Below are positions 1 to 64,000 of a stretch of 64,000 nucleotides of DNA, one piece after another. This stretch comes from an uncultured Chloroflexia bacterium. GTDB taxonomy: Bacteria > Chloroflexota > Chloroflexia > QHBQ01 > JADMIH01. The DNA lies in assembly GCA_963797095.1 (NCBI GenBank), contig CAWCNY010000006.1, forward strand, positions 736,001 through 800,000, given 5' to 3'. Made by a program: the position numbers and the translations under genes. Positions within the stretch are counted from its first letter, which is position 1; each line of letters opens with the position of its first letter. The notes beneath the pieces were generated by a model, which saw nothing but the letters and a program-made list of their open reading frames with translations, was not told the origin of the DNA and ran no database searches.

Positions 1-61
1 TAGAAGGAACCTTATCGCCTGTAAGGACGTTATAGATGGCGAGGAACATGAGCCGAAGTCG

Positions 62-553
62 TTGAGAGAGGCGGGCACTGAGAAAATCGTGGGCAGGAGA
101 GTGATTGATTGGTCGGAGAGCCTGGGTAGCTACGGAATGGGCGGGCCGGGATTCTTCGGGTTGAGATTGGCAGCGCAGGGCGAATACCCGGAGGAATGGC
201 TAGCATTGAGGTTATGGGGCGCTGACAACTGGCTCTTGCTCGACGATCAGTGGGTGGGAGCGCACCCCAACCAGTATGATATTCAGGAGCCTCTCTACAG
301 CAATTTCGGCGAGGAGGGAAGCTGGGATAGAGTGTCGGAGAAGGTGCGCGGTGCGCTGTTGAATGATGTCAAGATCGAGCGCGACCACTCGCTGATTTTT
401 CTGACGGTGGACGCTGCGCCGCATAGATTGGAGATCCCCGCCGACACATCCAGGCTACCGCTCTACGGAGGCACGATGCAGCCCCATGTCTGGAACCCCG
501 ACGAGGACCAGCGGGACGCGTGGATCATCGCGCAAGGCGAGTTGTGGGTCTAA
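62..553 (+). CDS. hypothetical protein
   Basis: 163-aa ORF with protein-like composition, ends 2 nt before the next ATG; start (TTG) uncertain. Confidence 0.6.
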   Translation: MREAGTEKIVGRRVIDWSESLGSYGMGGPGFFGLRLAAQGEYPEEWLALRLWGADNWLLLDDQWVGAHPNQYDIQEPLYSNFGEEGSWDRVSEKVRGALLNDVKIERDHSLIFLTVDAAPHRLEIPADTSRLPLYGGTMQPHVWNPDEDQRDAWIIAQGELWV

Positions 554-555
554 TT

Positions 556-1786
556 ATGAATTTTGACCTTACACAAGAGCAACAACGCATCCAAACCCTG
601 GCGCGCGAGTTCGCGCAGACAGAAGTTGCGCCCGTAGCGCGAGAGGCCGACGAACGCGGGGAGTTCCCTGCCCAGCTGGTGCCGCGCATGGGCGAGTTGG
701 GCTTCCTGGGCGCGCTGATACCGGGCGAGTATGGCGGATCTGGCCTTGATTATCTTAGCTACGCGCTGATTTGCGAGGAGTTGGGGCGCGTCAATTCGTC
801 GGTGCGCGGCTTCTTGACCGTACACGCGGGCCTGGTGGCGGGCTGCATCACCGAGTGGGGCACTGAGGAGCAAAAGCACCGCTACTTGCCCAGGCTTGCC
901 ACAGGCGAGTGGATCGGGTGCTACGCCCTCACCGAGCCGAACGCGGGGTCGGATGCGGCGAGTATCGAGACGACCGCCGCGCAAGTTCCGAGTTCCGAGT
1001 TCCAGGTTCCAAGTTCCAGAGTCAGCTGAGCCAACCGGGAACCAGGAACCAGCAACCGGCAACTCAGATTACACTCTGGAAGGAGAAAAGATCTGGATCA
1101 CCAACGGGGCCAGCGCCAGGCTTGCGATAGTGTTCGCCAGTATTGACAGGAGCCTGCGACACAAAGGGATCTGCGCCTTCCTTGTGGAGACCGACACTCC
1201 CGGGTTCAATAGAGAGGCCATGCCGGGCAAGGAGCTTGGGCACAGGGCCTCGGAGCACGTGCACATCATCATGAAAGGGTGCCGCGTGCCGGGTGATGCC
1301 ATGCTTGGCAGTCCTGGTGAGGGATTCCGGGTGGCGATGTCGGCGCTCGACCGGGGTAGGCTCGGAGTGGCTGCCGGGGCTGTGGGCGTAGCGCAGGCCT
1401 GCCTCGATGCCTCGGTGGCCTATACGCAGGAGAGGTGGCAGTTCGGCCAGCGGATCGCCGATTTCGAGATGGTGCAAGCCAGCCTGGCCGATATGGCCGC
1501 CGATGTTGAGGCCGCGCGGTTGCTCACTTACAAGGCTGCCTGGACCAAAGACAGGGGCTTGCCCGCCACGAAGGCCACCTCCATTGCCAAGCTGTTCGCC
1601 ACCGAGGCGGCGGCTCGCGCGGCGTCGGAGGCGGTGCTGCTGCATGGCAATCGGGGCTATTCAAGCGAGTACCCCGTTGAGCGCCATTACCGCGATATCA
1701 AGGGGTTGCAGATTTACGAGGGCACCAGCCACATCCAGCGAATCATCATCGCGCGAGAGTTGGTTGGGCGGGAGAAGAAGGCTTAG
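556..1786 (+). pseudogene. acyl-CoA dehydrogenase split by an 85-nt heptamer-repeat insertion (frameshifted; possibly phase-variable)
   Basis: N-half MNFDLTQEQ...ALTEPNAGSDAASIETTA in frame 1 (stop 1027-1029); C-half DYTLEGEKIWITNG...IYEGTSHIQR in frame 2; insert 982-1066. Confidence 0.9.
982..1066. repeat. bipartite heptamer repeat: (CRRGTTC)5 arm and (AACCRGS)4 arm, imperfect hairpin
   Basis: caagttc cgagttc cgagttc caggttc caagttc ... aaccggg aaccagg aaccagc aaccggc read directly. Confidence 0.9.
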
Positions 1787-1819
1787 GGTTCAGCGCAGGG
1801 TTGGGCCGCACTGGAAAGG

Positions 1820-2635
1820 ATGATTCCTGTGATAAAGAACAAGCTTCACATCGCACTGGCCGCTTTGGGCCTGCTGGCGGGCATAGCAGCCACCCTTGTC
1901 TGGGGTGCGCTTGCCTCCAGCGCGCAGCCTGCCACCAACTGCCGCGACTTCGCCGAGACCGGGCACAAGGTGTGCGGCAAGTTCCTCGACTACTGGGACC
2001 AGCACGGCGGCCTCGCCCAGCAGGGTTACCCCATCTCCGACGAGTTCGCGGAGTTGAGCGACCTAAACGGGCAGCCCTACACGGTGCAATACTTCGAGCG
2101 CGCGGTGTTCGAGCTACACCCGGAGAACCAGCCGCCTTATGATGTTCTGCTAACACAGCTAGGCACGTTACGCGCCAGGGAGAAGTACCCGACAGGCTTC
2201 CCATCGGCCCAGGAGGTGCCATTCTACGAGGACCGCACAGGCCCTGTCGAGTTGATCCAGTCGTTCTATAACGCGGTCAACCGCAAGGAGTACCAGCGGG
2301 CTTACAGCTACGTCGAAACTAACACCCTCGCGATCAGCTACGACGACTTCGTGAAGTTCTACGAGCCGATCTCGCTGGTCACCTCCTACCTGGGCACGCC
2401 CAAAGAAGAGGGCGCAGCGGGAAGCACCTACGCCAGCCTACCCTTCGTGGCCGTTGGCACCTACACTGATGCCTCGGTTCGCACCTTCTACGGGTGCTTC
2501 GTGCTGCGACATACCAATCCGGGGATCGACCCCGACCCTAACTCTACGCTATGGCGCATCTACGGCTACGCGATCAACGAAGCCCCGCCCAACCTGCCCA
2601 TCGCCCAGATGCTGTCAAGCGGGTGCAAGGAATAG
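1820..2635 (+). CDS. secreted protein with Chloroflexota-type YW..GGL..GYP..VQYFERA domain
   Basis: signal peptide, RBS AAGG; paralogue of 2745..3554. Confidence 0.85.
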   Translation: MIPVIKNKLHIALAALGLLAGIAATLVWGALASSAQPATNCRDFAETGHKVCGKFLDYWDQHGGLAQQGYPISDEFAELSDLNGQPYTVQYFERAVFELHPENQPPYDVLLTQLGTLRAREKYPTGFPSAQEVPFYEDRTGPVELIQSFYNAVNRKEYQRAYSYVETNTLAISYDDFVKFYEPISLVTSYLGTPKEEGAAGSTYASLPFVAVGTYTDASVRTFYGCFVLRHTNPGIDPDPNSTLWRIYGYAINEAPPNLPIAQMLSSGCKE

Positions 2636-2744
2636 TTCCTGCTTGATAGCTCGTACTGTGTACTGCTTTTCGGAATATCAAGATACGTCACTGAAGGATT
2701 CTGCTGTGCCTTTGGTTGGGCGCGGCAGATGAAAGGAGATCATT

Positions 2745-3554
2745 GTGTTTCGGATTAATCGTTCTATAGTTTTGCCTGTTCTTGGCGCTATGGCGGCGCT
2801 GGGCGGCGTTGGGATGGGGGTTTCTCTGTCCCAAGCTCAGCCTGCATCCAATTGCCGCGCTTTCCCTGAAACGGGGCAGCAGATTTGCGGCAGGTTCCTC
2901 ACCTACTGGGCTCAGCACGGCGGGTTGGCCCAGCAGGGTTATCCGCTCAGCGGCGAGTTTACCGAGGTAAGCGACCTTGACGGCAAACCCTACACGGTGC
3001 AATACTTTGAGCGCGCCGTGTTCGAGCTACACCCGGAGAACCAGCCGCCGTACGATGTGCTGTTGTCGCAGTTGGGCACGTTCAGGGCCAAAGAGAAGTA
3101 CCCCAACGGCTTCCCAAGCAACGGCCAGACCCCGCCACCCTTCTACGAGGACCGCACCGACCCGGCCAACTTCATGCAGTCGTTCTACAACGCGATCAAC
3201 CGCAAGGAGTACCAGCGGGCTTACAGCTATTTCGATACAGGGACCGACAAGCCGTCGTATGACGACTTTGTGGCCGGGTACAGCGATACAGTGAGCGTGA
3301 CCGTCTACATAGGCAAGTATGAGCAGGATGCAGGCGCGGGCAACGTCTACGCAAGCGTGCCGACCGTACTGGTGGCGGCCCACACAGATGGGAGTGTGCA
3401 TACATACGCCGCTTGTTATATACTCCACCATACAAACCCCGGCATAGACCCCGCGCCCGATGCCGCGCTCTGGAAGGTGCAGAAGGGCACCGCCACCGAG
3501 GATACCTCGGGAACGCCCATAGCCGCCTTGCTTGAGAGACCTTGTGGGCCGTAA
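2745..3554 (+). CDS. secreted protein, tandem paralogue of 1820..2635
   Basis: RBS AAGGAG + GTG; shares PYTVQYFERAVFELHPENQPPYDVLL and FYNAxNRKEYQRAYSY. Confidence 0.85.
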   Translation: MFRINRSIVLPVLGAMAALGGVGMGVSLSQAQPASNCRAFPETGQQICGRFLTYWAQHGGLAQQGYPLSGEFTEVSDLDGKPYTVQYFERAVFELHPENQPPYDVLLSQLGTFRAKEKYPNGFPSNGQTPPPFYEDRTDPANFMQSFYNAINRKEYQRAYSYFDTGTDKPSYDDFVAGYSDTVSVTVYIGKYEQDAGAGNVYASVPTVLVAAHTDGSVHTYAACYILHHTNPGIDPAPDAALWKVQKGTATEDTSGTPIAALLERPCGP

Positions 3555-3573
3555 AGCTACGAAATAAGCAATA

Positions 3574-3644
3574 GGGGCACCCACGCGAAGGTGCCCCGTC
3601 GGCCACAGATCGCGGCTTGCGAACAGGGCACCCGTGTGGGTGCC
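3574..3644. repeat. two REP-like GGGCACC...GGTGCC hairpins
   Basis: ggggcacccacgcgaaggtgcccc and gggcacccgtgtgggtgcc in the intergenic gap. Confidence 0.55.
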
Positions 3645-3695
3645 AATACGGGTTTGTGCACTATTTGTCGGAGTGCTTAGTCAGGAGGGAATACA

Positions 3696-5045
3696 ATGCC
3701 GTATTCGGAGTACTGGAACCCTAAGAACGAGACGATGCCGCGTGAGGAGATCGAGCAGCTACAGCTTGTGAAGCTGCGGCGGATGGTAGATTACGCTTAC
3801 GAGCGGGTGCCGTTCCATCGGAAGAGTTGGGACGCGGCAGGGTTCAAGCCTGAGCAGTTGAATTCGCTGGATGATCTGCGCCGCATTCCGTTCATGACCC
3901 GCGAGGAGTGGATGGAGTCGTTGCAGGAGAAGCCCCTCTTTGGCGACCTCCTCTCCACCGACCCGGTGCACGCTACGCGCTACCATCTCACCTCAGGCAC
4001 CACCGGGCGGACGCCTATCCGCGTGCTCGATAGCCTGAAAGACTGGGAGTGGATCGCCGAAATGTGGTGCTATGGGCTGTGGGGTTTCGGGATCAGGCCC
4101 GAAGACATAGTCTACTTTGCCTTCGGCTACGGTTCGTTCATAGGCTTCTGGGGCGCGCACATGGCCTGCGAGAAGATGGGCGCGCTCGTCATCCCCGGCG
4201 GCGCGCAAACCACCGAGGCCCGCATCAAGCAGATCGTTGAGCTAGGCGTGACCACCGTTTGCTCCACCCCCACCTACGCACTGAACATGTGGGCCAAGGC
4301 GCGGGAGATGGGCATCGACCTCGCAAAAGAGAGCAAGGTCGACAAGCTGATCGCGTCGGGCGAGCCTGCCGGCTCCATCCCTGCCGCCAAGCGCCAGCTT
4401 GAGCAAGCCTGGGGCGCGAAGTGCGGTGACACCGCTGGTATGACCGAGCTTGGCACGATCATGATCTTCGAGTGCTCGCACCAACCCGGCGGCACCCACA
4501 TCATCGAGGACCACTATATAGAGGAAGTGATCAACCCCGAAACGGGCGAGCCTGTCGGCTACGGCGAATTGGGCGAGCGCGTGGTCACCTCCTTCGGTCG
4601 CGGCTTCATCCCGGTAGTACGCTACCGCACCAAGGACATGGTGATGAAGGTGCCCGCATCTACGTGCACCTGCGGCAGGACCTGGGATATCTACGACGGC
4701 GGCATCCGTGGTCGCTGGGACGATATGAAGTTGATCCGTGGCACCAACGTCTACCCACGCGCCGTGGAGTCCATCGTTCGCGAGTACGAAGCGATAGAGG
4801 AGTTCCAGATCTACGTCTGGCGCAAAGACGACCTCCAGGACGAGATCAGTGTGAAGGTAGAGATCAAGCCCGGCCACGAGGACGCGTGGCACAACCTGCA
4901 CCGGGCTATGGTCAAAGACCTGGCGCAGGCGCACGAAGGTTTGCGCTTCAACGTCGACCGCGTCGAGCACGGCACCCTCCCCAGGTTCGAGCTAAAGGCC
5001 AAGCGGCTGGTAGATGCGCGGCCAGTAGCAAGATACGACGAGTGA
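3696..5045 (+). CDS. phenylacetate-CoA ligase family (PaaK-like) adenylate-forming enzyme
   Basis: TSGTTG P-loop, GEP, RYRTKD, GRWDDMKLIRGTNVYP motifs; RBS AGGAGG. Confidence 0.9.
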   Translation: MPYSEYWNPKNETMPREEIEQLQLVKLRRMVDYAYERVPFHRKSWDAAGFKPEQLNSLDDLRRIPFMTREEWMESLQEKPLFGDLLSTDPVHATRYHLTSGTTGRTPIRVLDSLKDWEWIAEMWCYGLWGFGIRPEDIVYFAFGYGSFIGFWGAHMACEKMGALVIPGGAQTTEARIKQIVELGVTTVCSTPTYALNMWAKAREMGIDLAKESKVDKLIASGEPAGSIPAAKRQLEQAWGAKCGDTAGMTELGTIMIFECSHQPGGTHIIEDHYIEEVINPETGEPVGYGELGERVVTSFGRGFIPVVRYRTKDMVMKVPASTCTCGRTWDIYDGGIRGRWDDMKLIRGTNVYPRAVESIVREYEAIEEFQIYVWRKDDLQDEISVKVEIKPGHEDAWHNLHRAMVKDLAQAHEGLRFNVDRVEHGTLPRFELKAKRLVDARPVARYDE

Positions 5046-5060
5046 TGAGTGACAAGCTTT

Positions 5061-5102
5061 CCGACTACCGACTACCGACTACCGACTACCGACTACCGAC
5101 TA
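5061..5102. repeat. (CCGACTA)6 heptamer tandem repeat
   Basis: six exact copies counted. Confidence 0.95.
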
Positions 5103-5125
5103 CCATCCGATTCGAAGGATGACCT

Positions 5126-5950
5126 GTGAGCAATAGCACTGACATAAACCGTGAGGTGGCGGCGATCTGGGACGCTAATGCCGCCTGGTGGGACGAGCAG
5201 ACGGGCGAGGGCAACGTCTCGCAGAAATCGCTGATCATGCCCGCCATCGAAAAGCTGCTTCAATTGCAGCCCGGTGAGACTGCCCTTGAGGTGGCTTGCG
5301 GCAACGGGTACTTCTCGCGGCGCATGATTGGCCTGGGGGCCGCCAGGGTGGTGGCCCTCGATTTCAGCGCGAAGTTCATCGAGATCGCCCGCGCCAGGAC
5401 CGGGCAAACAGGGCCGAGCGACAAGATCGAGTTCCACCGGATAGATGCTACAGACGAGGCGGCGCTGCTTGCCCTCGGCGAAAGGCGATTCGATGCGGCG
5501 GTAGCTAACATGGCGCTGATGGACATGGCCGAGATCGAGCCGTTGATGCGAGCGCTGTCACGCCTCTTGAAGCCGGGCGGGCGGTTCGTCTTTTCGGTGA
5601 CGCACCTCTACTTCAACCACACAGGGATTTCCAGGGTATTGGAGGAGGTCACAGGCGAAGATGGGCGGCTCGCGGAGCAATTCAGCGTGAGGGTCACGCA
5701 CTACGCCAGTTTCGGGGACGGCACGCCCAGGCTGGGGATCGCAATCCCGGACCAGCCCAAATCACAGTACTACTTCGAGCGCACCCTGGCAGGCTTGCTT
5801 GGCGCGGCCTTCCGCGCGGGCCTGGTGCTCGACGGTCTTGAGGAACCCACCTTCGGCCCGGAGGTCGAGGCTAAGCGCACTATGTCGTGGGTAAACTGGC
5901 ACGAGATCCCACCTTTTATGATAGCGCGTCTGCGCGTACCAATGGCTTGA
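5126..5950 (+). CDS. class I SAM-dependent methyltransferase
   Basis: ALEVACGNG motif I, VALDFS, FDAAVANMAL, LLKPGGRFVF. Confidence 0.9.
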   Translation: MSNSTDINREVAAIWDANAAWWDEQTGEGNVSQKSLIMPAIEKLLQLQPGETALEVACGNGYFSRRMIGLGAARVVALDFSAKFIEIARARTGQTGPSDKIEFHRIDATDEAALLALGERRFDAAVANMALMDMAEIEPLMRALSRLLKPGGRFVFSVTHLYFNHTGISRVLEEVTGEDGRLAEQFSVRVTHYASFGDGTPRLGIAIPDQPKSQYYFERTLAGLLGAAFRAGLVLDGLEEPTFGPEVEAKRTMSWVNWHEIPPFMIARLRVPMA

Positions 5951-5966
5951 CGCGGAGGGCACACAG

Positions 5967-6770
5967 ATGGCAAACGGACGCTGGGTAGTTGTGCTCGCGG
6001 TGGTGGGCTGGCTGGCGGCTGGCCTGTCAGCGGGCATCCTGATCGGTGTCCTTATAACCAGATCGGACAGCCAGGTCAATAGCACCAACGCCATACCTAC
6101 CGCAGTGATAGCGCAGGTCGTTGAGCCTACATCGACCGTTGCTTTGCCCGCCGAAAGCGTATCCACCGCTACGCCCGTGCCGCTGGAGCCTTCGGCCACG
6201 CCTACTGTACCCGAAAGTGCCCCATCCCCGACTCCTATGGTTGCCGCGAGCGAACCGTCTGCTACCCCTCAAGCGGTGGGGAAGTCGGCTGCGCCGCCTG
6301 CCTTCGTGGGGGTGGTAGACAACTCGGATGCGTTTATCGGGATCGCGAAAAGCGGTAAGTCAATGCTGGTATATGTGTGCGACGGCAACCAGGGCCATGA
6401 GACAATAGCCGAATGGTTCAAGGGAGATGTATCTGATAGCAATAACTTCGATCTGGTATCTGAGGCGGGCGCTCACCTGGCCGGGAACGTGGCTGGGGAT
6501 GGGATTGATGGGATCGTAACCCTCCCCAACGGTACGAAGCTCAATTTCAAGGCGAGCCAGGTATCGGGAGATGGTGGGCTGGCCCGCGTGGAGGAGAGCA
6601 AAGGTGGCAAGCCGAGGATAAGGGGATGGATATTCATGCCGGACGGGCGGTTCCGGGGCGATGGGTTCCCCACCTATTGCCAGGGAGACGAGGCAAGCGG
6701 CAACGTATATTGCCCGGCGGCAGGGACTACTGACCAGTTCTTTACGTGGTGCCGAAGTTGTTACCCGTAG
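5967..6770 (+). CDS. membrane-anchored exported protein with Pro/Thr-rich linker and Cys-rich C-terminus
   Basis: N-terminal TM, PTATP-like linker, RBS GGAGG. Confidence 0.75.
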   Translation: MANGRWVVVLAVVGWLAAGLSAGILIGVLITRSDSQVNSTNAIPTAVIAQVVEPTSTVALPAESVSTATPVPLEPSATPTVPESAPSPTPMVAASEPSATPQAVGKSAAPPAFVGVVDNSDAFIGIAKSGKSMLVYVCDGNQGHETIAEWFKGDVSDSNNFDLVSEAGAHLAGNVAGDGIDGIVTLPNGTKLNFKASQVSGDGGLARVEESKGGKPRIRGWIFMPDGRFRGDGFPTYCQGDEASGNVYCPAAGTTDQFFTWCRSCYP

Positions 6771-6788
6771 GATGATAGGAGGTTAGTT

Positions 6789-7001
6789 ATGGCTGAGACA
6801 AAGACCGATCTGATTGGCAAGCCGTTGACAGCGCAAGAGCGCGAGATATTGGACGTTTATGGAGCCCTGAAACGGCTGGCCGCCCAGGATGACCTCCCGC
6901 CCTGCGCGGCCCGCAACGTGCGCAAGGCGCTATCTTGTATGTGGCAGGCCACCAACGACCTGCGCCTGCAGTTCGAGCAACTCTATGACGTCGGTGTGTG
7001 A
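6789..7001 (+). CDS. small helical hypothetical protein
   Basis: 70 aa, strong RBS AGGAGGT. Confidence 0.75.
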   Translation: MAETKTDLIGKPLTAQEREILDVYGALKRLAAQDDLPPCAARNVRKALSCMWQATNDLRLQFEQLYDVGV

Positions 7002-7061
7002 AATGTACAAGTGGAAGGGGTTGCGCAAGGCGCTAAAATCTGCTAACATTCGGCCATTATA

Positions 7062-7131
7062 ATCAGGGATCAGGAACCAGGGTGCAGTTTGCCGTATGCA
7101 AAACGCATTGATTCCTGATCCCTGATCCCTG
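7062..7131. repeat. heptamer hairpin: ATCAGGG-type arm / CCCTGAT-type arm
   Basis: atcaggg atcagga accaggg ... ttgattc ctgatcc ctgatcc ctg. Confidence 0.8.
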
Positions 7132-7147
7132 GAGAAAGGGTGAAGCC

Positions 7148-7612
7148 ATGCAAAGCGACCTTATCACGCATGTGCAAGCGGCTGACGCGCCACCGGCTAT
7201 TGGTCCTTATTCACAGGCTGTCGTAGCAAACGGGTTTGTGTTCTGTACGGGGCAGGTGGCAATAGATCCTCATGGCGACCACATTGTAGAGGGCGATATC
7301 AAGACGCAGACACACCGGGTGATCCAAAATCTTGGCGCTGTGCTATCGGCTGCCGGGTCGGGCCTGAGCCATGTGGTCAGGACCACTGTGTTCTTGACGC
7401 GCTTTTCCGACTTCGAGGCGATGAACGAAGTATACGCGCAGTATTTCACCGAGACGCTGCCCGCACGCTCCACTGTGCAGGTGGGGGCGCTTCCACGCGG
7501 ATTGCTGGTGCAGATCGACTGCATAGCCGTAGTGCCCGGCTCTGTGGTGCAGGTGATCGAAGCAAGAGAATCGGAGTCGTTGTTTGATCTCGATGCGGAC
7601 GCGGATTTCTAG
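7148..7612 (+). CDS. ridA: RidA/YjgF family enamine deaminase with acidic C-terminal tail
   Basis: APPAIGPYSQAV, GQVAIDP, MNEVYAQYF, PARSTV motifs. Confidence 0.9.
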   Translation: MQSDLITHVQAADAPPAIGPYSQAVVANGFVFCTGQVAIDPHGDHIVEGDIKTQTHRVIQNLGAVLSAAGSGLSHVVRTTVFLTRFSDFEAMNEVYAQYFTETLPARSTVQVGALPRGLLVQIDCIAVVPGSVVQVIEARESESLFDLDADADF

Positions 7613-7660
7613 GTCTAGGACGAAACACGCGGGACGAACGCTCTCAAATAGATTATCTTG

Positions 7661-7740
7661 AACCGGGAACCAGCAACCAGCAACCAGCAACCAGCAACCA
7701 GCAACCTGGAACCTGGAACCTGGAACCTGGAACCGGTAAC
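7661..7740. repeat. heptamer array AACCGGG (AACCAGC)5 (AACCTGG)4
   Basis: read directly; same AACCNGS units as the 982-1066 insert. Confidence 0.92.
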
Positions 7741-7776
7741 TTCCTTCGTCCTTTACCGCCGTACAAAGGAGTACAA

Positions 7777-8553
7777 ATGGCCGTAACTACTGCGAACAGT
7801 AGAGAGCAAGGGCGAGCACCGCTCCCTTTGACCAGCAGGCGCGACCTCTGGTGGGTCAGGCCGCTGGTGACGGTGGTGGTGCTGGGCGCGTTCGTGGTTT
7901 ATTCGACGGTGCGGGCCTTCGTATACGCCGATTATGAGGTAGGGCCGTACCTGTCCCCCTTCTACGCGCCCTTCATACCGATAGATTGGAACCTGTTTGG
8001 CTACATCGTTTCCCCTGCCTTCTACATCCTGATCTTCCCCCTCAGTTTCCGGCTCACCTGCTACTATTACAGGCAAGCCTACTACAGGGCTTTCTTCTGG
8101 GACCCTCCCGCGTGCGCTGTGCGCGAGCCACGTCCCAGGAAGAAGTACACAGGAGAGCGGAGCTTTCCGTTCGTGTTGCAAAACATACACCGCTACTCCC
8201 TCTATTTCGCGTTGATCTTCATCGTCATACTGGCGTACGACGCGGTCAGGGCGTTCTTTTTCTCCGATGGGTTCCACATAAACGTGGGATCGCTGGTGTT
8301 CGTAGCGAACGTGATGCTGCTGGGTGTGTACACGTTCTCCTGCCATTCATGGCGGCACCTTATCGGAGGCGGTGTAGATTGCTATTCCTGCGATGCCATG
8401 ACCAAGACACGCTACGGGCTTTGGAAGCGATTCACCTTCTTGAACGAGCGCCACGCGTGGTTCGCCTGGATCAGCCTGTTCGCAGTGGCGCTGACCGACC
8501 TGTATGTGTGGTTGGTAGCTTCGGGGGCGATCACCGATTTCCGTTTTATATAG
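7777..8553 (+). CDS. succinate dehydrogenase membrane anchor, actinobacterial Sdh1 type
   Basis: YLSPFY, FRLTCYYYRQAYYRAF, SCHSWRH, H..FAWISL; upstream of sdhA. Confidence 0.8.
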   Translation: MAVTTANSREQGRAPLPLTSRRDLWWVRPLVTVVVLGAFVVYSTVRAFVYADYEVGPYLSPFYAPFIPIDWNLFGYIVSPAFYILIFPLSFRLTCYYYRQAYYRAFFWDPPACAVREPRPRKKYTGERSFPFVLQNIHRYSLYFALIFIVILAYDAVRAFFFSDGFHINVGSLVFVANVMLLGVYTFSCHSWRHLIGGGVDCYSCDAMTKTRYGLWKRFTFLNERHAWFAWISLFAVALTDLYVWLVASGAITDFRFI

Positions 8554-8619
8554 CCATTTCTTCTAACGGATGGCCTGCCCGGCGTACGCGGATGCAGGCC
8601 AGGAATAGTGGAGCGGTAA

Positions 8620-8943
8620 ATGATAGATAAGTTCAAAGTGATCGGCATGTGGGCGGTGACTATGTTGGCGGGGAATCTCCTGGCTTTGGGGTTAGGATAT
8701 GGTGGAATGTTCATCGCTGACAAGTTCGACCTGTATGTACGAGGAATTGGGCCGAATACTGCGGGCACGCCTCTTTCCGCGCATATCGCCTGGGGATTGG
8801 TAGGGTTTCTAGCGCTGTTCAACCTGCTGATGGGGGCGGTGCTGGTGTTATTGCTGTTCTGGCTTGTGGGATCGGTGGTTGGCCTGCTCGTGAGGCTTGT
8901 GCAGCACATCTACTTGAGATTGGCGCAGACCACAGGAGTTTAA
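8620..8943 (+). CDS. small membrane protein (2-3 TM)
   Basis: hydrophobic 107-aa ORF with RBS GGAG, inside the sdh operon. Confidence 0.6.
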   Translation: MIDKFKVIGMWAVTMLAGNLLALGLGYGGMFIADKFDLYVRGIGPNTAGTPLSAHIAWGLVGFLALFNLLMGAVLVLLLFWLVGSVVGLLVRLVQHIYLRLAQTTGV

Positions 8944-8969
8944 TACGATTGTTGATATTCTGATGGAGT

Positions 8970-10772
8970 GTGCAGTTGGAATCATACGACACATTCGAGC
9001 ATGACGTACTGGTGATAGGTGCGGGAGGGTCGGGGCTGCGAGCCACTATCGCGGCGGCGCAGGCCGGGCTGAACGTGGGGGTAGTGTGCAAGTCGCTGCT
9101 GGGAAAGGCGCACACCGTGATGGCCGAAGGAGGCGTGGCGGGCGCGCTGGGCAACCTGGACAAGAAGGACAACTGGCAGGTGCACTTCATGGACACCATG
9201 AGGGGCGGGGCCTTCCTCAACAACTGGCGCACCGTCGAAATCCTCGCCAAAGAAGCCCCTGAGCGGGTGCTTGAGCTTGAGCAGTGGGGAGCGGTGTTCG
9301 ACCGCACTCCTGAGGGCCTGATCATGCAGAGACCCTTCGGGGGACACACCTATCGCCGCCTGAGCCATGTGGGCGACCGCACCGGGCTTGAGCTGATCCG
9401 CACGTTGCAGGACAAGGCGGTGTCGCTCGGCATGACCTGCTATATGGAGACCACGATCATGAGGTTGCTGAAGGACGGCGACCGGGTGGTGGGGGCGTTC
9501 GGCTATTACCGCGAGTTGGGGCGGTTTTTCCTGATCAAGGCGAAGGCGGTGGTGCTGGCGACCGGGGGATGGGGCAGGATGTACAGGGTTACGTCCAATT
9601 CCTGGGAGTCGACGGGGGATGGGGCTATCCTGGCCTTCAACGCGGGAGCCGAGTTGATGGGTATGGAGATGGTCCAGTTCCACCCTACAGGCATGGTGTG
9701 GCCGCCCGGTGTGCGCGGTCTGCTCGTAACAGAGGGCGTGCGCGGCGAGGGCGGCATCCTGCGCAACAAGAAGGGCGAGCGCTTCATGTTCGACCCCAAG
9801 TACACCCCTCCCTCCTACAAGGGGCGCTACGCCGATACCGAGGAGGAGTCCGCTCGCTGGCTGACCGATAAGGACAACAACAGGCCGCCACCCGACCTGC
9901 TCCCCCGCGACGTAGTGGCGCGGGCGATCTACCGCGAGGTGCTGGCGGGCAGTGGCTCTGAGCATGGCGGCGTCTATCTCGACGTGACGCACCGAGGCGC
10001 TGACTACATCAGGAAGAAGCTCCCCAGCATGTACGAGCAATTCCATGCCCTCGGTGATATTGACATAACTAAAGAGCTGATGGAAGTCTATCCCACCATT
10101 CATTACACGATGGGCGGGGTGAAGGCCGAGCCTGAAACGTGCGCGACCAATGTGCCGGGTCTCTTCGCGGCGGGTGAGACGGCAGCGGGTGTGCATGGGG
10201 CCAACCGGTTGGGCGGCAACGCCCTGTGCGACCTCCTTGTATTCGGCAAGCGGGCGGGCGAAGCAGCTTCCCAGTACGTGCAGTCGGTTGATACAGGGAA
10301 GATAGACGACGCGGAGTTGAGCGCCGAGATGGATAGGATGCTGGCCCCCTTCCAGTCGCAGGGCAAGGAGAACCCCTACCTGATCACCGAGGAGTTGCAG
10401 GCCGCAATGCAGGATGGGGCGATGATCGCCCGCACCGAGGACGGCCTGACGGGCTGCCTCCGGAAGATAGCCAGTTTGCAGGAGCGCGCCAAAAACATCC
10501 ATATAGACGGCAACCGGCTCTATAATCCTGGCTGGCACACCGCCAGGGATATACGCAATATGCTGAAGGTGTCGGAGATCATCGTAAGGTGCGCGCTAGC
10601 CCGGAAGGAGAGCCGGGGCGCTCAGTGGCGGCTCGACTATCCCGACCCCGACCCGGAATGGGGCAAAAAGATGCTGATCGCTACCAGGGGATCTCAAGAC
10701 GAGGTTGTGATCGGGACCACACCCGTGCCCCAAATGCCGCCGGAGTTGGCTAAGCTATTCGAGAGTAAATAG
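8970..10772 (+). CDS. sdhA: succinate dehydrogenase/fumarate reductase flavoprotein
   Basis: GAGGSG, AHTVMAEGG, QFHPT, TEGVRGEGG, HYTMGG, HGANRLGGN, ESRG. Confidence 0.95.
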   Translation: MQLESYDTFEHDVLVIGAGGSGLRATIAAAQAGLNVGVVCKSLLGKAHTVMAEGGVAGALGNLDKKDNWQVHFMDTMRGGAFLNNWRTVEILAKEAPERVLELEQWGAVFDRTPEGLIMQRPFGGHTYRRLSHVGDRTGLELIRTLQDKAVSLGMTCYMETTIMRLLKDGDRVVGAFGYYRELGRFFLIKAKAVVLATGGWGRMYRVTSNSWESTGDGAILAFNAGAELMGMEMVQFHPTGMVWPPGVRGLLVTEGVRGEGGILRNKKGERFMFDPKYTPPSYKGRYADTEEESARWLTDKDNNRPPPDLLPRDVVARAIYREVLAGSGSEHGGVYLDVTHRGADYIRKKLPSMYEQFHALGDIDITKELMEVYPTIHYTMGGVKAEPETCATNVPGLFAAGETAAGVHGANRLGGNALCDLLVFGKRAGEAASQYVQSVDTGKIDDAELSAEMDRMLAPFQSQGKENPYLITEELQAAMQDGAMIARTEDGLTGCLRKIASLQERAKNIHIDGNRLYNPGWHTARDIRNMLKVSEIIVRCALARKESRGAQWRLDYPDPDPEWGKKMLIATRGSQDEVVIGTTPVPQMPPELAKLFESK

Positions 10773-10791
10773 GATGTAGGGCACGCCTATC

Positions 10792-11077
10792 ATGCGTATT
10801 GACGCTTTCGTTTGGTTGCCCCACATCGTGGATAAATTGGCGATCAAGCACCATGTCACGCAAGATGAAGCCGAGGAAGTGTTCTTCAATAGAGCGAAGT
10901 ATCGCTTTGTGGAATCGGGGTTATAATCAGGGTGAGGATGTTTATTCCGCCAGTGGGCAAACTGACGGCGGTAGATATCTGATCGTCTTCTTCATACACA
11001 AGCAAGATAATACGGCAATGATCCTGAGCGCACGCGATATGGACAAGAATGAGCGCAGAAGATATGAGCAAAAATAA
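10792..11077 (+). pseudogene. BrnT-like toxin with a 1-nt frameshift at GGGG 10917-10920
   Basis: MRIDAFVWLPHIVDKLAIKHHVTQDEAEEVFFN...ESG in one frame (TAA 10924-10926); GQTDGGRYLIVFFI...ILSARDMDKNERRRY in the next. Confidence 0.8.
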
Positions 11078-11348
11078 TACGCGCAAACAGACCACTATCT
11101 CGAAGGCGAAGAGCGTAGATGAGATAGCAGACTACTGGGATACCCATAGCCTGGATGACCATTGGGAAGAGACATCCGAGGTCGATTTTGAGGTAAGGGC
11201 ACAGCGCCACCACAGAATTACCATCGATCCTGATGTTTATGTGAAAATCGAGGAGCAAGCCCGTACAAGAGGTGTCCTGCCTGAAACGCTAATCAACCTA
11301 TGGTTGGTTGAGCGATTGCAGAAGGCAGAGAGTTCGCCATCGTCCTAA
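11064..11348 (+). CDS. BrnA/CopG-like antitoxin
   Basis: EIADYWDTHSL..., LINLWLVERL; overlaps toxin 3' end. Confidence 0.75.
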   Translation: MSKNNTRKQTTISKAKSVDEIADYWDTHSLDDHWEETSEVDFEVRAQRHHRITIDPDVYVKIEEQARTRGVLPETLINLWLVERLQKAESSPSS

Positions 11349-11383
11349 GAACCAGTATGTTGTCTCGAAGGAGAGAAAGTAGT

Positions 11384-12361
11384 ATGGCAACCGAAACCGA
11401 GCAGAAGAGTACCACCACCCTGACACCAGAACAGGCAACCAGGCTGCGCGAAACGGGCGAGATGCCATCTCAGCCCGCGCAGACCGGGCGCACGGTTACG
11501 CTGCGCGTGTTCAGAGGCGACGCCGATGGAGGCACCGAGCAAGAGTACGCGGTGCCGACCTTCCCCGGCATGGTGGTGCTCGACGCCATCCACTATATCC
11601 AGCACCACATAGATACCACCCTCTCCTGCCGGTGGAACTGCAAAGCGGGCAAGTGTGGCTCGTGCAGCGCCGAGATCAACGGGCAGCCGCGTCTCATGTG
11701 CAAGGCCCGCGTGCGCGACTATGCGGGTGAGGGCAACACGATCGTGGTCCACCCACTCAAAACCTTCCCGCTGATCAAAGACCTTGTGACGGACGTATCC
11801 TGGAACTACAGGATGTCTGCCCGCATCGCGCCTTTCACGCCCAGAGAAGATGCTCCGAGGCCCCTGGTTATGCAGCAGATGGATGTGGACCGCATACAGG
11901 AGTTCCGCAAGTGCATAGAGTGCTTCCTGTGCCAGGATGTGTGCCATGTGCTAAGAGAGCACAACCGCAAAGACATATTCTACGGCCCCAGGCAGATGAT
12001 CAAGCTGGCAAACCTCGATATGCATCCCTACGATGGTCTCGACCGGCGTGAGATGGTAAAGGAGGAGTCGGGTGTGGGGGCGTGCAACATCACCAAGTGC
12101 TGCACCGAGGTGTGCCCTGAGCATATTCACATCACAGACAACGGAATTATACCTCTCAAGGAGCGGGTAGCCGATCTCTATTTCGACCCAGTGATGTGGT
12201 TAGCGCGCAAGATGGCGTTCCAGAATAATCGAGGCAGGCCGAGCGCCTCCAACTTCCAGCCCGTGACCATGTTCGGGTCGGCATACCCACCTCCCACCGA
12301 GTTCGAGTGGCGCGCCCACGCAGCCCCGCAAGCCGCTGCCGAGGATGGAGGGCGGGCCTGA
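11384..12361 (+). CDS. sdhB: succinate dehydrogenase iron-sulfur subunit
   Basis: CKAGKCGSC, CIECFLCQDVC, CNITKCCTEVCP; RBS AAGGAG. Confidence 0.95.
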   Translation: MATETEQKSTTTLTPEQATRLRETGEMPSQPAQTGRTVTLRVFRGDADGGTEQEYAVPTFPGMVVLDAIHYIQHHIDTTLSCRWNCKAGKCGSCSAEINGQPRLMCKARVRDYAGEGNTIVVHPLKTFPLIKDLVTDVSWNYRMSARIAPFTPREDAPRPLVMQQMDVDRIQEFRKCIECFLCQDVCHVLREHNRKDIFYGPRQMIKLANLDMHPYDGLDRREMVKEESGVGACNITKCCTEVCPEHIHITDNGIIPLKERVADLYFDPVMWLARKMAFQNNRGRPSASNFQPVTMFGSAYPPPTEFEWRAHAAPQAAAEDGGRA

Positions 12362-12486
12362 GGGCGTGATAAAGTCGGAGATAGAGTTCAACCCGGAGAA
12401 CCCGAACCGCGCGAGAGCCGTAGGGCCGGGCCAGGAGTGAGATAAGAAAGGCGCGAAACAGGTGCGGAGGTCGCTCTGAATAGTTA

Positions 12487-14841
12487 TTAGGCTTGGCGTA
12501 GGGCAGAGCAAATAACGTCTTCCAGGTCCATCGCTTCCCCTTCGCTCCATGCCGTCTCGAATTCCTCCGCGCTCAATTTTGCGCGCATACTGTCTACCGA
12601 GATCTCGTATGCTCTCCTATCATTCGGTTCCATCTCGTAATCTATCATCTGAAACAGTTGCGTTGCCGCTCCGAATAGGCTGACGGCCTTGAGCGCATCT
12701 CCCTTCGTACCATATACACTCGCCAATCCTATCAGGCAGTCGCCAATACCAACCTTGTGACCGATCTCCCGGCGTAGCACAAGGCTCTGATTGAACAACA
12801 TCTCCGCATGCTCCCAGTTATTACGTGCCATCGCAACCGTGCCCAGGTTTGCCATGGCTAGAGCTATACTGCGTTTGCTGCCGCTCTTTCTATGTAATTC
12901 CAGGCTCTCGCTAAAGAGTTCCACAGCTCTATCGTAATCACCCTGCGTGCGCGCCAGCACGCCCAGGCTATTCAAAGTGCGCCCCAGGTTGGCATGGTGT
13001 TCCACTTCGCGCCATAATCCGAGGGCTTTCATATAACACGTTTCTGCCCGGTCCATGTTGCCGAGCATTTCTTCACATACTCCAAGAGCGTGTAGAGATC
13101 TCCCTGTGCCCTGCTTATCAGCAAGGGTGGTGGAGATCGCCAGGCTTTCCTGCGCTAACTCTTTGGCTCGTTCATAGTCGCCTTGGCGTAACGCTAATCC
13201 GGAGGAGATGTGCAGAGCCCGCGCTCTCTCTGCAGAAAGTGATTCTCCGCTGTAGGCCAGCGTTTCGTCCAACCACTTTCTGCCCTCGCTCAAATAGCCT
13301 CGTATCTCCCAGAAAAGCCATAATGAGATGACCATCTTGAGCGCAAGATCGTCCTGTTGCTCGGTCAACCAGCCAAGAGCGGCGCGGATATTATCGTGTT
13401 CATGCTCCAACCGGTCGAGCCATTCCTTCTGGTTGGGGCCGGTCAAATTCGGCGCGGCGGTCGCGGCCAGTTGCACATAATGGCGGGCGAGGTGGTGCAT
13501 AACCTCCTCTTCCTCCCCACGCTCGTCCAGCCGTTCAAGCGCATACTCTCGAATGGTCTGTAGCATCCAGTATCTAGGCTCTTCCCGTCCTCGCGGCTCT
13601 GCTCGCTGCACCAGGCTCTTGTAAATCAAAGATTCGAGTCCATCCAGCACATCTAATTCAGCGTCTCCATCGTGGCTGCACATAGCTTCCACCCCATCGA
13701 GACCACAGCCGCCTGGGAACACGGCCAGTCTTCCCATAAGTCTCTGCTCAGGTTCGCTCAGGAGGTCGAAACTCCAGCGTATAGCTGCGCTCAACGTCTG
13801 GTGGCGTGCTGGCACATCCTTTGGACCACCTGCCAGCAAGGCGAGACTGCTACCGAGGCGTGCGAGCAATGCCCACGGTGGGAGAAGTGGGATTCGGGCT
13901 GCGATAAGCTCGATAGCAAGGGGCAACCCGTCAAGGTGGGCGCAAATTGATGCCACCGTTTGTGCGTTTTCCTCGCCCAGGGCGAAATCCCTTTTGGCCG
14001 AGCGTGCCCTGGTCAGGAATAGCTCTATTGCCGGGTAATCCGAAAGATGCTCTACGGATGGAAGATGTGATAAGTCCGGCAGCCCAAGAGGCCGTACCAC
14101 AAACTGCTCTTCGCCCCGCACGCGCAAAGCCTCTCTGCTGGTGACAAGAGCAAAGATATGTGGACACGCTCTGAGCAGGTCGGCTATAGAGGGACCGGCA
14201 TCTACCAGTTGCTCGAAGTTGTCGAGGACGAGGAGCATATGCTTGTCTTGCAACGCGTGCTCCAGGTCGGCAACGGTGGTTTGTTGGGCTATTCTCAGGC
14301 CTAGAGTCTGTGCTATCAGGTCGGGTACAAGGCTGGCGTCTCGCACCGAGGCTAATGCAATAAAGAATACTCCATCTTCGAAATCATGGGGCAGAGATCG
14401 GGCAACTTCCACAGCGAGGCGCGTCTTGCCTATGCCGGGAGCGCCCGTCAGCGTGATAAGACGGGCTTTTTCCAGTAGCAACTTATGGCGCAGAGCAGCG
14501 ATCTCTGCGCCTCGACCGATTATGGGCGTTAGGGGAGTGCTCAGGGTGGGGTGGGCGTTCGCTGCGAGCTGGGGTTCCTTGGTTTGAGAGTTGTTTTGGG
14601 CGTTAGCCTGTCCTATACGGGCTAACCGGATGAGATTTGCTCGCTCTTGCTCGGGTATCTGTAATTGTTCTGACAGCAATTCGACCAGTTGCTTGGAGGG
14701 CCTGCGTTCTCCAGTCTCAATTTTCGTAATGGTCCAGGGCGAACAGCCTATCCGGTCGGCCAACTCCTCCTGGGTCAAATCGAGGGACTTGCGTCGCTCC
14801 TTCAACCAGCGGCCAAATGTTGTGTCGTCGTTGCCGTTCAA
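12487..14841 (-). CDS. XRE-HTH + NB-ARC-like ATPase + TPR transcriptional regulator
   Basis: LTQEELADRIG...IETGERRPS HTH, GAPGIGKT, LLVLDNFE, LDGLPLAIEL, TPR repeats. Confidence 0.9.
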   Translation of the reverse strand: MNGNDDTTFGRWLKERRKSLDLTQEELADRIGCSPWTITKIETGERRPSKQLVELLSEQLQIPEQERANLIRLARIGQANAQNNSQTKEPQLAANAHPTLSTPLTPIIGRGAEIAALRHKLLLEKARLITLTGAPGIGKTRLAVEVARSLPHDFEDGVFFIALASVRDASLVPDLIAQTLGLRIAQQTTVADLEHALQDKHMLLVLDNFEQLVDAGPSIADLLRACPHIFALVTSREALRVRGEEQFVVRPLGLPDLSHLPSVEHLSDYPAIELFLTRARSAKRDFALGEENAQTVASICAHLDGLPLAIELIAARIPLLPPWALLARLGSSLALLAGGPKDVPARHQTLSAAIRWSFDLLSEPEQRLMGRLAVFPGGCGLDGVEAMCSHDGDAELDVLDGLESLIYKSLVQRAEPRGREEPRYWMLQTIREYALERLDERGEEEEVMHHLARHYVQLAATAAPNLTGPNQKEWLDRLEHEHDNIRAALGWLTEQQDDLALKMVISLWLFWEIRGYLSEGRKWLDETLAYSGESLSAERARALHISSGLALRQGDYERAKELAQESLAISTTLADKQGTGRSLHALGVCEEMLGNMDRAETCYMKALGLWREVEHHANLGRTLNSLGVLARTQGDYDRAVELFSESLELHRKSGSKRSIALAMANLGTVAMARNNWEHAEMLFNQSLVLRREIGHKVGIGDCLIGLASVYGTKGDALKAVSLFGAATQLFQMIDYEMEPNDRRAYEISVDSMRAKLSAEEFETAWSEGEAMDLEDVICSALRQA

Positions 14842-15014
14842 CGAAGGTCTCCAATGCCTGGATGGAGCAAGTTGTACAACTTTTGGTGCTAGGGATTGTG
14901 CTAACCATTATACGTCACGGGCTGCTTTAATGGAAATAGGTTTCACCAGTGCGGCCAAGCCGTCACAAAGCAGACAAGGCATTTACTTATCGCGCCGGGA
15001 AAGGAGAATAAAGG

Positions 15015-15413
15015 ATGACAACAGATAATGCAGCTATCCGAGCAATCATCAAACAATGCTCAGACGCGTGGAATGCAGGCAACGGTAGGGCCTTCGCTGC
15101 CCCCTTTGCCGAGGACGCCGACTACATCATCATAGATGGTCGGCATGCGAGAGGGCGCGATGTGATCGCCGTCGGGCACCAACGAATATTTGAGACGATA
15201 TATCGGGACAGTAACCTCAAGATCGATATTGAAGAAATGCATTTCTTGCGCCCGGACGTGGCGGTCGTATGTTGCCTGGGGCTTCTAACAGGCGCCCGCG
15301 GTGAGAACAAATACAGGGAACAGGCACGGAGTGGTTGGGTGATGACCAAAACCGATGGTGAGTGGCAAGTTGCGTCTTTCCAGAATACGCCCATTGCACC
15401 ACCGCGCCAGTAA
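15015..15413 (+). CDS. SnoaL/NTF2-like (SgcJ/EcaC type) protein
   Basis: AWNAGNGRAFAAPFAEDADY, FLRPDVAVV, WQVASFQNT; RBS AAGGAG. Confidence 0.85.
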   Translation: MTTDNAAIRAIIKQCSDAWNAGNGRAFAAPFAEDADYIIIDGRHARGRDVIAVGHQRIFETIYRDSNLKIDIEEMHFLRPDVAVVCCLGLLTGARGENKYREQARSGWVMTKTDGEWQVASFQNTPIAPPRQ

Positions 15414-15509
15414 GGCCAGTAAGGCCTGTAGGGCCGGAGCATGATAAAGATGTGGGGGATTGAACACAGGCCCGCTATGACCCGACCAATCTCTGAAAGG
15501 GGACTTATA

Positions 15510-15914
15510 TTGGTCAGCGAACACGCTTTGAGTCTGGTACAGGCATACCTTCGCAGCCAGGATACAAATCTCTTCGCCCACGATGCTGAGTTTCGGTTCA
15601 TGTCGCAGCATGAGCCGCTGACCGGGCGGCAAGCTATAGATGTGATCTTAGGCATGTTGTGTCGCGAGACATTTACGCACGTCCGATGCGAGCAGGTGAA
15701 GATGCTGGGTATGGAAAACTGTGTCGTGGCCGAGTTTGTCTTTCGCGGTCGGAATACCGGGCCGCTCATGGGAGCGCCTCCGACCGGCAAGACGGTTGCG
15801 ATTCCGATGATCGCGGTCTGCGAAGTTACAGGGTCGTACATAACACGTACGCGACTCTATTGCGATACTTGCCAGATAGGCAGACAGCTAGGGCTTGACC
15901 CTAACTCATGGTAG
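15510..15914 (+). CDS. SnoaL-like ester cyclase
   Basis: FRGRNTGPLMGAPPTGKTVAIP; TTG start chosen after AAGGGG. Confidence 0.75.
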   Translation: MVSEHALSLVQAYLRSQDTNLFAHDAEFRFMSQHEPLTGRQAIDVILGMLCRETFTHVRCEQVKMLGMENCVVAEFVFRGRNTGPLMGAPPTGKTVAIPMIAVCEVTGSYITRTRLYCDTCQIGRQLGLDPNSW

Positions 15915-15947
15915 TTGCGAGTTTTGCACTTGAAGAGGAGAATCATT

Positions 15948-16700
15948 ATGAATCGAGGTTTCATTCCACGCGTCGGAACGATGGGAGGTGCGCTGTTCGT
16001 GGTTCTGGTGCTGGTGGCCGACTTCACCCTCGTGCCTCAGCCTCCACAGGCGGGGGTATCACCACAGACGATAACAACTTTCCTGACGAACAATCAGGGT
16101 GGCTTACGACTGACAGGGTTGGTCGAAGGCATTGCCACCGCCTTTTTGCTGTGGTTCGCTGTGAGCTTGTCGGATTACCTGCGAAATACAGGCGCTTCAG
16201 AAGCCACCCCGCACAGTGAAGATAACCGGATGGCAGCTACCCTGTGCCTGGCCGGGGGATTGGTTGCTGCGATATTGAACTGGATTTGGTCCGTCCTCAT
16301 GGTGGCCCTTGCCGCTGCTCCGGCAGGAGGAGCCGCTGATAGCGTCTACGCTCTCTATGGCGTATCAACCACAGTGCTCTCTTTTATCCCGTTCCCGGGA
16401 TTCTTATTTCTCGCGGCGTTTTCGTTGCAACTTATCAGGAGCGGAAGCCTTTCGTGGCTCGGCTGGGCCGGTTTCGTGGCTGCTGTGTTCCAACTGTTGA
16501 GTGGAATCGGAGCCACACTTTCTACGACCGGGTTGTTTGCACAGTACGGCGGCTTTACTTTGCTGGCGTTTCTGCTGCTACTGGCCTGGTTGCTGCTGGC
16601 AAGTGTTGTACTGACCCGGCGCACATGGACAATGCCCGCGAATAGTAATTTGCGGATGCAGCAGAACAAGGACGGTAAGCCCTATGCAGGTCAAGCGTAA
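15948..16700 (+). CDS. multi-pass membrane protein (DUF4386-like)
   Basis: about 6 TM segments; RBS GAGGAG. Confidence 0.7.
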   Translation: MNRGFIPRVGTMGGALFVVLVLVADFTLVPQPPQAGVSPQTITTFLTNNQGGLRLTGLVEGIATAFLLWFAVSLSDYLRNTGASEATPHSEDNRMAATLCLAGGLVAAILNWIWSVLMVALAAAPAGGAADSVYALYGVSTTVLSFIPFPGFLFLAAFSLQLIRSGSLSWLGWAGFVAAVFQLLSGIGATLSTTGLFAQYGGFTLLAFLLLLAWLLLASVVLTRRTWTMPANSNLRMQQNKDGKPYAGQA

Positions 16701-16782
16701 CCTTGCTTTTAGAAATAGGCGTAGCCATTCATAGTGCGGTTTGCCATCAATTTATCAAGAAGTCAGAATGGAGGATACGGGA

Positions 16783-18039
16783 ATGATCAGCAGATTCAGA
16801 TTTGTAGTTGCAATATTCATACTGCCCATGCTGTTAGCATCACTGGCTGGCGCTCATTATGCGTTCGCCTCGACCACGGCTCAGGCGGGCGCTCAGACCT
16901 GGACGGTGCTTGTGGGAGGGGAATCGGCTCCGGTGGCCGGGCCTGAACACCCAACCAGCGCCTGGACCTACGCTCGTTTCTACCCGCAGAATATCACAGT
17001 GCATAAAGGGGACACGATTATATGGAAGCTGAACTCTATGGAGATTCACCAGATAGTCTTCCCGGCCCCAGGCCAAACCTATCTCCCCTTTACGCAGCCC
17101 GATCCCAGCAATCCGCAGGCCCAGATGATCAACCCGTTGGTTGCCTATCCCCAGGGTGGTTCAGAGTATGACGGAACCGCCCTGACCGGTTCAGGATTGC
17201 TTGGGTCACCTCCTTCCAACACCCAGGAGTACAAACTGACCTTCACTCAGGAGGGCTCCTTCAACTACATATGCCCTATGCATTCGGCGCAACTTCCCGA
17301 AGGCCAGGTAGTTGGCATGATCGGCTCGGTAACCGTCATTGGCGCGGATCAGCCCCTTCCAAAGACCCAGACCCAGATCGACGGCGAGGCCCAGGCCGCG
17401 ATCGAAGCGGACAATCAGGCGGCAAAGGCAGCCGAACCTGCGGCCCAACAAGTAGCGCCACCTTCGCCGGGTCCTGACGGTACGATGATCTTTCATGGCA
17501 ATGTTGGGTGGGATAACGGTGCGCTTTCTTACATGCGCTTCTCACCTCAGGATTTCACCATTCATGTGGGCGATACGATAGAGTGGACACAAATCTCGAA
17601 TCAGACCCCTCATACGGTTACACTCTACTCAGGCCAGCCTGAGCCGCCGCTGTTCGTTACTGAGCCGGAATCTGGCGGCCCGCCGAAGATCTTGCTCAAT
17701 CCCGCCGCGTTTGCACCTGCGGGCGGTAGCACATATGATGGCACAGGCACCAGCAATTCCGGCTACATGCCCGGTAAGCAGGACCCGGCCCCGGGCCAAC
17801 GAACCTACAGTTTGACTTTCACCAAGCCTGGCACATATGAGTACATCTGTGTGCTGCATGACGAGATGGGGATGAACGGTCACATCACGGTACTTGCGGC
17901 CGGTAGCACGCCAGGAATGCCACAAACCGGTCAGGGCATGCAGGCTGCAAATTTGCTGCTGCCCGGTTTGGTAGGAGGTGCTCTGTTGCTCATGATAGGG
18001 TTGTTGGTCTTGATAGGGCGGCGCATATCCAGAATATAG
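16783..18039 (+). CDS. secreted two-domain cupredoxin with MPQTG sorting tail
   Basis: two type-1 Cu motifs (H...CPMH...M; H...CVLH...M), signal peptide, MPQTG-TM-RR tail. Confidence 0.85.
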   Translation: MISRFRFVVAIFILPMLLASLAGAHYAFASTTAQAGAQTWTVLVGGESAPVAGPEHPTSAWTYARFYPQNITVHKGDTIIWKLNSMEIHQIVFPAPGQTYLPFTQPDPSNPQAQMINPLVAYPQGGSEYDGTALTGSGLLGSPPSNTQEYKLTFTQEGSFNYICPMHSAQLPEGQVVGMIGSVTVIGADQPLPKTQTQIDGEAQAAIEADNQAAKAAEPAAQQVAPPSPGPDGTMIFHGNVGWDNGALSYMRFSPQDFTIHVGDTIEWTQISNQTPHTVTLYSGQPEPPLFVTEPESGGPPKILLNPAAFAPAGGSTYDGTGTSNSGYMPGKQDPAPGQRTYSLTFTKPGTYEYICVLHDEMGMNGHITVLAAGSTPGMPQTGQGMQAANLLLPGLVGGALLLMIGLLVLIGRRISRI

Positions 18040-18107
18040 AAGCCAATAGCCAGCAGAATCAGATATCCCCCGACTGTCAGATTCAGCTTCGCAGGCGTGC
18101 AATCTGG

Positions 18108-18158
18108 TTCTAAAATAGCCAAAATGACGGCGAAGCCGTCATTTTGGCTATTTTAGAA
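18108..18158. repeat. perfect 24-bp palindrome with GAA loop, between convergent genes
   Basis: TTCTAAAATAGCCAAAATGACGGC-GAA-GCCGTCATTTTGGCTATTTTAGAA, followed by a CCCCTCCCCAATTTGGGGAGGGG hairpin. Confidence 0.9.
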
Positions 18159-18297
18159 AGCCCCTCCCCAATTTGGGGAGGGGTCGTTGGGCATTCCCGA
18201 TTTATTTTGCGGACGAACCGAAAATTCTGGATGTCTAATGTTAGAAAGCCCCTTTGCCGTCCCTCGCTGCCTCGGATATATGAGGGTGTTCTGATTT

Positions 18298-19221
18298 CTA
18301 TTCCCAGCCGCCGGTGACTACCGTCTCGAACTGGTCCATCGTCCAGTAGCCATTGGCTATGTATCGCTTGATGGCGAAGGCGGGGTCTACCGTGTCGTCC
18401 ATCACGTCCCGCAGGCGGAACGCACCTTTATAGCCGTAGCTGGCGATCTTCTGAGCCGAGGCAGCATCGTAGACGCCGAATGGATACGCGAAGAAGGGCG
18501 TTTCGTGCCCCACGATGGCCTCGATGGTGGCCTTCGGCTCAACGAGTTGGCGCTGCCAATCTTCATCTGTGTTGTACTCCGTGACCATGTGGTGGTCCCA
18601 GGTGTGAGGCTCTATATCGAAGCCTTCGTCGCTGAGAGTCTTGATCTGGTCCACACCCATGAAGTTTTCCTTCCCAAGGGTGACGGTCATCACGAAGAAA
18701 ACAGCCGTGAAGCCGTACTTCTTGAGGAGTGGGCGCGCCGTTATGAACTGATTATCAATATTGTCATCAAAGGAGAGCATGATCGGCTTGGGTGGCAATG
18801 GCTTGCCGTTTATTTCGTAGTCGTACACTTGCTGGGCGTTGACGCCTGTATAGCCGTTGTCCTTGAGCCACTTTAGCTGTTCTTCCAGCAGGCTTGGGGG
18901 CACGATGTAAGCGCGGTCGTCCTCGGTGTCGGCAGGCTTCCAGTCGCGAATGTGGTGGTAGCAGAGCACAGGCACGAAGTCGCGATCCGCTGCCGGGATG
19001 GGCGTGGGTGTGGCGGTTGGAGCTTCTGTAGCGGTGGCTGTAGGGAGAGGGGTTGCAGTATCTGCTGGTATCGGTTGCGGGGTAGCGGTGGCTGGCGACT
19101 GTGTCGGGGCGATAGGCGTGGCGGTGGGCGGATCGTCGCCACAGGCGGCGACGATGAAGGCTGTCGCCAGCAGAAATATCAGGGGAAGGAGATAGCGCAC
19201 AATTAATCGAGGCATGGTCAT
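18298..19221 (-). CDS. polysaccharide deacetylase (CE4) lipoprotein
   Basis: lipobox VAAC, Pro/Thr linker, PVLCYHHI, LSFDD, HTWDH, FAYPFG. Confidence 0.88.
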   Translation of the reverse strand: MTMPRLIVRYLLPLIFLLATAFIVAACGDDPPTATPIAPTQSPATATPQPIPADTATPLPTATATEAPTATPTPIPAADRDFVPVLCYHHIRDWKPADTEDDRAYIVPPSLLEEQLKWLKDNGYTGVNAQQVYDYEINGKPLPPKPIMLSFDDNIDNQFITARPLLKKYGFTAVFFVMTVTLGKENFMGVDQIKTLSDEGFDIEPHTWDHHMVTEYNTDEDWQRQLVEPKATIEAIVGHETPFFAYPFGVYDAASAQKIASYGYKGAFRLRDVMDDTVDPAFAIKRYIANGYWTMDQFETVVTGGWE

Positions 19222-19380
19222 GAATCCAAATCTGTCTATTACCCCACGCTTGGGATGTGGCCTTAATGTCACAAAATGCCGCCAAAATGGGCTGTTTCCA
19301 GATGAAGTTGCTCTCCTTCTACGCACGGAAAATGAATTATGACCATGCCTCAATTAATCCACGATCTTGACGCATGGAAA

Positions 19381-19422
19381 GAGGAGCCTTTCTAATATGG
19401 GGAGGAGCCTTTCTAATATGGG
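19381..19422. repeat. 21-bp tandem duplication
   Basis: GAGGAGCCTTTCTAATATGGG x2. Confidence 0.9.
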
Positions 19423-19628
19423 ATGGGACGTGGGCAGCGCCGGGATCATTTTACCAGATCTGAGGGAATGAGCGTAGGGGAAGGACGAAGGACGACAAGT
19501 GGAGAGCACCGAGTAAGTGCGTGTTGGGGATTGTCAAAGTGCTGCCTCCGTCGTATACTGGCGGGGCTAATGGCTCTATGGCAGTGTGCCATTATATCCC
19601 TGAAGATCGGGAGGTATTGAGATCATAT

Positions 19629-21608
19629 ATGAGCGATAACACCACAGGCACAATCGAAACATTATTGCATGAAGAACGCGTATACGAGCCATCACCTGAG
19701 TTTGTGGCTCAGGCAAATATCAACGACCCCGATGTGTACGAGTGGGCCGAGCGCGACCCCGACGGCTATTGGATGGAGCAGGCGAAGCTCATAGAGTGGT
19801 TCCGGCAGCCGAAGCAGGTGCTTGAGTGGAACCCTCCATTTGCCAAATGGTTCCAGGATGGCACCCTCAACGCTTCGTATAACTGCCTGGACCGTCACCT
19901 CGCGGAGCGCGGGAACAAGACAGCATTGATCTGGGAGGGCGAGCCGGGCGATATTCGCACCCTGTCCTATTCTGACATGTACCGGGAGGTGAACCGGGCG
20001 GCCCAGATGCTCAAGAACCTGGGTGTGGGCAAGGGCGACCGGGTGGCGATTTACATGCCCATGATCCCGGAGGCGGCTATCTCGATGCTGGCCTGCGCCC
20101 GCATCGGTGCTCCTCACACGGTGGTGTTCGGGGGCTTCTCGCCCGAAGCCCTGCGCGACCGCATTATTGACGCCGAGGCCAGGCTGGTGATCACGGCGGA
20201 CGGTGGCTACAGGAGAGGCGGGGTGGTGGCCTTGAAAGCCAATACGGACGCCGCTCTCGATGCGCCCGATCTCCCTGTGGAGCACGTGCTCGTAGTGCAA
20301 CGGGTGGGCGCGGGCGTACATGGGCTGACCATGCAAGAAGGCCGGGATGTCTGGTGGCACGAGGGTCTGGCGGAAGTGCCTGAGGATACCGTCGTCGAGC
20401 CTGAGCAAGTAGATGCCGAGCACCCTCTTTTCATCCTGTACACATCGGGCACGACCGGCAAGCCGAAGGGCGTGCTGCACACGACGGGCGGTTATATGGT
20501 GGGCACCACTCTGACCACCAACTGGGTGTTTGACCTGAAAGACGATGATGTCTACTGGTGTACGGCAGACGTGGGGTGGGTGACCGGGCACTCGTACATT
20601 GTGTACGGGCCTATGTCGAACGGGGCAACCCAGGTGATGTACGAGGGCACGCCCGATTTCCCCGACAAGGATAGGTGGTGGCGGATTATCGAGAAGCACA
20701 AGGTTACGATCCTCTATACAGCACCAACCGCCATCCGCGCCTGTATGCGCTGGGGCTCCGAGTTCCCCGCGCGATGCGACCTCTCTTCATTGAGGCTGCT
20801 TGGCACAGTTGGCGAGCCGATCAACCCCGAAGCCTGGGTGTGGTACAACATCAATATAGGCAGGGAAAAGTGCCCGATTGTCGATACGTGGTGGCAGACC
20901 GAAACCGGGGCGATCATGATCACCCCTCTACCTGGGCTGGTGCCGACCAAGCCCGGAAGCGCCACAAAGCCCCTGCCGGGCATCGCGGCGCAGGTGGTGG
21001 ACGAGCATAGCAACCCTGTAGCCAAAGGGTCGGCGGGCGGCCTGCTGGTGATCAAGAAACCGTGGCCGTCCATGCTGCGTACAGTGTGGGGCGACGATGA
21101 GCGGTATATCAGCCAGTACTGGAGCAAGTTCGGCGACGCCCACGAAATTTACTTCACAGGCGATGGGGCGCGCGAGGACGAGGACGGCTACCTGTGGCTG
21201 CTGGGCAGGGTGGACGACGTGCTCAACGTGGCCGGGCACAGGCTCGGCACGATGGAGATTGAGAGCGCGCTTGTGAGCCACGTGTCGGTAGCCGAGGCGG
21301 CGGTGGTAGGCGTGTCGCACGAGATCAAGGGGCAGGGCGTGGTGGCCTTCGTCACGCCGAGGGGTGGCGTAGAGGCCGGGCCTGCGCTGGTCGAGGAATT
21401 GCGCAACCACGTGGCCGAGAAGATCGGTCCAATCGCCAAGCCCGACCGTATATACTTCACCTCCGAGCTGCCCAAGACCCGGTCGGCCAAGATCATGCGC
21501 CGCCTGTTGCGCGACATCGCCGAGGGGCGCGTGCTGGGCGACACGACCACCCTGGCCGATCCCACCGTGATGGCCGCTATCAAGCGGCAATACGAGGAGA
21601 ACGAATAG
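19629..21608 (+). CDS. acs: acetyl-CoA synthetase
   Basis: [38 protein letters not shown]. Confidence 0.96.
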
Positions 21609-21725
21609 CATCTCTGACCGGCACAACACCTATAAACCGGTGCTTAATCCTGTCCAATCGCCCCTATGCAGATTAGGTCATTTGTGCTAAATTGAGGCCA
21701 CATATATCTTGCAGAGGAGTGGGAA

Positions 21726-22118
21726 AGGATAGACAGAATAAGCACCGTTTGCATCTTCGTCGCCGATCAGGTTCGCGCCAAAGAGTTCTACACAAATATC
21801 CTCGGGTTCGAGTTGCGCCAGGATTCTCCTCTTTACTCTGGAGCTGCGTCGAGATGGATTGACGTTGCTCCCGCCGGTTCGGTAACCGATGTGATCCTCT
21901 ACCTGCCCGACGAAAACTGGGAGCACTACAGGCAGGTGGTCGGCCAGTCGCAGGCCTTAACCTTCAGCGTCCCCGATATGAACGCGCTCGTTACCGACTT
22001 GAAGGCCAAATGGGTCACCTTCACACAGGAGCCTGACGTGCAGCCCTGGGGTACCTACGCCCAGATACTCAACTCAGAAGGTAACCGTCTGTTGCTGGTG
22101 GAAGAACCGAAGGGGTAG
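21726..22118 (+). CDS. VOC/glyoxalase family protein lacking a canonical start codon
   Basis: IDRISTVCIFVADQVRAKEFYTNILGFE...QPWG..EGNRLLLVE; expected ATG position reads AGG after RBS GAGGAG. Confidence 0.7.
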   Translation, partial: RIDRISTVCIFVADQVRAKEFYTNILGFELRQDSPLYSGAASRWIDVAPAGSVTDVILYLPDENWEHYRQVVGQSQALTFSVPDMNALVTDLKAKWVTFTQEPDVQPWGTYAQILNSEGNRLLLVEEPKG

Positions 22119-22142
22119 GCTGCAGTTACGGGGGCATAGGAA

Positions 22143-23006
22143 CTATGCGCCTGATCGAAGCGTCAGCAGTGTGATCTCCGGCCTGCAATTAAAGCGTACA
22201 TAGGGCTTGACCATACCGATCCCCCGGTTGGTGTATTGCAGCATATCTCCAACCTGGTAGAGCCCGCTGTGGTACTTCACGCCCAGGTAAGGCAATCGTA
22301 GCGGGCCGTAGAAAGGCACCGCCACCTGCCCGCCGTGCGAATGCCCCGATAGCTGGAGGTCGAAGCGCCCGGTAGTGGCGGATTGATCCGCAAAGTCCGG
22401 TTCATGAGCAATCAGGATCGCCGCACCCTGGTTGGGGGTCTGCGCCAGTGCCTGGTCAAGATCGTCTTGCTGCTGCCAGACATCATCCACACCTGCGATG
22501 GTCAGCAAGTCGCTGCCGCGCTCCAATGTACGAGCGGCGTTCCTTAGCTCAATGGTAGGCGTGGCTGCCAGCACTTCGCGCACGCGATCAGCGCCCTGCC
22601 AGTGGTCGTGGTTGCCGAGCACCACCAGCACTCCGTCTTTTGCCGAAAGGTAGCTGAACGTCGTAGCGATATCATCGCCTGAGCGGCGTGGGCCGGTTGT
22701 GAAGATATCGCCCGTGATCACCACAAGGTCGGCGGCCATTGCGTTGACCCTGGCGACCACATCCTGTATATGAGCGCGGGTGATCCAGCCTCCCGCGTGA
22801 ATGTCGCTGATCTGCGCGATTCGATAATTATGGAAGGAGGACGCGAGGCGTGGCAGGGTTAAGGCTACCTTTTCTATATGCACCCATTCCGGTTCAACGT
22901 CGTAGGCATAGCCCGCGCCGCCCACAGCCGCCAGGCTCGCACCAACCGATAGCTTGACCGCTTGCTTGAGAAAAGAGCGTCTGGTTAGAGCGTTCTGGTA
23001 ACGCAT
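22143..23006 (-). CDS. Tat-exported metallophosphoesterase (YkuE-like)
   Basis: TRRSFLK, SDIH, TGD, GNHD, AHEP, GHSHGGQ. Confidence 0.9.
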   Translation of the reverse strand: MRYQNALTRRSFLKQAVKLSVGASLAAVGGAGYAYDVEPEWVHIEKVALTLPRLASSFHNYRIAQISDIHAGGWITRAHIQDVVARVNAMAADLVVITGDIFTTGPRRSGDDIATTFSYLSAKDGVLVVLGNHDHWQGADRVREVLAATPTIELRNAARTLERGSDLLTIAGVDDVWQQQDDLDQALAQTPNQGAAILIAHEPDFADQSATTGRFDLQLSGHSHGGQVAVPFYGPLRLPYLGVKYHSGLYQVGDMLQYTNRGIGMVKPYVRFNCRPEITLLTLRSGA

Positions 23007-23164
23007 GGCAACATCATACCAGGGACCATGCCGCGAATCCGACGATGCGAGTGGCGCATAGATTGCACCTGAGTGCTTGACGGTGGGGCTGCCGCCGGGA
23101 AGTGACTGGAAGGCGGGCGCAGGGCACGGCTCGCCCTTACAGGCCGCTTGGGAACGCGCTATTG

Positions 23165-25948
23165 TTAGTGCTGCACCTTATACGCGATGAGGTTATTACC
23201 GTCCATCACATAAAGAGTGCCGTCTGGTGCGTAAGTCATGCCCGTTGGCGCATCCGGGAAATTGCCCGTGTCGATGTCAATATTCTGTATATTGCCGCTT
23301 TGCTTGTTGATTGAGAAGAGGCCGCCTTCCTGGCACGATACGTCGAGCCAGTTTCCGTTCTCCAGGACATACCAGGGCGAGCACGTCATCTGGAAGGTGC
23401 GCACAAACTCCCCCTGCGCGTTCAACTGATTCACGCGCCTGAATGATATCTCAGCTTCGTAGATCGTGCCATCGCCCGTGATAGCGATCCCCGCGCCGTT
23501 GTCGAAGCCTTCGGGCCGTTCGCCTATGTACTCCGTGAGCGGATTGCCCCCATCGAGGGTGTACACCTTGATGCGGCGGCCTGTCATATCCGAAACGTAC
23601 ATATTGCCGTCCGGGCCAAACGCCAGGCCAATAGATATTTGCGTCTTGTTGTTCAATTGCACTTTACGCAGGATCTGTCCGTCAGGTGTTAGCACAAGTA
23701 GAGCCACCGAAGAGTCGGCGCTGTTGTTGAGCAGGTAGAGATTGCCGCCCGGTCCGACAACGATATCGCCGGGGTGGTCAAGCGGGTTGTTCCCGTTTTC
23801 GTCGAGAACCGGCAGGGTGCGGCTCTCGCCTGTGGTTGTATCGAAAACGATGAGGCGATTGGTGTCCCAATCGGGCACGTATACTTTCCCGTCCAGGTAG
23901 GCGATGCCTCGTGAGGCATTGATCTCCTCGCCGGCGGTCCACCTGTTTATCTCCACCAGCTCGGTTTTGTGTTGAAGCTGCTCAAAGTTGGTGAAATACC
24001 AGGTGCCTCCCACCAAAAGCAGACCGACAACCCAGGTCACGCCCTGCATGGCGAATGGAAGAGGCTTATATCCGATGGAGCGTTGGGCGCGCTGCCACCG
24101 GAAAGCCAGCACGAACGCAATGGCCACTATGATTACCGCGAGGATCGTGACCCAGCCGCTGGCAGCCGGCAATTGGCGCGCTCCAAGGGGGTCCACGAAC
24201 GGGAGGATGCCCCGAAGGTCTATAGTGACCTGCCCCAACAGTGGCGGGTTGCCTACTGTGTCCTGGCCCGCATACCAGTCGAGCACCGGGTTGCCGGGCC
24301 ACATGTGGCGGGGGTCGATCAGCATCGGCCACATCAGCATGAAGCCGGGGATCGCCAGTAGCACGTAGAGGGCGCGGAAGAACCAGCTACGAGCCGCAAA
24401 GAGGGACATAGCCAGGGGAGCGGCCATGAGAGGGCAGAAAGTGGTGAGGAAGCGGGCGGGCGGGCACCAGAGGCCGTTCCAGAAGTAGAACGAGAAGATG
24501 ATGAAGAGGTAGGGGAGGGAAGTGACGGCCATCCAGGCCAGCAGGCGGCGGTCGCTGCGGCGGGCCGACCTGAACATGAAGATCAACCCGGCCACCCCCA
24601 GGATGTAGATCGGCGCGTAGATGAACAACCCGTATTTCTGGTCGAACAGGAGGCCAATAATAGAGGTGGTGAAGTGAGTGAGGTCTTCGCGGCCCTGCCA
24701 GGGCCAGAAGAAGATCTTGTCGTAGGGGCGCTCAGGCGTGCGGTTGTCGGGGAAGAGCGCGCCATAGAGAAAGAGGTTGTGCCAGATCATAAGAATACCG
24801 GAGATCACCACCGGCACAACAAGATAGGAGGTGCCGCCAAGCAGGCGGAGCAAACCTGGGCGGGCTACACTCTGCGGTTTGAGTAAATCGGTGCCGCCAA
24901 CCGTAACCTGCACGGTTTCGGTGGCGGGCATGCGCGTGAGGCGATAGTAACGCCACCACTGAACCACAGCGTAGAGGAACAGGCCCGCCGACAGGGGCAT
25001 ACAACGCCAGGCAACCCAGGGGATGGCGGCGATACAGAAGCCGATCAGCAAGCGGCGGATTGGTCCATTGGCTCCCCAGCCGAGGGCCAGCCTGCGCAGC
25101 GCGTATAACAGGAACAGCCCGCAGGTAAGCTCAGTGAAGATCAGGTAGGTATACGACATGACCGGGTTGCTGAAGGAGATCGGCAGCCACGCGGCAAAGG
25201 CGATCCACTTGATCCCGGTCAATTCATAGGCGAAAAGGAAGACATTGAGCGCGGTGATCGCACCGATCAAACACATAAAGACAATAGTGGCGGGCCACCA
25301 TAGCTGAAACAAGCCGCCGATCAACCAGGCCGGGATGATCAACACCGACATTCCAGGCCAGTGAAAGTTGTACTGCTCGTCGGCAGGGCGCGCATTGGTG
25401 AAGCCGTTGTGTGTGGGTAAGGGGTAGGGGGCCGGGATGCCTACGAAGTTCTCAGGGTGGGGGGCCATCGAGTAGAACTTGTCTTCGTCGTGGTTGGCGA
25501 ACTGGTTCGCGATATTAAGGTCGCCGTCCTGCACGATGCTCATGGTTACCATGAGATAGAACGGCTGGTCGCCCGTGGGTGGGCTATTGTAGAGAATCTG
25601 CTGGTTGACGAAGGCCAGGTAGACGCCGAGCGTGAGGAGGAACACCAGCGCCTTCCAACCCCAATGTAGGGGCGGGTGCGACAGGTCCGCGCCGGGAGCC
25701 ACCGCCGGAAGCACATAACCCTGCGAAACTGCATCACTTGCCGTTACATGTGCCGCGCCGTTGGTAGAGGGCATGGCCGGGAAATACGGCGCATCGTCGG
25801 GGTTGAGTGGGGTGGTGATTGGTGCCCTGCGCACGCCCGCATCCTGATCGTGGTCGTGGAGAGCGGTCCGCCTGGTTGGTAGCGGCGGCACATATTCGTT
25901 TGCGGCGGGAGCCTGCTGGATTTCCGACCTGTCGTCTTTTTCGATCAC
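23165..25948 (-). CDS. polytopic GT-C-like membrane protein fused to an NHL-type beta-propeller
   Basis: TGDQPFYL...DGDL loop, many TMs, WCPPARF, C-terminal NHL-like repeats; start overlaps lgt stop. Confidence 0.75.
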   Translation of the reverse strand: MIEKDDRSEIQQAPAANEYVPPLPTRRTALHDHDQDAGVRRAPITTPLNPDDAPYFPAMPSTNGAAHVTASDAVSQGYVLPAVAPGADLSHPPLHWGWKALVFLLTLGVYLAFVNQQILYNSPPTGDQPFYLMVTMSIVQDGDLNIANQFANHDEDKFYSMAPHPENFVGIPAPYPLPTHNGFTNARPADEQYNFHWPGMSVLIIPAWLIGGLFQLWWPATIVFMCLIGAITALNVFLFAYELTGIKWIAFAAWLPISFSNPVMSYTYLIFTELTCGLFLLYALRRLALGWGANGPIRRLLIGFCIAAIPWVAWRCMPLSAGLFLYAVVQWWRYYRLTRMPATETVQVTVGGTDLLKPQSVARPGLLRLLGGTSYLVVPVVISGILMIWHNLFLYGALFPDNRTPERPYDKIFFWPWQGREDLTHFTTSIIGLLFDQKYGLFIYAPIYILGVAGLIFMFRSARRSDRRLLAWMAVTSLPYLFIIFSFYFWNGLWCPPARFLTTFCPLMAAPLAMSLFAARSWFFRALYVLLAIPGFMLMWPMLIDPRHMWPGNPVLDWYAGQDTVGNPPLLGQVTIDLRGILPFVDPLGARQLPAASGWVTILAVIIVAIAFVLAFRWQRAQRSIGYKPLPFAMQGVTWVVGLLLVGGTWYFTNFEQLQHKTELVEINRWTAGEEINASRGIAYLDGKVYVPDWDTNRLIVFDTTTGESRTLPVLDENGNNPLDHPGDIVVGPGGNLYLLNNSADSSVALLVLTPDGQILRKVQLNNKTQISIGLAFGPDGNMYVSDMTGRRIKVYTLDGGNPLTEYIGERPEGFDNGAGIAITGDGTIYEAEISFRRVNQLNAQGEFVRTFQMTCSPWYVLENGNWLDVSCQEGGLFSINKQSGNIQNIDIDTGNFPDAPTGMTYAPDGTLYVMDGNNLIAYKVQH

Positions 25949-26976
25949 TGCTCGGTACCTTGCGGTTCCTGGGCCGGAAGCTTGGCCCCTGGATGCGATG
26001 GTCCGCTATCGATAGGAGCTTTCACACGACGCACGCGAGAGGGCTGCTTGCGAGGAGAGCCTGTTTCGATTGCGTAGGTGTTGGCGGAAGTGGGACGTGC
26101 CGATGTGGAAGGGCGCTTGTGCAATTCGGCGGCGGTCAGGTTGGCCTCCGAGAAGGCGGCGGTGCTGCCGGGCCTGTGGCGGATAATGAGGGCGGTCCAG
26201 CCGATAACGATAGTCAAAAGGGCCACGAGGGCGGGGGTCTTGAAGCCCGCCACGGTGGCGCTGTCCACCCTGATCTGCTCTATGATAAAGCGTCCAATCG
26301 AATAGCCGATCAAGTATACCCACAGGAGGTCGCCTTCGCGCAACTTGAGGCGCTTCTGCCTGCCGAGCCAGAAGAGGAGTCCCGCCAGGGCGAAGTCCCA
26401 GATCATCTCATAAGCGAAAGTGGGGTGGAAGCGGGCGTTGGGGTCAGGGTCCTGGATGCCCGCCACTTCGCGCTGGCGGTCGACGCTGATAGGGATGCAC
26501 CAGGGGAGGTCGCATTGTGACCCGAAAGCCTCCTGGTTGAAGAAATTGCCCCAGCGACCGATCCCTTGCGCGATTGCCAGCCCCGGCACTATGATGTCGG
26601 TCCACTTGAGGAAGGAGAGCTTGTAGCGGCGGCAGTAGAAGATGAGGGCGAGGATGCCACCAACGACTGTGCCCTGGATGCTGAGCCCGCCCTGCCTGAT
26701 ATCGAACCACCGCCCTATATCCTGGTAGGCCGGGTCGCCTATCTGCGACACGATGAAGCCGGCACGTGCGCCCACTATGCCAGCGATGAGCACCCAGGGG
26801 AACATCTGCCAGACGTGATCAGGGTCTTCGCCGCGCCTTCGCGCTTCGCGGAAGGCTACAAACGATGCCACGATCACGCCGATCATGATCATGATGCCGT
26901 ACCAATAGACGGGAATATCGATATGAAAGCCGAATATGTCGAATGGGCCTATTCTAAAGGCTTCACGGTTAGGCAT
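25945..26976 (-). CDS. lgt: prolipoprotein diacylglyceryl transferase
   Basis: WYG, GAR, GGLSIQG, GRWGNFFNQEAFG, HPTFAYE, RFIIEQIR. Confidence 0.95.
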   Translation of the reverse strand: MPNREAFRIGPFDIFGFHIDIPVYWYGIMIMIGVIVASFVAFREARRRGEDPDHVWQMFPWVLIAGIVGARAGFIVSQIGDPAYQDIGRWFDIRQGGLSIQGTVVGGILALIFYCRRYKLSFLKWTDIIVPGLAIAQGIGRWGNFFNQEAFGSQCDLPWCIPISVDRQREVAGIQDPDPNARFHPTFAYEMIWDFALAGLLFWLGRQKRLKLREGDLLWVYLIGYSIGRFIIEQIRVDSATVAGFKTPALVALLTIVIGWTALIIRHRPGSTAAFSEANLTAAELHKRPSTSARPTSANTYAIETGSPRKQPSRVRRVKAPIDSGPSHPGAKLPAQEPQGTEQ

Positions 26977-27037
26977 TTGGTCTCCTTAGCCATAAGTCGA
27001 AGTTAATGATAGCGGAGTTATTGGGGGGTGTCAAACG

Positions 27038-29026
27038 CTAATTCAACTCATTATCATACCACCAGTAGCGCCACGTGTCATAGAGAGAGGGCACGCCGCT
27101 TTCGAGGGTCACATCGTACTTGCCGTCGTAGGAGCGGGCATGTAGCTGGCCGTTGTCGATGTAAGCCATCAGGCCGGGACCGAAGCCTACTTTGTCGTAG
27201 GGCAGGAAGGTGCGAGGCACCGGGTAGCGAATTGTGAACGCCTGGGCGAGAGTGGTTTCCATGGTGTCACCGTTGAAAGGTTGGGGGGCGATTGGCATGC
27301 TCCATACCGACCAGTCCACATCCTTGCTGTCGTAATCGCTTACGTAGAGCACTCGATTAGCCGCCACGGTGAACGGGTATGAGCGCAGATAACCTGCCTT
27401 GGTAATAGCCGTCGTGATGGCAGCCTGTCCATCAGGCGAGATCGAAACAGCAGCCAGCGACCAGGCCACCAGGGTGAGGCCATCCCTTATCCCTTCGCGC
27501 CCTACCAGCACAATGCCCCCGTCGTTCTCCTGTGCTACCGTCCAGTACATGGGAGATACCACCCGGCTGCCCGCAGTGAAGGCATCGACATAAGTTATGG
27601 CAAGGGTACCATCCGGATTGGCAGGGTCAAACACGCGGACCGTGAAGCGCTCAGGGTCGAATTGCGAATAGAGGACATCGCCGGAGAATGCGCCCTGGCG
27701 TACGAAGGTGGCCGCCAGCCAGTTACTCTGATTGATGCCGAAATCGGCTGCGGCCTTCGCCAGGGTCACCGGATTTTGTGGGTTAGCCAGGTCAATTAAG
27801 ACCAGCTGCTCGCGTTCGCTTAACTGTTGCGGCCCCGGTGATGGCTCGAACGTGTTGACAAGCACATATTTGCCGTTGGGACTGATCTCCGCCGACTCTA
27901 TGCCAAGTCCGGTTGTCTCATAAATCAGGCGCGGTTCGCTCACGCCGTCAAACTGCAGTAGATAGAGCTGGATATGCGTGTCGGGGGTAATATGGCCTGA
28001 AGTCTGGTCCTCACCCGACCACTTCGCCAGCAGGATGCGATTGCTGTTGTAGTCTATATCAACCGGAAGTTGGCGGGCGTCCACGCTATCCGACACGGCA
28101 AGCGTGGCCGAGATCGCGCTATCGAAGGAGAGATAGGTAAGCGTGTAGCGGGTTTCCACGCTGCGTACTGGCGTATCCCCCAGTTCGGGCATGAGGCCGT
28201 TGAAGCCCCAACGCCCGTAGTCGTACAGCCACATGCCGGTGCTTCCGCACAGAAATTGGTCGTATTCGGAAGGGTCAATTGGAAGCTCGCGGTAATCGGA
28301 GCCTGGTTGGCCCGACAGATTGGATACGGCCAGCACGCGGCCCTTCAATTCGTAATTTTCGCCTTTGACGAAAAATGGGCCGGGAAACGGGGTTGGTATG
28401 AGGGATGCGCCCGTTGGTGCGACATCGTAGAGTACCTTGCCGTCGGCGCAGCCACCCTGCACCCGGCTGTAGCTGTCGCTATTAGGCAACCGGTGTTCGT
28501 CTATGCCGCCGGAATCGTTTGTGGCGAGGGTGTAGAGGGCGGAGGTATTGCCCTTGGTCCGCAGGATTACGGTGCCGCTCAATGCCTCACTGTATACGTT
28601 TTCCTGCGCCTCCTTGAGCATTGCGTTCGCGCCGCGATAGTCATCCTGTATCTTGTCTAGCTCGCTCAGGGTTTGCATGACGGCGATCCAGTTTTGGTCG
28701 CGCTCAAAGGCCAGGCTCCGGCCATACAGATCGTCCATTTGCTCGATCTGTTCAGACGCTCTGGCGGCTAGTGCATCGGCATCGCGGTAACCTGAGGCGG
28801 CGGTAAAATAGTCGCGTGCGGCCTGCCAGTCGTTGCGGCCGATGGCTTGCTGCCCGGCTTCGTAATTGTTCGACTGGTCCTGCTGGTGCCACCACTGCCA
28901 CCCTGCGAAGCCGGTCACCACCACAATGAGAAACAGTCCCAGCACCAGGTCGCGCCCGCGCGTGGACCCCGACCTGGGCATTGGTTCAGGGGTGAGGTCC
29001 TCAATGACGGAGATTTGATCGTCCAT
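27038..29026 (-). CDS. single-TM protein, TPR-like helices + putative propeller (IEDLxPEP family, copy 1)
   Basis: paralogous to 36828..38780 and 38802..40814. Confidence 0.8.
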   Translation of the reverse strand: MDDQISVIEDLTPEPMPRSGSTRGRDLVLGLFLIVVVTGFAGWQWWHQQDQSNNYEAGQQAIGRNDWQAARDYFTAASGYRDADALAARASEQIEQMDDLYGRSLAFERDQNWIAVMQTLSELDKIQDDYRGANAMLKEAQENVYSEALSGTVILRTKGNTSALYTLATNDSGGIDEHRLPNSDSYSRVQGGCADGKVLYDVAPTGASLIPTPFPGPFFVKGENYELKGRVLAVSNLSGQPGSDYRELPIDPSEYDQFLCGSTGMWLYDYGRWGFNGLMPELGDTPVRSVETRYTLTYLSFDSAISATLAVSDSVDARQLPVDIDYNSNRILLAKWSGEDQTSGHITPDTHIQLYLLQFDGVSEPRLIYETTGLGIESAEISPNGKYVLVNTFEPSPGPQQLSEREQLVLIDLANPQNPVTLAKAAADFGINQSNWLAATFVRQGAFSGDVLYSQFDPERFTVRVFDPANPDGTLAITYVDAFTAGSRVVSPMYWTVAQENDGGIVLVGREGIRDGLTLVAWSLAAVSISPDGQAAITTAITKAGYLRSYPFTVAANRVLYVSDYDSKDVDWSVWSMPIAPQPFNGDTMETTLAQAFTIRYPVPRTFLPYDKVGFGPGLMAYIDNGQLHARSYDGKYDVTLESGVPSLYDTWRYWWYDNELN

Positions 29027-29150
29027 GCGGGTAACACCGGGAGTCGCGGATAAACTCTCCCTATATCATATCCGCAAGGCGGAATGGAGTCCAGTTCGGA
29101 CACACATTCTCCGTCCCACCGGGGCGTTGGGCGCGCCCTGTAAGTAGAGG

Positions 29151-31793
29151 CTAGTGAGTGACCCTGTATTCGAGGATTTTGTCACCCGACGTCACAAAAA
29201 GCATGCCGTCGGGACTGTAAGCTAGCCCCTGAGGGTTATCGGGCCGTGGGCCGTTGCCCCTGTACTGCGCCAGCTGCACGTAGTTGTCCTGCGTATTGAC
29301 AGACAGCAGACCTGTGTCGCAGCTTCCTTCTATCCACTGGTCTGCTACAGGTGAGTCCACGAAATAGTCCGGTATGCAATAAAGCTGGTAGGTGGCAATC
29401 ACATCATCATTCTGGTCCAGCTTCTGGATGCGCTTGTAAGTCTCCGTTGTATAAACATATCCGTCAGCATCCACGGCCACCCCACGCGGGTTATTGAGAA
29501 TCTCGTCCTCGCCATTGTAGACGGTCAAAGGCTCGCCCCCTGTTTTGGCGTATCTGAGCACAGAGCCGAGCAATTGGTCGGCCAAGTACATTGTGCCATC
29601 GTCACCGAAGTAGAGGGCTTTTCCGAGAGGGGTCTTGCCATCCAGGGCTATTTGACGCACCACTGTGCCGTCCGGCTGTATAGCGAACAGGGCCTGGTCG
29701 CCCTCGCCGTTGTTGAGCACGTACAGCAGCCCGTCGGGACCAATCGTTACGCTGCTTGGGTGCTCCCACACTATGGGCTTGCCGTTCTCCGCCTTCGCTT
29801 CCAGGCGGGAATAATCACCGGTTGTGGTGTCGAGAACACCTATGTAGCCTGGGAGCCAACCGTCCTCCTGCCGCTCGCCGAAGGCGGGGATGTAGACCTT
29901 CCCATCAAGGTAGGCGATGGCCCCGTTGTTGGGCAGCTGCTCAGGCAGTATCCAGTGTGTGACATATTGGAACGTGGTTTTGGGGTGCAGGAAGTCGTAA
30001 TTGATAATACCCCACCCCGCTATTATCAACGCTACAATCACCAGGGATACCGTCAGAAGCCGGGCATTCGACCGCCCTGCCACAGTGCTTCGACTTGGCG
30101 CTACTTTATCCAGGCGCAACAGCAATAGCACGCCGACAAGGACGATCAGCATGCTCACCAGCAGCAGCCACCCGGTGCGCAAAGGAAACCATACCTCGTC
30201 AGGGCTGTTGAACCTGGGCACGAACGGGCGCAGGTCCACATGCAATGGAGAATGCTCGTTGGTGGCTATCCATTCGAAGACGGCGCTCCAGGCCCCCGAC
30301 CACATGGTGAGGGGGTTGTAGAGCATAACCGCCATGAAGATGAAGCCGGGCAGAGCAAGCAGCGCATAGAGCACCTTGTACACTACGCTCCCCGCGAGCG
30401 CGGCCAGCGATACCGCCATAGGCGCGGCGAGCAGCGGCACAAGTGTGGACGCGTAACGCGCCGGGGGGCACCAGTCGCCTCCCCACGAGCTATAGGCCGC
30501 GATCATCGCCATGTATGGTAGAGATGCCAGCGTGATCCACCCCAGCAGCCGCCGGTCGCTTCCTCTGCCGGTCCGGAACATCGCGAATACGCCCACCAGG
30601 GCCAGCAGGTAGATCGGCGTAAAGGTAAGCAGGCCGAAGCGCTGGCTGAAGAGAAGGCCAAACGCCCCTGTGAGGAACTGCTTCAATTCATACCTGCCAT
30701 CCCACGGCCAGTAAAACTCTCCCACCCCCGACCCGCCGCGCTCGTCCGAAGGAGGCACCACAGTTCCATACAGGAAGATATGGTAGGCCAGCAGCACGAC
30801 CGCCAGCACCACTATGGGAGCCAGGAACGCTATGATCCTTAAGAAATCACGCGAGACACCCTGAAATGCGACTCGGCGCATCAACTTCAGCCTGGCCCCG
30901 GTTTTCAACGTGGGCAGGTCCTCTGGCGCGATGCTACGCCACCACTGGACCAACATGTATAAGAACAGCGCGGCGGAGATAGGAAGGCATCTTTCCGCGA
31001 GCCAGGGTATGAAGCCTATACAGAAACCGACGGCGAGCAAGCGCAACGGCCCATTGGCTTTCCAACCGAGCGCAAGCCTCCGAAACGCGTAGATCACGAG
31101 CAGGCCGGTGGGTAATTCAGAAAAGATGAGGTAGGAGTAGCTCATGATCGGGCCGGTGAACGCCAGCGCGGCCCATACCACCCAGGCCACCCACTGGCGG
31201 CCTGTGACCTCGTATGAAAGGAGGAAGATGTTCGTAGATACCAGCGCCCCTACCAGGCACATGAAGATGGTGGTAGCGGGCCACCATAGCTGGAACCACC
31301 CACCTATGATCCAGGCGGGTACCAGCATAGCGCCCAGGCCGGGCGGGTGGAAGCCGTATATCTCTTCGGGTGGGCGTGCCGAAGATTCGGCCATCTGGGG
31401 GGTCAGAGGATAGGGCGCACTTATGCCGACGTAATCGTCCGGTTGAGGGGCCAGGCTATAGAACTTGTCCTCGTCCAGGTTGTTGTAATTGTTGCTCAGC
31501 TCAAGGTCGCCGTCTTGCGCCAGGCTGATGGTGTCCATCAGATAGAAGGCCTGGTCTCCCGTGGGCGGATTGCTGTACTTGATGATCTGGGGAATGAAGG
31601 CCAGGTAAATAAGAAACGTAAGCGTAAAGCACAGAGCGATCCACCGGGATGGCAGGGCGGTGGCACCCCCTGAGTCGGCGTGATTCGGCACCGTAGGGAG
31701 GAGCGCCATGATGCGCTGCAATTGATAGTGGAGTCTGGTAGTGGTGAGAAGCGTTGTGGCGAATCGGTTTTCGGGCTTTTTTGGGCTAACCAT
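29151..31793 (-). CDS. GT-C-like membrane protein + NHL propeller, paralogue of 23165..25948
   Basis: YSNPPTGDQAFYL...DGDL, WCPPARY, LNNPRGVAVD; start uncertain (31793 or 31709). Confidence 0.75.
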   Translation of the reverse strand: MVSPKKPENRFATTLLTTTRLHYQLQRIMALLPTVPNHADSGGATALPSRWIALCFTLTFLIYLAFIPQIIKYSNPPTGDQAFYLMDTISLAQDGDLELSNNYNNLDEDKFYSLAPQPDDYVGISAPYPLTPQMAESSARPPEEIYGFHPPGLGAMLVPAWIIGGWFQLWWPATTIFMCLVGALVSTNIFLLSYEVTGRQWVAWVVWAALAFTGPIMSYSYLIFSELPTGLLVIYAFRRLALGWKANGPLRLLAVGFCIGFIPWLAERCLPISAALFLYMLVQWWRSIAPEDLPTLKTGARLKLMRRVAFQGVSRDFLRIIAFLAPIVVLAVVLLAYHIFLYGTVVPPSDERGGSGVGEFYWPWDGRYELKQFLTGAFGLLFSQRFGLLTFTPIYLLALVGVFAMFRTGRGSDRRLLGWITLASLPYMAMIAAYSSWGGDWCPPARYASTLVPLLAAPMAVSLAALAGSVVYKVLYALLALPGFIFMAVMLYNPLTMWSGAWSAVFEWIATNEHSPLHVDLRPFVPRFNSPDEVWFPLRTGWLLLVSMLIVLVGVLLLLRLDKVAPSRSTVAGRSNARLLTVSLVIVALIIAGWGIINYDFLHPKTTFQYVTHWILPEQLPNNGAIAYLDGKVYIPAFGERQEDGWLPGYIGVLDTTTGDYSRLEAKAENGKPIVWEHPSSVTIGPDGLLYVLNNGEGDQALFAIQPDGTVVRQIALDGKTPLGKALYFGDDGTMYLADQLLGSVLRYAKTGGEPLTVYNGEDEILNNPRGVAVDADGYVYTTETYKRIQKLDQNDDVIATYQLYCIPDYFVDSPVADQWIEGSCDTGLLSVNTQDNYVQLAQYRGNGPRPDNPQGLAYSPDGMLFVTSGDKILEYRVTH

Positions 31794-32036
31794 AATCGAG
31801 TTTACCAGGCTAAAGATGGCTTATAGACAGCGAAAATAGACGGGGAGTCAAAGAATACCGCATAAACCCGTCCGGGCGCTTTGCACCACTACTTTCAGAC
31901 GCGATATCCTAGACTACATGGGCCACCCGCATATCCCAGGTAGATAAATATCTAGCTCGAAGCCCATTATACACACCCTGCCAGAGCTTTGTGAAGCTTT
32001 CCGTATGGGGAATTCGGGGGATAGGCGTATAGGAAA

Positions 32037-33035
32037 TCAGTATGCCCAGCGGAGGAGCACTGAACCAACTGTGAAGCCTGCGCCAACGGCAGAGAGGAGC
32101 GCCAGGCTACCCTTCTTGAGGCGGCCATCATCGATGGCGTCGCCTATGGCGAGCGGTATGGTGGCGGCGGTGGTGTTGCCGTACTTGTGAATGTTGGTGA
32201 CCACCTGCCGCTCGGAAAGTGCCAGTCGCTCGGCGGCGGCGTTGATTATGCGGATGTTGGCCTGGTGAGGGATGAAAAGGTCCAGGTCTTCGCTGTTCAA
32301 CTCGTTTCTTGCCAGTATTTTGCGGCTGGTCTCCTCCATCTTGGTCACGGCGAACTTGTATACGGGCTGGCCGACCTGGTGGACGAAATGCATTCTGGCG
32401 TCTATAGTCTCATGCGTAGGCGGATGGAGGCTGCCGCCCGCAGGCATGTACAGGTACTGGCCGCCCGAGCCGTCGATCTCATGCAGGCAGTCAATTATGC
32501 CCGCGTCCTCGCCCTGCTCGGTTGGCTCAAGGAGCACTGCCCCCGCCCCGTCGCCGAACAGAACGCAGGTTGTGCGGTCTTCCCAGTTGACGATACTTGA
32601 CATAACATCCGCACCAACAACCAGCACTTTACGATGCGCCCCGCTCTCGATGAAGCGCGCCCCAACCGTGAGGGCGTAGGTGAAGGCCGAGCAGGCGGCT
32701 GAAATATCGAAGCCCCAGGCGGAGCGCGCGCCGATCTTGTCCTGGATCACACAGGCGGTCGCTGGGAAGAACATATCGGGCGTGACGGTGGCGACGACGA
32801 TTAGCTCGATCTCGTCGGCGCTGATGCCGCGCTTATCGAGGAGATCGCGTATAGCCTGAACCGCCAGGTCGGAGGTAGGAGTGCCGGGCTCGACAAGGCG
32901 GCGCTCCCGGATGCCTGTGCGCGTGACGATCCACTCGTCGTTGGTGTCTACGATCTTCGCAAGGTCGTCGTTGGTGACCACCCTCGGCGGCACATAGCTG
33001 CCCACGGCAGTGATCTTGGCCCTCTGCTTCTCCAA
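32037..33035 (-). CDS. fabH: beta-ketoacyl-ACP synthase III
   Basis: AACSAF, FGDGAGA, PHQAN, GNTTAA; TTG start after GGGAGGG. Confidence 0.95.
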
Positions 33036-33121
33036 TATGCCCTCCCTCGTTCGAAATGAAATGCTCTCGCAGGGAGAGCAAAGGAGATCACACGATGCCA
33101 CTGCACCCCGTAGCGGTCGCT

Positions 33122-35647
33122 CTAGATCGCTCCGCCCGTGTCGCGCTGCACATCGTAGACGCCACGAATCCCGCGCAGGCGGTCCATGACGCTGTAAAGC
33201 TGTTCAACACCGCTAACTTCGAGGGCCATTATCAGGGAAGTGGTGGCGGCTGCGGGTTTCTTCTGGGTGTGGATGCTGTTGATATTTACCTTCTCGTCGG
33301 CGAGCATGGTAGTCACGTCGCGCAGCAGTCCAGCGCGATCCAGTGCCTCGATGCGCACCCCGGCCGGGTATTTGGTAAGCCGCCTGTCACCCCACGAAAC
33401 ACGCATCAGCCTGCCTGTGTCCTGCACGTTGGCAAGGTTGGTGCAATCCGAGCGATGGACTGTGATCACCCGGTTCTTGGTGACATACCCGATGATCTCG
33501 TCGCCCGGCATCGGCTTGCAGCAGCGCCCAAGCTGCATCAGCACGCCCTTCATATCCCCGATCTGCATCGTATCGGTGGAGGTGTCGGGCAGTGATGTGC
33601 TCAGGTTGGTGGGGACCCTGACGGCCTCCACGTCACCTTCCGGCAGCAACTCCTCGTGCTTCTGCTCGGCCAGTTTAGACGTGATGTTGGTCTGCGAAAG
33701 ATCGCCGCTGCCGATGGCCTCGTACAGGTCGTCCAGGTCTTTGTACCTGGGGAAATACTCAAGCATATCGGCCAGGCTGAAATTGACCAGTCCCAGGTGC
33801 TTGATCGTCTGGTCCAGGATGTCGCGGCCCTGCGCGATCTTCTCGTCGCGGCGCTGGCGGCTGAACCACTGGCGCACCTTCTGGCGGGCGTTGCCCGTCT
33901 TGAGGAAGCGGTCCGATTGGAGCCAGTCGCGGGATGGGCCTGCGCGGTTCTTGTCCTTCAGGATTCGCACCACCGCCCCGTTTTCGAGGGGCGTATCGAG
34001 AGTGATCAGGCGGTCGTTCATCTTGGCCCCACCAACCTGGTGGCCGAGGTCTGTGTGGATACGGTAGGCGAAGTCGATGGGGGTCGCACCCTTCGGTAGC
34101 TCCACGATATCGCCTTGCGGAGTGAAAACGTAGATGTGCTCCTGGAACACATCGGTCTTGAGCGATTCCACGAAATCCTGGGCCGATTCGACCTCGTTGC
34201 GCCACGACATAAGCCTGCGAAGCCATGCGATCTTCTGCTCGTACTTGGCGTCGCGCTTGCCCCCTTTTTGCTCTTTATAGCGCCAGTGGGCCGCGATCCC
34301 ATACTCGGCGATCTCGTGCATCTCGTGGGTGCGTATCTGTATCTCCAGCGGCTTGTTGTCCAGGGCCCACACCGCCGTGTGCAGCGACTGGTACATCAAC
34401 TCCTTGGGTCTTGCTATGTAATCGTCGAACTCGTTGGGGATGGGGGGCCATAGCGCATGGATCACACCCAATGCCGCGTAGCAGTCCTTGACCGTATCGA
34501 CAATAATACGCACGGCCAGCACGTCGTAGATATGCTCGACGGGGCGGCGCTTGCGCTGCATCTTCTGCCAGAGCGAATAGACGTGCTTGACGCGCCCCTT
34601 GATCTCCGCCTTGATATCGGCTTTCTCCAACTCGGCGTTCAGCAGCGCGATCACCCGCTTGAGATAGCGGTCGCGGGGGGCTTTGGTGTCTTTGAGGAGA
34701 TCTGTTAGCTCGTGGTAGCGCGGCGGATCGAGGTACATGAAGGAGAGGTCTTCAAGCTCGCCTTTGATCTGCCACATACCGAGCCGGTTGGCGAGTGGCG
34801 CGTAAATCTCAAGCGTTTGAGCAGCGATCCGCTCCTGCTTCTCAGGGGGGAGGCCGCTGAGGGTGCGCATGTTGTGCAGTCGGTCGGCCAGCTTGATGAG
34901 TACCACGCGTGGATCATCGAACATCGCGAGGAACATCTTACGTAGGTTCTCGGCCTGCTGCTGGTGGCTGTCTCCCTGCGGGCGAGTCTTCTCCTTCGTT
35001 TGCGCAGCACTCTCCGCGACTCCGTCGCCCGCTTCGGCTTTCCTTCTTTCGGCCTTCTGCTCGCTTTCGCGTTGCAGCTTGCTGACCGTGCCGAGCTTGG
35101 TCACGCCTTCAACCAGGTTGGCGACCGTGGTGCCGAATTGTTTGACGAGATCTTCGTTGGTGGCGGCGGTGTCCTCGATGGTGTCATGAAGGATGGCAGC
35201 CTCGATTGTCTCCAGGTCGAGGTGCATCTCGGCGAGGATGATCGCCACGTTCGATGGGTGGGTGATATAAGGCTCGCCTGTGCCTCGCATCTGCCCTTCG
35301 TGGGCCATCTCGGCGAACTGGTACGCCTTGCGCAGGCTGTCGATATCGGCGTTGGGGTTGTAGGAGCGGACCAGCTTGATCAGGGTGTCGAGGGCGGCTT
35401 TGAGCGCTTGCTGGGTGCGTGCCGCGGATGGCTGAGTACGCCCGTGCGAATCGGCTGACGGGCGTGCCTTTACCTCGCTCTTCACAGGTTCTTCGATGGC
35501 ACTAGCAGGCCGCGCTCCGTTCTGGCCCTCCGTGAGGCCGTTGTAGGAGGGGTGGGGTGTAACGTTCGCGGGTTGCTCCGATTTTGCCTGGGGAGCTGTC
35601 GCTTGCGCTTCCGCGAGGTCGCCCATTTGGAGGTCGGTTGCGCTCAT
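33122..35647 (-). CDS. rel: bifunctional (p)ppGpp synthetase/hydrolase
   Basis: [34 protein letters not shown] domain, [11 protein letters not shown] domain. Confidence 0.95.
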
Positions 35648-35779
35648 CTGGTTGCCGGTAGAGAATATAATAGCGCACACGACATTGTGTGTAGATTTAA
35701 TTGTAGCTTATTGCGTGGGGGGTGTCAAACAGTAAGGCCGCTTTGACGCCTGAATCGTGGTTATTGTGACGCGCTACTT

Positions 35780-35995
35780 TCAAACCGAGTCGCGTACCCT
35801 CCACAGGCTGATGAACAGCAACGCCACCACTACAAGCGGCAATATGTACGCCCCATAATCGCTTATTGTCGAGCCTATGGTTCGCACGCCCACGTAGAGC
35901 AGCGCCAGGATCAGAACCACCCCTGCGGCCACCTCCCAGGCGTCGCCCACGATGAAATCATACCAGAATGCGAAGAAGCCTTTGATGTATTTCAT
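35780..35995 (-). CDS. small membrane protein coupled to the upstream gene
   Basis: MKYIKGFFAFWYDFIVGDAW...; ATGA overlap at 35992-35995. Confidence 0.75.
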   Translation of the reverse strand: MKYIKGFFAFWYDFIVGDAWEVAAGVVLILALLYVGVRTIGSTISDYGAYILPLVVVALLFISLWRVRDSV

Positions 35996-36762
35996 ATCTC
36001 GGTCACCGTCTTGCCTCTCCCAGCGCCAGGCGCAAGCCGCTGTCTCAAAGCCATGATCAGCAGCCCCGCTACTACCACGTAGAACACCATCAACCCCAGG
36101 ATCGCCAGGTCTTCGCCCGGCCATTCCAGTCCTATACCTTCTCCCGCCCAGAACGTGCCGAAACCTGTGAGCATGATGCCTACCACAAATTTCAGCGTGT
36201 TCTCAGGTACCTGGCTGAGCGGCCCCTGCACAATCACAGCCAGCACAATAACGAGGATGGCAGCCGCAATCGAGCCGAGCAGGGCAGGCGTGATATCTCC
36301 CGCCGTCAGGCCGAATGTAATGACTATGAAGACCACCTCCAGCCCTTCAAGCAGTACCCCCTTGAAGGCTACCGTGAAAGCGGTCCAGTCGAGCGCACCA
36401 GCGGCGGGAGCAGACTCGGATTTTAGCGCGGTCACTTCGCGCTGGTATATCCTTGTCTCGTCATGGATCTCTTTAAGGCCCGTGTAGCGCATGATCGCCT
36501 TGCGTAGCCACTGCAATCCGAATATTAGGAGCAGGGTTCCGATCACGATTCGCAGGGCATCTATGGGAATGAAGGATTCGAGGGCAGGCCCGAGGACGGC
36601 AACCAGGGCGGCCAGCACTACGGCAGCCGAGATCACCCCGGTCCAGGTGCTGCGCCAGCCTCGCGTTACGCCCACAGCCAGCACAATCGTTACAGCCTCC
36701 ACTACTTCGACGCCGCTTGCAAGGAAACTGGATACCAGCCCGATCCACCATTGTGTGTTCAT
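35992..36762 (-). CDS. COG4280-like membrane protein with two ExxE motifs (putative metal transporter)
   Basis: VEVVEAVTIV and LEGLEVVFIV repeats, 6 TM. Confidence 0.75.
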   Translation of the reverse strand: MNTQWWIGLVSSFLASGVEVVEAVTIVLAVGVTRGWRSTWTGVISAAVVLAALVAVLGPALESFIPIDALRIVIGTLLLIFGLQWLRKAIMRYTGLKEIHDETRIYQREVTALKSESAPAAGALDWTAFTVAFKGVLLEGLEVVFIVITFGLTAGDITPALLGSIAAAILVIVLAVIVQGPLSQVPENTLKFVVGIMLTGFGTFWAGEGIGLEWPGEDLAILGLMVFYVVVAGLLIMALRQRLAPGAGRGKTVTEI

Positions 36763-36827
36763 AATGATTTGGTCCTCAAGGTTAGCGTCAGGTCAAGATG
36801 GCAGAAGATGTAAATCCCCAACTATTC

Positions 36828-38780
36828 TTACCGAAGATATAGCCAGTAGGAACTGAGGCGGTTTTCGGCCTCTATGGAGAGCACCCCCTGCTCAAGCACC
36901 AGGTCATTTGCACCATCGTAGCTGCGCAAGTGGAGATTGCCGCCATAAGTATACGCGAAGATGGTATCGCCGAGTGCGAACTGTGGGCGCTCGGCGGGGT
37001 CCTCGGAGAAGAGGCTGTATATCTGGCTATACGCAAGTGTGGGGGTGATGGTGCCGCCGGTCATCAGCGTGCGTTGCGCGCTGATGACCGAGATAGTGAT
37101 GAGAGGCTCGGCAGTCCTTGCATCGAAGAGGTAGGTTGCAATCGCCAGCGTGTCCGGTCCCTTCCTGATCGCCAGAGGCATGGTGTTGCTTTCAACCGCG
37201 ATATCTTCTAGCCGGTACGCGCCGCCCGGCTCCATTGTGACCAGGCTCAGGGTGCCGGTCTGCGGCACCTTTGACGACATGTATTCAAAGCCGGCAAGCA
37301 CTATGTCGTTGCTGTCTTCAGGAAGCACTAGCCAGGTCCTAGAGCCTGTGTCGCTGGGTGTGGCCTGGGCGATCTGGCGCAGCCCGTGATCGCTGCCGGT
37401 TGGGTACGATGGCTTTAGCAGTTGGATCAGGGTATGGTCTGTCCGGAAATGGGTTAGTATTATGTCCCCAGCGAAAGGCCCGGCTGTCACGAAGGATGAG
37501 TTGATGGGCGCCTGGGACGATGCTAAGGAGTCGTCCGGCACGAGCTCGTCCAGTATTACCTGCGGGGTGGGGACATCCGAGGTGTCCTGAAGATCGATCA
37601 GTAGGATAGACTGTCGCTCGGCCGGGTCGCCTTCCTGCACCGTGAATGTATGCACCATCACGTAGCGCCCATCGGGGCTGAACTGCGCGCTGACCAGGCC
37701 GCCCGCCTTGTGCGTGTAGATGAGCCGGGCGTCGTTCGTTCCTGCCACAGCCAAATAGAGATTCACCACGGTGTCAGGCCCCACGCTTGTTGGCTTGCTG
37801 CTCGTCCACCCCGCCACCAGGTAGCGGCTACTGCTTGGGTCTATGTTTACCACTACGCTCCTGGCTCCTGCTACACCGGGCATTGGGGCATAGCCTACTG
37901 TGACGGTGGGTGCGCTGCTGTATGGCTGGTAGGCGATTTCAGCGTCCGCGAATCCCTCGCGCACTACGTTGCTGATCCCGATGTAGCCGTTGTTGTAATG
38001 TATCCCCCAGACACCCGTGGTACCGGCCAACAGCGAATAGTAGCTGGGGTCCAGCGATAAGTCCACGTATTCGATGGTGTCGCTCAGGGTGTGGTGCGCG
38101 TAGATCAGGTGGCGGCCCCTGAGGCCATTGTCGTTGGGCTTGAGTGGAACCCAGCCTTCGTCGGGTGCGTCGTAGATGAATTGCCCGTCGATAAAACTCG
38201 TTTGCAAGGCGCTGAACCTGTCGCTATCGTTGAGATAGGTCCAGCCTTTGGCGGTCCTGTAGTACAGGCCCTGCGGATTCACCCCGGTTCTCAGAGTGAC
38301 GGTGCCGCTCAGGACGCCTGTGTAAATCCGGTCGAGGGTGGTTTGCTCCATCTGTGGCAGGTCGCGGTAATCGGGCTGGATTCTGGCGGCTTCGCGGATC
38401 TTGCTGAGCGCTCCAACCCAATTGCCCTGATTGGAGTAAGTGGTCGCCTGGGTATAGAGTTGATTGCGCGTGTCGATCTGCCTCTGGGCGCTCTGGGCCA
38501 GCTCGTCGGCGTTGCTGTAGCCTGAGGCTTCGCGATAATCGTGCAGGGCTGTATCCCAGTCGTTGCGGCCCTCGGCTTCCTGCCCGGCTCGGTACTGGCT
38601 CGATTGGTAGCTCTGGTGCCACCACTGCCACCCTGCGAAAAGGATCACCGCCAGCAGGAGAGGTATACCGAGCAGCAAGTCAAGCCGCAACCCCGGCCAG
38701 CGCCGCCGGGCAGGTTCCGGATCGAGGTCTTCGATAATGGAGATTTCGTTGTAATTGTCAGGGCGTTCCTGGCCGCTCAT
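36828..38780 (-). CDS. IEDLxPEP family TM-TPR-propeller protein, copy 2
   Basis: ISIIEDLDPEP, WQWWHQ, FSPDGRY, SYDGANDLVLEQGV. Confidence 0.8.
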   Translation of the reverse strand: MSGQERPDNYNEISIIEDLDPEPARRRWPGLRLDLLLGIPLLLAVILFAGWQWWHQSYQSSQYRAGQEAEGRNDWDTALHDYREASGYSNADELAQSAQRQIDTRNQLYTQATTYSNQGNWVGALSKIREAARIQPDYRDLPQMEQTTLDRIYTGVLSGTVTLRTGVNPQGLYYRTAKGWTYLNDSDRFSALQTSFIDGQFIYDAPDEGWVPLKPNDNGLRGRHLIYAHHTLSDTIEYVDLSLDPSYYSLLAGTTGVWGIHYNNGYIGISNVVREGFADAEIAYQPYSSAPTVTVGYAPMPGVAGARSVVVNIDPSSSRYLVAGWTSSKPTSVGPDTVVNLYLAVAGTNDARLIYTHKAGGLVSAQFSPDGRYVMVHTFTVQEGDPAERQSILLIDLQDTSDVPTPQVILDELVPDDSLASSQAPINSSFVTAGPFAGDIILTHFRTDHTLIQLLKPSYPTGSDHGLRQIAQATPSDTGSRTWLVLPEDSNDIVLAGFEYMSSKVPQTGTLSLVTMEPGGAYRLEDIAVESNTMPLAIRKGPDTLAIATYLFDARTAEPLITISVISAQRTLMTGGTITPTLAYSQIYSLFSEDPAERPQFALGDTIFAYTYGGNLHLRSYDGANDLVLEQGVLSIEAENRLSSYWLYLR

Positions 38781-38801
38781 GCTGCCTTCTCTCTGTGATC
38801 C

Positions 38802-40814
38802 TTAGCGCAATACCCCCGCATAATAACTGAACGTAAGGCTATTCGAGATCGTGACTACTCCTGACTCCAGCACCAGGTCGACCTGCCCATCGTAGCTTCG
38901 TGCGTGCAGTTCACCATCTTTCGCGTACGCCATCAATCTATCGCCCATATTGACGCTGTCCAGCACGTTCCATGGCGGATCGCTCGAATCTCGGGCGTCG
39001 CGGGTTGTGTATATTTGTTGCGGTCCTGCTGTGCTGTCGCTATTGTAGGTCCGGTGCAGGCTGAACACCGAAAGGGCAGGAAGGCGCATGCCCTGGCCTT
39101 CGTACTCGCGGACGGCCCAGGCGATGTGGCAGTTGGTTGTAGCGGCTGCCTGAATCTCGCCGTCTCCCGTCACGCCTGCCTTATAGACCTCAGGTTCGCG
39201 ACCCGGTTGAAACAGGATCAGGGCGCATTGGGCGAAAGTGAACAGGCCATTGTCAAGGCTGCGACCCATCAGCATCAATCCATCGCCATTCTGCTCAACC
39301 ACGCGCCAGGTGTAGTCAATTGACCCGTCAACCGGTGCATCCGCAACTGCATAATCGGCTTCCAGGCCTGTCATCGCCTTTGCGGGGTCAATAATGCGGG
39401 CCGTAGCATGCCCCGATCCCGATTGAATGTCGTCGAGCGGCACATCATATTCGTTTTCGACGAGCAGAAGCTTGCCTGCATAAGCCCCTCTATCAATGAA
39501 GGCTGAGGCCAGCGTTTCAATCGGCCCCGACCAGGGGTTAGCGTTTGCGTAGGCCGTTGCCAGCATATGCTCCTGCCCGTCGCCGTCCAGGTCTACGAGC
39601 AAGACAGTGGATGTCTGGTAGGTGTCCGATCCCCAAGAGTATTCTTCGTATTTATGCACCAGCAGGTACCGCCCATCGGGGCTGACGGAGGCGCTTTGCA
39701 GGCTGCCGCCATACTGCGTGTATACAAGGCGTCTGGTGCTTTCTCCGGCGGCGCACAGGTAAAGGTTGATAATCGTGGCGTCGCTGGGACCATAGGAGTG
39801 CGCGCCTGTCCACTCGGCCAGAAGATAGCGGTTGCTGTCAGGATCGATGGCGACGATACTGGAGCCTGTGGAGATATCCTCGGTTGCCGTCATTTTGACG
39901 GTGGCTCCCACCTCCCCAGAATAGGGCTGGTATACCGTCTCCGAGGCCGGTAGCGGATCGTGGACTACAGGGTTGGGCTGGTTATCAACCCCGGTTGAGT
40001 TTACATAATGCAAAGCCCATAAGCCTTCCTTACCTGCCACGAATGGCAGGAAGTAGCTGGGGTCTATAGGCATCTGCGTGAACCGCAGGCTGTTCCCGAT
40101 AGGCTCGGCGGACATGATCAACCGCCCGCGATAGGTATCGCTAGCCCGGCTGACAGTGCCTGGATTCGGCGTGGGAGTAGTGGTTAGCGTCGTATTCGGT
40201 ACATCGTATATGATGTGACCATCCTCTCTCGACGAGAAAATGACCGTGCGAGTATCGCTCCCTTGCAGCCACACCCACCCGGAAGGCGAGCGGTAATAGA
40301 ATCCAGGCGGATCTGCCGTATCTCTGAGCGCAATCGTACCGCTCAGGGCGTCCATGTACACGTTGTCCAGCGCGGTCTCTTCGCGTTCCGACAGGTCTTT
40401 GTAATCCGGCTCAATTTTGGCGGCGGCCCTGATATCGCGCAAGGCCGGTAGCCACTGCCCTTTGTCGGCATAATCCTTAGCCGAATCATAGAGACGGTCG
40501 CGCTCGTTGATCTGCTGCTGAGTGCTTTTCGCGAGGGCATCGGCGTCGTTGTAGCCGGAAGCCTGCAAGAAATAATGCAGGGCGCTATCAAGGTCGCTAC
40601 GGTTGGCGGCATCTCGCCCCGCCTGGTACTGGCTCGATTGGTAGCCCTGGTACCACCACAACCAGCCGGCGAACAGTACTATCCCAACAATCAGGAGGAT
40701 GCCCAGCATCAAGTCGGCACGTGCCACAGGCTTAGGCTCGCGGGCAGGTTCTGGGTCCAGGTCTTCGATCATAGAGATCGAATCATCGAAATCAGAATCG
40801 TTCGGCTGGGTCAT
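38802..40814 (-). CDS. IEDLxPEP family TM-TPR-propeller protein, copy 3
   Basis: ISMIEDLDPEP, VSPDGRY, SYDGQVDLVLESGV. Confidence 0.8.
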   Translation of the reverse strand: MTQPNDSDFDDSISMIEDLDPEPAREPKPVARADLMLGILLIVGIVLFAGWLWWYQGYQSSQYQAGRDAANRSDLDSALHYFLQASGYNDADALAKSTQQQINERDRLYDSAKDYADKGQWLPALRDIRAAAKIEPDYKDLSEREETALDNVYMDALSGTIALRDTADPPGFYYRSPSGWVWLQGSDTRTVIFSSREDGHIIYDVPNTTLTTTPTPNPGTVSRASDTYRGRLIMSAEPIGNSLRFTQMPIDPSYFLPFVAGKEGLWALHYVNSTGVDNQPNPVVHDPLPASETVYQPYSGEVGATVKMTATEDISTGSSIVAIDPDSNRYLLAEWTGAHSYGPSDATIINLYLCAAGESTRRLVYTQYGGSLQSASVSPDGRYLLVHKYEEYSWGSDTYQTSTVLLVDLDGDGQEHMLATAYANANPWSGPIETLASAFIDRGAYAGKLLLVENEYDVPLDDIQSGSGHATARIIDPAKAMTGLEADYAVADAPVDGSIDYTWRVVEQNGDGLMLMGRSLDNGLFTFAQCALILFQPGREPEVYKAGVTGDGEIQAAATTNCHIAWAVREYEGQGMRLPALSVFSLHRTYNSDSTAGPQQIYTTRDARDSSDPPWNVLDSVNMGDRLMAYAKDGELHARSYDGQVDLVLESGVVTISNSLTFSYYAGVLR

Positions 40815-40980
40815 GGCGTAGTCTCCTGTCCGGTACCATTATTCCCCACTACACGGCAAGGTCCCCGCAAGGGCAGTGCGAGTGCGAAGTTACGGGTACC
40901 CTTTGAGGGCAATCCTATCACATAAAGGCATCGTTTGCAGAGGCATCCTGGTGTGTGCGCGCCTCATCGCTACCCACCCA

Positions 40981-41259
40981 AGTCCCGAAAGGACGTAAGA
41001 GAGTAGCCCAGGGCGTAAGCCATGTAACTCAAATGCCACCCAAGCCAAGTCCCATAGGGACGATAGAACATAGCCCAGGGCTTACGCCCTGTGGTAAGCC
41101 CAAGATAATGCCCTAGCCCCGTAGGGGCGTAAGAACAAGCGCTCAGGTCTGTATGATGCAATGATGCAACCCTTTACGTCCCTACGGGACTACCTACCTG
41201 GGTGGCGTGCGATTCACACTCTTACGCCCTGGGCTACTCTCTGCCGTCCCTCCGGGACT
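40981..41259. repeat. REPIN/MITE-like cluster bounded by 39-nt inverted repeats
   Basis: AGTCCCGAAAGGACGTAAGAGAGTAGCCCAGGGCGTAAG at 40981 and its near reverse complement at 41221-41259; three more full or partial units inside. Confidence 0.85.
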
Positions 41260-41432
41260 ACTGCTTAGATGGCAATGGAGCGCTGTCCTTTGCGCGTGCA
41301 CAGCCCCTATAGTAAAATGTAACCCAGCCAGGCCGAGCGCATAGCCCTTCACCTATCCTATACGCGCAGATGCTTGCCGTTATTACCGGATAGACCCGGT
41401 ATCGAAGATCCTCAATAATCTGGGGGTGGCCC

Positions 41433-44171
41433 ATGTCCGAAATCGAGGTCAAAAAGATCAAGGTGCTCACAGGCCCCAACATCTGGGCTTACAGGCCGGT
41501 GTTGGAGGTGCTCGCCCAGATCGGCAAGTACGAGGAACTCCCTTCCAATAAGATCGACGGCTTCACCGACCGCCTGGTGGCCCTCATCCCCACTCTCTGG
41601 GAGCATCGCTGTTCCGAGGGGAGGCCCGGCGGCTTCCTTGAGCGCCTCCGCGTCGGCACCTACATGGGCCACATCATCGAGCACATAATCCTTGAGCTAC
41701 AATCGCTGGCCGGGCTGGATGTGGGTTTCGGGCGCACCAGGGGCACCGAGCGCTACGGCGAGTATCGTATCGTGGTCGATTACAAAGACGAAGAATCGGG
41801 CAAGATGTGCGTCTACCTCGCCGTCGAGCTAGCCGCGAAACTGGCCGAAAGCATCCCTATCGATTTCAACCTCGCTGACAAGATCGCCGAGATCCGCGAA
41901 GTCTCCGAGGATAACGTGCTCGGCCCATCCACCCAGGCCATAGTAGATGCTGCCCGGCGTCGGCGCATCCCCTGGTTCCGCCTCAGCACAGGCTCGCTTG
42001 TGCAATTGGGCATGGGCAAGCTGGCCCGACGGATCCAGGCCAGTGAGACCTCCAACACCTCCAACATCGGGGTCGAAATCGCCTCCGACAAAGACCTCAC
42101 CAAAGAGCTACTCGACAAGGTGGGCGTACCCGTGCCCCACGGCTCGGTAGTGCGCAGCGCCGACGAAGCATGGGACGTTGCCCAGGACCTGGGGAGGCCC
42201 GTCGTGCTCAAGCCCTACGACGGCAACCAGGGCAAGGCAGTGAGCGTCAACCTCACCACAGAGGAGCAGGTACGCACAGCTTTCAACCTCGCCGGCGAGT
42301 TTTCGCGCAGAGTGATCGTAGAGCAGTATCTGCCCGGGAAGGATTTCCGCCTCCTCGTAGTCGGCGGCAAATTGGTGGCTGCAGCCGAGCGCAAGCCCGC
42401 GCAGGTGGTGGCCGATGGACAGCACGACATAAATAATCTCGTCCGGATGCTGAACGAAGACCCCCGCAGGGGAGCGGGCCACGGCTCTGTCCTCACCCGC
42501 ATCAGAATGGACGCCGCAGCCGAGCTAACCCTCAGCAAGCAAGGCTACACCTGGGAATCGGTGCCCTCCGCCGGTACGGTCGTCTTCCTGCGCGACAATT
42601 CCAACCTCTCCACCGGCGGCACCGCCACCGACGTTACCGACCTCGTACACCACGACAATGCCGCCATCGCGGTGCTCGCCGCCCAGACCATCGGCCTGGA
42701 TGTGGCTGGTGTCGACGTGGTTTGCGAGAATATCAAGCGCCCCCTTGCCGAGCAGGGCGGTGGCATTGTTGAGGTCAATGCGGCCCCCGGCTTGCGCATG
42801 CACGTCTACCCCTCCGAGGGAAAGTCGCGCCCTGTGGGCGACGCCATAATCGACCTCCTCTTCCCAGACAAAACTGATGCTCGCATCCCGATCATCGCGG
42901 TTACGGGCACCAACGGCAAGACCACCACCACCCGCATGATCGCCCACATCTACTCGACCATGAAGAACTACGTAGGCATGACCACCACCGACGGCATCTA
43001 CTTCGACGGCATCAGGCGTGTGAAAGGCGACTGCGCCGGGCCCCGTTCAGCCGAGGCTGTGCTCCAACACCCGATGGTGGAGGTGGCCGTTCTGGAAACC
43101 GCCAGAGGTGGTATCCTCCGCTCAGGTCTAGCATTCGACAAATGCACAGTGGGCGTGGTGCTCAACGTGGCCGCCGACCACCTCGGCCTCGAAGGGATCG
43201 AGACCCCCGAACGGCTGGCCCGCGTCAAGCGCGTGGTGATCGAGAGCGTTTCCGACAAGGGCTACGGCGTGCTCAACGCCGATGACCCCCTTACGGTCGA
43301 TATGGCCGAGGACTGCACAGGTGAGGTCATCTTCTTCGGAATGAACCGCTCCTCGCGCCCCCTGGCTCTCCATCTCGCGGGTGGCGGCAGGGCGGCCTTC
43401 TACCGCAACGGCGATCTGGTCCTCGCCGAAGGCTCCCATGAGGATGTGCTGGTGCGAGCCGCCGACATCCCCGCGACCTACAACGACCTCATCCCCTTTC
43501 AGGTCAGCAACGCCCTCGCAGCAGCTGCCGCGTGCTGGGGCGCGGGGGTGCCCCTCGACGCCATCAGCCTGGGCCTTCGCACCTTCCAGACCGACGAGAA
43601 CAGTGCCCCCGGCAGGTTCAACATGTTCCCCTACGGGCAGGCAACAGTGATCGTGGACTACGGCCACAACCCCCACGCTATGCGCGCCATCCAGACCGCC
43701 CTCTCAGCCATGAAGCCCAAGCGCAAAATAGGCGTGATCGCCGCCCCCGGCGACCGCCGCGATGTCGATATCCAGGAGTTTGCGGTGGTGGCCGCCAACA
43801 CATTCGACCGCATCATCGTGCGCGAGGATTACGCTCTGCGGGGTCGCGACCGGGGCGAAATCGCCAACCTGATAGCCGAAACCATCCAGAGGACCAGGCC
43901 TTCACTTCCTTTGACCGTAATACTCGATGAGCACGAAGCGGTTCAAGAGGCCCTGGGCATGGCCCGCCCAGGTGACACGCTCGTACTCTTAATAGACAGC
44001 GTGGACGACGTGATAGAGCAGGTGAAGCAGGCGGGCAAAGCGGTCGAGATGGAGGAGAGCGAAGCCCTGTGGTGCCCTGTCCCCGAACTGCCCTCCACCA
44101 ACGGCCAGCGCCCCAAAGCCCTGGTAGCCGAAGGCGCGATCCACGACGGAGAGCCTGATGGACACAGCTAG
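41433..44171 (+). CDS. cphA: cyanophycin synthetase
   Basis: GPNIW, EHRCSEGRPGGF, LGPSTQAIV, ATP-grasp KPYDGNQG, EVNAAPGLRMH, Mur-like TGTNGKTT, DYGHN. Confidence 0.95.
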   Translation: MSEIEVKKIKVLTGPNIWAYRPVLEVLAQIGKYEELPSNKIDGFTDRLVALIPTLWEHRCSEGRPGGFLERLRVGTYMGHIIEHIILELQSLAGLDVGFGRTRGTERYGEYRIVVDYKDEESGKMCVYLAVELAAKLAESIPIDFNLADKIAEIREVSEDNVLGPSTQAIVDAARRRRIPWFRLSTGSLVQLGMGKLARRIQASETSNTSNIGVEIASDKDLTKELLDKVGVPVPHGSVVRSADEAWDVAQDLGRPVVLKPYDGNQGKAVSVNLTTEEQVRTAFNLAGEFSRRVIVEQYLPGKDFRLLVVGGKLVAAAERKPAQVVADGQHDINNLVRMLNEDPRRGAGHGSVLTRIRMDAAAELTLSKQGYTWESVPSAGTVVFLRDNSNLSTGGTATDVTDLVHHDNAAIAVLAAQTIGLDVAGVDVVCENIKRPLAEQGGGIVEVNAAPGLRMHVYPSEGKSRPVGDAIIDLLFPDKTDARIPIIAVTGTNGKTTTTRMIAHIYSTMKNYVGMTTTDGIYFDGIRRVKGDCAGPRSAEAVLQHPMVEVAVLETARGGILRSGLAFDKCTVGVVLNVAADHLGLEGIETPERLARVKRVVIESVSDKGYGVLNADDPLTVDMAEDCTGEVIFFGMNRSSRPLALHLAGGGRAAFYRNGDLVLAEGSHEDVLVRAADIPATYNDLIPFQVSNALAAAAACWGAGVPLDAISLGLRTFQTDENSAPGRFNMFPYGQATVIVDYGHNPHAMRAIQTALSAMKPKRKIGVIAAPGDRRDVDIQEFAVVAANTFDRIIVREDYALRGRDRGEIANLIAETIQRTRPSLPLTVILDEHEAVQEALGMARPGDTLVLLIDSVDDVIEQVKQAGKAVEMEESEALWCPVPELPSTNGQRPKALVAEGAIHDGEPDGHS

Positions 44172-44201
44172 TAGTTGGTAGTCAGAATTAGGAGCACTCG
44201 T

Positions 44202-44243
44202 CCGACTACCGACTACCGACTACCGACTACCGACTACCGACTA
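44202..44243. repeat. (CCGACTA)6 heptamer repeat with a short complementary arm at 44171-44184
   Basis: six exact copies; upstream gtagttg gtagtca. Confidence 0.92.
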
Positions 44244-44255
44244 CCAGAGAAAACC

Positions 44256-45215
44256 TTGTCACAAGATAACGGAAACACACCACACATACGATTGAAAGCC
44301 ACCCAGGATGGGCAACTGGCGGATGCCCCCTGGCGCACTCCAGGCTACCTCATGATCATCGGCGGGGCCGACAAACTCGATCCTGAGGCCCGCCTTGCCC
44401 GCCTTTTCCTGCAACTGGTTGACCGCGCCGAAGCCCACACCAGCCTGCGCGACATCATACTGATCAGCACCGCCACCCGCCACCCCGAAATCCTCACAGG
44501 CGACTACATCAATATCTACACCCGCATAGGCGTGCCCCGCTCCCGCATCCAAACTCCCCTCATTCGCAACCGCGACGAGGCAATGGATGTTCACAACGCC
44601 GACCTCGTTCGCAATGCGGCGGGCATCTTCATAACAGGCGGCGACCAGTACGCGCTCACCCAGGCCCTCGATCGCACCCCCGTAGAGGAAGCTATCCGCG
44701 ATGCCTACGGCAAAGGCGCTATCGTCGCGGGCACCAGCGCGGGAGCGACCGCCATGGGCAGGCCGATGATCGTAGCGGGCGGCAGCAGCGGTGAGCTTCG
44801 CAAGGGCATGGTGCAACTCTCTCACGGCCTCGCCTGGGCGGGCGACGACCTGATCCTCGATACCCATTTTGGGGCACGTGGCCGCTTCCCGCGTCTTGCC
44901 TCCGTGGTGGCCGAGCATCCCCACGCCCTTGGCGTCGGCATCGACGAGAATACCTGCTTGCTGGTTGATCACGAAGGCCGTGCCCTCGTGATCGGCGCTG
45001 GCGTAGCCTATTTCGTGGACGCTTCGCACGCCGCTATGAATACTGCACAGCGCGTGCGCACAGGCCAGCCGGTCTCTATCGGCGCTCTCAGCGTACACAT
45101 CCTCGCATCGGGACAGGAGTACGATTTGCACTCCCGCCAACTCCTCTCCCACATTCCCGCGACCGCCCACCCCGGCGCTACAGCCGCCATCACAGCCCCC
45201 AACAAGAACGCATAG
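44256..45215 (+). CDS. cphB: cyanophycinase
   Basis: IIGGAD, ITGGDQ, GTSAGA, DTHF..RGRFPRL, GIDENT; start uncertain (44175 or 44256). Confidence 0.9.
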   Translation: MSQDNGNTPHIRLKATQDGQLADAPWRTPGYLMIIGGADKLDPEARLARLFLQLVDRAEAHTSLRDIILISTATRHPEILTGDYINIYTRIGVPRSRIQTPLIRNRDEAMDVHNADLVRNAAGIFITGGDQYALTQALDRTPVEEAIRDAYGKGAIVAGTSAGATAMGRPMIVAGGSSGELRKGMVQLSHGLAWAGDDLILDTHFGARGRFPRLASVVAEHPHALGVGIDENTCLLVDHEGRALVIGAGVAYFVDASHAAMNTAQRVRTGQPVSIGALSVHILASGQEYDLHSRQLLSHIPATAHPGATAAITAPNKNA

Positions 45216-45444
45216 CGAGCAGTCTTCAAATTCACACTGGCTGGGCGAAGGCTTCAGCTATTTCAGGTTCTAGTCTCCCTTATATCCCACCTGTATATCC
45301 CAATTGTATATCTCGTTGTATACGGGGCACCTCTTGTATGCGCATTGTGGTGCCTGTATACTGACTCCAGTGTGCGCCAGACAGGTTCGAGGAGATGGCC
45401 GCGCACCAACATCAAAATCCGACACTGGAGAAAGGAGTAAAACC

Positions 45445-46674
45445 ATGAGAAAAGGACGCTTCTTGATGGCCCTGAGCGTTGGCATCCTTGCACTCGGTAT
45501 GATGCCCGCAAGCATCGGCCTCGCCGCCGATTTGGGCACTGTAGTTGCCACCGGTCTCAACGGGCCGCGCGGCCTCAGCATGGGGTCTGATGGCAACCTG
45601 TACGTGGCCGAGGCAGGCACCGGCGGCGACCAGACAGTCACATTTGGCGAAGAAACCGGCAAGGTGGGCAACACCGGCCAGATCACCAGGATCGCTCCCG
45701 ACGGCACCAAGACCGCTGTAGTCACGGGCATGCTCTCCCTCGTATCAGAAGAGGGCGAGGCAATAGGTCCACAGGGCGTGATCTACGCGAATGGCACGCT
45801 CTGGATAACAGGCGCCTACATAGGTGACGCTGGCCCCGCGTTCGGCCTGATGAAGGCCGATCCTGCTACGGGCGTAGTGACCCCGGTAGCTGACCTCAGC
45901 GCCTACGAAGCAGCCAACAACCCCGATGGTTTTATCGTAGATTTCGATCCCTACGGGCTGGCTCTCGGCACCGACGGCATGATCTATGTCGCGGATGCCG
46001 CCGCTAATGACCTGCTTAAAGTAGATCCCGCCAGTGGCGAAGTGAGCCTGGTTACCGTCTTTGCAGGTATCCCCCTCCCCGACGTTCCCGATACAGCCAA
46101 CCCTGACCGTGGCGGCGCGCACGAAGCCGACCCTGTTCCCACAGGCGTTTCAATTGCCGAGGACGGCCACATCTTCGTGGGCCTCCTCACCGGCTTCCCT
46201 TTCCTCGAAGGCACTGCTAAGGTCGAGCACGTTACCCAGGATGGCACCATCAGCGATGCGGTTATCGGCCTCACGATGGTCACCGACGTGGCAGTAGGTC
46301 CAGGCGACGTTATATATGCAAGCGAGTTCGATAGATTCGACCTCTCAACCACTCCTCCAGGCTTCGTTGACAACAGCGGGCGCGTGGTGCGCAATATGCC
46401 TGACGGCACGACCGATGTTATCGCTGATGGGCTGAACCAGGCCAACGGCATAGCTCTCGATGCGAGCGGCGACAACATCTATGTGGTCATCAACAGCGAC
46501 GCGCCCGCAGGAACGGGCCAGGTCCTCAAGTTCAGCACAGCCGGCGCGCCCACTACGATAGGCATGCCGGTCACAGGCGTTCCTTCATTCCCGTTTGAGG
46601 CTTTCCTCGCGGCGCTCCTGCTGGTAGTGACCGGCGCGGTCCTGCGCACATTGCAGACCCGCCACTCCAGGTAA
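45445..46674 (+). CDS. ScyD/ScyE-like secreted beta-propeller with MPVTG sorting tail
   Basis: GLNGPRGL..LYVAEAG, YEAANNPDG, VADAAANDLL, LTGFPF; MPVTG-TM-basic tail. Confidence 0.85.
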   Translation: MRKGRFLMALSVGILALGMMPASIGLAADLGTVVATGLNGPRGLSMGSDGNLYVAEAGTGGDQTVTFGEETGKVGNTGQITRIAPDGTKTAVVTGMLSLVSEEGEAIGPQGVIYANGTLWITGAYIGDAGPAFGLMKADPATGVVTPVADLSAYEAANNPDGFIVDFDPYGLALGTDGMIYVADAAANDLLKVDPASGEVSLVTVFAGIPLPDVPDTANPDRGGAHEADPVPTGVSIAEDGHIFVGLLTGFPFLEGTAKVEHVTQDGTISDAVIGLTMVTDVAVGPGDVIYASEFDRFDLSTTPPGFVDNSGRVVRNMPDGTTDVIADGLNQANGIALDASGDNIYVVINSDAPAGTGQVLKFSTAGAPTTIGMPVTGVPSFPFEAFLAALLLVVTGAVLRTLQTRHSR

Positions 46675-46684
46675 ATCCCTCTCC

Positions 46685-46735
46685 TTCTGAAAAAGCCAAA
46701 ATGGCGGCCCAGCCGCCATTTTGGCTTTTTCACAA
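46685..46735. repeat. 24-bp palindrome with CCA loop (family of 18108); may act as terminator
   Basis: TTCTGAAAAAGCCAAAATGGCGGC-CCA-GCCGCCATTTTGGCTTTTTCACAA. Confidence 0.88.
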
Positions 46736-46748
46736 TCCTTTTCTAATC

Positions 46749-46777
46749 TTGCTCCCCTCCCATCAATCAAGTATAAT
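46749..46777 (+). promoter_or_regulatory. sigma70-type promoter of the tRNA
   Basis: TTGCTC-17 nt-TATAAT. Confidence 0.75.
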
Positions 46778-46795
46778 TATTAATACTCCACATGA

Positions 46796-46868
46796 GCGCC
46801 TGTAGCTCAGAGGATAGAGCAGAGGTTTCCTAAACCTTGTGTCGGGGGTTCGACTCCCTCCAGGCGCA
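46796..46868 (+). tRNA. tRNA-Arg (anticodon CCT), CCA not encoded
   Basis: GCGCCTG/CAGGCGC acceptor stem, TAGCTCAG D arm, GAGGT-TTCCTAA-ACCTT anticodon arm, GGTTCGACTC T loop. Confidence 0.95.
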
Positions 46869-46992
46869 CTGCACAGGACTGAGGTATGAGCACTGAGCAC
46901 TGAGTGGGCGCACCAACGTGGATACATATATTGATGCCCGCCTGCCGCTTGGCCTCTACCCCCGTCCTGATTTTATTTATGGAGGCATAGCG

Positions 46993-47649
46993 ATGACAAT
47001 GGACGTGACCATCAGGCCCAAGAACTTCAGACTTTCTGATTCCCAGGAGACCCAGATTCGCAAGCGGGTAGAGCGCCTGCCCCGTCACCTGGACAACCTC
47101 GAACAGGGCGAAGTTCTCCTCTCGATGGAGCCGACACACTACAATTCGCAACGGCACCAGTTCGTGGCTCAAATTACCCTTCGCACTCGCAACCACAATC
47201 TCATCAGGTCCGAAGTAACTCACGCCGACCTCCTTACCGCCGTTGACGACGCCATAAGCCGCGTTTCAAGGCAGATCGAGCGCTTCAAGGGGCGCTATTA
47301 TCAGAAGAAGAAGGGCAAGCTGGGTATAGGCAAGTCCTCTGCCGACCTCGTAACTCTGAACACCGTCCCGGCCAATTCAGGCCCGTCTCCCTCTACGGTA
47401 GATACCACCATACTCGCGAATGAAGACGTAAACCTCACCACCGGGCCTCTCTCTGATGAGGAGGTGGGTGATATCGTGCGTATCAAACACTTCGCGCTCA
47501 AGCCAATGTTCCCCGACGAGGCTATTGAGCAGATGGAATTGCTTGGGCATAGCTTCTACGTCTTCTATAACGCCGGCGAGGACAGCCTGAACGTGCTCTA
47601 CCGCCGCACCGATGGCAACTACGGCCTGCTACAGCCTGAGTTGAGCTAG
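46993..47649 (+). CDS. hpf: long ribosome hibernation promoting factor
   Basis: RQIERFKGR, KPMFPDEAIEQMELLGHSFYVF, YRRTDGNYGLL; RBS GGAGG. Confidence 0.93.
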   Translation: MTMDVTIRPKNFRLSDSQETQIRKRVERLPRHLDNLEQGEVLLSMEPTHYNSQRHQFVAQITLRTRNHNLIRSEVTHADLLTAVDDAISRVSRQIERFKGRYYQKKKGKLGIGKSSADLVTLNTVPANSGPSPSTVDTTILANEDVNLTTGPLSDEEVGDIVRIKHFALKPMFPDEAIEQMELLGHSFYVFYNAGEDSLNVLYRRTDGNYGLLQPELS

Positions 47650-47653
47650 CCTA

Positions 47654-48835
47654 ATGCACCCTACCCTTGTGGTATTCCAGGGTGGGGTTTGCGCCTCCGA
47701 CACTCCGCTGGAGCGACTGGTGGCCGAGGGGCAGAACGCCGCCGCGCTCGACCTGTTGGTCAACGCTGCGCAAGCTGGCGTATTCGACCGGGCCATCCTG
47801 GTCACCGAGGATCGCGATCTCGCTGGCGCTGCCGCGCGTCTCCCCCTGGCTGACCTCCCTCTCCACATAGAGCCTGCCGCAAAATCCGAAACCGCCGGGT
47901 TTCGCCTGGGTGAGAACCTTCTGCGAGTGTGCCGCGACTATAAACTGGAGCGCGTGGTCTATGTCGGGGGTGGCGCGATGCCTCTCGGCACACCGGAAGC
48001 GCTGGCCGACCTCGCCCTTTCGGTGAGCGGCGCAGGCGAGTGCGTCGTCTCCAACAACCTATTCTCAGCCGATCTGGCGGCGTTCTACCCTGCCTCCGCC
48101 CTTGAGCGCATCGCCCTTCCCAAAAGCGATAACGACCTGGCCTGGCTGCTACACTATCGCGCCGGGTTGCCCCACGCCCCCACCGTTAAAAGCCTTGCTA
48201 CCCACTTCGACATCGACACACCCACCGATCTCGTTACCCTCTGGTGTTCCACTTTGAGCGCTCCGCTCGACCGCTCTTCTGGTCCCCACCTTGCCGCCTT
48301 CCTGAAGCGAGTGCCCCAGGAATTGCCTGCGCTGGCCGCTGCCACGCAACGCGCCTACTCAGTGATGGCGACCCGGCGCGCCCAGGTCTTCGTGGCCGGG
48401 CGGGTCAGTAGCTGGACCTGGCGGCGCATGGAGATAAACCTCCCCTGCCAGACGCGCATTCTCTCAGAGGAACGCGGTATGAGTGCATCAGGTCGCGAGT
48501 TGCGAGGCGAATCGCGCTCGCTACTCGGCCTCTTCACCGCGCTGGCCGGTATCGGTGGGCTTATCGATGCGCTCCAAACCACCTCTGATGCCACCTTTCT
48601 CGACACGCGCATCTTATTCGCGCACATGGGCCTGAAACTAGCACGCCACGAGCGATTCGCTTCAGATGCCTTGATGCTTTCCCAAATGGCCGGGGGTTGG
48701 GCGCGTGACTTGACCGAGGCTGTACTTGCAGCGAACATTCCCGTGGTCCTGGGCGGCCACTCCCTCATCGCAGGCGGACTCTGGGCCTTATCCGAGCGTG
48801 TGCGTGGATCGGCCTCGTCCGCCGCAAGGTGCTAG
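47654..48835 (+). CDS. CofC/NTP-transferase-like fold protein of unknown function
   Basis: FDIDTPTDL motif, GGHSLIAGG C-terminus. Confidence 0.6.
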   Translation: MHPTLVVFQGGVCASDTPLERLVAEGQNAAALDLLVNAAQAGVFDRAILVTEDRDLAGAAARLPLADLPLHIEPAAKSETAGFRLGENLLRVCRDYKLERVVYVGGGAMPLGTPEALADLALSVSGAGECVVSNNLFSADLAAFYPASALERIALPKSDNDLAWLLHYRAGLPHAPTVKSLATHFDIDTPTDLVTLWCSTLSAPLDRSSGPHLAAFLKRVPQELPALAAATQRAYSVMATRRAQVFVAGRVSSWTWRRMEINLPCQTRILSEERGMSASGRELRGESRSLLGLFTALAGIGGLIDALQTTSDATFLDTRILFAHMGLKLARHERFASDALMLSQMAGGWARDLTEAVLAANIPVVLGGHSLIAGGLWALSERVRGSASSAARC

Positions 48836-49199
48836 CTTGCGGCCCCTCCACTTAGCGACCCGGCGCGCCAACATTCGTGACGCCAAGAGCGAAGTAGCCA
48901 GACCTCTGAATAGACCGTCTGAGCGACTTATACCGGTGCTTGTCAGCTTTGACGTACGAGTGGAGGCTAGACTTACAGATGTTGAGGGGCGAAAATATGA
49001 ATATGTTCGCCACCGATCTGCTCTTGAATGGAAACCTGGGCTTGGCCCGCCTACATAGGGACAGAGCTTCAAAACTCAGGTGAGGATAGAACGCACCCCT
49101 TGCTCGTGGGAGAGGACCTCGAGTGCTGTCTTGATAGGTAAAGGCACAGACAACCCGGGCATAGAGAGCGGCACAATTCCTCTGCGAACCCGCTACGTA

Positions 49200-50528
49200 T
49201 TAACTGTCCGGAGCGACCCAGCCCTCTATCCATTGGGCGATATCCTTCACAACTTCGGGTGCTACGTGCCCAGGCACGTTGTAGTCCTCCGGTTTACCTT
49301 CGCCCGGCATAAAGGTGTGGATGAGACCCGGGTAGAGCTTGAATGTGACGTCAGGCCGCTCTATAAGCTCGGCTTTCCATCCTCGATAGTCCACCATGGT
49401 CACCTGGTAATCTCGCTCGGCTTGCAGCACCAGCATTGGCATGTGCAGTCGCCGGGCTGTCTCAGGTGGGTTATATCCTCGTAAGTCGAGCCAGTAAGAG
49501 GCCGGAATGCCTAGCAATTGGTCGGAAGGCGTGCTGAGCGAGAGGGCGGGGTCTTTGACGTGAGCGATCTGCTCCCGCAGAGTATCCAACTGTCTCTGCT
49601 GATCCTCTGAGACAGATCCGGATAACGAGAAGAGATAGGTGAACTGGTCGAGCATCGTATCCTCGAACGGACGGGTGAGCCCCGCCATGATTACCAACCC
49701 CGCGATCTGAGGGTCGGCCTCACCGATGCGAGGAGCTAGCATGGCGCCCAGACTGTGGCCCAGCACGAAGATGCGGGCAGGATCAATAGCGGGTGTGGCG
49801 CGCAGCAGGGCAACCGCTGCCAACGCATCGTCTGTCACCTCTTCGCGTATGGTGTAATGCGGTAGGGCGAGAAACTGGTTGGGATACACCTTGGTGCGCT
49901 TATCATAACGAAGAACCGCAATGTCCCTGGAAGCCAGGCCCCAAGCCAGGTCGCGGAAAGGCTTGAGGGGACCGATGGTCTCGTCGCGATCCTGCGGGCC
50001 GGAGCCCTGTACAAGCACCACTGCAGGGAACAGCCCTTGCCCCTCCGGTATGGTTAGCGTGCTCGGCAGCACCCATTCGCCCGAGCCCACCTGCGCTTCG
50101 TGCTCGTGGAACGATCCGGGCTGCACATAAGAGGGTGCCTCGTATGTCCCGGGCGTGAGCAGGCTCTCATCTGGGTGGGCCTCTAACCAGACGACCTGCC
50201 CTGCGTCGTCGAAGATAATTTGGAATGTGACATTCCCGCGCTCGAAAACGGCCATCGTTATGACCGTCTCGTATTGCAGGAGTTTGGCCTGCTTGGAGCT
50301 TTCTATGCGCTGGAACGCGCCTGCCTGGGCAGTCAGGCCAGCCCACGTCTGGGCGAGTTTGTCTGGCGGGAGTTGTTCTCGCAGGCCCTCAGCAAATGGG
50401 TGGGTGGCAGACTTAAAGTCGCCTGCAGAGGTCTGTATGATGATCCCTTCGGCTACTTCGACCAGAGTTGATCGGCGACCCGGCTCCTGGGGTGTCGGCG
50501 AGGTCTGTTTGTTATCAGAAGCGGACAT
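49200..50528 (-). CDS. alpha/beta hydrolase with N-terminal DUF3887-like domain
   Basis: GSGPQDRDE, LRYDKR, GHSLG, DYQV, YPGLIH. Confidence 0.88.
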   Translation of the reverse strand: MSASDNKQTSPTPQEPGRRSTLVEVAEGIIIQTSAGDFKSATHPFAEGLREQLPPDKLAQTWAGLTAQAGAFQRIESSKQAKLLQYETVITMAVFERGNVTFQIIFDDAGQVVWLEAHPDESLLTPGTYEAPSYVQPGSFHEHEAQVGSGEWVLPSTLTIPEGQGLFPAVVLVQGSGPQDRDETIGPLKPFRDLAWGLASRDIAVLRYDKRTKVYPNQFLALPHYTIREEVTDDALAAVALLRATPAIDPARIFVLGHSLGAMLAPRIGEADPQIAGLVIMAGLTRPFEDTMLDQFTYLFSLSGSVSEDQQRQLDTLREQIAHVKDPALSLSTPSDQLLGIPASYWLDLRGYNPPETARRLHMPMLVLQAERDYQVTMVDYRGWKAELIERPDVTFKLYPGLIHTFMPGEGKPEDYNVPGHVAPEVVKDIAQWIEGWVAPDS

Positions 50529-50724
50529 TATGCTTTCTCTCTTTCTGTCGGGCTATGCCTTCCTTGCGGCTGGATCATGTGGGTTAGGCGATGCCGCGCA
50601 GCATGGAACGTCAGAGCATCTCCCGATGCCTATCTCTCAATATAACACAGGGCACGCGCAGACCATAAACTTCACCCTCCCGACAGGTCTAGAAGCATCG
50701 CCTATAGATAAAGGCTCCCCCGAT

Positions 50725-50882
50725 TGCGGCAACCGTTCGTAGTCTTTGCTCAGCCGACGATTGCGGTTCAGCCATGCGAAAGTGCGTTCCACAACCCATC
50801 GTCGGGGTAGCGCCACAAAGCCTTTTTGCCTTTCCGTCTTCTCTACTATCTCCAACTGCCACCGCAGCGCAGGCTTCACCCA
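50725..50882 (-). pseudogene. IS5-family transposase C-terminal remnant
   Basis: [33 protein letters not shown]. Confidence 0.8.
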
Positions 50883-50935
50883 TTCTAAAACAGGCAAAAA
50901 TGGCGGCGCAGCCGCCATTTTTGCCTGTTTTAGAA
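50883..50935. repeat. perfect 25-bp palindrome with GCA loop (family of 18108)
   Basis: TTCTAAAACAGGCAAAAATGGCGGC-GCA-GCCGCCATTTTTGCCTGTTTTAGAA. Confidence 0.9.
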
Positions 50936-51033
50936 AGCCCCAATATTTAGGGAGGGTTGGGGTTTTGGAGCATCCTGATGCCGTTTTGTACCAATTTCAA
51001 ACATCGGGATGCTCACGAACATGAGCAAAGGCG

Positions 51034-51081
51034 TTATTTCTTCTTGCCGCCTTTCTTGCCGTCCTTCTTCTTTGCTCGCAT
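51034..51081 (-). CDS. 15-aa lysine-rich micropeptide MRAKKKDGKKGGKKK
   Basis: AAGGAGGTGA RBS 6 nt before ATG, TAA stop, downstream hairpins; absent from the ORF track. Confidence 0.65.
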   Translation of the reverse strand: MRAKKKDGKKGGKKK

Positions 51082-51141
51082 CGTCGTTCACCTCCTTCGT
51101 CGAGAAATCACTACACTTGCCTCTGTTTCGGAGGTAGTGCA

Positions 51142-51197
51142 TACACTATAGCGTAAGTAGATTCCACTATAGTGTAGAGAGAGTACATTATAGTGTA
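51142..51197. promoter_or_regulatory. three 14-bp palindromic boxes (consensus TACACTATAGTGTA) at 21-bp period
   Basis: 51142 tacactatagcgta, 51163 tccactatagtgta, 51184 tacattatagtgta. Confidence 0.75.
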
Positions 51198-51288
51198 TTC
51201 TCTGCGCCATATTATACCACATCTTGTCAAATCACCCCACATAGCCTTTTCGACGTATAGACGTATAATAGTATTGGAGGATATAGAA

Positions 51289-51663
51289 ATGGGCAAGCAA
51301 TGGATAGCAGGCGCGGTTCTTCTACTCGTTTGGGTTGGTGCCTCGATGTATTTCATCGTGGCGGGCCTCGACGTAGATCTACCCCCCGAAGTTACCGCTT
51401 ACCTGCCCCACTTCGTGGTGGTGCTCGTGGCGGGCCTCGTCTTTTTCCGCTTCCACCGTACAACCGGCGATCCCGCTCTCGATGCCGCTAATCTATGGGC
51501 CGTTGCCTCCGGCGTCGTCCTGCTGGTCCTCCTCGGTTTCGCACTGGTCACCTGGGGCACCGACCCCAACCTGGGGAAAGATTGGCTGCTCACCGCCATC
51601 GCCTGGTCGCCCATCGCCCTTTTCCTGATTTTTCGCTACCGCAACCAGCTCAGGCCCCGCTGA
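51289..51663 (+). CDS. 4-TM membrane protein
   Basis: TATAAT 51265-51270, RBS GGAGG, hydrophobic ORF. Confidence 0.75.
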   Translation: MGKQWIAGAVLLLVWVGASMYFIVAGLDVDLPPEVTAYLPHFVVVLVAGLVFFRFHRTTGDPALDAANLWAVASGVVLLVLLGFALVTWGTDPNLGKDWLLTAIAWSPIALFLIFRYRNQLRPR

Positions 51664-51670
51664 TTGCATT

Positions 51671-53599
51671 TCATCTGTCCGTGCCGCAACTGGGGAAGAA
51701 GACGCTCGACACGATCTTAGAAGTTTGCCCCCTCGTGACCAGTGCCCCTGGCCTGAAGTATGGCCTGTTGTCCGGTCCCACGCACGGTTCTCCCGGCCCT
51801 CCACAGGGATAGCCGTTGATCGCGCCCAACCCATGTAGCGCCTCTATATACTCGTAGAAGGTGTGCGTTGGAGGCACATCCTCGAAACTCTGCACCGCAA
51901 TCGTATCGCTGCACCCGTACGCCAGGCACACTATCTTCGATAGCTGGCCCCTGGTGGTGTTGCTTCCAGGCCGGAAGTAGGGCTTGTTGTCCGGCCCCAC
52001 GCATGGCTCTCCTGGCCCTCCACAGGGATACCCATTGATAATAGCGCGGCTTGCCAACCTCTCGATGAAGTCGTGGAATGTAGACCCCACAGGCACATCC
52101 TGGAAGGTCTGTTCAGGGTGCGCTTCTGCATAGCCTGCGGCATTAGCCACGATCTTGGCAATCTGACCCCTGGTGACGTCGTTGTTGGGTCTGAAGGTGC
52201 CATCCGAATAACCCGAAACGATGCCATTGCAAGCCAGGCACTCTATATAAGTGTAGAAGGTAGAGCCGGAAGGCACATCGGAGAACTCGATCGCGCAGAT
52301 CGTAGGGCCAGGCGTAGGGGTGGGTGTGGTTGGGCATGGGTTGTAGTGCTCGATTAGCGTAAGAGGAGTAGCTGTATTATCCGCATAGTAACCCGCCGCC
52401 CACACATCCGTTGATGACACCGCGGCCACACCGTACAGGAAGTTATCGCCTGAGCTGATGTCGGGGCTTGACACCGCGCTCCACGCGCTTCCGTTCCAAT
52501 GCAGGATCAGCGCCTGCGGAACGCCCACGTTCTCATAATATCCCACCGCCCACATATCGCTTCCCGAAACCGCCGTTGCACCGTACAGATAGTTATCCTC
52601 CCTCCCCACGTTCGGGCTGGTAACCACGCTCCATGCGCTCCCGTTCCAGTGGAGGGTAAGGGTCTGCTCCACACCTCCCGCACTGTCATTGTAATCTCCT
52701 ACCGCCCACGCATCACTGGACGATATGGCGGTCACTCCGTACAAATAATTCTCGTTAGCTCCCACCCCTGGACTCGACACAACCGTCCAACTGCTACCGT
52801 TCCAATGGAGCGTGAGCGGCTCCCGAACACTCCCTGCCCCGTTGTCATAGTTCCCCACAGCCCACACATCGCTCGCGGATTTAGCGTCAACTCCGTAAAG
52901 GTAGTTCTCACTCGTACCCGCATCGGGACTCGACTGCTGGACCCACGTGAGGCCACTCCAATGGAGAGTAAGTGTGTGCTCATTGGTGCCATCAAAGTAC
53001 TCGCCAACGGCCCACACATCGCTCGCAGAAGTGGCTGTTACTCCATTAAGCTCGCTCTCCAACCCCGGGCTGGGACTTGTCACGGCGGACCATGAGCTCC
53101 CGTTCCAGTGAACAATAAGGGTCTTGAAGCCTGAGCTATCAGATTGATGGCCCACAGCCCACACATCGCTCGCTGAAATGGCCGTTACACCCTGAAGCTC
53201 ATTCGCCACAATGCCCGGGTTAGGGCTTGATACAACGCTCCATGTAGTGCCGTTCCAGTGCTCTATTAGCGTCTGGTGTGCGCCGACGTTGTAGTACCCC
53301 CCTACGGCCCACACATCGTTGGACGATATTGCAGCTATTCCGTTGATGAAGTGCTCTGCTGCACCGGGATTGGGGCTGGGCACCACAACCCAGTCATTAT
53401 CGCAATCAGGTGCGCTTGCGACCTGCGAGACAGCAGGCGTTTCTGCAAAAGTTGGCTGAACGGCTAGGGTCAACGCCCCCCATACAGCAATGGCCCCCAC
53501 GATAAGCGTAAATAACAAAACGATATTGCGAATGAAAGGTCTGGCCGGTTCGATTGAGGCTCGTGCTCTCGCGATAAAAATAGCAATCTTCGTAGACAT
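51671..53599 (-). CDS. S-layer homology (SLH) protein with DVWAVG-repeat beta-propeller
   Basis: 7 repeats L.GV.A.S..DVWAVG...HWNG..W; three SLH domains FSDVP/FQDVP/FEDVP...TRGQ; RBS AAGGAGG. Confidence 0.9.
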   Translation of the reverse strand: MSTKIAIFIARARASIEPARPFIRNIVLLFTLIVGAIAVWGALTLAVQPTFAETPAVSQVASAPDCDNDWVVVPSPNPGAAEHFINGIAAISSNDVWAVGGYYNVGAHQTLIEHWNGTTWSVVSSPNPGIVANELQGVTAISASDVWAVGHQSDSSGFKTLIVHWNGSSWSAVTSPSPGLESELNGVTATSASDVWAVGEYFDGTNEHTLTLHWSGLTWVQQSSPDAGTSENYLYGVDAKSASDVWAVGNYDNGAGSVREPLTLHWNGSSWTVVSSPGVGANENYLYGVTAISSSDAWAVGDYNDSAGGVEQTLTLHWNGSAWSVVTSPNVGREDNYLYGATAVSGSDMWAVGYYENVGVPQALILHWNGSAWSAVSSPDISSGDNFLYGVAAVSSTDVWAAGYYADNTATPLTLIEHYNPCPTTPTPTPGPTICAIEFSDVPSGSTFYTYIECLACNGIVSGYSDGTFRPNNDVTRGQIAKIVANAAGYAEAHPEQTFQDVPVGSTFHDFIERLASRAIINGYPCGGPGEPCVGPDNKPYFRPGSNTTRGQLSKIVCLAYGCSDTIAVQSFEDVPPTHTFYEYIEALHGLGAINGYPCGGPGEPCVGPDNRPYFRPGALVTRGQTSKIVSSVFFPSCGTDR

Positions 53600-53978
53600 C
53601 TCTGGCGTACCTCCTTGGCAGAAAGTGACAATCGCGGCACGCCGCAACTCTACCGGGATAACGCCTCAAAGATGCAACCTGGTTAGCAACACGTGCCGCG
53701 CCGACTATTGTGCCGGTCGCGCTCGCACCGCTATTGCCGATCCCTTTCTGAGCAGGTGGGTAAACCCAAATATGGCAAATAAGTATGGTGAGCCGATAAG
53801 TAAGACAGGCCATCTCTTGAGATGGACAAATGAATAAGAAGGACCAGGGGGCGAACGCGCCGGCAACACTACAGTAGGGGGTACTCATTATATCACTAAC
53901 TCCCCAGGAATCAAGGCACCCACCCTCGGTAAATGTCCAGATTTGCGGTGGGGCAATTTCCACGATATTGTATGAGGC

Positions 53979-55400
53979 ATGAGCTGGGAAGAAGAAGTAA
54001 TGGCTTTGCGGGCTGAAGTAGTCATCCTCAAAGAGCAGCTTGCCCAAGCATTGGCTGCGAACAGCCAGTTGCAGGCACAACTAGACAAGTACCGAAGCGA
54101 ACCACCCTCTTTCGTCAAGCCCAACACTGCCAAGTCCAAAGACCAGGCTAACTCCGAGAAGAAACCACGCCGCAAACGAGCCAAAGACCAAAATGGTGCC
54201 AGGCGTAGAGAGCAAACACCCACCCAAACGGTGCAGCACCACATAGAGATGTGCCCTGACTGTGGATATGGACTAAGCCAGCCCCAACTGGCCTCCGGCT
54301 CCAGACGCCAGGTGATAGAACTCCCTCCTCCCCTTCCTGTAGAAGTCACCGAGCACCAGTTGTTCAAGAGTTGGTGCGCCCGATGCTCCAAATGGCATTA
54401 TCCTCCACTCGATTTGAGCGCTCAGGGGGAGGTGATTGGACAAAGCAGAATGGGGATACGCATCGCCTCCCTGATAGCTTACTTACGCACCACCCTGAGA
54501 ATGCCGGTGCGTCTGATTAGAGAATACCTGCACATCGTGCACAACTTGCTCATCTCTACAGGTGAGATTGCGGACCTGCTGCATCGAGTGGCCGAGGCAG
54601 AGAAGGTGAGAAAAGCAGCACAAGATATCAAAGAGGGGATAAGACAGAGCAGTGTGGTGCATGGGGACGAGACAGGGTGGCGAGAAGGTGGGCAGAATGG
54701 CTATATCTGGTGCTTCTGCACGCCCCATGGTGAGCGATACTACGAGTATGACCACAGTCGGGGAGGAGCAGTGGCCAGGCGTATCCTCGGCTCACAGTTC
54801 AAGGGTACACTGGTCACCGACTTCTACGCGGCATACAATGAATTCCCAGGAGAACACCAACGATGCTGGGTGCATCTGCTGAGGGACTTACACGAGTTGA
54901 AGGAAGAGCACAAAGGGAATGAAGAAGTGGTGGAGTGGGCCAAAGGGGTGCGCGCTCTGTATGACACAGCCCAAGAGTGCCTGCGAGCTGAACAGTGCGA
55001 ACAGGGTGAACACGGTCCACCTTCTGCGGTAGAGAGAGAAGTGTTGTACATTGAGCTAATGGAGGGTGTGAGAGAGTTGGGAGGTAAGTACGCCTCAGCC
55101 AAGCCTCACAAGGAGCACCCATGTCATGCTCTGTGCAAGAGGCTGCTTCGCCACCAGGACGAGCTATTCCGCTTCGTACTACAAAGTGGCCTCTCGGCGG
55201 ACAACAACCTGGCGGAGAGGAGTGTGCGGGCGGTGGTGGTGATGCGCAAGGTGTCGGGAGGGTCGCAATCAGCAAGGGGGAGTGCCACACGCATGAGGCT
55301 GGCTACATTGTTCGGCACCTGGCGAGCTAAGGGTCTCAACCCCTTCTTTGAGTGTTTCACCCTTCTCTCTCAACCCCAACCCCAGCCCCTCACACCCTAA
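53979..55400 (+). mobile_element. IS66-family transposase (apparently intact single ORF)
   Basis: coiled coil, CPDCG, RQVIELP, HGDETGW, LVTDFYAAY, QRCWVHLLR, DNNLAERSVR; element ends not resolved. Confidence 0.9.
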
Positions 55401-56199
55401 TTCTGAACGCTATCCACCCTCGGCGGGTGCGGGCCAGCATTTAGGCAGCTTTTGTGAGGGTGCGAGTTTTGGGCCAACTTTGTTTCCATCGGTCACTGAG
55501 CAACTCAGCCCTCAATGTCAGTACCCCTTGAGCACCCCGCTTGCCCCAGCACATGCCTGCTCCCTTCATGCGTGTTCCGATCAGCCGCTTGCAAGCACTC
55601 TCCACTGTGCCACTCCCAATCGGATAGCCCATCGCTCGGTACTGCGAGTAGCGCATCCTCTCTCGGTTAGTCTGGAAGTAGTGGATTTGCTCTGCGGCTG
55701 CCTCGCCCGCCTCACCTTCGCGTTTACTCTCCCGGTGCAGAGCCACTATCACTGCTTCCACTCGCCCTTCCCATAGCTCCCCCTCCCATCGCTTCACCCA
55801 CCCTACCGCTTCGGTTGTGCCCTGTCCAAAGATGCCGTTGCCCACCGCCCACAAGTGCTCCACAGCGTGATACCAATCCAGCACCTCTCCAGCACCTCCA
55901 CTCGATTAGCAAAGTGCTCATCGAACTGTACCCAGTTGGAGGGTGCTCCATCTCCCAGGCATACCACCACCTCATCTGTGCCGATCCCGCGCCTGGCCGC
56001 TTCCGCAGCGAGCCGCTCTCCCGCTTCTCCCATTGAGCCGACTTCAGCTATGTAGCTTTGCTTGGTAGCCCGACCTCCATCTACCTCCCCTGCTTCGTTG
56101 AGGGTAGGTTCAGCCCAAAACACCACTCCCGCTTTGGCATCATGCCAACCATCTTCATAGCGCACCTTCCCCGCGTCCAATGCCACTGCCCATATTCCA

Positions 56200-56253
<54 letters not shown>

Positions 56254-56440
56254 ATTGGGTCAATCCCAGCTTTGAGTAGCGCCACCCCTTCTGCCTGTAG
56301 GTTCTCCTCCAATGCCAGACCTCTCTGTTCGGTTATCCGTTGGACTTCTCTGGTAGAGACGGAGATGCCACTGAGCACTTCCTATAATGGCCCTGGAAAA
56401 CTGGACCACGAAACGGCGAAAGCTCCTCTGAAAATAAGAG

Positions 56441-57685
56441 TTAGGCCACTTGTTGAACCTGTTGAATAGGCACAAGCTGCACCTGGTATCCAAGGCTCTC
56501 CAAGCGACGGACTGCCCGCTTCTCTACCATCTGCCGTTCTCGCTCATCAAAGTAGTTGCCTCCCAACTCCTGGTATGATACCCGACGCAAAAGCACATGA
56601 TACACAATCACCAAGATAGAATGAGCTACCGCTACCATCGCTCTCTTGCTCCCTCTTCTACGCACCAACCGCCCGTATTGAGCCGCCAGGTATGTGCCTT
56701 TGGTACGCACTGCCCCATGTGCTGCCTCTATCAGCACCGCCTTGAGCCACGGACTTCCCTTGCGCGTCTTCCCACTCAACCGTTTACCCCCGCTCTGGTT
56801 GTTGCCCGGACACATGCCCGCCCAAGAAGCCAGGTGGTGCGCAGACGCAAATCGGGTCATGTCCACTCCTATCTCCGCTACCAGCACTTGAGCCGCTCGC
56901 TCCGAGATGCCCGGCACACTGTCCAACATTTCCAACTGCCCCTCCTCAACGAAAGGGCGCGCGCTCTCCTCAATCTCGGTGCTCACTCTCTCTATGGACG
57001 CATCAAGATAGTCAATGTGTCCAAGGTGCTCGGCTATCATGAAGCGGTGGTATCCGCGCACTCTACCGGAAAGAGCCGCCACCAACGCTTCGTGCTTCTC
57101 CCTCAGCCGTCCCTGGGCGAGATCGGCCAAGATATTGGCATCAGTCTGCCCATCAACCAGCGCACCCAACATGGCTCTGGCCGATACACCCATAATATCG
57201 GTGGCAACTCCTGCCAGCTTGATGTTGGCATCCTCCAGTATCTTCTGCAACCGATTGATGGTATTCGCTTTCTCCCTCACCAGCGTAGTGCGGAAGCGGG
57301 TCAACTCCCGCAGGTCACGTTGTGCGGCATCTGGGATGAAGCTCCCTCGGAGCAACCCGTGCCGAAGCAGATCGGCTATCCACTCCGAGTCCTTGACATC
57401 GGTCTTACGACCAGGCACTGCCTTGATATGCTGGGCGTTGACCACCAACAACTCGAACTGCTCGTAGCCTTCCAACAGGTTGTAGATTGGCTTCCAGTAA
57501 ACGCCGGTGGACTCCATCGCCACATGGGTGCACCCAACTTGCGCCAGCCAATCAGCCATGTGCAATATGTCGGCGGTCATGGTACTGAAGGTACGTACCG
57601 CCTTACCAGAGGGAGTGAGCAAACAAGCCACTATCGTCTTCTTGTGTACATCAAGACCACAGCATCGCTCGTAAATCGCGTTCAT
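56441..57685 (-). CDS. IS110-family recombinase (DEDD RuvC-like)
   Basis: GLDVHK, AMESTGVYW, KTDVKDSEWIA, SVPGI, AGMCP..SG; RBS AAGGAGG. Confidence 0.93.
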   Translation of the reverse strand: MNAIYERCCGLDVHKKTIVACLLTPSGKAVRTFSTMTADILHMADWLAQVGCTHVAMESTGVYWKPIYNLLEGYEQFELLVVNAQHIKAVPGRKTDVKDSEWIADLLRHGLLRGSFIPDAAQRDLRELTRFRTTLVREKANTINRLQKILEDANIKLAGVATDIMGVSARAMLGALVDGQTDANILADLAQGRLREKHEALVAALSGRVRGYHRFMIAEHLGHIDYLDASIERVSTEIEESARPFVEEGQLEMLDSVPGISERAAQVLVAEIGVDMTRFASAHHLASWAGMCPGNNQSGGKRLSGKTRKGSPWLKAVLIEAAHGAVRTKGTYLAAQYGRLVRRRGSKRAMVAVAHSILVIVYHVLLRRVSYQELGGNYFDERERQMVEKRAVRRLESLGYQVQLVPIQQVQQVA

Positions 57686-57710
57686 GGACCACCTTACCTC
57701 CTTGCTTGTA

Positions 57711-57750
57711 ATCTGATCCGATCTGATCCGATCTGATCCGATCTGATCCG
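57711..57750. repeat. (ATCTGATCCG)4 tandem repeat in the IS110 non-coding end
   Basis: four exact copies. Confidence 0.93.
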
Positions 57751-57999
57751 CGTAACGCTTTACAGTCAGTGCGAAGAGGTCAGCCAACAGGGTGCCCACT
57801 ATGCAAAGAATCTCCTCTACGTGCTTCCCAAGAGAGACCCCAGTACAAGGATCCCCAGAATGGGAGCGACAGACAATGGTGCCTGGGGACACCCAGGTCA
57901 TACTTAGGTACAGGCTCGTGGCACCAGACTTCGCCCGACCTTTAGCGTTGGCTGCCTCTCGCAGACTGCAGACTAAAGTATAACCATTTTCATTCGCTA

Positions 58000-59343
58000 T
58001 GGTGGCCCGTAGGGTCATGATTACTTAGGTGAGATAGAACGGCTATGACGACCATGAAAAAGCTCAACGGATTGCGCAACAACTATTCGCCGGAATACAA
58101 GGCTAACATTGTGCGGGAAATCCTGCGTGAGGAGAAGAGCGTCGCACAAATAGCTGCCGAACACGGCATCCACCCCCATCAGCTCTACCAGTGGCGAGAC
58201 ATCGCTTTGCAGGGATTGCCCACCCTTTTCTCAGGCCAATCAGCCAAAGAGCAGGCAGAGCGGGAAGCTGCCCACGCGCAGAAGGTATATGAATTGTATG
58301 CCCAGATAGGCATGTATGCCCAGATAGGCAAGCTAACCACCCAGTTGGAGTGGCTGGGAAAAAAAGCTGGAAGAATCGATGAATAAAGAGGAGCGTGTGG
58401 CGTTGCTGGAGCGGGAGCCCGTGGTCACCAGTGTGGCGGGGCTGTCCATTCGTGCGCAAACTCAGCTTCTGGGGTTGAACCGCTCCTCCTTGTACTACCG
58501 AAGTGTGCCGCCCTCGCCGTAGGAACTTTGGCTCAAGAGGCGCATAGACGAAATCTACACCGCTCACCCCTTCCCCTTCTATGGCTCCCGGCGTATCGCT
58601 GTCCAGTTGCACAACGAAGGACATTCGGTCAACCGCAAGACGGTGGCCCTCCATATGAGGGAGATGGGTCTGGTGGGGATAGCTCCCGGCCCCTCCACGA
58701 GCATGGGTAGCAAGCGAGCAGCTGATTCGAAATATCCCTATCTGCTGAGAGGAGTGGTTGCCGACTACCCAAATCACGTCTGGGGGGTAGACATCACCTA
58801 CATAAGAATGGTAGGCGGCCCACAGGCTTATCCGGGGTGGCTGTACCTGGTGGCGGTGTTGGACTGGCACTCGTGGACTGGCACTCGCGCTACATAGTCA
58901 GTTGGGAACTGAGCCAGAACATGGGGCAAGGCTTTGTCATGGACGCTGCGCGAGCAGCCCTTGCCAAAGCGACGCCTTTCATCTGGAACTCTGACCAGGG
59001 AAGCCAGTTCACCTCCCCTCAGTACACCGCCCTGCTGGAGGGGGCGGGAGTGCAAATCAGCATGGATGGCAGAGGCCGGTTCGTGGACAACATCTTCACC
59101 GAGCGGCTTTGGCGAACGAATAAATACGAAGAAGTCTACTTGCATGAGTATTGCAGTCCTAAACAGGCCAGGCACAGCCTGAGCGAGTACATCCACTTCT
59201 ACAACAACGAGCGGCCCCACCAGGCCCTGGACTATCAGACGCCGGCGGCAGTGTACCACTTGCACCGGCTAGCTACCCCACAAGAAGGAGGCAATCTCAC
59301 CTAAGAAATGGCCTTCCAGTGGTCTTGACAACCTGGGCCACCA
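58000..59343 (+). mobile_element. IS3-family element, inactivated
   Basis: IRs TGGTGGCCC...GGGCCACCA; orfA 58045 HTH; A7G slip site 58359-58366; orfB WGVDITY, NSDQGSQF, ERLWRTNKYEE; TAG at 58520-58522 and a 14-nt duplication. Confidence 0.92.
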
Positions 59344-59975
59344 TATCCATCGCCTGAGACGCTCTATCGAAAGGCATCTGCACTCCCAACAGGCAGACCC
59401 CTTGTTGGACACCCTCCGAGAAGCGCTCCCTTGCCTGTATAGCCAGGGTCTCATCTAGTGGGTAGCGCCCTGTGCCACACCCTTCACAGTACCACACCCT
59501 TCACAGTAGAAGTATCCCCGCTCCAATGTGACCATACCTACCCACGTCTGAAGGGTGCGCTGTTGCCTACCTTTGTACCGAGGTATCTGCCCACACTCGC
59601 AGCGGTTGTTCCCCAGATGCCAGCCTTCTTCTACTTGTTGGACGCTTAGTTGGGCTGCCATTTGCAAGGCTGAGGCAAAACATTGCCTGTTCAGATGGCG
59701 AGCTTGCTCTTCGAGTTGGTAGAGGTCCGCTTGTGGGTTGCGCTTAGCGAAGCACCATAGCTGTTTGACATAGCCCTCAAACTCTTGCACAATACTGTTG
59801 AGCATAGGTGACAGGTCGTAGACGGCCTCAAGCTGATTGTTCGCTTCCAAAGATGATACCCTCCAGGATTTCGGCCTCAGCCGGGATGTTTTAGCACCTG
59901 TAGGGTATCATCTTTTCTTCTTGCCTAAAAGCTGGCCCGCACCCCCCTCGGCCAACCACCCCCAAACCATCAATC

Positions 59976-61175
59976 CTATTTGCAAGGGTCCGAATACCGC
60001 AGGATCACAGGCAGGTTGTTCCCCAGTTGATCCGCTATGCTGGCCCCCGCCGCCCACAACTCCCCACCCGACCCAGGCACCGCCACCACCGCCGACAGCA
60101 CATCCGAGTAGTCCCCCAGGCTCGGCGCTTGCACCTGCCGCCATTCATCCCCATCCCACTTTGCCGCCAGCGACCTATCCTTCCCACCCTCGCTGTACGA
60201 CCCCACCGCCCACACCTCGCCCTGCGATACCGCCGCCACCGCGTTCAACCCGTTGTTCCCGCTGCCATCCCCCGGATTGGGCGTCGCCACCCGCTTCCAA
60301 TCCACGCCGTCCCAATGTAGCGATAAAGTCTGCGGCCCGAACGCGCCCACAGCCCATATATCATTCTTAGACAGGGCCGACATCCCCCACACAGCCCCGT
60401 CGCTGTTCGCCTCCACACTGCTCCACTTCACCCCATCCCAGTGTGCCAGCAGCGGCTTCAGCACCGTCCCCGAAGCATCCGAATACGACCCCCCCACCCA
60501 CACATCATCAGGCGCGATAGCCGCCACCACGCTAAGGGTAGCGTTCTGCTCTACGATCCCCGTTTCCACCGTCCTCCACACCGTCCCATCCCAGTGCATC
60601 ACCAATGCCTGCGTGCCCGTCGTGCGGTTCCCCGCCAACTCCTCCCCCACAGCCCACACATCGTCGGCACCCAGCGCCCCCACCGCGTTCAAACTGCTGA
60701 TCTTGAGCCTGCTCGGTGTCGGCACAATCGTCCACACCGTCCCATCCCAATGCAGCGCCAACGTGCGCCACAGGTCGGTGCCCTGGTGACTTGCCCCCAC
60801 GATCCAAATATCGTCGGGCGTGATCGCCGCCATCCCGTAGAGGTGGTTGCTAAAATCGGCTACGCTAGGGCTTGGGCTCTCGGTCCACTCCGTTCCATCC
60901 CAGTGCTCCACCAGGGTGAGTGCATATTCCTCTCCTCCATATATCCCCGCCGCCCACACATCGTCAGCCGAGAGCGCGGCCAGCGCGTGCAACTCGTTAT
61001 AGGTCCTGCTGGCCGAAGCCGCTGCCACGGGCCTCCACGCAGGCCCGCACTCCGGGATCCCCCCTCTCCCAAACAACCCCGCCAGTGGCCCGAGCTTCGC
61101 AAACGCAGAAATGCTTGCCAGCCCTACGACCAGCAAGCACCCCACAAGAACAATCCAAAAATATCGTCGTTGCAC
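59976..61175 (-). CDS. secreted DVWAVG-repeat beta-propeller without SLH, paralogue of 51671..53599
   Basis: signal/TM, repeats DDVWAVG...HWDG..W. Confidence 0.85.
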   Translation of the reverse strand: MQRRYFWIVLVGCLLVVGLASISAFAKLGPLAGLFGRGGIPECGPAWRPVAAASASRTYNELHALAALSADDVWAAGIYGGEEYALTLVEHWDGTEWTESPSPSVADFSNHLYGMAAITPDDIWIVGASHQGTDLWRTLALHWDGTVWTIVPTPSRLKISSLNAVGALGADDVWAVGEELAGNRTTGTQALVMHWDGTVWRTVETGIVEQNATLSVVAAIAPDDVWVGGSYSDASGTVLKPLLAHWDGVKWSSVEANSDGAVWGMSALSKNDIWAVGAFGPQTLSLHWDGVDWKRVATPNPGDGSGNNGLNAVAAVSQGEVWAVGSYSEGGKDRSLAAKWDGDEWRQVQAPSLGDYSDVLSAVVAVPGSGGELWAAGASIADQLGNNLPVILRYSDPCK

Positions 61176-61213
61176 GGCACTATTGTAAATGATCGCCCTG
61201 CCAACGACCCACG

Positions 61214-61708
61214 CTAATCCGCGATCTTAATATAAGAAGCTGTCTCCCACTTCGCAGGATCTGGCTCATCGGCGGGATTCGTCAGCGACAATTCGTATCG
61301 CGAGCGGAAAGCGTCGCCATTCGGGTCGTCCCACCTGTCCCACTCCAGCCCATGCGCTCTCGCCCATTTGATCAGGTCATACGTGGCCGGGATGGCGTTT
61401 TCAATCCCGGTGAAGACCATTGTCGCATAGTTCCCCTCGGGCAGCACCTTTGACTGTACCTGGCCATCTCCTTCAAATGGACTGCCCACTATCCACCCCA
61501 GGTCTATATCCATCAGTTTTTCCATGTCGATCACATTGTATCGGATCACGGGTGGTCCCGAAGGCTCGATTCCCCTCTCCTTCAGCCAGCCCATCACCAC
61601 CCCATGCAGTCGTGGTATCACCTCCCCAAACTCCGAGATCGGCACCCGTATATTGATGCCCGCGTAATTCAGTTCATCTCTGTGCTCAACCTTTGGCTCT
61701 GTGTGCAT
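61214..61708 (-). CDS. GyrI-like small-molecule-binding protein
   Basis: SGPPVIRY, LPEGNYA, YELSLTNP...WET; RBS AGGAG. Confidence 0.8.
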   Translation of the reverse strand: MHTEPKVEHRDELNYAGINIRVPISEFGEVIPRLHGVVMGWLKERGIEPSGPPVIRYNVIDMEKLMDIDLGWIVGSPFEGDGQVQSKVLPEGNYATMVFTGIENAIPATYDLIKWARAHGLEWDRWDDPNGDAFRSRYELSLTNPADEPDPAKWETASYIKIAD

Positions 61709-61772
61709 AGCTTTCTCCTGAATTGATATAGTCGCGTCCGCCTTGGCACTACTGGTCGGTCCTCTCATTTGG

Positions 61773-63005
61773 CTAAAACTCTATAATAGGTCTGCGCTCT
61801 GCCGCCACCTGTTCAACCAACTCCACCCCATACTCAATCCCCGGCAAGGCGTGCATTTCCCCCTGCAACCTCTCCACGTTCTCCCTGTATTTCGGGTTGC
61901 CCAGCACCTCCTCTACCACCTCACAGATGCTCGCGGGCGTAAGCTGATCGTCCTGCACCACCCTCGACATGCCCATAGCCTCGGCCACCTCGGCGTTGAA
62001 GAACTGGTCGGCAATCAACGGCACGATCACCGTCGGCAGCCCTGCATCTATTGCTTGCAACAGCGTATTCGTGCCGCCGTGCATCACCATCAAATCGCAC
62101 TTCGGCAGCAGCAAGCTCTGCGGTATGTATTGCTTTATATGCACGTTCTCCGGTTGTGGGCCGAACACCTCAGGGTCCTGTCCCTTCCCAAGTGTCACAA
62201 TCAAGTTGATCGGCACATCCCTCAACCCGTCGATAAGCGTCTTCATCACGCGCGGGTACAGAGTAGGCTCCCGATTTATCTCAGTGCCCAGCGTCAGATA
62301 TACAGTAGGTTGGTCGGGCAGGTCGTCTATCCAGGCGGGCAAACTCTCGCCCGCCGAAGTGTCGTAGAAGTCGGGACGCACATAGTGGGTGGTCGCCGGG
62401 ATCTCGCCTGTTTGCCACCTTGGTCCCAGTTCGTGCGTGCTGAAGCTCGGCGGCGAAAACGAGATCAGCAGGTAGCGAGTAAGCGCGTCCATTTTCGGAT
62501 CAGGCTCCAGCCCGAATGCCTCCCGCGTAGGATCGAGGAACTTCGCCCCCTCCCGCTCAAACACCGTCATTCCCTTCAGCGACGCCGCGACGGCCACCGT
62601 CACATGCGGCAGCCCCAGGTGCTCGGCGGCCATCACCGCCCTGTACGATCCTGCCTCGTTCACAACTACGTCGGCTCCCCAGCTACGACACGCCTCTACA
62701 AGCTGGGATGTGCCCACGCGCGCCCCTATGCCCATAAATAGCCGGGGGTAGGCGTATATCTCGGTCTCCAGGCCGACAGGCATCTTGTCCAGTTCGTCGC
62801 GTATCGCCTGATAGTCAGGGTCGGCGTTCCTGTCTATCCTGGTCAGAACAAACGGCATATCGATGCCTTCGAACTTCTCTTGCAGCGCTTCGCTCCCGGC
62901 AAAGGCTACCTCGTGCCCTGCCTCGCGCAAAGCCCGCGCCAGCGGCATCAGAGGGTGCAAATGCCCGTACCCTGCCACCGAGCTGAACAGGAATCGCTTC
63001 TTCAT
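61773..63005 (-). CDS. GT1-family glycosyltransferase (EryCIII/MGT-like)
   Basis: GYGHLHP, VYLTLGT, YIPQ, HGGTNT, PLIADQFFNA. Confidence 0.9.
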   Translation of the reverse strand: MKKRFLFSSVAGYGHLHPLMPLARALREAGHEVAFAGSEALQEKFEGIDMPFVLTRIDRNADPDYQAIRDELDKMPVGLETEIYAYPRLFMGIGARVGTSQLVEACRSWGADVVVNEAGSYRAVMAAEHLGLPHVTVAVAASLKGMTVFEREGAKFLDPTREAFGLEPDPKMDALTRYLLISFSPPSFSTHELGPRWQTGEIPATTHYVRPDFYDTSAGESLPAWIDDLPDQPTVYLTLGTEINREPTLYPRVMKTLIDGLRDVPINLIVTLGKGQDPEVFGPQPENVHIKQYIPQSLLLPKCDLMVMHGGTNTLLQAIDAGLPTVIVPLIADQFFNAEVAEAMGMSRVVQDDQLTPASICEVVEEVLGNPKYRENVERLQGEMHALPGIEYGVELVEQVAAERRPIIEF

Positions 63006-63099
63006 TCCTTCTGCTCCACACTCAGCCTGACCACTTCCCTCAATACCCGCTCCAACTTGGTCCTTTTCGACCCTATCTCACCGCACATTGCAGCAAATC

Positions 63100-63945
63100 T
63101 CATCTCGAAACGGTATTAGTGCCCGCGCCCACCTCAGCAGTTTTGCCGCCCACGCGTATCACCCACACATCGACCGGCTCATTACGCCCCTTCACCTCAA
63201 GCCTCCGCCTCTCCATTCCATCCCTTGATAGCCCGGCCGCGACACGCGTTGCCTCCGTGACAAGTATCTCTCCCGCCGAGGCCAGCGAAGCGAGTCGTGC
63301 TGCCAGGTTCACGTCATCCCCCAGGGCTGTAATATCAGTGACGCCCGACGTACCGACCGCCCCCACAAACGCGTGCCCCGTGTGAATACCCACCCCGACG
63401 GGCACCCATGGGCCCTCGGTCGTCGCGTGTCCCGTCGCGCTCAATATCGCCCTGGCCCCCTCCAACGCCGTCTGAGCGTGCTTGTCTCCCGTCAGCACAG
63501 GCACAAATAGCGCGATCACCTCATCCCCTATCAGCCTGTCTATCAATGCGTCCACTTTCAGCAGCTCATGTGTAACAGCGCTGTAGAACCGCGCGATCAG
63601 CGCCGAAAAGCGCGCCGTGCCCAGGCTCTCTGCAAGCCTGGTAGAGCCTCGTATATCAGCGAATAGCAGCGATAACGGTATCTCAGCGCCGCCCGGATGT
63701 TCTTCAGCAAAGCGCTCGCACGAGTTGCATATGTTAGGGTTCATCTTGGACGGCGCTTTGTCCATAAAGCGCATGATAATGCGGCCCGGCCCGCGGAATG
63801 GCGCTGCGCACAGCTTGCATCTCGGCGATGCAGGTATAACGCTGAATACCTTGCGTGCTCGCTGAAACGCAGACCCGGTCTCGCCCATCATGAACACGCG
63901 CCATATCTCGTTTATGCGCGCCTGTTCTTCCGCCGACTTATCCAT
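63100..63945 (-). CDS. class III adenylate/guanylate cyclase with N-terminal Cys4 domain
   Basis: LFADIRGST, IGDEV, GVGIHTG, LGDDVNLAARL; CKLC...CNSC. Confidence 0.88.
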   Translation of the reverse strand: MDKSAEEQARINEIWRVFMMGETGSAFQRARKVFSVIPASPRCKLCAAPFRGPGRIIMRFMDKAPSKMNPNICNSCERFAEEHPGGAEIPLSLLFADIRGSTRLAESLGTARFSALIARFYSAVTHELLKVDALIDRLIGDEVIALFVPVLTGDKHAQTALEGARAILSATGHATTEGPWVPVGVGIHTGHAFVGAVGTSGVTDITALGDDVNLAARLASLASAGEILVTEATRVAAGLSRDGMERRRLEVKGRNEPVDVWVIRVGGKTAEVGAGTNTVSR

Positions 63946-64000
63946 TTCTTTCCCTCATGTTCGGACTTGTTTTCTGCTTCAGGCAATAAAAGATCGTAAT

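Follow-up and report, generated by a model that had tools for sequence, protein, structure and literature searches.

Heptamer-repeat hairpin inserts at a loop of acyl-CoA dehydrogenase in the Chloroflexota, with one copy a base out of frame

Tandem repeats of seven nucleotides and palindromic repeats lying inside genes are the closest described parallels to the element analysed here. The heptanucleotide tandem repeats of cyanobacteria (Calothrix, Nostoc, Anabaena) go by the name of STRR, and small dispersed repeats in Nostoc have reportedly been treated by Elhai. In the part of one account that deals with them, heptameric repeats are described as over-represented in bacteria, variable in unit number, located near the ends of open reading frames (ORFs) and under-represented in coding regions, those of Nostoc and Xanthomonas being mainly intergenic (PMC4692102). 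Rickettsia palindromic elements (RPEs), in the summary given by a second source, are the classic example of palindromic repeats that sit inside metabolic genes and are translated in frame, at sites that the protein fold can accommodate (PMC10969869, citing Ogata et al., 2000).

The present locus lies in a 64,000-nucleotide stretch of DNA from an uncultured Chloroflexia bacterium of soil (the window; GCA_963797095.1, contig CAWCNY010000006.1, positions 736,001 to 800,000), in which 7-nt units form both arms of a hairpin inside an acyl-CoA dehydrogenase gene. The single broken gene is a minor matter. Of greater interest is the pattern of repeated entry into the same enzyme loops among related proteins, where heptamer hairpins appear to be carried as extra peptide and to be gained, resized and deleted between proteins that are 96% identical.

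The interrupted gene and its insert

The ATG at position 556 opens frame 1 of the acyl-CoA dehydrogenase, which reaches its ..ETTAA end at GCG 979-981 and reads through to a TGA at 1027-1029. Frame 2 takes up the protein from GAT 1067 (DYTLEG.., DYTLEGEKIWITNG..) and continues to the stop at 1784-1786, the two halves being listed as ORFs at 520..1029 and 896..1786. The parts of the gene and of the insert are as follows.

556..981, + strand: N-terminal part of the acyl-CoA dehydrogenase, frame 1 (Pfam), annotated separately as fragment P0121
982..1066, + strand: heptamer-repeat hairpin insert, 85 nt as first delimited (Tandem Repeats Finder, inverted repeats, fold)
984..1018, + strand: left arm, five 7-nt units, namely AGTTCCG twice, AGTTCCA, GGTTCCA and AGTTCCA (Tandem Repeats Finder and sequence)
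1019..1030, + strand: hairpin apex, 12 nt; 1022-1029 is an 8-nt palindrome, TCAGCTGA, whose last three bases (1027-1029) are the TGA that stops frame 1 (sequence, ORF 520..1029)
1031..1065, + strand: right arm, five 7-nt units, namely CCAACCG, GGAACCA twice, GCAACCG and GCAACTC, complementing the left arm (Tandem Repeats Finder, inverted repeats)
1067..1786, + strand: C-terminal part of the acyl-CoA dehydrogenase, frame 2, with its stop (Pfam; 91% identical to the related locus L006)

In Pfam, the N-terminal piece matches Acyl-CoA_dh_N over positions 1-113 of 113 (E 5e-42) and Acyl-CoA_dh_M over 1-26 of 97, and the C-terminal piece matches Acyl-CoA_dh_M over 27-96 of 97 and Acyl-CoA_dh_1 over 1-149 of 150. 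The break hence falls within a single domain, between positions 26 and 27 of Acyl-CoA_dh_M, and all three dehydrogenase domains (N-terminal, middle and C-terminal) are complete when the two pieces are taken together. Besides the break at the hairpin the gene has no further stop or frameshift, and an earlier description of both halves as otherwise intact, made in a sequence-only reading of this DNA, is thus borne out. The closest solved structures are those of glutaryl-CoA and butyryl-CoA dehydrogenases. Downstream of the break, the C-terminal 239 codons are displaced by one base.

The insert is a heptamer hairpin in both its repeats and its predicted fold. Tandem Repeats Finder reports a period of 7 at 984-1022 (5.4 copies of AGTTCCG) and again at 1032-1063 (4.6 copies). 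The arms had been described as partly complementary, and they are: 987-1017 and 1038-1068 match at 74%, within an overall range of 72-74% for the inverted repeats. The RNA fold of 982-1066 has a free energy of -31.4 kcal/mol (z -5.0), none of 200 shuffled sequences being as stable, and that of 975-1075 reaches -33.1 kcal/mol (z -4.0). The pattern GTTCCNNGTTCCNNGTTCC, allowing up to 3 mismatches, occurs 18 times in the window against 1.5 occurrences expected, and 17 of the 18 lie at 985-1063 or 7659-7740. The heptamer hairpin at 982-1066 is accordingly confirmed as real and not a product of chance. Its longest perfect repeat run is 20 nt, or 2.9 units, and on reading the sequence the site holds no homopolymer and the AGTTCCG units no evident G-quadruplex potential. 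The hairpin shows no clear terminal repeats or target duplication, no recombinase and no defined element ends; the sole candidate for a target duplication, the dinucleotide GC at 979-980 and again at 1052-1053, is of a length that permits no judgement.

The state of the site in relatives was read from a single scan of genome contigs with the C-terminal part of the protein, which returned 80 loci, the window's own genome not being among the contigs. The nearest records are metagenome-assembled genomes labelled Chloroflexia, Chloroflexota or Ktedonobacteraceae, the best locus being L006, 91% identical over the C-terminal part. The comparison covered 36 of the 80 loci (L001-L038 minus L013 and L037, both of which start inside the gene), the remaining 42 being at most 53% identical. 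Thirty-five of the 36 are translated without interruption, ETTA and the aromatic residue being separated by six residues (LKDGDW or TPEGDN, for instance), L012 being masked with N at this point, and none of the 35 readable loci carries a long insert at the loop. The orthologue alignment proposed as a check for an empty site thus returns one, namely a six-codon loop, while the insert-bearing homologues described below have 21-30 residues there. It had been claimed that 85 nt replace the short loop between ETTAA and DYTLEG. An insert does stand there, but the relatives, with their six codons, have 12 nt of native loop in its place, and the net excess is therefore 73 nt, that is, 3n+1.

Recurrence of in-frame inserts in related enzymes

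A protein search with the frame-2 translation of 983-1783 placed the insert in a wider context. Among the 120 best matches compared, six (P0001, P0008, P0009, P0010, P0020 and P0030) carry an insert in exactly the same loop, which spans 21-30 residues in these proteins against 6 residues in about 100 of the others; since the matches are predicted proteins, the count is biased towards open frames. The insert-bearing homologues are 400-409 residues long, the usual length being about 385. Their loops are as follows.

P0008: 30 residues, SRIPNSEFRIPDSEGSAAIGNQELGTRNHE
P0001 and P0010: 30 residues, of the ..FRISDFGF..SEIRNPKS.. type
P0020: 26 residues, of the ..VQGSKFQVQGS..TLNVERGTLN type
P0009: 23 residues
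P0030: 21 residues, of the P0020 type

Back-reading of these peptides suggests that the inserts are encoded by heptamer arrays and their complements, built from units of three types (AATTCCG-like, ATTTCGG-like and GTTCAAG-like). The insert of P0008 is of the window's own sequence type and measures 90 nt (30 residues), against 91 nt between ETTA and Y in the window; the window's left arm read in frame 1 (AQVPSSEFQVPSS) and its right arm read in frame 2 (ESAEPTGNQEPATGNSD) align to it without a gap, for 30 residues in total. A search with the N-terminal piece yielded five further partial proteins with heptamer-coded tails at the loop (P0125, P0127, P0128, P0134 and P0140), and a second hot spot for inserts is found at residues 52-64 (P0025, P0031, P0048, P0059, P0068 and P0114). 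At the DNA level, the dehydrogenase ORF of L016 (9482-10738, 418 codons) carries an in-frame heptamer hairpin at another loop, in which AAAGTCC-type units pair perfectly with GACTTTG-type units across a loop of 55 nt (-54 kcal/mol, z -7.0). In-frame translation of an insert at a tolerant site therefore holds for the relatives (the six homologues and L016), but not for the window's copy. No conspecific sequence was found, the best match being 93% identical over the C-terminal part.

The position of the insert in the fold was addressed with an AlphaFold2 model of P0008, built from a 40-sequence alignment (mean pLDDT 80, pTM 0.82). Residues 147-168 are modelled as coil with pLDDT below 50, between the strands at 140-144 and 171-180 of the beta domain, which is consistent with the insert being a disordered excursion from a beta-turn. 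The suggestion that a repeat element had landed in a tolerant loop finds support both in this low-confidence coil and in the six in-frame homologues among the 120.

Phylogenetic trees inferred with the loop masked (76 and 41 rows; quick IQ-TREE runs under LG+G4) place the window in a supported clade of 10-12 rows together with P0008 and P0009, both of which have the same insert type. The same clade contains P0001, whose units are of a different type and which groups (99% support) within a set of insert-free proteins with which it shares 95% identity, while P0020 and P0030 fall in another clade. Supported branches require at least three changes of insert state, the inserts being spread over three or more distinct parts of the tree, and a single clade of the seven insert-bearing rows is rejected (p-AU 6.6e-07), this group having been named after an earlier tree had been viewed. 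We read the changes as probable separate gains and not losses, because the canonical ..DGD.. loop, which would not reappear on deletion of an insert, is preserved in the insert-free members; the alternative is exchange of alleles by recombination.

Turnover of the element can be seen on a shorter scale. P0122 and P0008 share 95.7% identity over 186 residues, but in P0122 the central part of the insert, exactly 23 residues, is missing and only TRIRNSE is left, which indicates that gain, resizing and loss of the element all occur among very close relatives. The inserts of P0008 and of its sister P0009, at 30 and 23 residues, are 21 nt (three units) apart, and their left arms are read in different frames; the difference between P0020 and P0030, at 15 nt, is not a multiple of 7. 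On these protein comparisons, the beta-turn in the middle domain of the dehydrogenase appears to be a recurrent landing or growth site for heptamer hairpins.

Heptamer repeats are also a property of the surrounding genome. The window contains seven period-7 arrays, against zero or one for each of the periods 4-6 and 8-12, and 37 of the 47 period-7 arrays found in the related loci occur in the seven closest ones (L002, L004-L007, L016 and L036), which make up 108.5 kb out of 1.15 Mb. Both the window and its closest relatives thus show an enrichment of heptamer arrays and hairpins. The dehydrogenase copy lies inside a coding sequence; the other five array loci of the window are all intergenic.

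5061-5104: array (CCGACTA)x6.3, intergenic
7062..7131, + strand: heptamer-armed hairpin of like architecture with a different unit (GGGATCA-type), intergenic; -35.8 kcal/mol, z -5.7
7659..7740, + strand: about 11 GAACCNG/CAACCAG units, of the right-arm heptamer family, intergenic
44176..44246, + strand: hairpin whose right arm is (CCGACTA)x6.3 at 44202-44245, intergenic; fold z -2.5
46887-46904: heptamer array, intergenic

Neither the 64-kb window nor the 80 loci yielded a further near-identical copy of the complete hairpin. The right-arm repeat alone does recur, without a hairpin, at 7659-7740, where 7661-7694 matches 1033-1066 at 29 of 34 positions and the first 13 are exact. The loops of different hairpins (those of the window and L016) share no sequence. 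Arrays inside coding sequence are not confined to dehydrogenases: a 792-codon flavoenzyme of L016 (ORF 3505-5883) holds six of them in frame (..NPKSKIQNPKSK..), more than are present in the orthologue from L005.

Age and cause of the frame error

What is established is that the frame error amounts to a net gain of one nucleotide; that one whole repeat unit is out of frame is possible. Several computed skips repair the gene. Omission of base 1018 gives a frame of 409 codons, the length of P0008, and omission of one 7-nt unit gives 407 codons, with 30 residues between A and the aromatic residue after loss of the single base, as in P0008, and 28 after loss of the heptamer. Skipping 979-1051 (73 nt, flanked by GC on both sides) yields 385 codons with a 6-residue loop, and skipping 982-1066 yields 381. 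That dropping one unit gives an open, full-length gene is thus correct, but the further claim that the defect is one repeat unit does not follow, for loss of a single base near 1018 repairs the frame equally well. Alignment of P0008 to the window by tblastn falls on frames 1 and 2 alike, a consequence of the similar peptides that 7-nt repeats specify whichever frame is read.

The part of the gene behind the break shows no decay. Downstream, the codon changes specific to the window's lineage comprise 47 whose amino acid also occurs in relatives and 10 for which this is not so, the counts for L006 over the same part being 36 and 15 (computed without L016, which has an internal indel). The window's counts for the N-terminal half, 27 and 17, are inflated since L006 starts inside the gene, and were left unused. 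The terminal branch of the window, at 0.10-0.12, is near the median. The break is hence either young or unreal, and the absence of downstream decay suits an artefact or a still-expressed gene equally as well as a recent mutation.

We put about even confidence in a recent and real length change in a mutable repeat tract, giving a null and possibly revertible allele. On this account the segment would be one copy of a lineage-wide class of DNA consisting of tandem 7-nt repeats, often arranged as an array, a loop and a complementary array, most copies of which would lie between genes and some at surface loops inside genes, where they would be translated as disordered peptide. In the window the insert would be one base too long, so that translation would stop at TGA 1027-1029 and the C-terminal 239 codons would not be made. 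The cause would be a very recent change of length, either the insertion or deletion of one base or the addition of one 7-nt unit through slippage, and the outcome a null allele, potentially revertible, rather than a regulated switch. As to the hairpin itself, it may have arisen by slippage within one arm followed by hairpin-templated copying to the other, or by copying from arrays such as that at 7659-7740; we infer that slippage or hairpin-templated copying both creates and remodels the heptamer elements, and that the frameshift is genuine and not an assembly error.

The main competitor is nonetheless an error of assembly or consensus, a miscount by the assembler having also been named in the sequence-only reading, and we regard it as possible but rather unlikely. 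The window belongs to a contig of 1.06 Mb. The true insert would then be in frame, with one base less, one unit less or two units more, and the gene would be intact and expressed with a loop of 28-30 residues. Hairpin-prone repeats can mislead assemblers, and the consensus of a mixed population may merge length variants. The intact state of both halves and the pattern of purifying selection downstream of the break would be expected of such an artefact, as would the fact that P0008, the homologue of the same insert type, is in frame and exactly one base shorter. Against this stands a low general error rate: none of the 47 other ORFs of the 64-kb window scanned against Pfam is a split gene, and all long multi-domain genes (RelA/SpoT, cyanophycin synthetase, SdhA and acetyl-CoA synthetase among them) have full-length matches, which indicates that the assembly is not generally ridden with indels. 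The site, moreover, is free of homopolymers, and the length differences among close relatives mark the tract as a genuine mutational hot spot as well.

An adaptive slipped-strand ON/OFF switch, in which frequent changes in the number of 7-nt units would toggle the enzyme by phase variation, had been the favoured interpretation of the sequence-only reading, and we consider it improbable. A unit that is not a multiple of 3 does shift the frame with every change in unit number, removal of one unit does open the frame, and P0008 and P0009 do differ by three whole units and read their left arms in different frames. The tracts of classical contingency loci, however, are perfect over much more than the 2.9 units present here, and the tract in question lies in the middle of a gene for a housekeeping-type metabolic enzyme. 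A single-base change accounts for the shift equally well, and the 15 nt that separate P0020 from P0030 do not correspond to whole units. The switch is therefore left unsupported. We hold it quite improbable, too, that the heptamer hairpins are actively propagating or self-extending, translated selfish elements colonising enzyme loops, with the out-of-frame copy still expressed or toggled through ribosome hopping by one unit or frequent slippage.

Recoding, which had been named as an alternative, is very improbable. It would take the form of a +1 shift near UCC-AGA-G, or of a ribosomal hop between identical codons at least one unit (+7) apart, such as CCA 1009 to CCA 1016, or GCG 979 to GCA 1052, the latter skipping the hairpin as in phage T4 gene 60. 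The insert does offer many matched take-off and landing codons in two frames, a stable hairpin and an in-frame stop follow, and the downstream half is undecayed. Yet the reading frame is kept in L016 and in each of the six full-length homologues with an insert, which argues that the insert is normally translated and not skipped, and the out-of-frame arrangement is conserved in no relative seen. A hungry-codon +1 shift at AGA was considered and rejected, AGA not being a rare codon (5.3 per 1000 codons). A search of 800-1300 against Rfam for a known frameshift element or RNA family returned a single match, mir-3160, whose 28 bits fall far short of the gathering score of 80 and which is a chance match to the hairpin shape.

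Removal of the insert (73 or 85 nt) from DNA or RNA, or an enzyme made as two separate fragments, is extremely unlikely: skipping 979-1051 would leave 385 codons and a normal 6-residue loop, and skipping 982-1066 would leave 381, but there is no intron or ribozyme signature in Rfam over 800-1300, no recombinase and no defined element end, the relatives translate their inserts, and the C-terminal piece has no plausible start codon or ribosome-binding site at the junction. Recoding and RNA excision, both put forward earlier, are left without positive support, since the relatives seen keep the insert in frame.

Relation to described repeat systems

The annotation of related genomes is directly concerned, in that split genes at heptamer hairpins may represent hypermutable sites or assembly problems and not old pseudogenes. 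A literature search that covered subscription journals thinly found nothing on such elements in Chloroflexi or Ktedonobacteria. Simple 7-nt hairpins that are translated within enzymes and recur at the same loops in the Chloroflexota, for which no description was found, are what would be new here, and several known systems share part of their features.

Translational bypassing is known from phage T4 gene 60 and from the 'byp' elements of yeast mitochondria. The dehydrogenase resembles these cases in having a hairpin-forming insert within a coding sequence, a potential take-off codon soon followed by a stop, and matching codons further on; it differs from them in that the relatives translate the insert in frame and that no bypass arrangement is conserved. 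As in contingency loci, its repeats lie within an ORF and have a unit length not divisible by three, so that gaining or losing a unit shifts the frame, but the dehydrogenase tract is short, imperfect and placed in the middle of a gene for a metabolic enzyme.

The resemblance to RPEs and intragenic MITEs lies in palindromic repeat DNA that sits in genes and, in the relatives, adds an in-frame peptide. RPEs, however, are about 150 bp long and have a conserved family sequence and peptide, whereas the arms described here are simple 7-nt repeats, at least three units occur at the same site and no loop is conserved. Furthermore, the near-identical copies of a whole element that mark MITEs and RPEs were not found in the material searched (64 kb of the genome and 80 loci). 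On the side of the tandem repeats, the likeness is to the cyanobacterial STRR and the GGGNATC repeats of Xanthomonas and Nostoc, which also consist of 7-nt units in a few to about ten copies, are dispersed genome-wide, come in several unit sequences per genome and mostly occupy short spacers between co-directional genes. The Chloroflexota elements depart from these in using other units, in being often paired as hairpins and in lying in frame inside conserved enzymes. They thereby appear to combine features of the heptamer repeats with those of the RPEs, and could provide a natural system for the origin and spread of heptamer repeats and for the acquisition of disordered loop insertions by proteins.

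Hairpins and loop length in the dehydrogenase

The homologous dehydrogenase P0008, which carries a 30-residue in-frame insert of the same sequence type as the window's hairpin and in the same loop, shares 95.7% identity with the homologue P0122, and where P0008 has the core of the hairpin, P0122 has a clean 23-residue gap, its loop being only seven residues long and non-canonical. This short loop represents either the scar of a deletion or the starting point for growth of the hairpin; the homologues P0013 (TQSSSS) and P0028, with a loop of 8 residues, are possible further cases. At the second insert hot spot (residues 52-64), the in-frame dehydrogenase hairpin of the related locus L016 (9632-9756) does not merely add residues, but substitutes for a conserved segment, GALIPGEYGGSG in the window's dehydrogenase. 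The inserts of the homologues P0059, P0025, P0031 and P0048 likewise stand in place of this segment, and its loss in these proteins and in L016 would put enzyme function in question.

Heptamer arrays in other contexts

Heptamer arrays also occur in orthologous fused flavoenzyme ORFs of two related loci:

L016, 3505-5883: fused flavoenzyme ORF (792 codons)
L005, 1504-3681: fused flavoenzyme ORF (725 codons)

Six in-frame arrays lie within the L016 ORF, where AATCCAA units, for example, encode the peptide NPKSKIQNPKSK and one array directly precedes the conserved ..LLGDA.HTAHF.. motif of the flavoenzyme; the L005 orthologue contains fewer. The window itself holds an identical pair of arrays:

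5061-5104: (CCGACTA)x6.3, 44 nt
44202-44245: (CCGACTA)x6.3, 44 nt

The equal copy number suggests that whole-array copying, rather than independent slippage, gave rise to both, and their flanks are unrelated. The 44202-44245 array pairs with a complementary arm upstream (44176-44192), whereas the 5061-5104 array forms no hairpin. A CCGACTA/CTGACAA array is also present in the related locus L006.

Small and paralogous ORFs in the window

Two sets of ORFs in the window are without Pfam matches:

1820-2635 and 2745-3554: neighbouring paralogous ORFs (271 and 269 codons)
10799-11348: two ORFs of 92 and 99 codons, overlapping and on the same strand

The paralogues have signal-like N-termini and share long motifs (..QQGYP.S.EF.E.SDL.G.PYTVQYFERAVFELHPENQPPYDVLL.QLGT..). 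The smaller ORFs, flanked by the genes for the succinate dehydrogenase flavoprotein (8970-10772) and iron-sulfur subunit (11357-12361), could be small membrane subunits or a single shifted gene.

Insertion sequences and dispersed palindromes

The stretch 50637-59304 is rich in insertion sequences and includes two perfect short tandem repeats:

50637-50918: DDE transposase fragment
53979-55400: IS66-family transposase
56203-56253: GAGCCT x8.5
56441-58018: IS110-family transposase
57711-57750: ATCTGATCCG x4
58837-59304: integrase-core fragment

A perfect or near-perfect palindrome of 51-53 nt occurs in three copies in the window:

18108-18158
46685-46735
50883-50935

The copies consist of TTCTAAAA.AG.CAAAA..GCGGC followed by 3 nt and then the complement. 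They make up a dispersed hairpin family of their own, REP-like or terminator-like.

Follow-up and report, generated by a model that had tools for sequence, protein, structure and literature searches.

The window analysed here is a 64,000-nucleotide stretch of contig C6 of an uncultured Chloroflexia bacterium, whose genome (G000) comprises 6.0 Mb in 8 contigs with 57.9% G+C. On the minus strand, the window contains a micro-ORF of 15 codons with ATG at 51081-51079 and TAA at 51036-51034 (Table 1). The encoded peptide consists, after Met, of 8 Lys, 3 Gly, 1 Asp, 1 Arg, and 1 Ala, and carries a net charge of +8. It contains no hydrophobic residue and no signal sequence, and is thus expected to be a cytoplasmic, flexible polycation. 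Sequence reading and retranslation reproduced the frame, the Shine-Dalgarno block, the spacer, and the peptide as described in the first-pass annotation, which had also correctly placed the extended -10 element and both hairpins that follow the stop codon.

The micro-ORF is a clear outlier within its genome. Specifically, a whole-genome scan of G000 counted 5518 ORFs of 8-50 codons that have a strong Shine-Dalgarno core in front of them, and the micro-ORF is the sole one among them with a Lys content of at least 40%. Its Lys fraction is 0.53, the runner-up has a fraction of 0.30, and just two ORFs reach 30%.

Table 1. Features of the micro-gene locus in the window and related loci in other genomes.
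Feature	Coordinates	Strand	Basis or remark
Micro-ORF, 15 codons and TAA	51034..51081 (contig C6:787034-787081)	-	Sequence reading, retranslation
Shine-Dalgarno block, 10 bases	51088..51097	-	Six-base spacer to ATG; sequence reading
Extended -10 element of micro-gene	51211..51219	-	Sequence reading; promoter activity predicted
Three 14-base near-palindromes	51142-51155, 51163-51176, 51184-51197 (51142..51197)	.	Between -10 box and ribosome-binding site
Two overlapping hairpins just 3' of stop	50968..51026	-	Sequence reading, folding
25-pair perfect hairpin, ~53 bases, G+C-rich core then T run	50883..50935	.	Terminator-like scan flag, folding
Divergent 124-residue predicted membrane protein gene, no Pfam family	51289..51663	+	Synteny anchor
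DDE transposase C-terminal remnant, outside micro-gene unit	50637..50918	-	Pfam DDE_Tnp_1_2, E = 3.4e-10
Long hibernation factor, IS66- and IS110-family transposases (joint listing)	46918-47646, 53979-55397, 56444-58018	+, +, -	
N-terminal Lys/Asp/Gly tail, polyphosphate kinase 2 (PPK2)-like protein	L199 495-1424 (G004)		
N-terminal Lys/Asp/Gly tail, M20 amidohydrolase-like protein	L198 559-1923 (G025, also G029)		
C-terminal Lys/Asp/Gly tail, 94-residue membrane-anchored protein	L176 492-773 (G015)		
C-terminal Lys/Asp/Gly tail, 504-residue protein	L344 (G494)		
77-residue protein, mostly Lys/Asp/Gly run	L332 1450-1680 (G465)		
Second micro-gene family	L194 ~2984-3062 (G007); L206 1517-1591 (G009); L207 1515-1610 (G030)		
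Second micro-gene family, further loci	L205 and L210 (G019, two copies); G016, G021, G022, G032 (unpublished)		

Upstream of the micro-ORF, just 8 bases separate a -35-like hexamer from the -10 box. There is thus no -35 element at working distance, and the predicted promoter is based on the extended -10 element alone. A simple promoter scan that demands both hexamers returned no promoter for the micro-gene. Extended -10 boxes located 60-125 bases 5' of the ORF are found in G000, G035/G038, G030, G032 (unpublished), G037, and G041.

Between the -10 box and the ribosome-binding site, the first-pass annotation had noticed an operator-like array. The array is present and is sharper than described: its three near-palindromes are phased by exactly 21 bases, and each is 1 base off one perfect palindrome. 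No further site within one mismatch of the perfect palindrome occurs anywhere in the 6.0-Mb genome. Because the 7-base spacers differ among themselves, the array is not a plain tandem duplication. By inspection, no such palindromes are present in the syntenic region of the congener G017. The array is probably an operator for a dimeric repressor; a family scan of the 11 neighbouring ORFs of G000 revealed no transcription-factor family. NrdR boxes are ruled out, as the boxes upstream of nrdR, 13 kb off, have a different half-site spacing. Phage-type RNA-polymerase promoters were also considered, and a search for the polymerase gave no match in G000, nor did its positive control.

The nrdR region itself lies beyond the window end (G000 C6:800000-801000), where nrdR precedes a ribonucleotide reductase frame. 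This frame remains open over 2064 residues, has three separate profile matches, and possibly carries inteins. In the gap between nrdR and the reductase, a run of a 7-base unit faces its own inverted copy, and the two could form a long hairpin.

A riboswitch- or thermometer-like leader is ruled out, because the leader folds no better than shuffled sequences except where the palindromes pair (z = -1.85 to +0.53 in the other loci; -2.4 in G000, due to the palindromes). In the minimum-energy fold of G000, the Shine-Dalgarno block pairs with an upstream pyrimidine stretch; the centroid fold has no such pairing. Rfam 15 gave no match on the ORF or the leader; the highest score, 24 bits where the gathering score is 51, came from microRNA models on the long hairpin.

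Downstream of the stop codon, the two overlapping hairpins comprise a 5-pair stem (51026-51011) and a 13-pair stem with one mismatch (51014-50968). The 160 bases 3' of the micro-ORF fold at -72.4 kcal/mol (z = -9.0), and the 25-pair hairpin in this segment is the likely end of the micro-gene transcript. It is also one copy of a dispersed palindromic repeat, to which about 40 other G000 loci align (hand count, 74 rows). From about the post-stop hairpins onward, a few other loci align, and the post-stop hairpin stretch may therefore belong to the same repeat. Further copies are located at 18108-18164 and 46685-46725 of the window, and the repeat is spread over 6 of the 8 contigs; some copies reach about 80 bases further 5', and the flanks are T-rich. 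In form, the repeat resembles a bidirectional terminator element of the REP or MITE type.

The surroundings of the micro-gene are rich in mobile-element genes. The DDE transposase remnant has no other copy in G000, and beyond it, further downstream, lies a DUF3887 alpha/beta hydrolase gene. A long-form ribosome hibernation factor is encoded 3.4 kb from the micro-gene.

Apart from the blastn and synteny comparisons, relatives of the micro-gene were searched for by sequence pattern, and many of the genomes are incomplete MAGs, so all counts from the pattern searches are lower bounds. A blastn search of the 371-base unit against 40 relatives returned weak matches in G017, G028, and G021, each coinciding exactly with the ribosome-binding site and the ORF. 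The G021 match (unpublished genome) was rejected as a micro-gene, since it is the tail of a longer ORF. The gene of the divergent membrane protein, which serves as anchor, occurs in 5 of the 26 genomes of the genus, and a micro-ORF adjoins it in G000 and G017 only. In G017, whose anchor is the closest (73% identity), the corresponding divergent position is taken by a Lys/Asp/Gly ORF of 21 codons. It has the same 12-base Shine-Dalgarno block and Lys frame as in G000, and is followed by a strong hairpin and then a convergent gene. With a copy placed in this way between a divergent and a convergent gene, the micro-ORF is not the decayed end of a longer gene, a possibility that the first-pass annotation had named. 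No such ORF is present at the syntenic site of G015 (spacer of about 100 bases) or of G014 (about 300 bases). The micro-gene thus has an orthologue, yet it is not fixed in the genus.

In the 40 genomes of the order, a pattern looser than that of the species-genome scan described below matched 7 genomes, against no match for the reversed control, and five of the seven are in-frame Lys/Asp/Gly micro-ORFs. A still looser pattern with free spacers between three Lys pairs added G041, G030, G037, and G032 (unpublished). In total, 9 of the 40 genomes carry a Lys/Asp/Gly micro-ORF (8 without the unpublished G032), distributed by genus as 3 of 26, 4 of 7, and 2 of 2. Among the 11 order genomes with at least 90% completeness and at most 5% contamination (hand reading), three are carriers. 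A start-proximal triple-Lys pattern was matched in 31 of the 40 genomes; in the 50 loci inspected, the sole Lys-rich micro-ORF is the already known gene of G038, and the remaining loci are starts of ordinary proteins.

Outside the order, three additional members were found elsewhere in Chloroflexota. The phylum was sampled evenly with 401 genomes, of which the pattern that had matched 7 order genomes matched 10 (12 rows); the reversed control gave 20 matches, so the pattern in itself is not enriched there. True micro-ORFs in this sample are those of G000 and of G282, the latter with 21 codons and a classic terminator. For the class, 151 genomes were sampled, in which a fixed Lys/Asp-or-Gly pattern produced 20 rows versus 2 for the reversed control. 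Outside the order, these rows include one new micro-ORF of 24 codons (G487) and three longer proteins that contain a run of this kind. A scan of about 185,000 species genomes covered a Shine-Dalgarno core, an ATG, and Lys-Lys-Asp-Gly-Lys-Lys near the start. The 68 loci recovered are mostly ordinary protein starts or out of frame; three are in-frame ORFs of at most 30 codons, and two of these three are Lys-rich (18 and 26 codons), both from Chloroflexota MAGs, one labelled Chloroflexia and one Anaerolineae. The combination of ribosome-binding site and ORF recurs among Chloroflexota with a patchy distribution.

Other collections yielded no further members among the loci examined. Metagenome contigs scanned for orthologues of the G000/G017 type gave 22 loci with no micro-ORF of this kind, and among at least 119 loci in viral contigs, eight are short ORFs, none built only of Lys, Asp, and Gly. 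Three relatives of the micro-peptide have no exact match in a collection of 15 billion proteins, the three relatives of 21-26 residues have no match in Pfam (E up to 10) or NCBIfam, and the 77-residue Lys/Asp/Gly-rich relative has no usable match in the ESM Atlas. A literature search at the level of paper listings returned no paper on Lys/Asp/Gly micro-proteins in Chloroflexota. At L031, a locus of a Chloroflexia MAG with the same gene as G028, a tandem array with a unit of about 8 bases (~345-408) lies directly 5' of the promoter-like box of the micro-gene.

In the class, ordinary proteins also carry the Lys/Asp/Gly composition as tails at the N- or C-terminus; their enzyme families were named by eye from sequence (Table 1). 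In addition, a second, better conserved micro-gene family occurs in the genomes listed in Table 1. Its members have 23-31 codons and begin with seven invariant residues, Met-Gly-Asp-Lys-Ser-Pro-Lys, before a Lys-rich stretch, and they are equipped with an extended -10 promoter and a strong ribosome-binding site; the flanking genes vary by genome. Three members gave no match in Pfam or NCBIfam, and the family is absent from G000 by blastn.

The micro-ORFs share a common architecture. In all 11 loci, an ATG stands in the Lys frame and a stop codon closes the Lys-rich run, neither of which was demanded by the search patterns used on the order. A strong Shine-Dalgarno sequence precedes the ATG by 4-9 bases in 8 of the 11 loci (the ribosome-binding site is weak in G030, G037, and G041), and a stem-loop of at least 9 pairs follows the stop codon in 10 of the 11. 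The G000 micro-gene, with its own promoter-like box, strong ribosome-binding site, hairpins, syntenic copy in G017, and look-alikes in Chloroflexota, fits the earlier description of a stand-alone unit below the size limits of gene callers.

Substitutions are consistent with a coding sequence. G035 and G038 differ by 1 synonymous change in 15 codons. Over their first 13 codons, G030 and G032 (unpublished) show 4 changes, all of them synonymous, after which the C-terminus diverges. By hand count, the G035/G038 leader through the stop codon shows about 2 differences in about 116 columns, and the flanking untranscribed spacers are about 60-70% alike. Synonymous-biased conservation, which the first-pass annotation had named as a check, is seen in both orthologue pairs, and it is weak evidence because the pairs are close kin, with flanking genes about 93-95% identical (hand counts). 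Moreover, changes at the third position of Lys codons would equally be neutral in a purine-rich RNA.

In 10 distinct loci, 159 of the 168 residues after Met are Lys (106), Gly (28), or Asp (25), and the others are at positions 2-3; this figure is partly circular because the family is of low complexity and was both found by pattern and assembled by its composition. It takes two or three changes to turn a Lys codon into an Asp or Gly codon, and the residues one step from Lys (Glu, Arg, Asn, Gln, and Thr) are nearly absent, which is partly set by the grouping of the sequences. All 9 loci of the order encode peptides with a net charge between +7 and +9, at lengths of 14-21 residues, and the two longest peptides outside the order reach +11. 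Across the family, which ranges from 14 to 26 residues with 1-6 acidic residues, longer peptides carry more Asp. This narrow net charge across lengths is suggestive, in a small sample of related genomes.

Taken together, we consider it probable that the micro-ORF is a real translated gene. Most likely, it is a member of a family not described before, whose peptides have 14-26 residues, are built almost entirely of Lys, Asp, and Gly, and are present in an uncultured Chloroflexia order and scattered elsewhere in Chloroflexota. Homology between the lineages is not separable from convergence in a low-complexity family found by pattern. No neighbour is conserved across the micro-gene lineages, so gene context gives no target.

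For its function, we give an even chance to a stand-alone, conditionally expressed gene whose polycationic micropeptide would bind a polyanion. Specifically, transcription would start from the extended -10 promoter and produce a 5' leader of about 120 bases that ends in a near-perfect ribosome-binding site, and the transcript would probably end at the hairpins of the dispersed palindromic repeat. Expression is proposed to be conditional because the phased palindromes between promoter and start suggest repression; in G000, a dimeric repressor would probably gate expression through the three sites. The product would be a disordered cytoplasmic polycation with a net charge of about +8, which would most likely act through electrostatic binding of a polyanion, with RNA or ribosomes, DNA, polyphosphate, and acidic membrane lipids as the candidates. 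The binding to nucleic acid proposed in the first-pass annotation is a reasonable inference from the charge. The micro-peptide would act as an accessory factor and not as a core ribosomal protein.

A bolder proposal, which we put forward tentatively as somewhat unlikely, is that Chloroflexia use a lineage-specific Lys/Asp/Gly module with a charge near +8 both as enzyme tails and as free, strongly promoted micro-proteins. The free peptide might represent a new class of charge-metered regulator, competing for or coating a polyanion such as polyphosphate granules, the nucleoid, or the acidic membrane surface, under a dedicated three-site operator in G000.

Several other explanations account for part of the same observations. 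Translation of the frame could matter instead of the peptide, as in a regulatory or sensing mini-ORF that responds to Lys-tRNA or ribosome load or provides a stability cap for a small RNA. The 8 Lys codons out of 15, the leaders of 60-125 bases, the nearly invariant G035/G038 leader, the predicted pairing of the ribosome-binding site with a pyrimidine stretch in G000 (minimum-energy fold only) and G038, and the two overlapping hairpins after the G000 stop codon are compatible with such a sensor. We nevertheless regard it as quite unlikely: a strong hairpin closes the unit after the stop codon in 10 of the 11 loci, the genes beyond are unrelated or convergent with no Lys-related gene downstream, and the G000 hairpins may belong to the dispersed repeat. 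Moreover, the leaders fold no better than shuffles (the lower z in G000 stems from the palindromes), and codon sensing explains neither the restriction to Asp and Gly between lysines nor the narrow net charge. Alternatively, there might be no function at the peptide level, the locus being a non-coding element that acts as purine-rich RNA or DNA, or else an ORF, neutral or newly arisen, with a start and a stop by coincidence. This would fit the low-complexity purine-rich sequence, the patchy occurrence, the transposase-rich region around the G000 copy, its loss or original absence at the syntenic site of G015 and G014, and the lack of confident alignment between lineages. It is rendered improbable by the ATG in the Lys frame and the run-closing stop codon in every locus, which the patterns had not demanded, by the near-absence of the one-step codon neighbours of Lys (partly set by grouping), and by the reversed controls, with 0 versus 7 matches in the order and 2 versus 20 rows in the class.

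In the remaining alternative, the peptide would sit in a cleft of the rRNA as a tiny ribosomal protein like bS22/eL41, bL37, or bTHX. The peptide is small, very basic, and apparently strongly expressed, and proteins of this kind were long missed by annotation. The profile searches point in the other direction. A six-frame search of the whole G000 genome with PF08213 (bS22/eL41/mS38; E up to 1) gave no match, although the control matched in Corynebacterium, and PF17070 (bTHX) gave three matches of 15-16 bits against a cut-off of 29.7, none at the micro-gene locus. The direct Pfam test covered the longer relatives, which matched neither Pfam nor NCBIfam, as the 15-residue peptide is too short for hmmscan. 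In addition, the variable length of 14-26 residues, the 1-6 acidic residues, and the occurrence in 9 of 40 order genomes differ from the clade-wide bS22 and bL37. We therefore judge a core ribosomal role very unlikely, and the kinship with eL41/bS22 or bTHX suggested in the first-pass annotation is not borne out.

To our knowledge, genes of 15 codons are invisible to annotation, very few bacterial peptides so small have a known role, and there is almost no small-protein biology in Chloroflexota. If translated, the micro-gene would represent a new kind of micro-protein in this phylum, with a full gene architecture, recurrence in several Chloroflexota lineages, a restricted composition, and a nearly fixed net charge. 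It provides a peptide that can be synthesised and a candidate operator. Should the peptide prove to be seated in the ribosome, no lineage-specific ribosomal micro-protein would precede it in Chloroflexota.

Among known systems, the leader peptides of his, trp, and thr attenuators are also short ORFs with a run of one codon and hairpins after it, comparable to the Lys codons that make up 8 of the 15 here. However, the micro-ORF fails as a leader-peptide attenuator, having no biosynthetic or tRNA-related operon directly behind it in the same orientation. In G017, G035/G038, and L074 the next gene is convergent, and in G000 the transposase remnant and the hydrolase come next; because no downstream gene is conserved, the micro-ORF is not a leader peptide. 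The two overlapping hairpins of the G000 micro-gene may belong to a dispersed repeat, and the other loci have a single terminator-like stem.

Short unstructured stretches with a charge of about +8, such as the K-Ras C-terminus, the MARCKS effector domain, and protamine-like condensers, bind acidic lipids or nucleic acids by charge. In contrast to polybasic tails, the micro-peptide is free-standing and has neither a lipid anchor nor a folded partner, and its binding is predicted from charge. The basic ribosomal peptide bTHX of Thermus and plastids, with about 26 residues and a Gly/Lys-rich start, resembles the micro-peptide in its small size, basicity, and Gly/Lys-rich start, but differs in that its profile has no match at the micro-gene locus.

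The nearest analogues in size and charge are bS22, which is related to eL41 and mS38, and bL37. The published account of these proteins (PMC10081302) describes bS22 and bL37 as highly basic proteins of 33 and 24 residues, respectively, whose genes were long unannotated, as is that of M. tuberculosis bL37. According to the same account, both are conserved throughout Actinobacteria and bind via lysine-phosphate salt bridges (PMC10081302). In contrast to bS22 and bL37, the micro-peptides carry Asp and Gly, vary in length, are of low complexity, and are patchy instead of clade-wide. Thus, the micro-peptide is not a member of any family tested, and works at most like the known polycationic micro-proteins.
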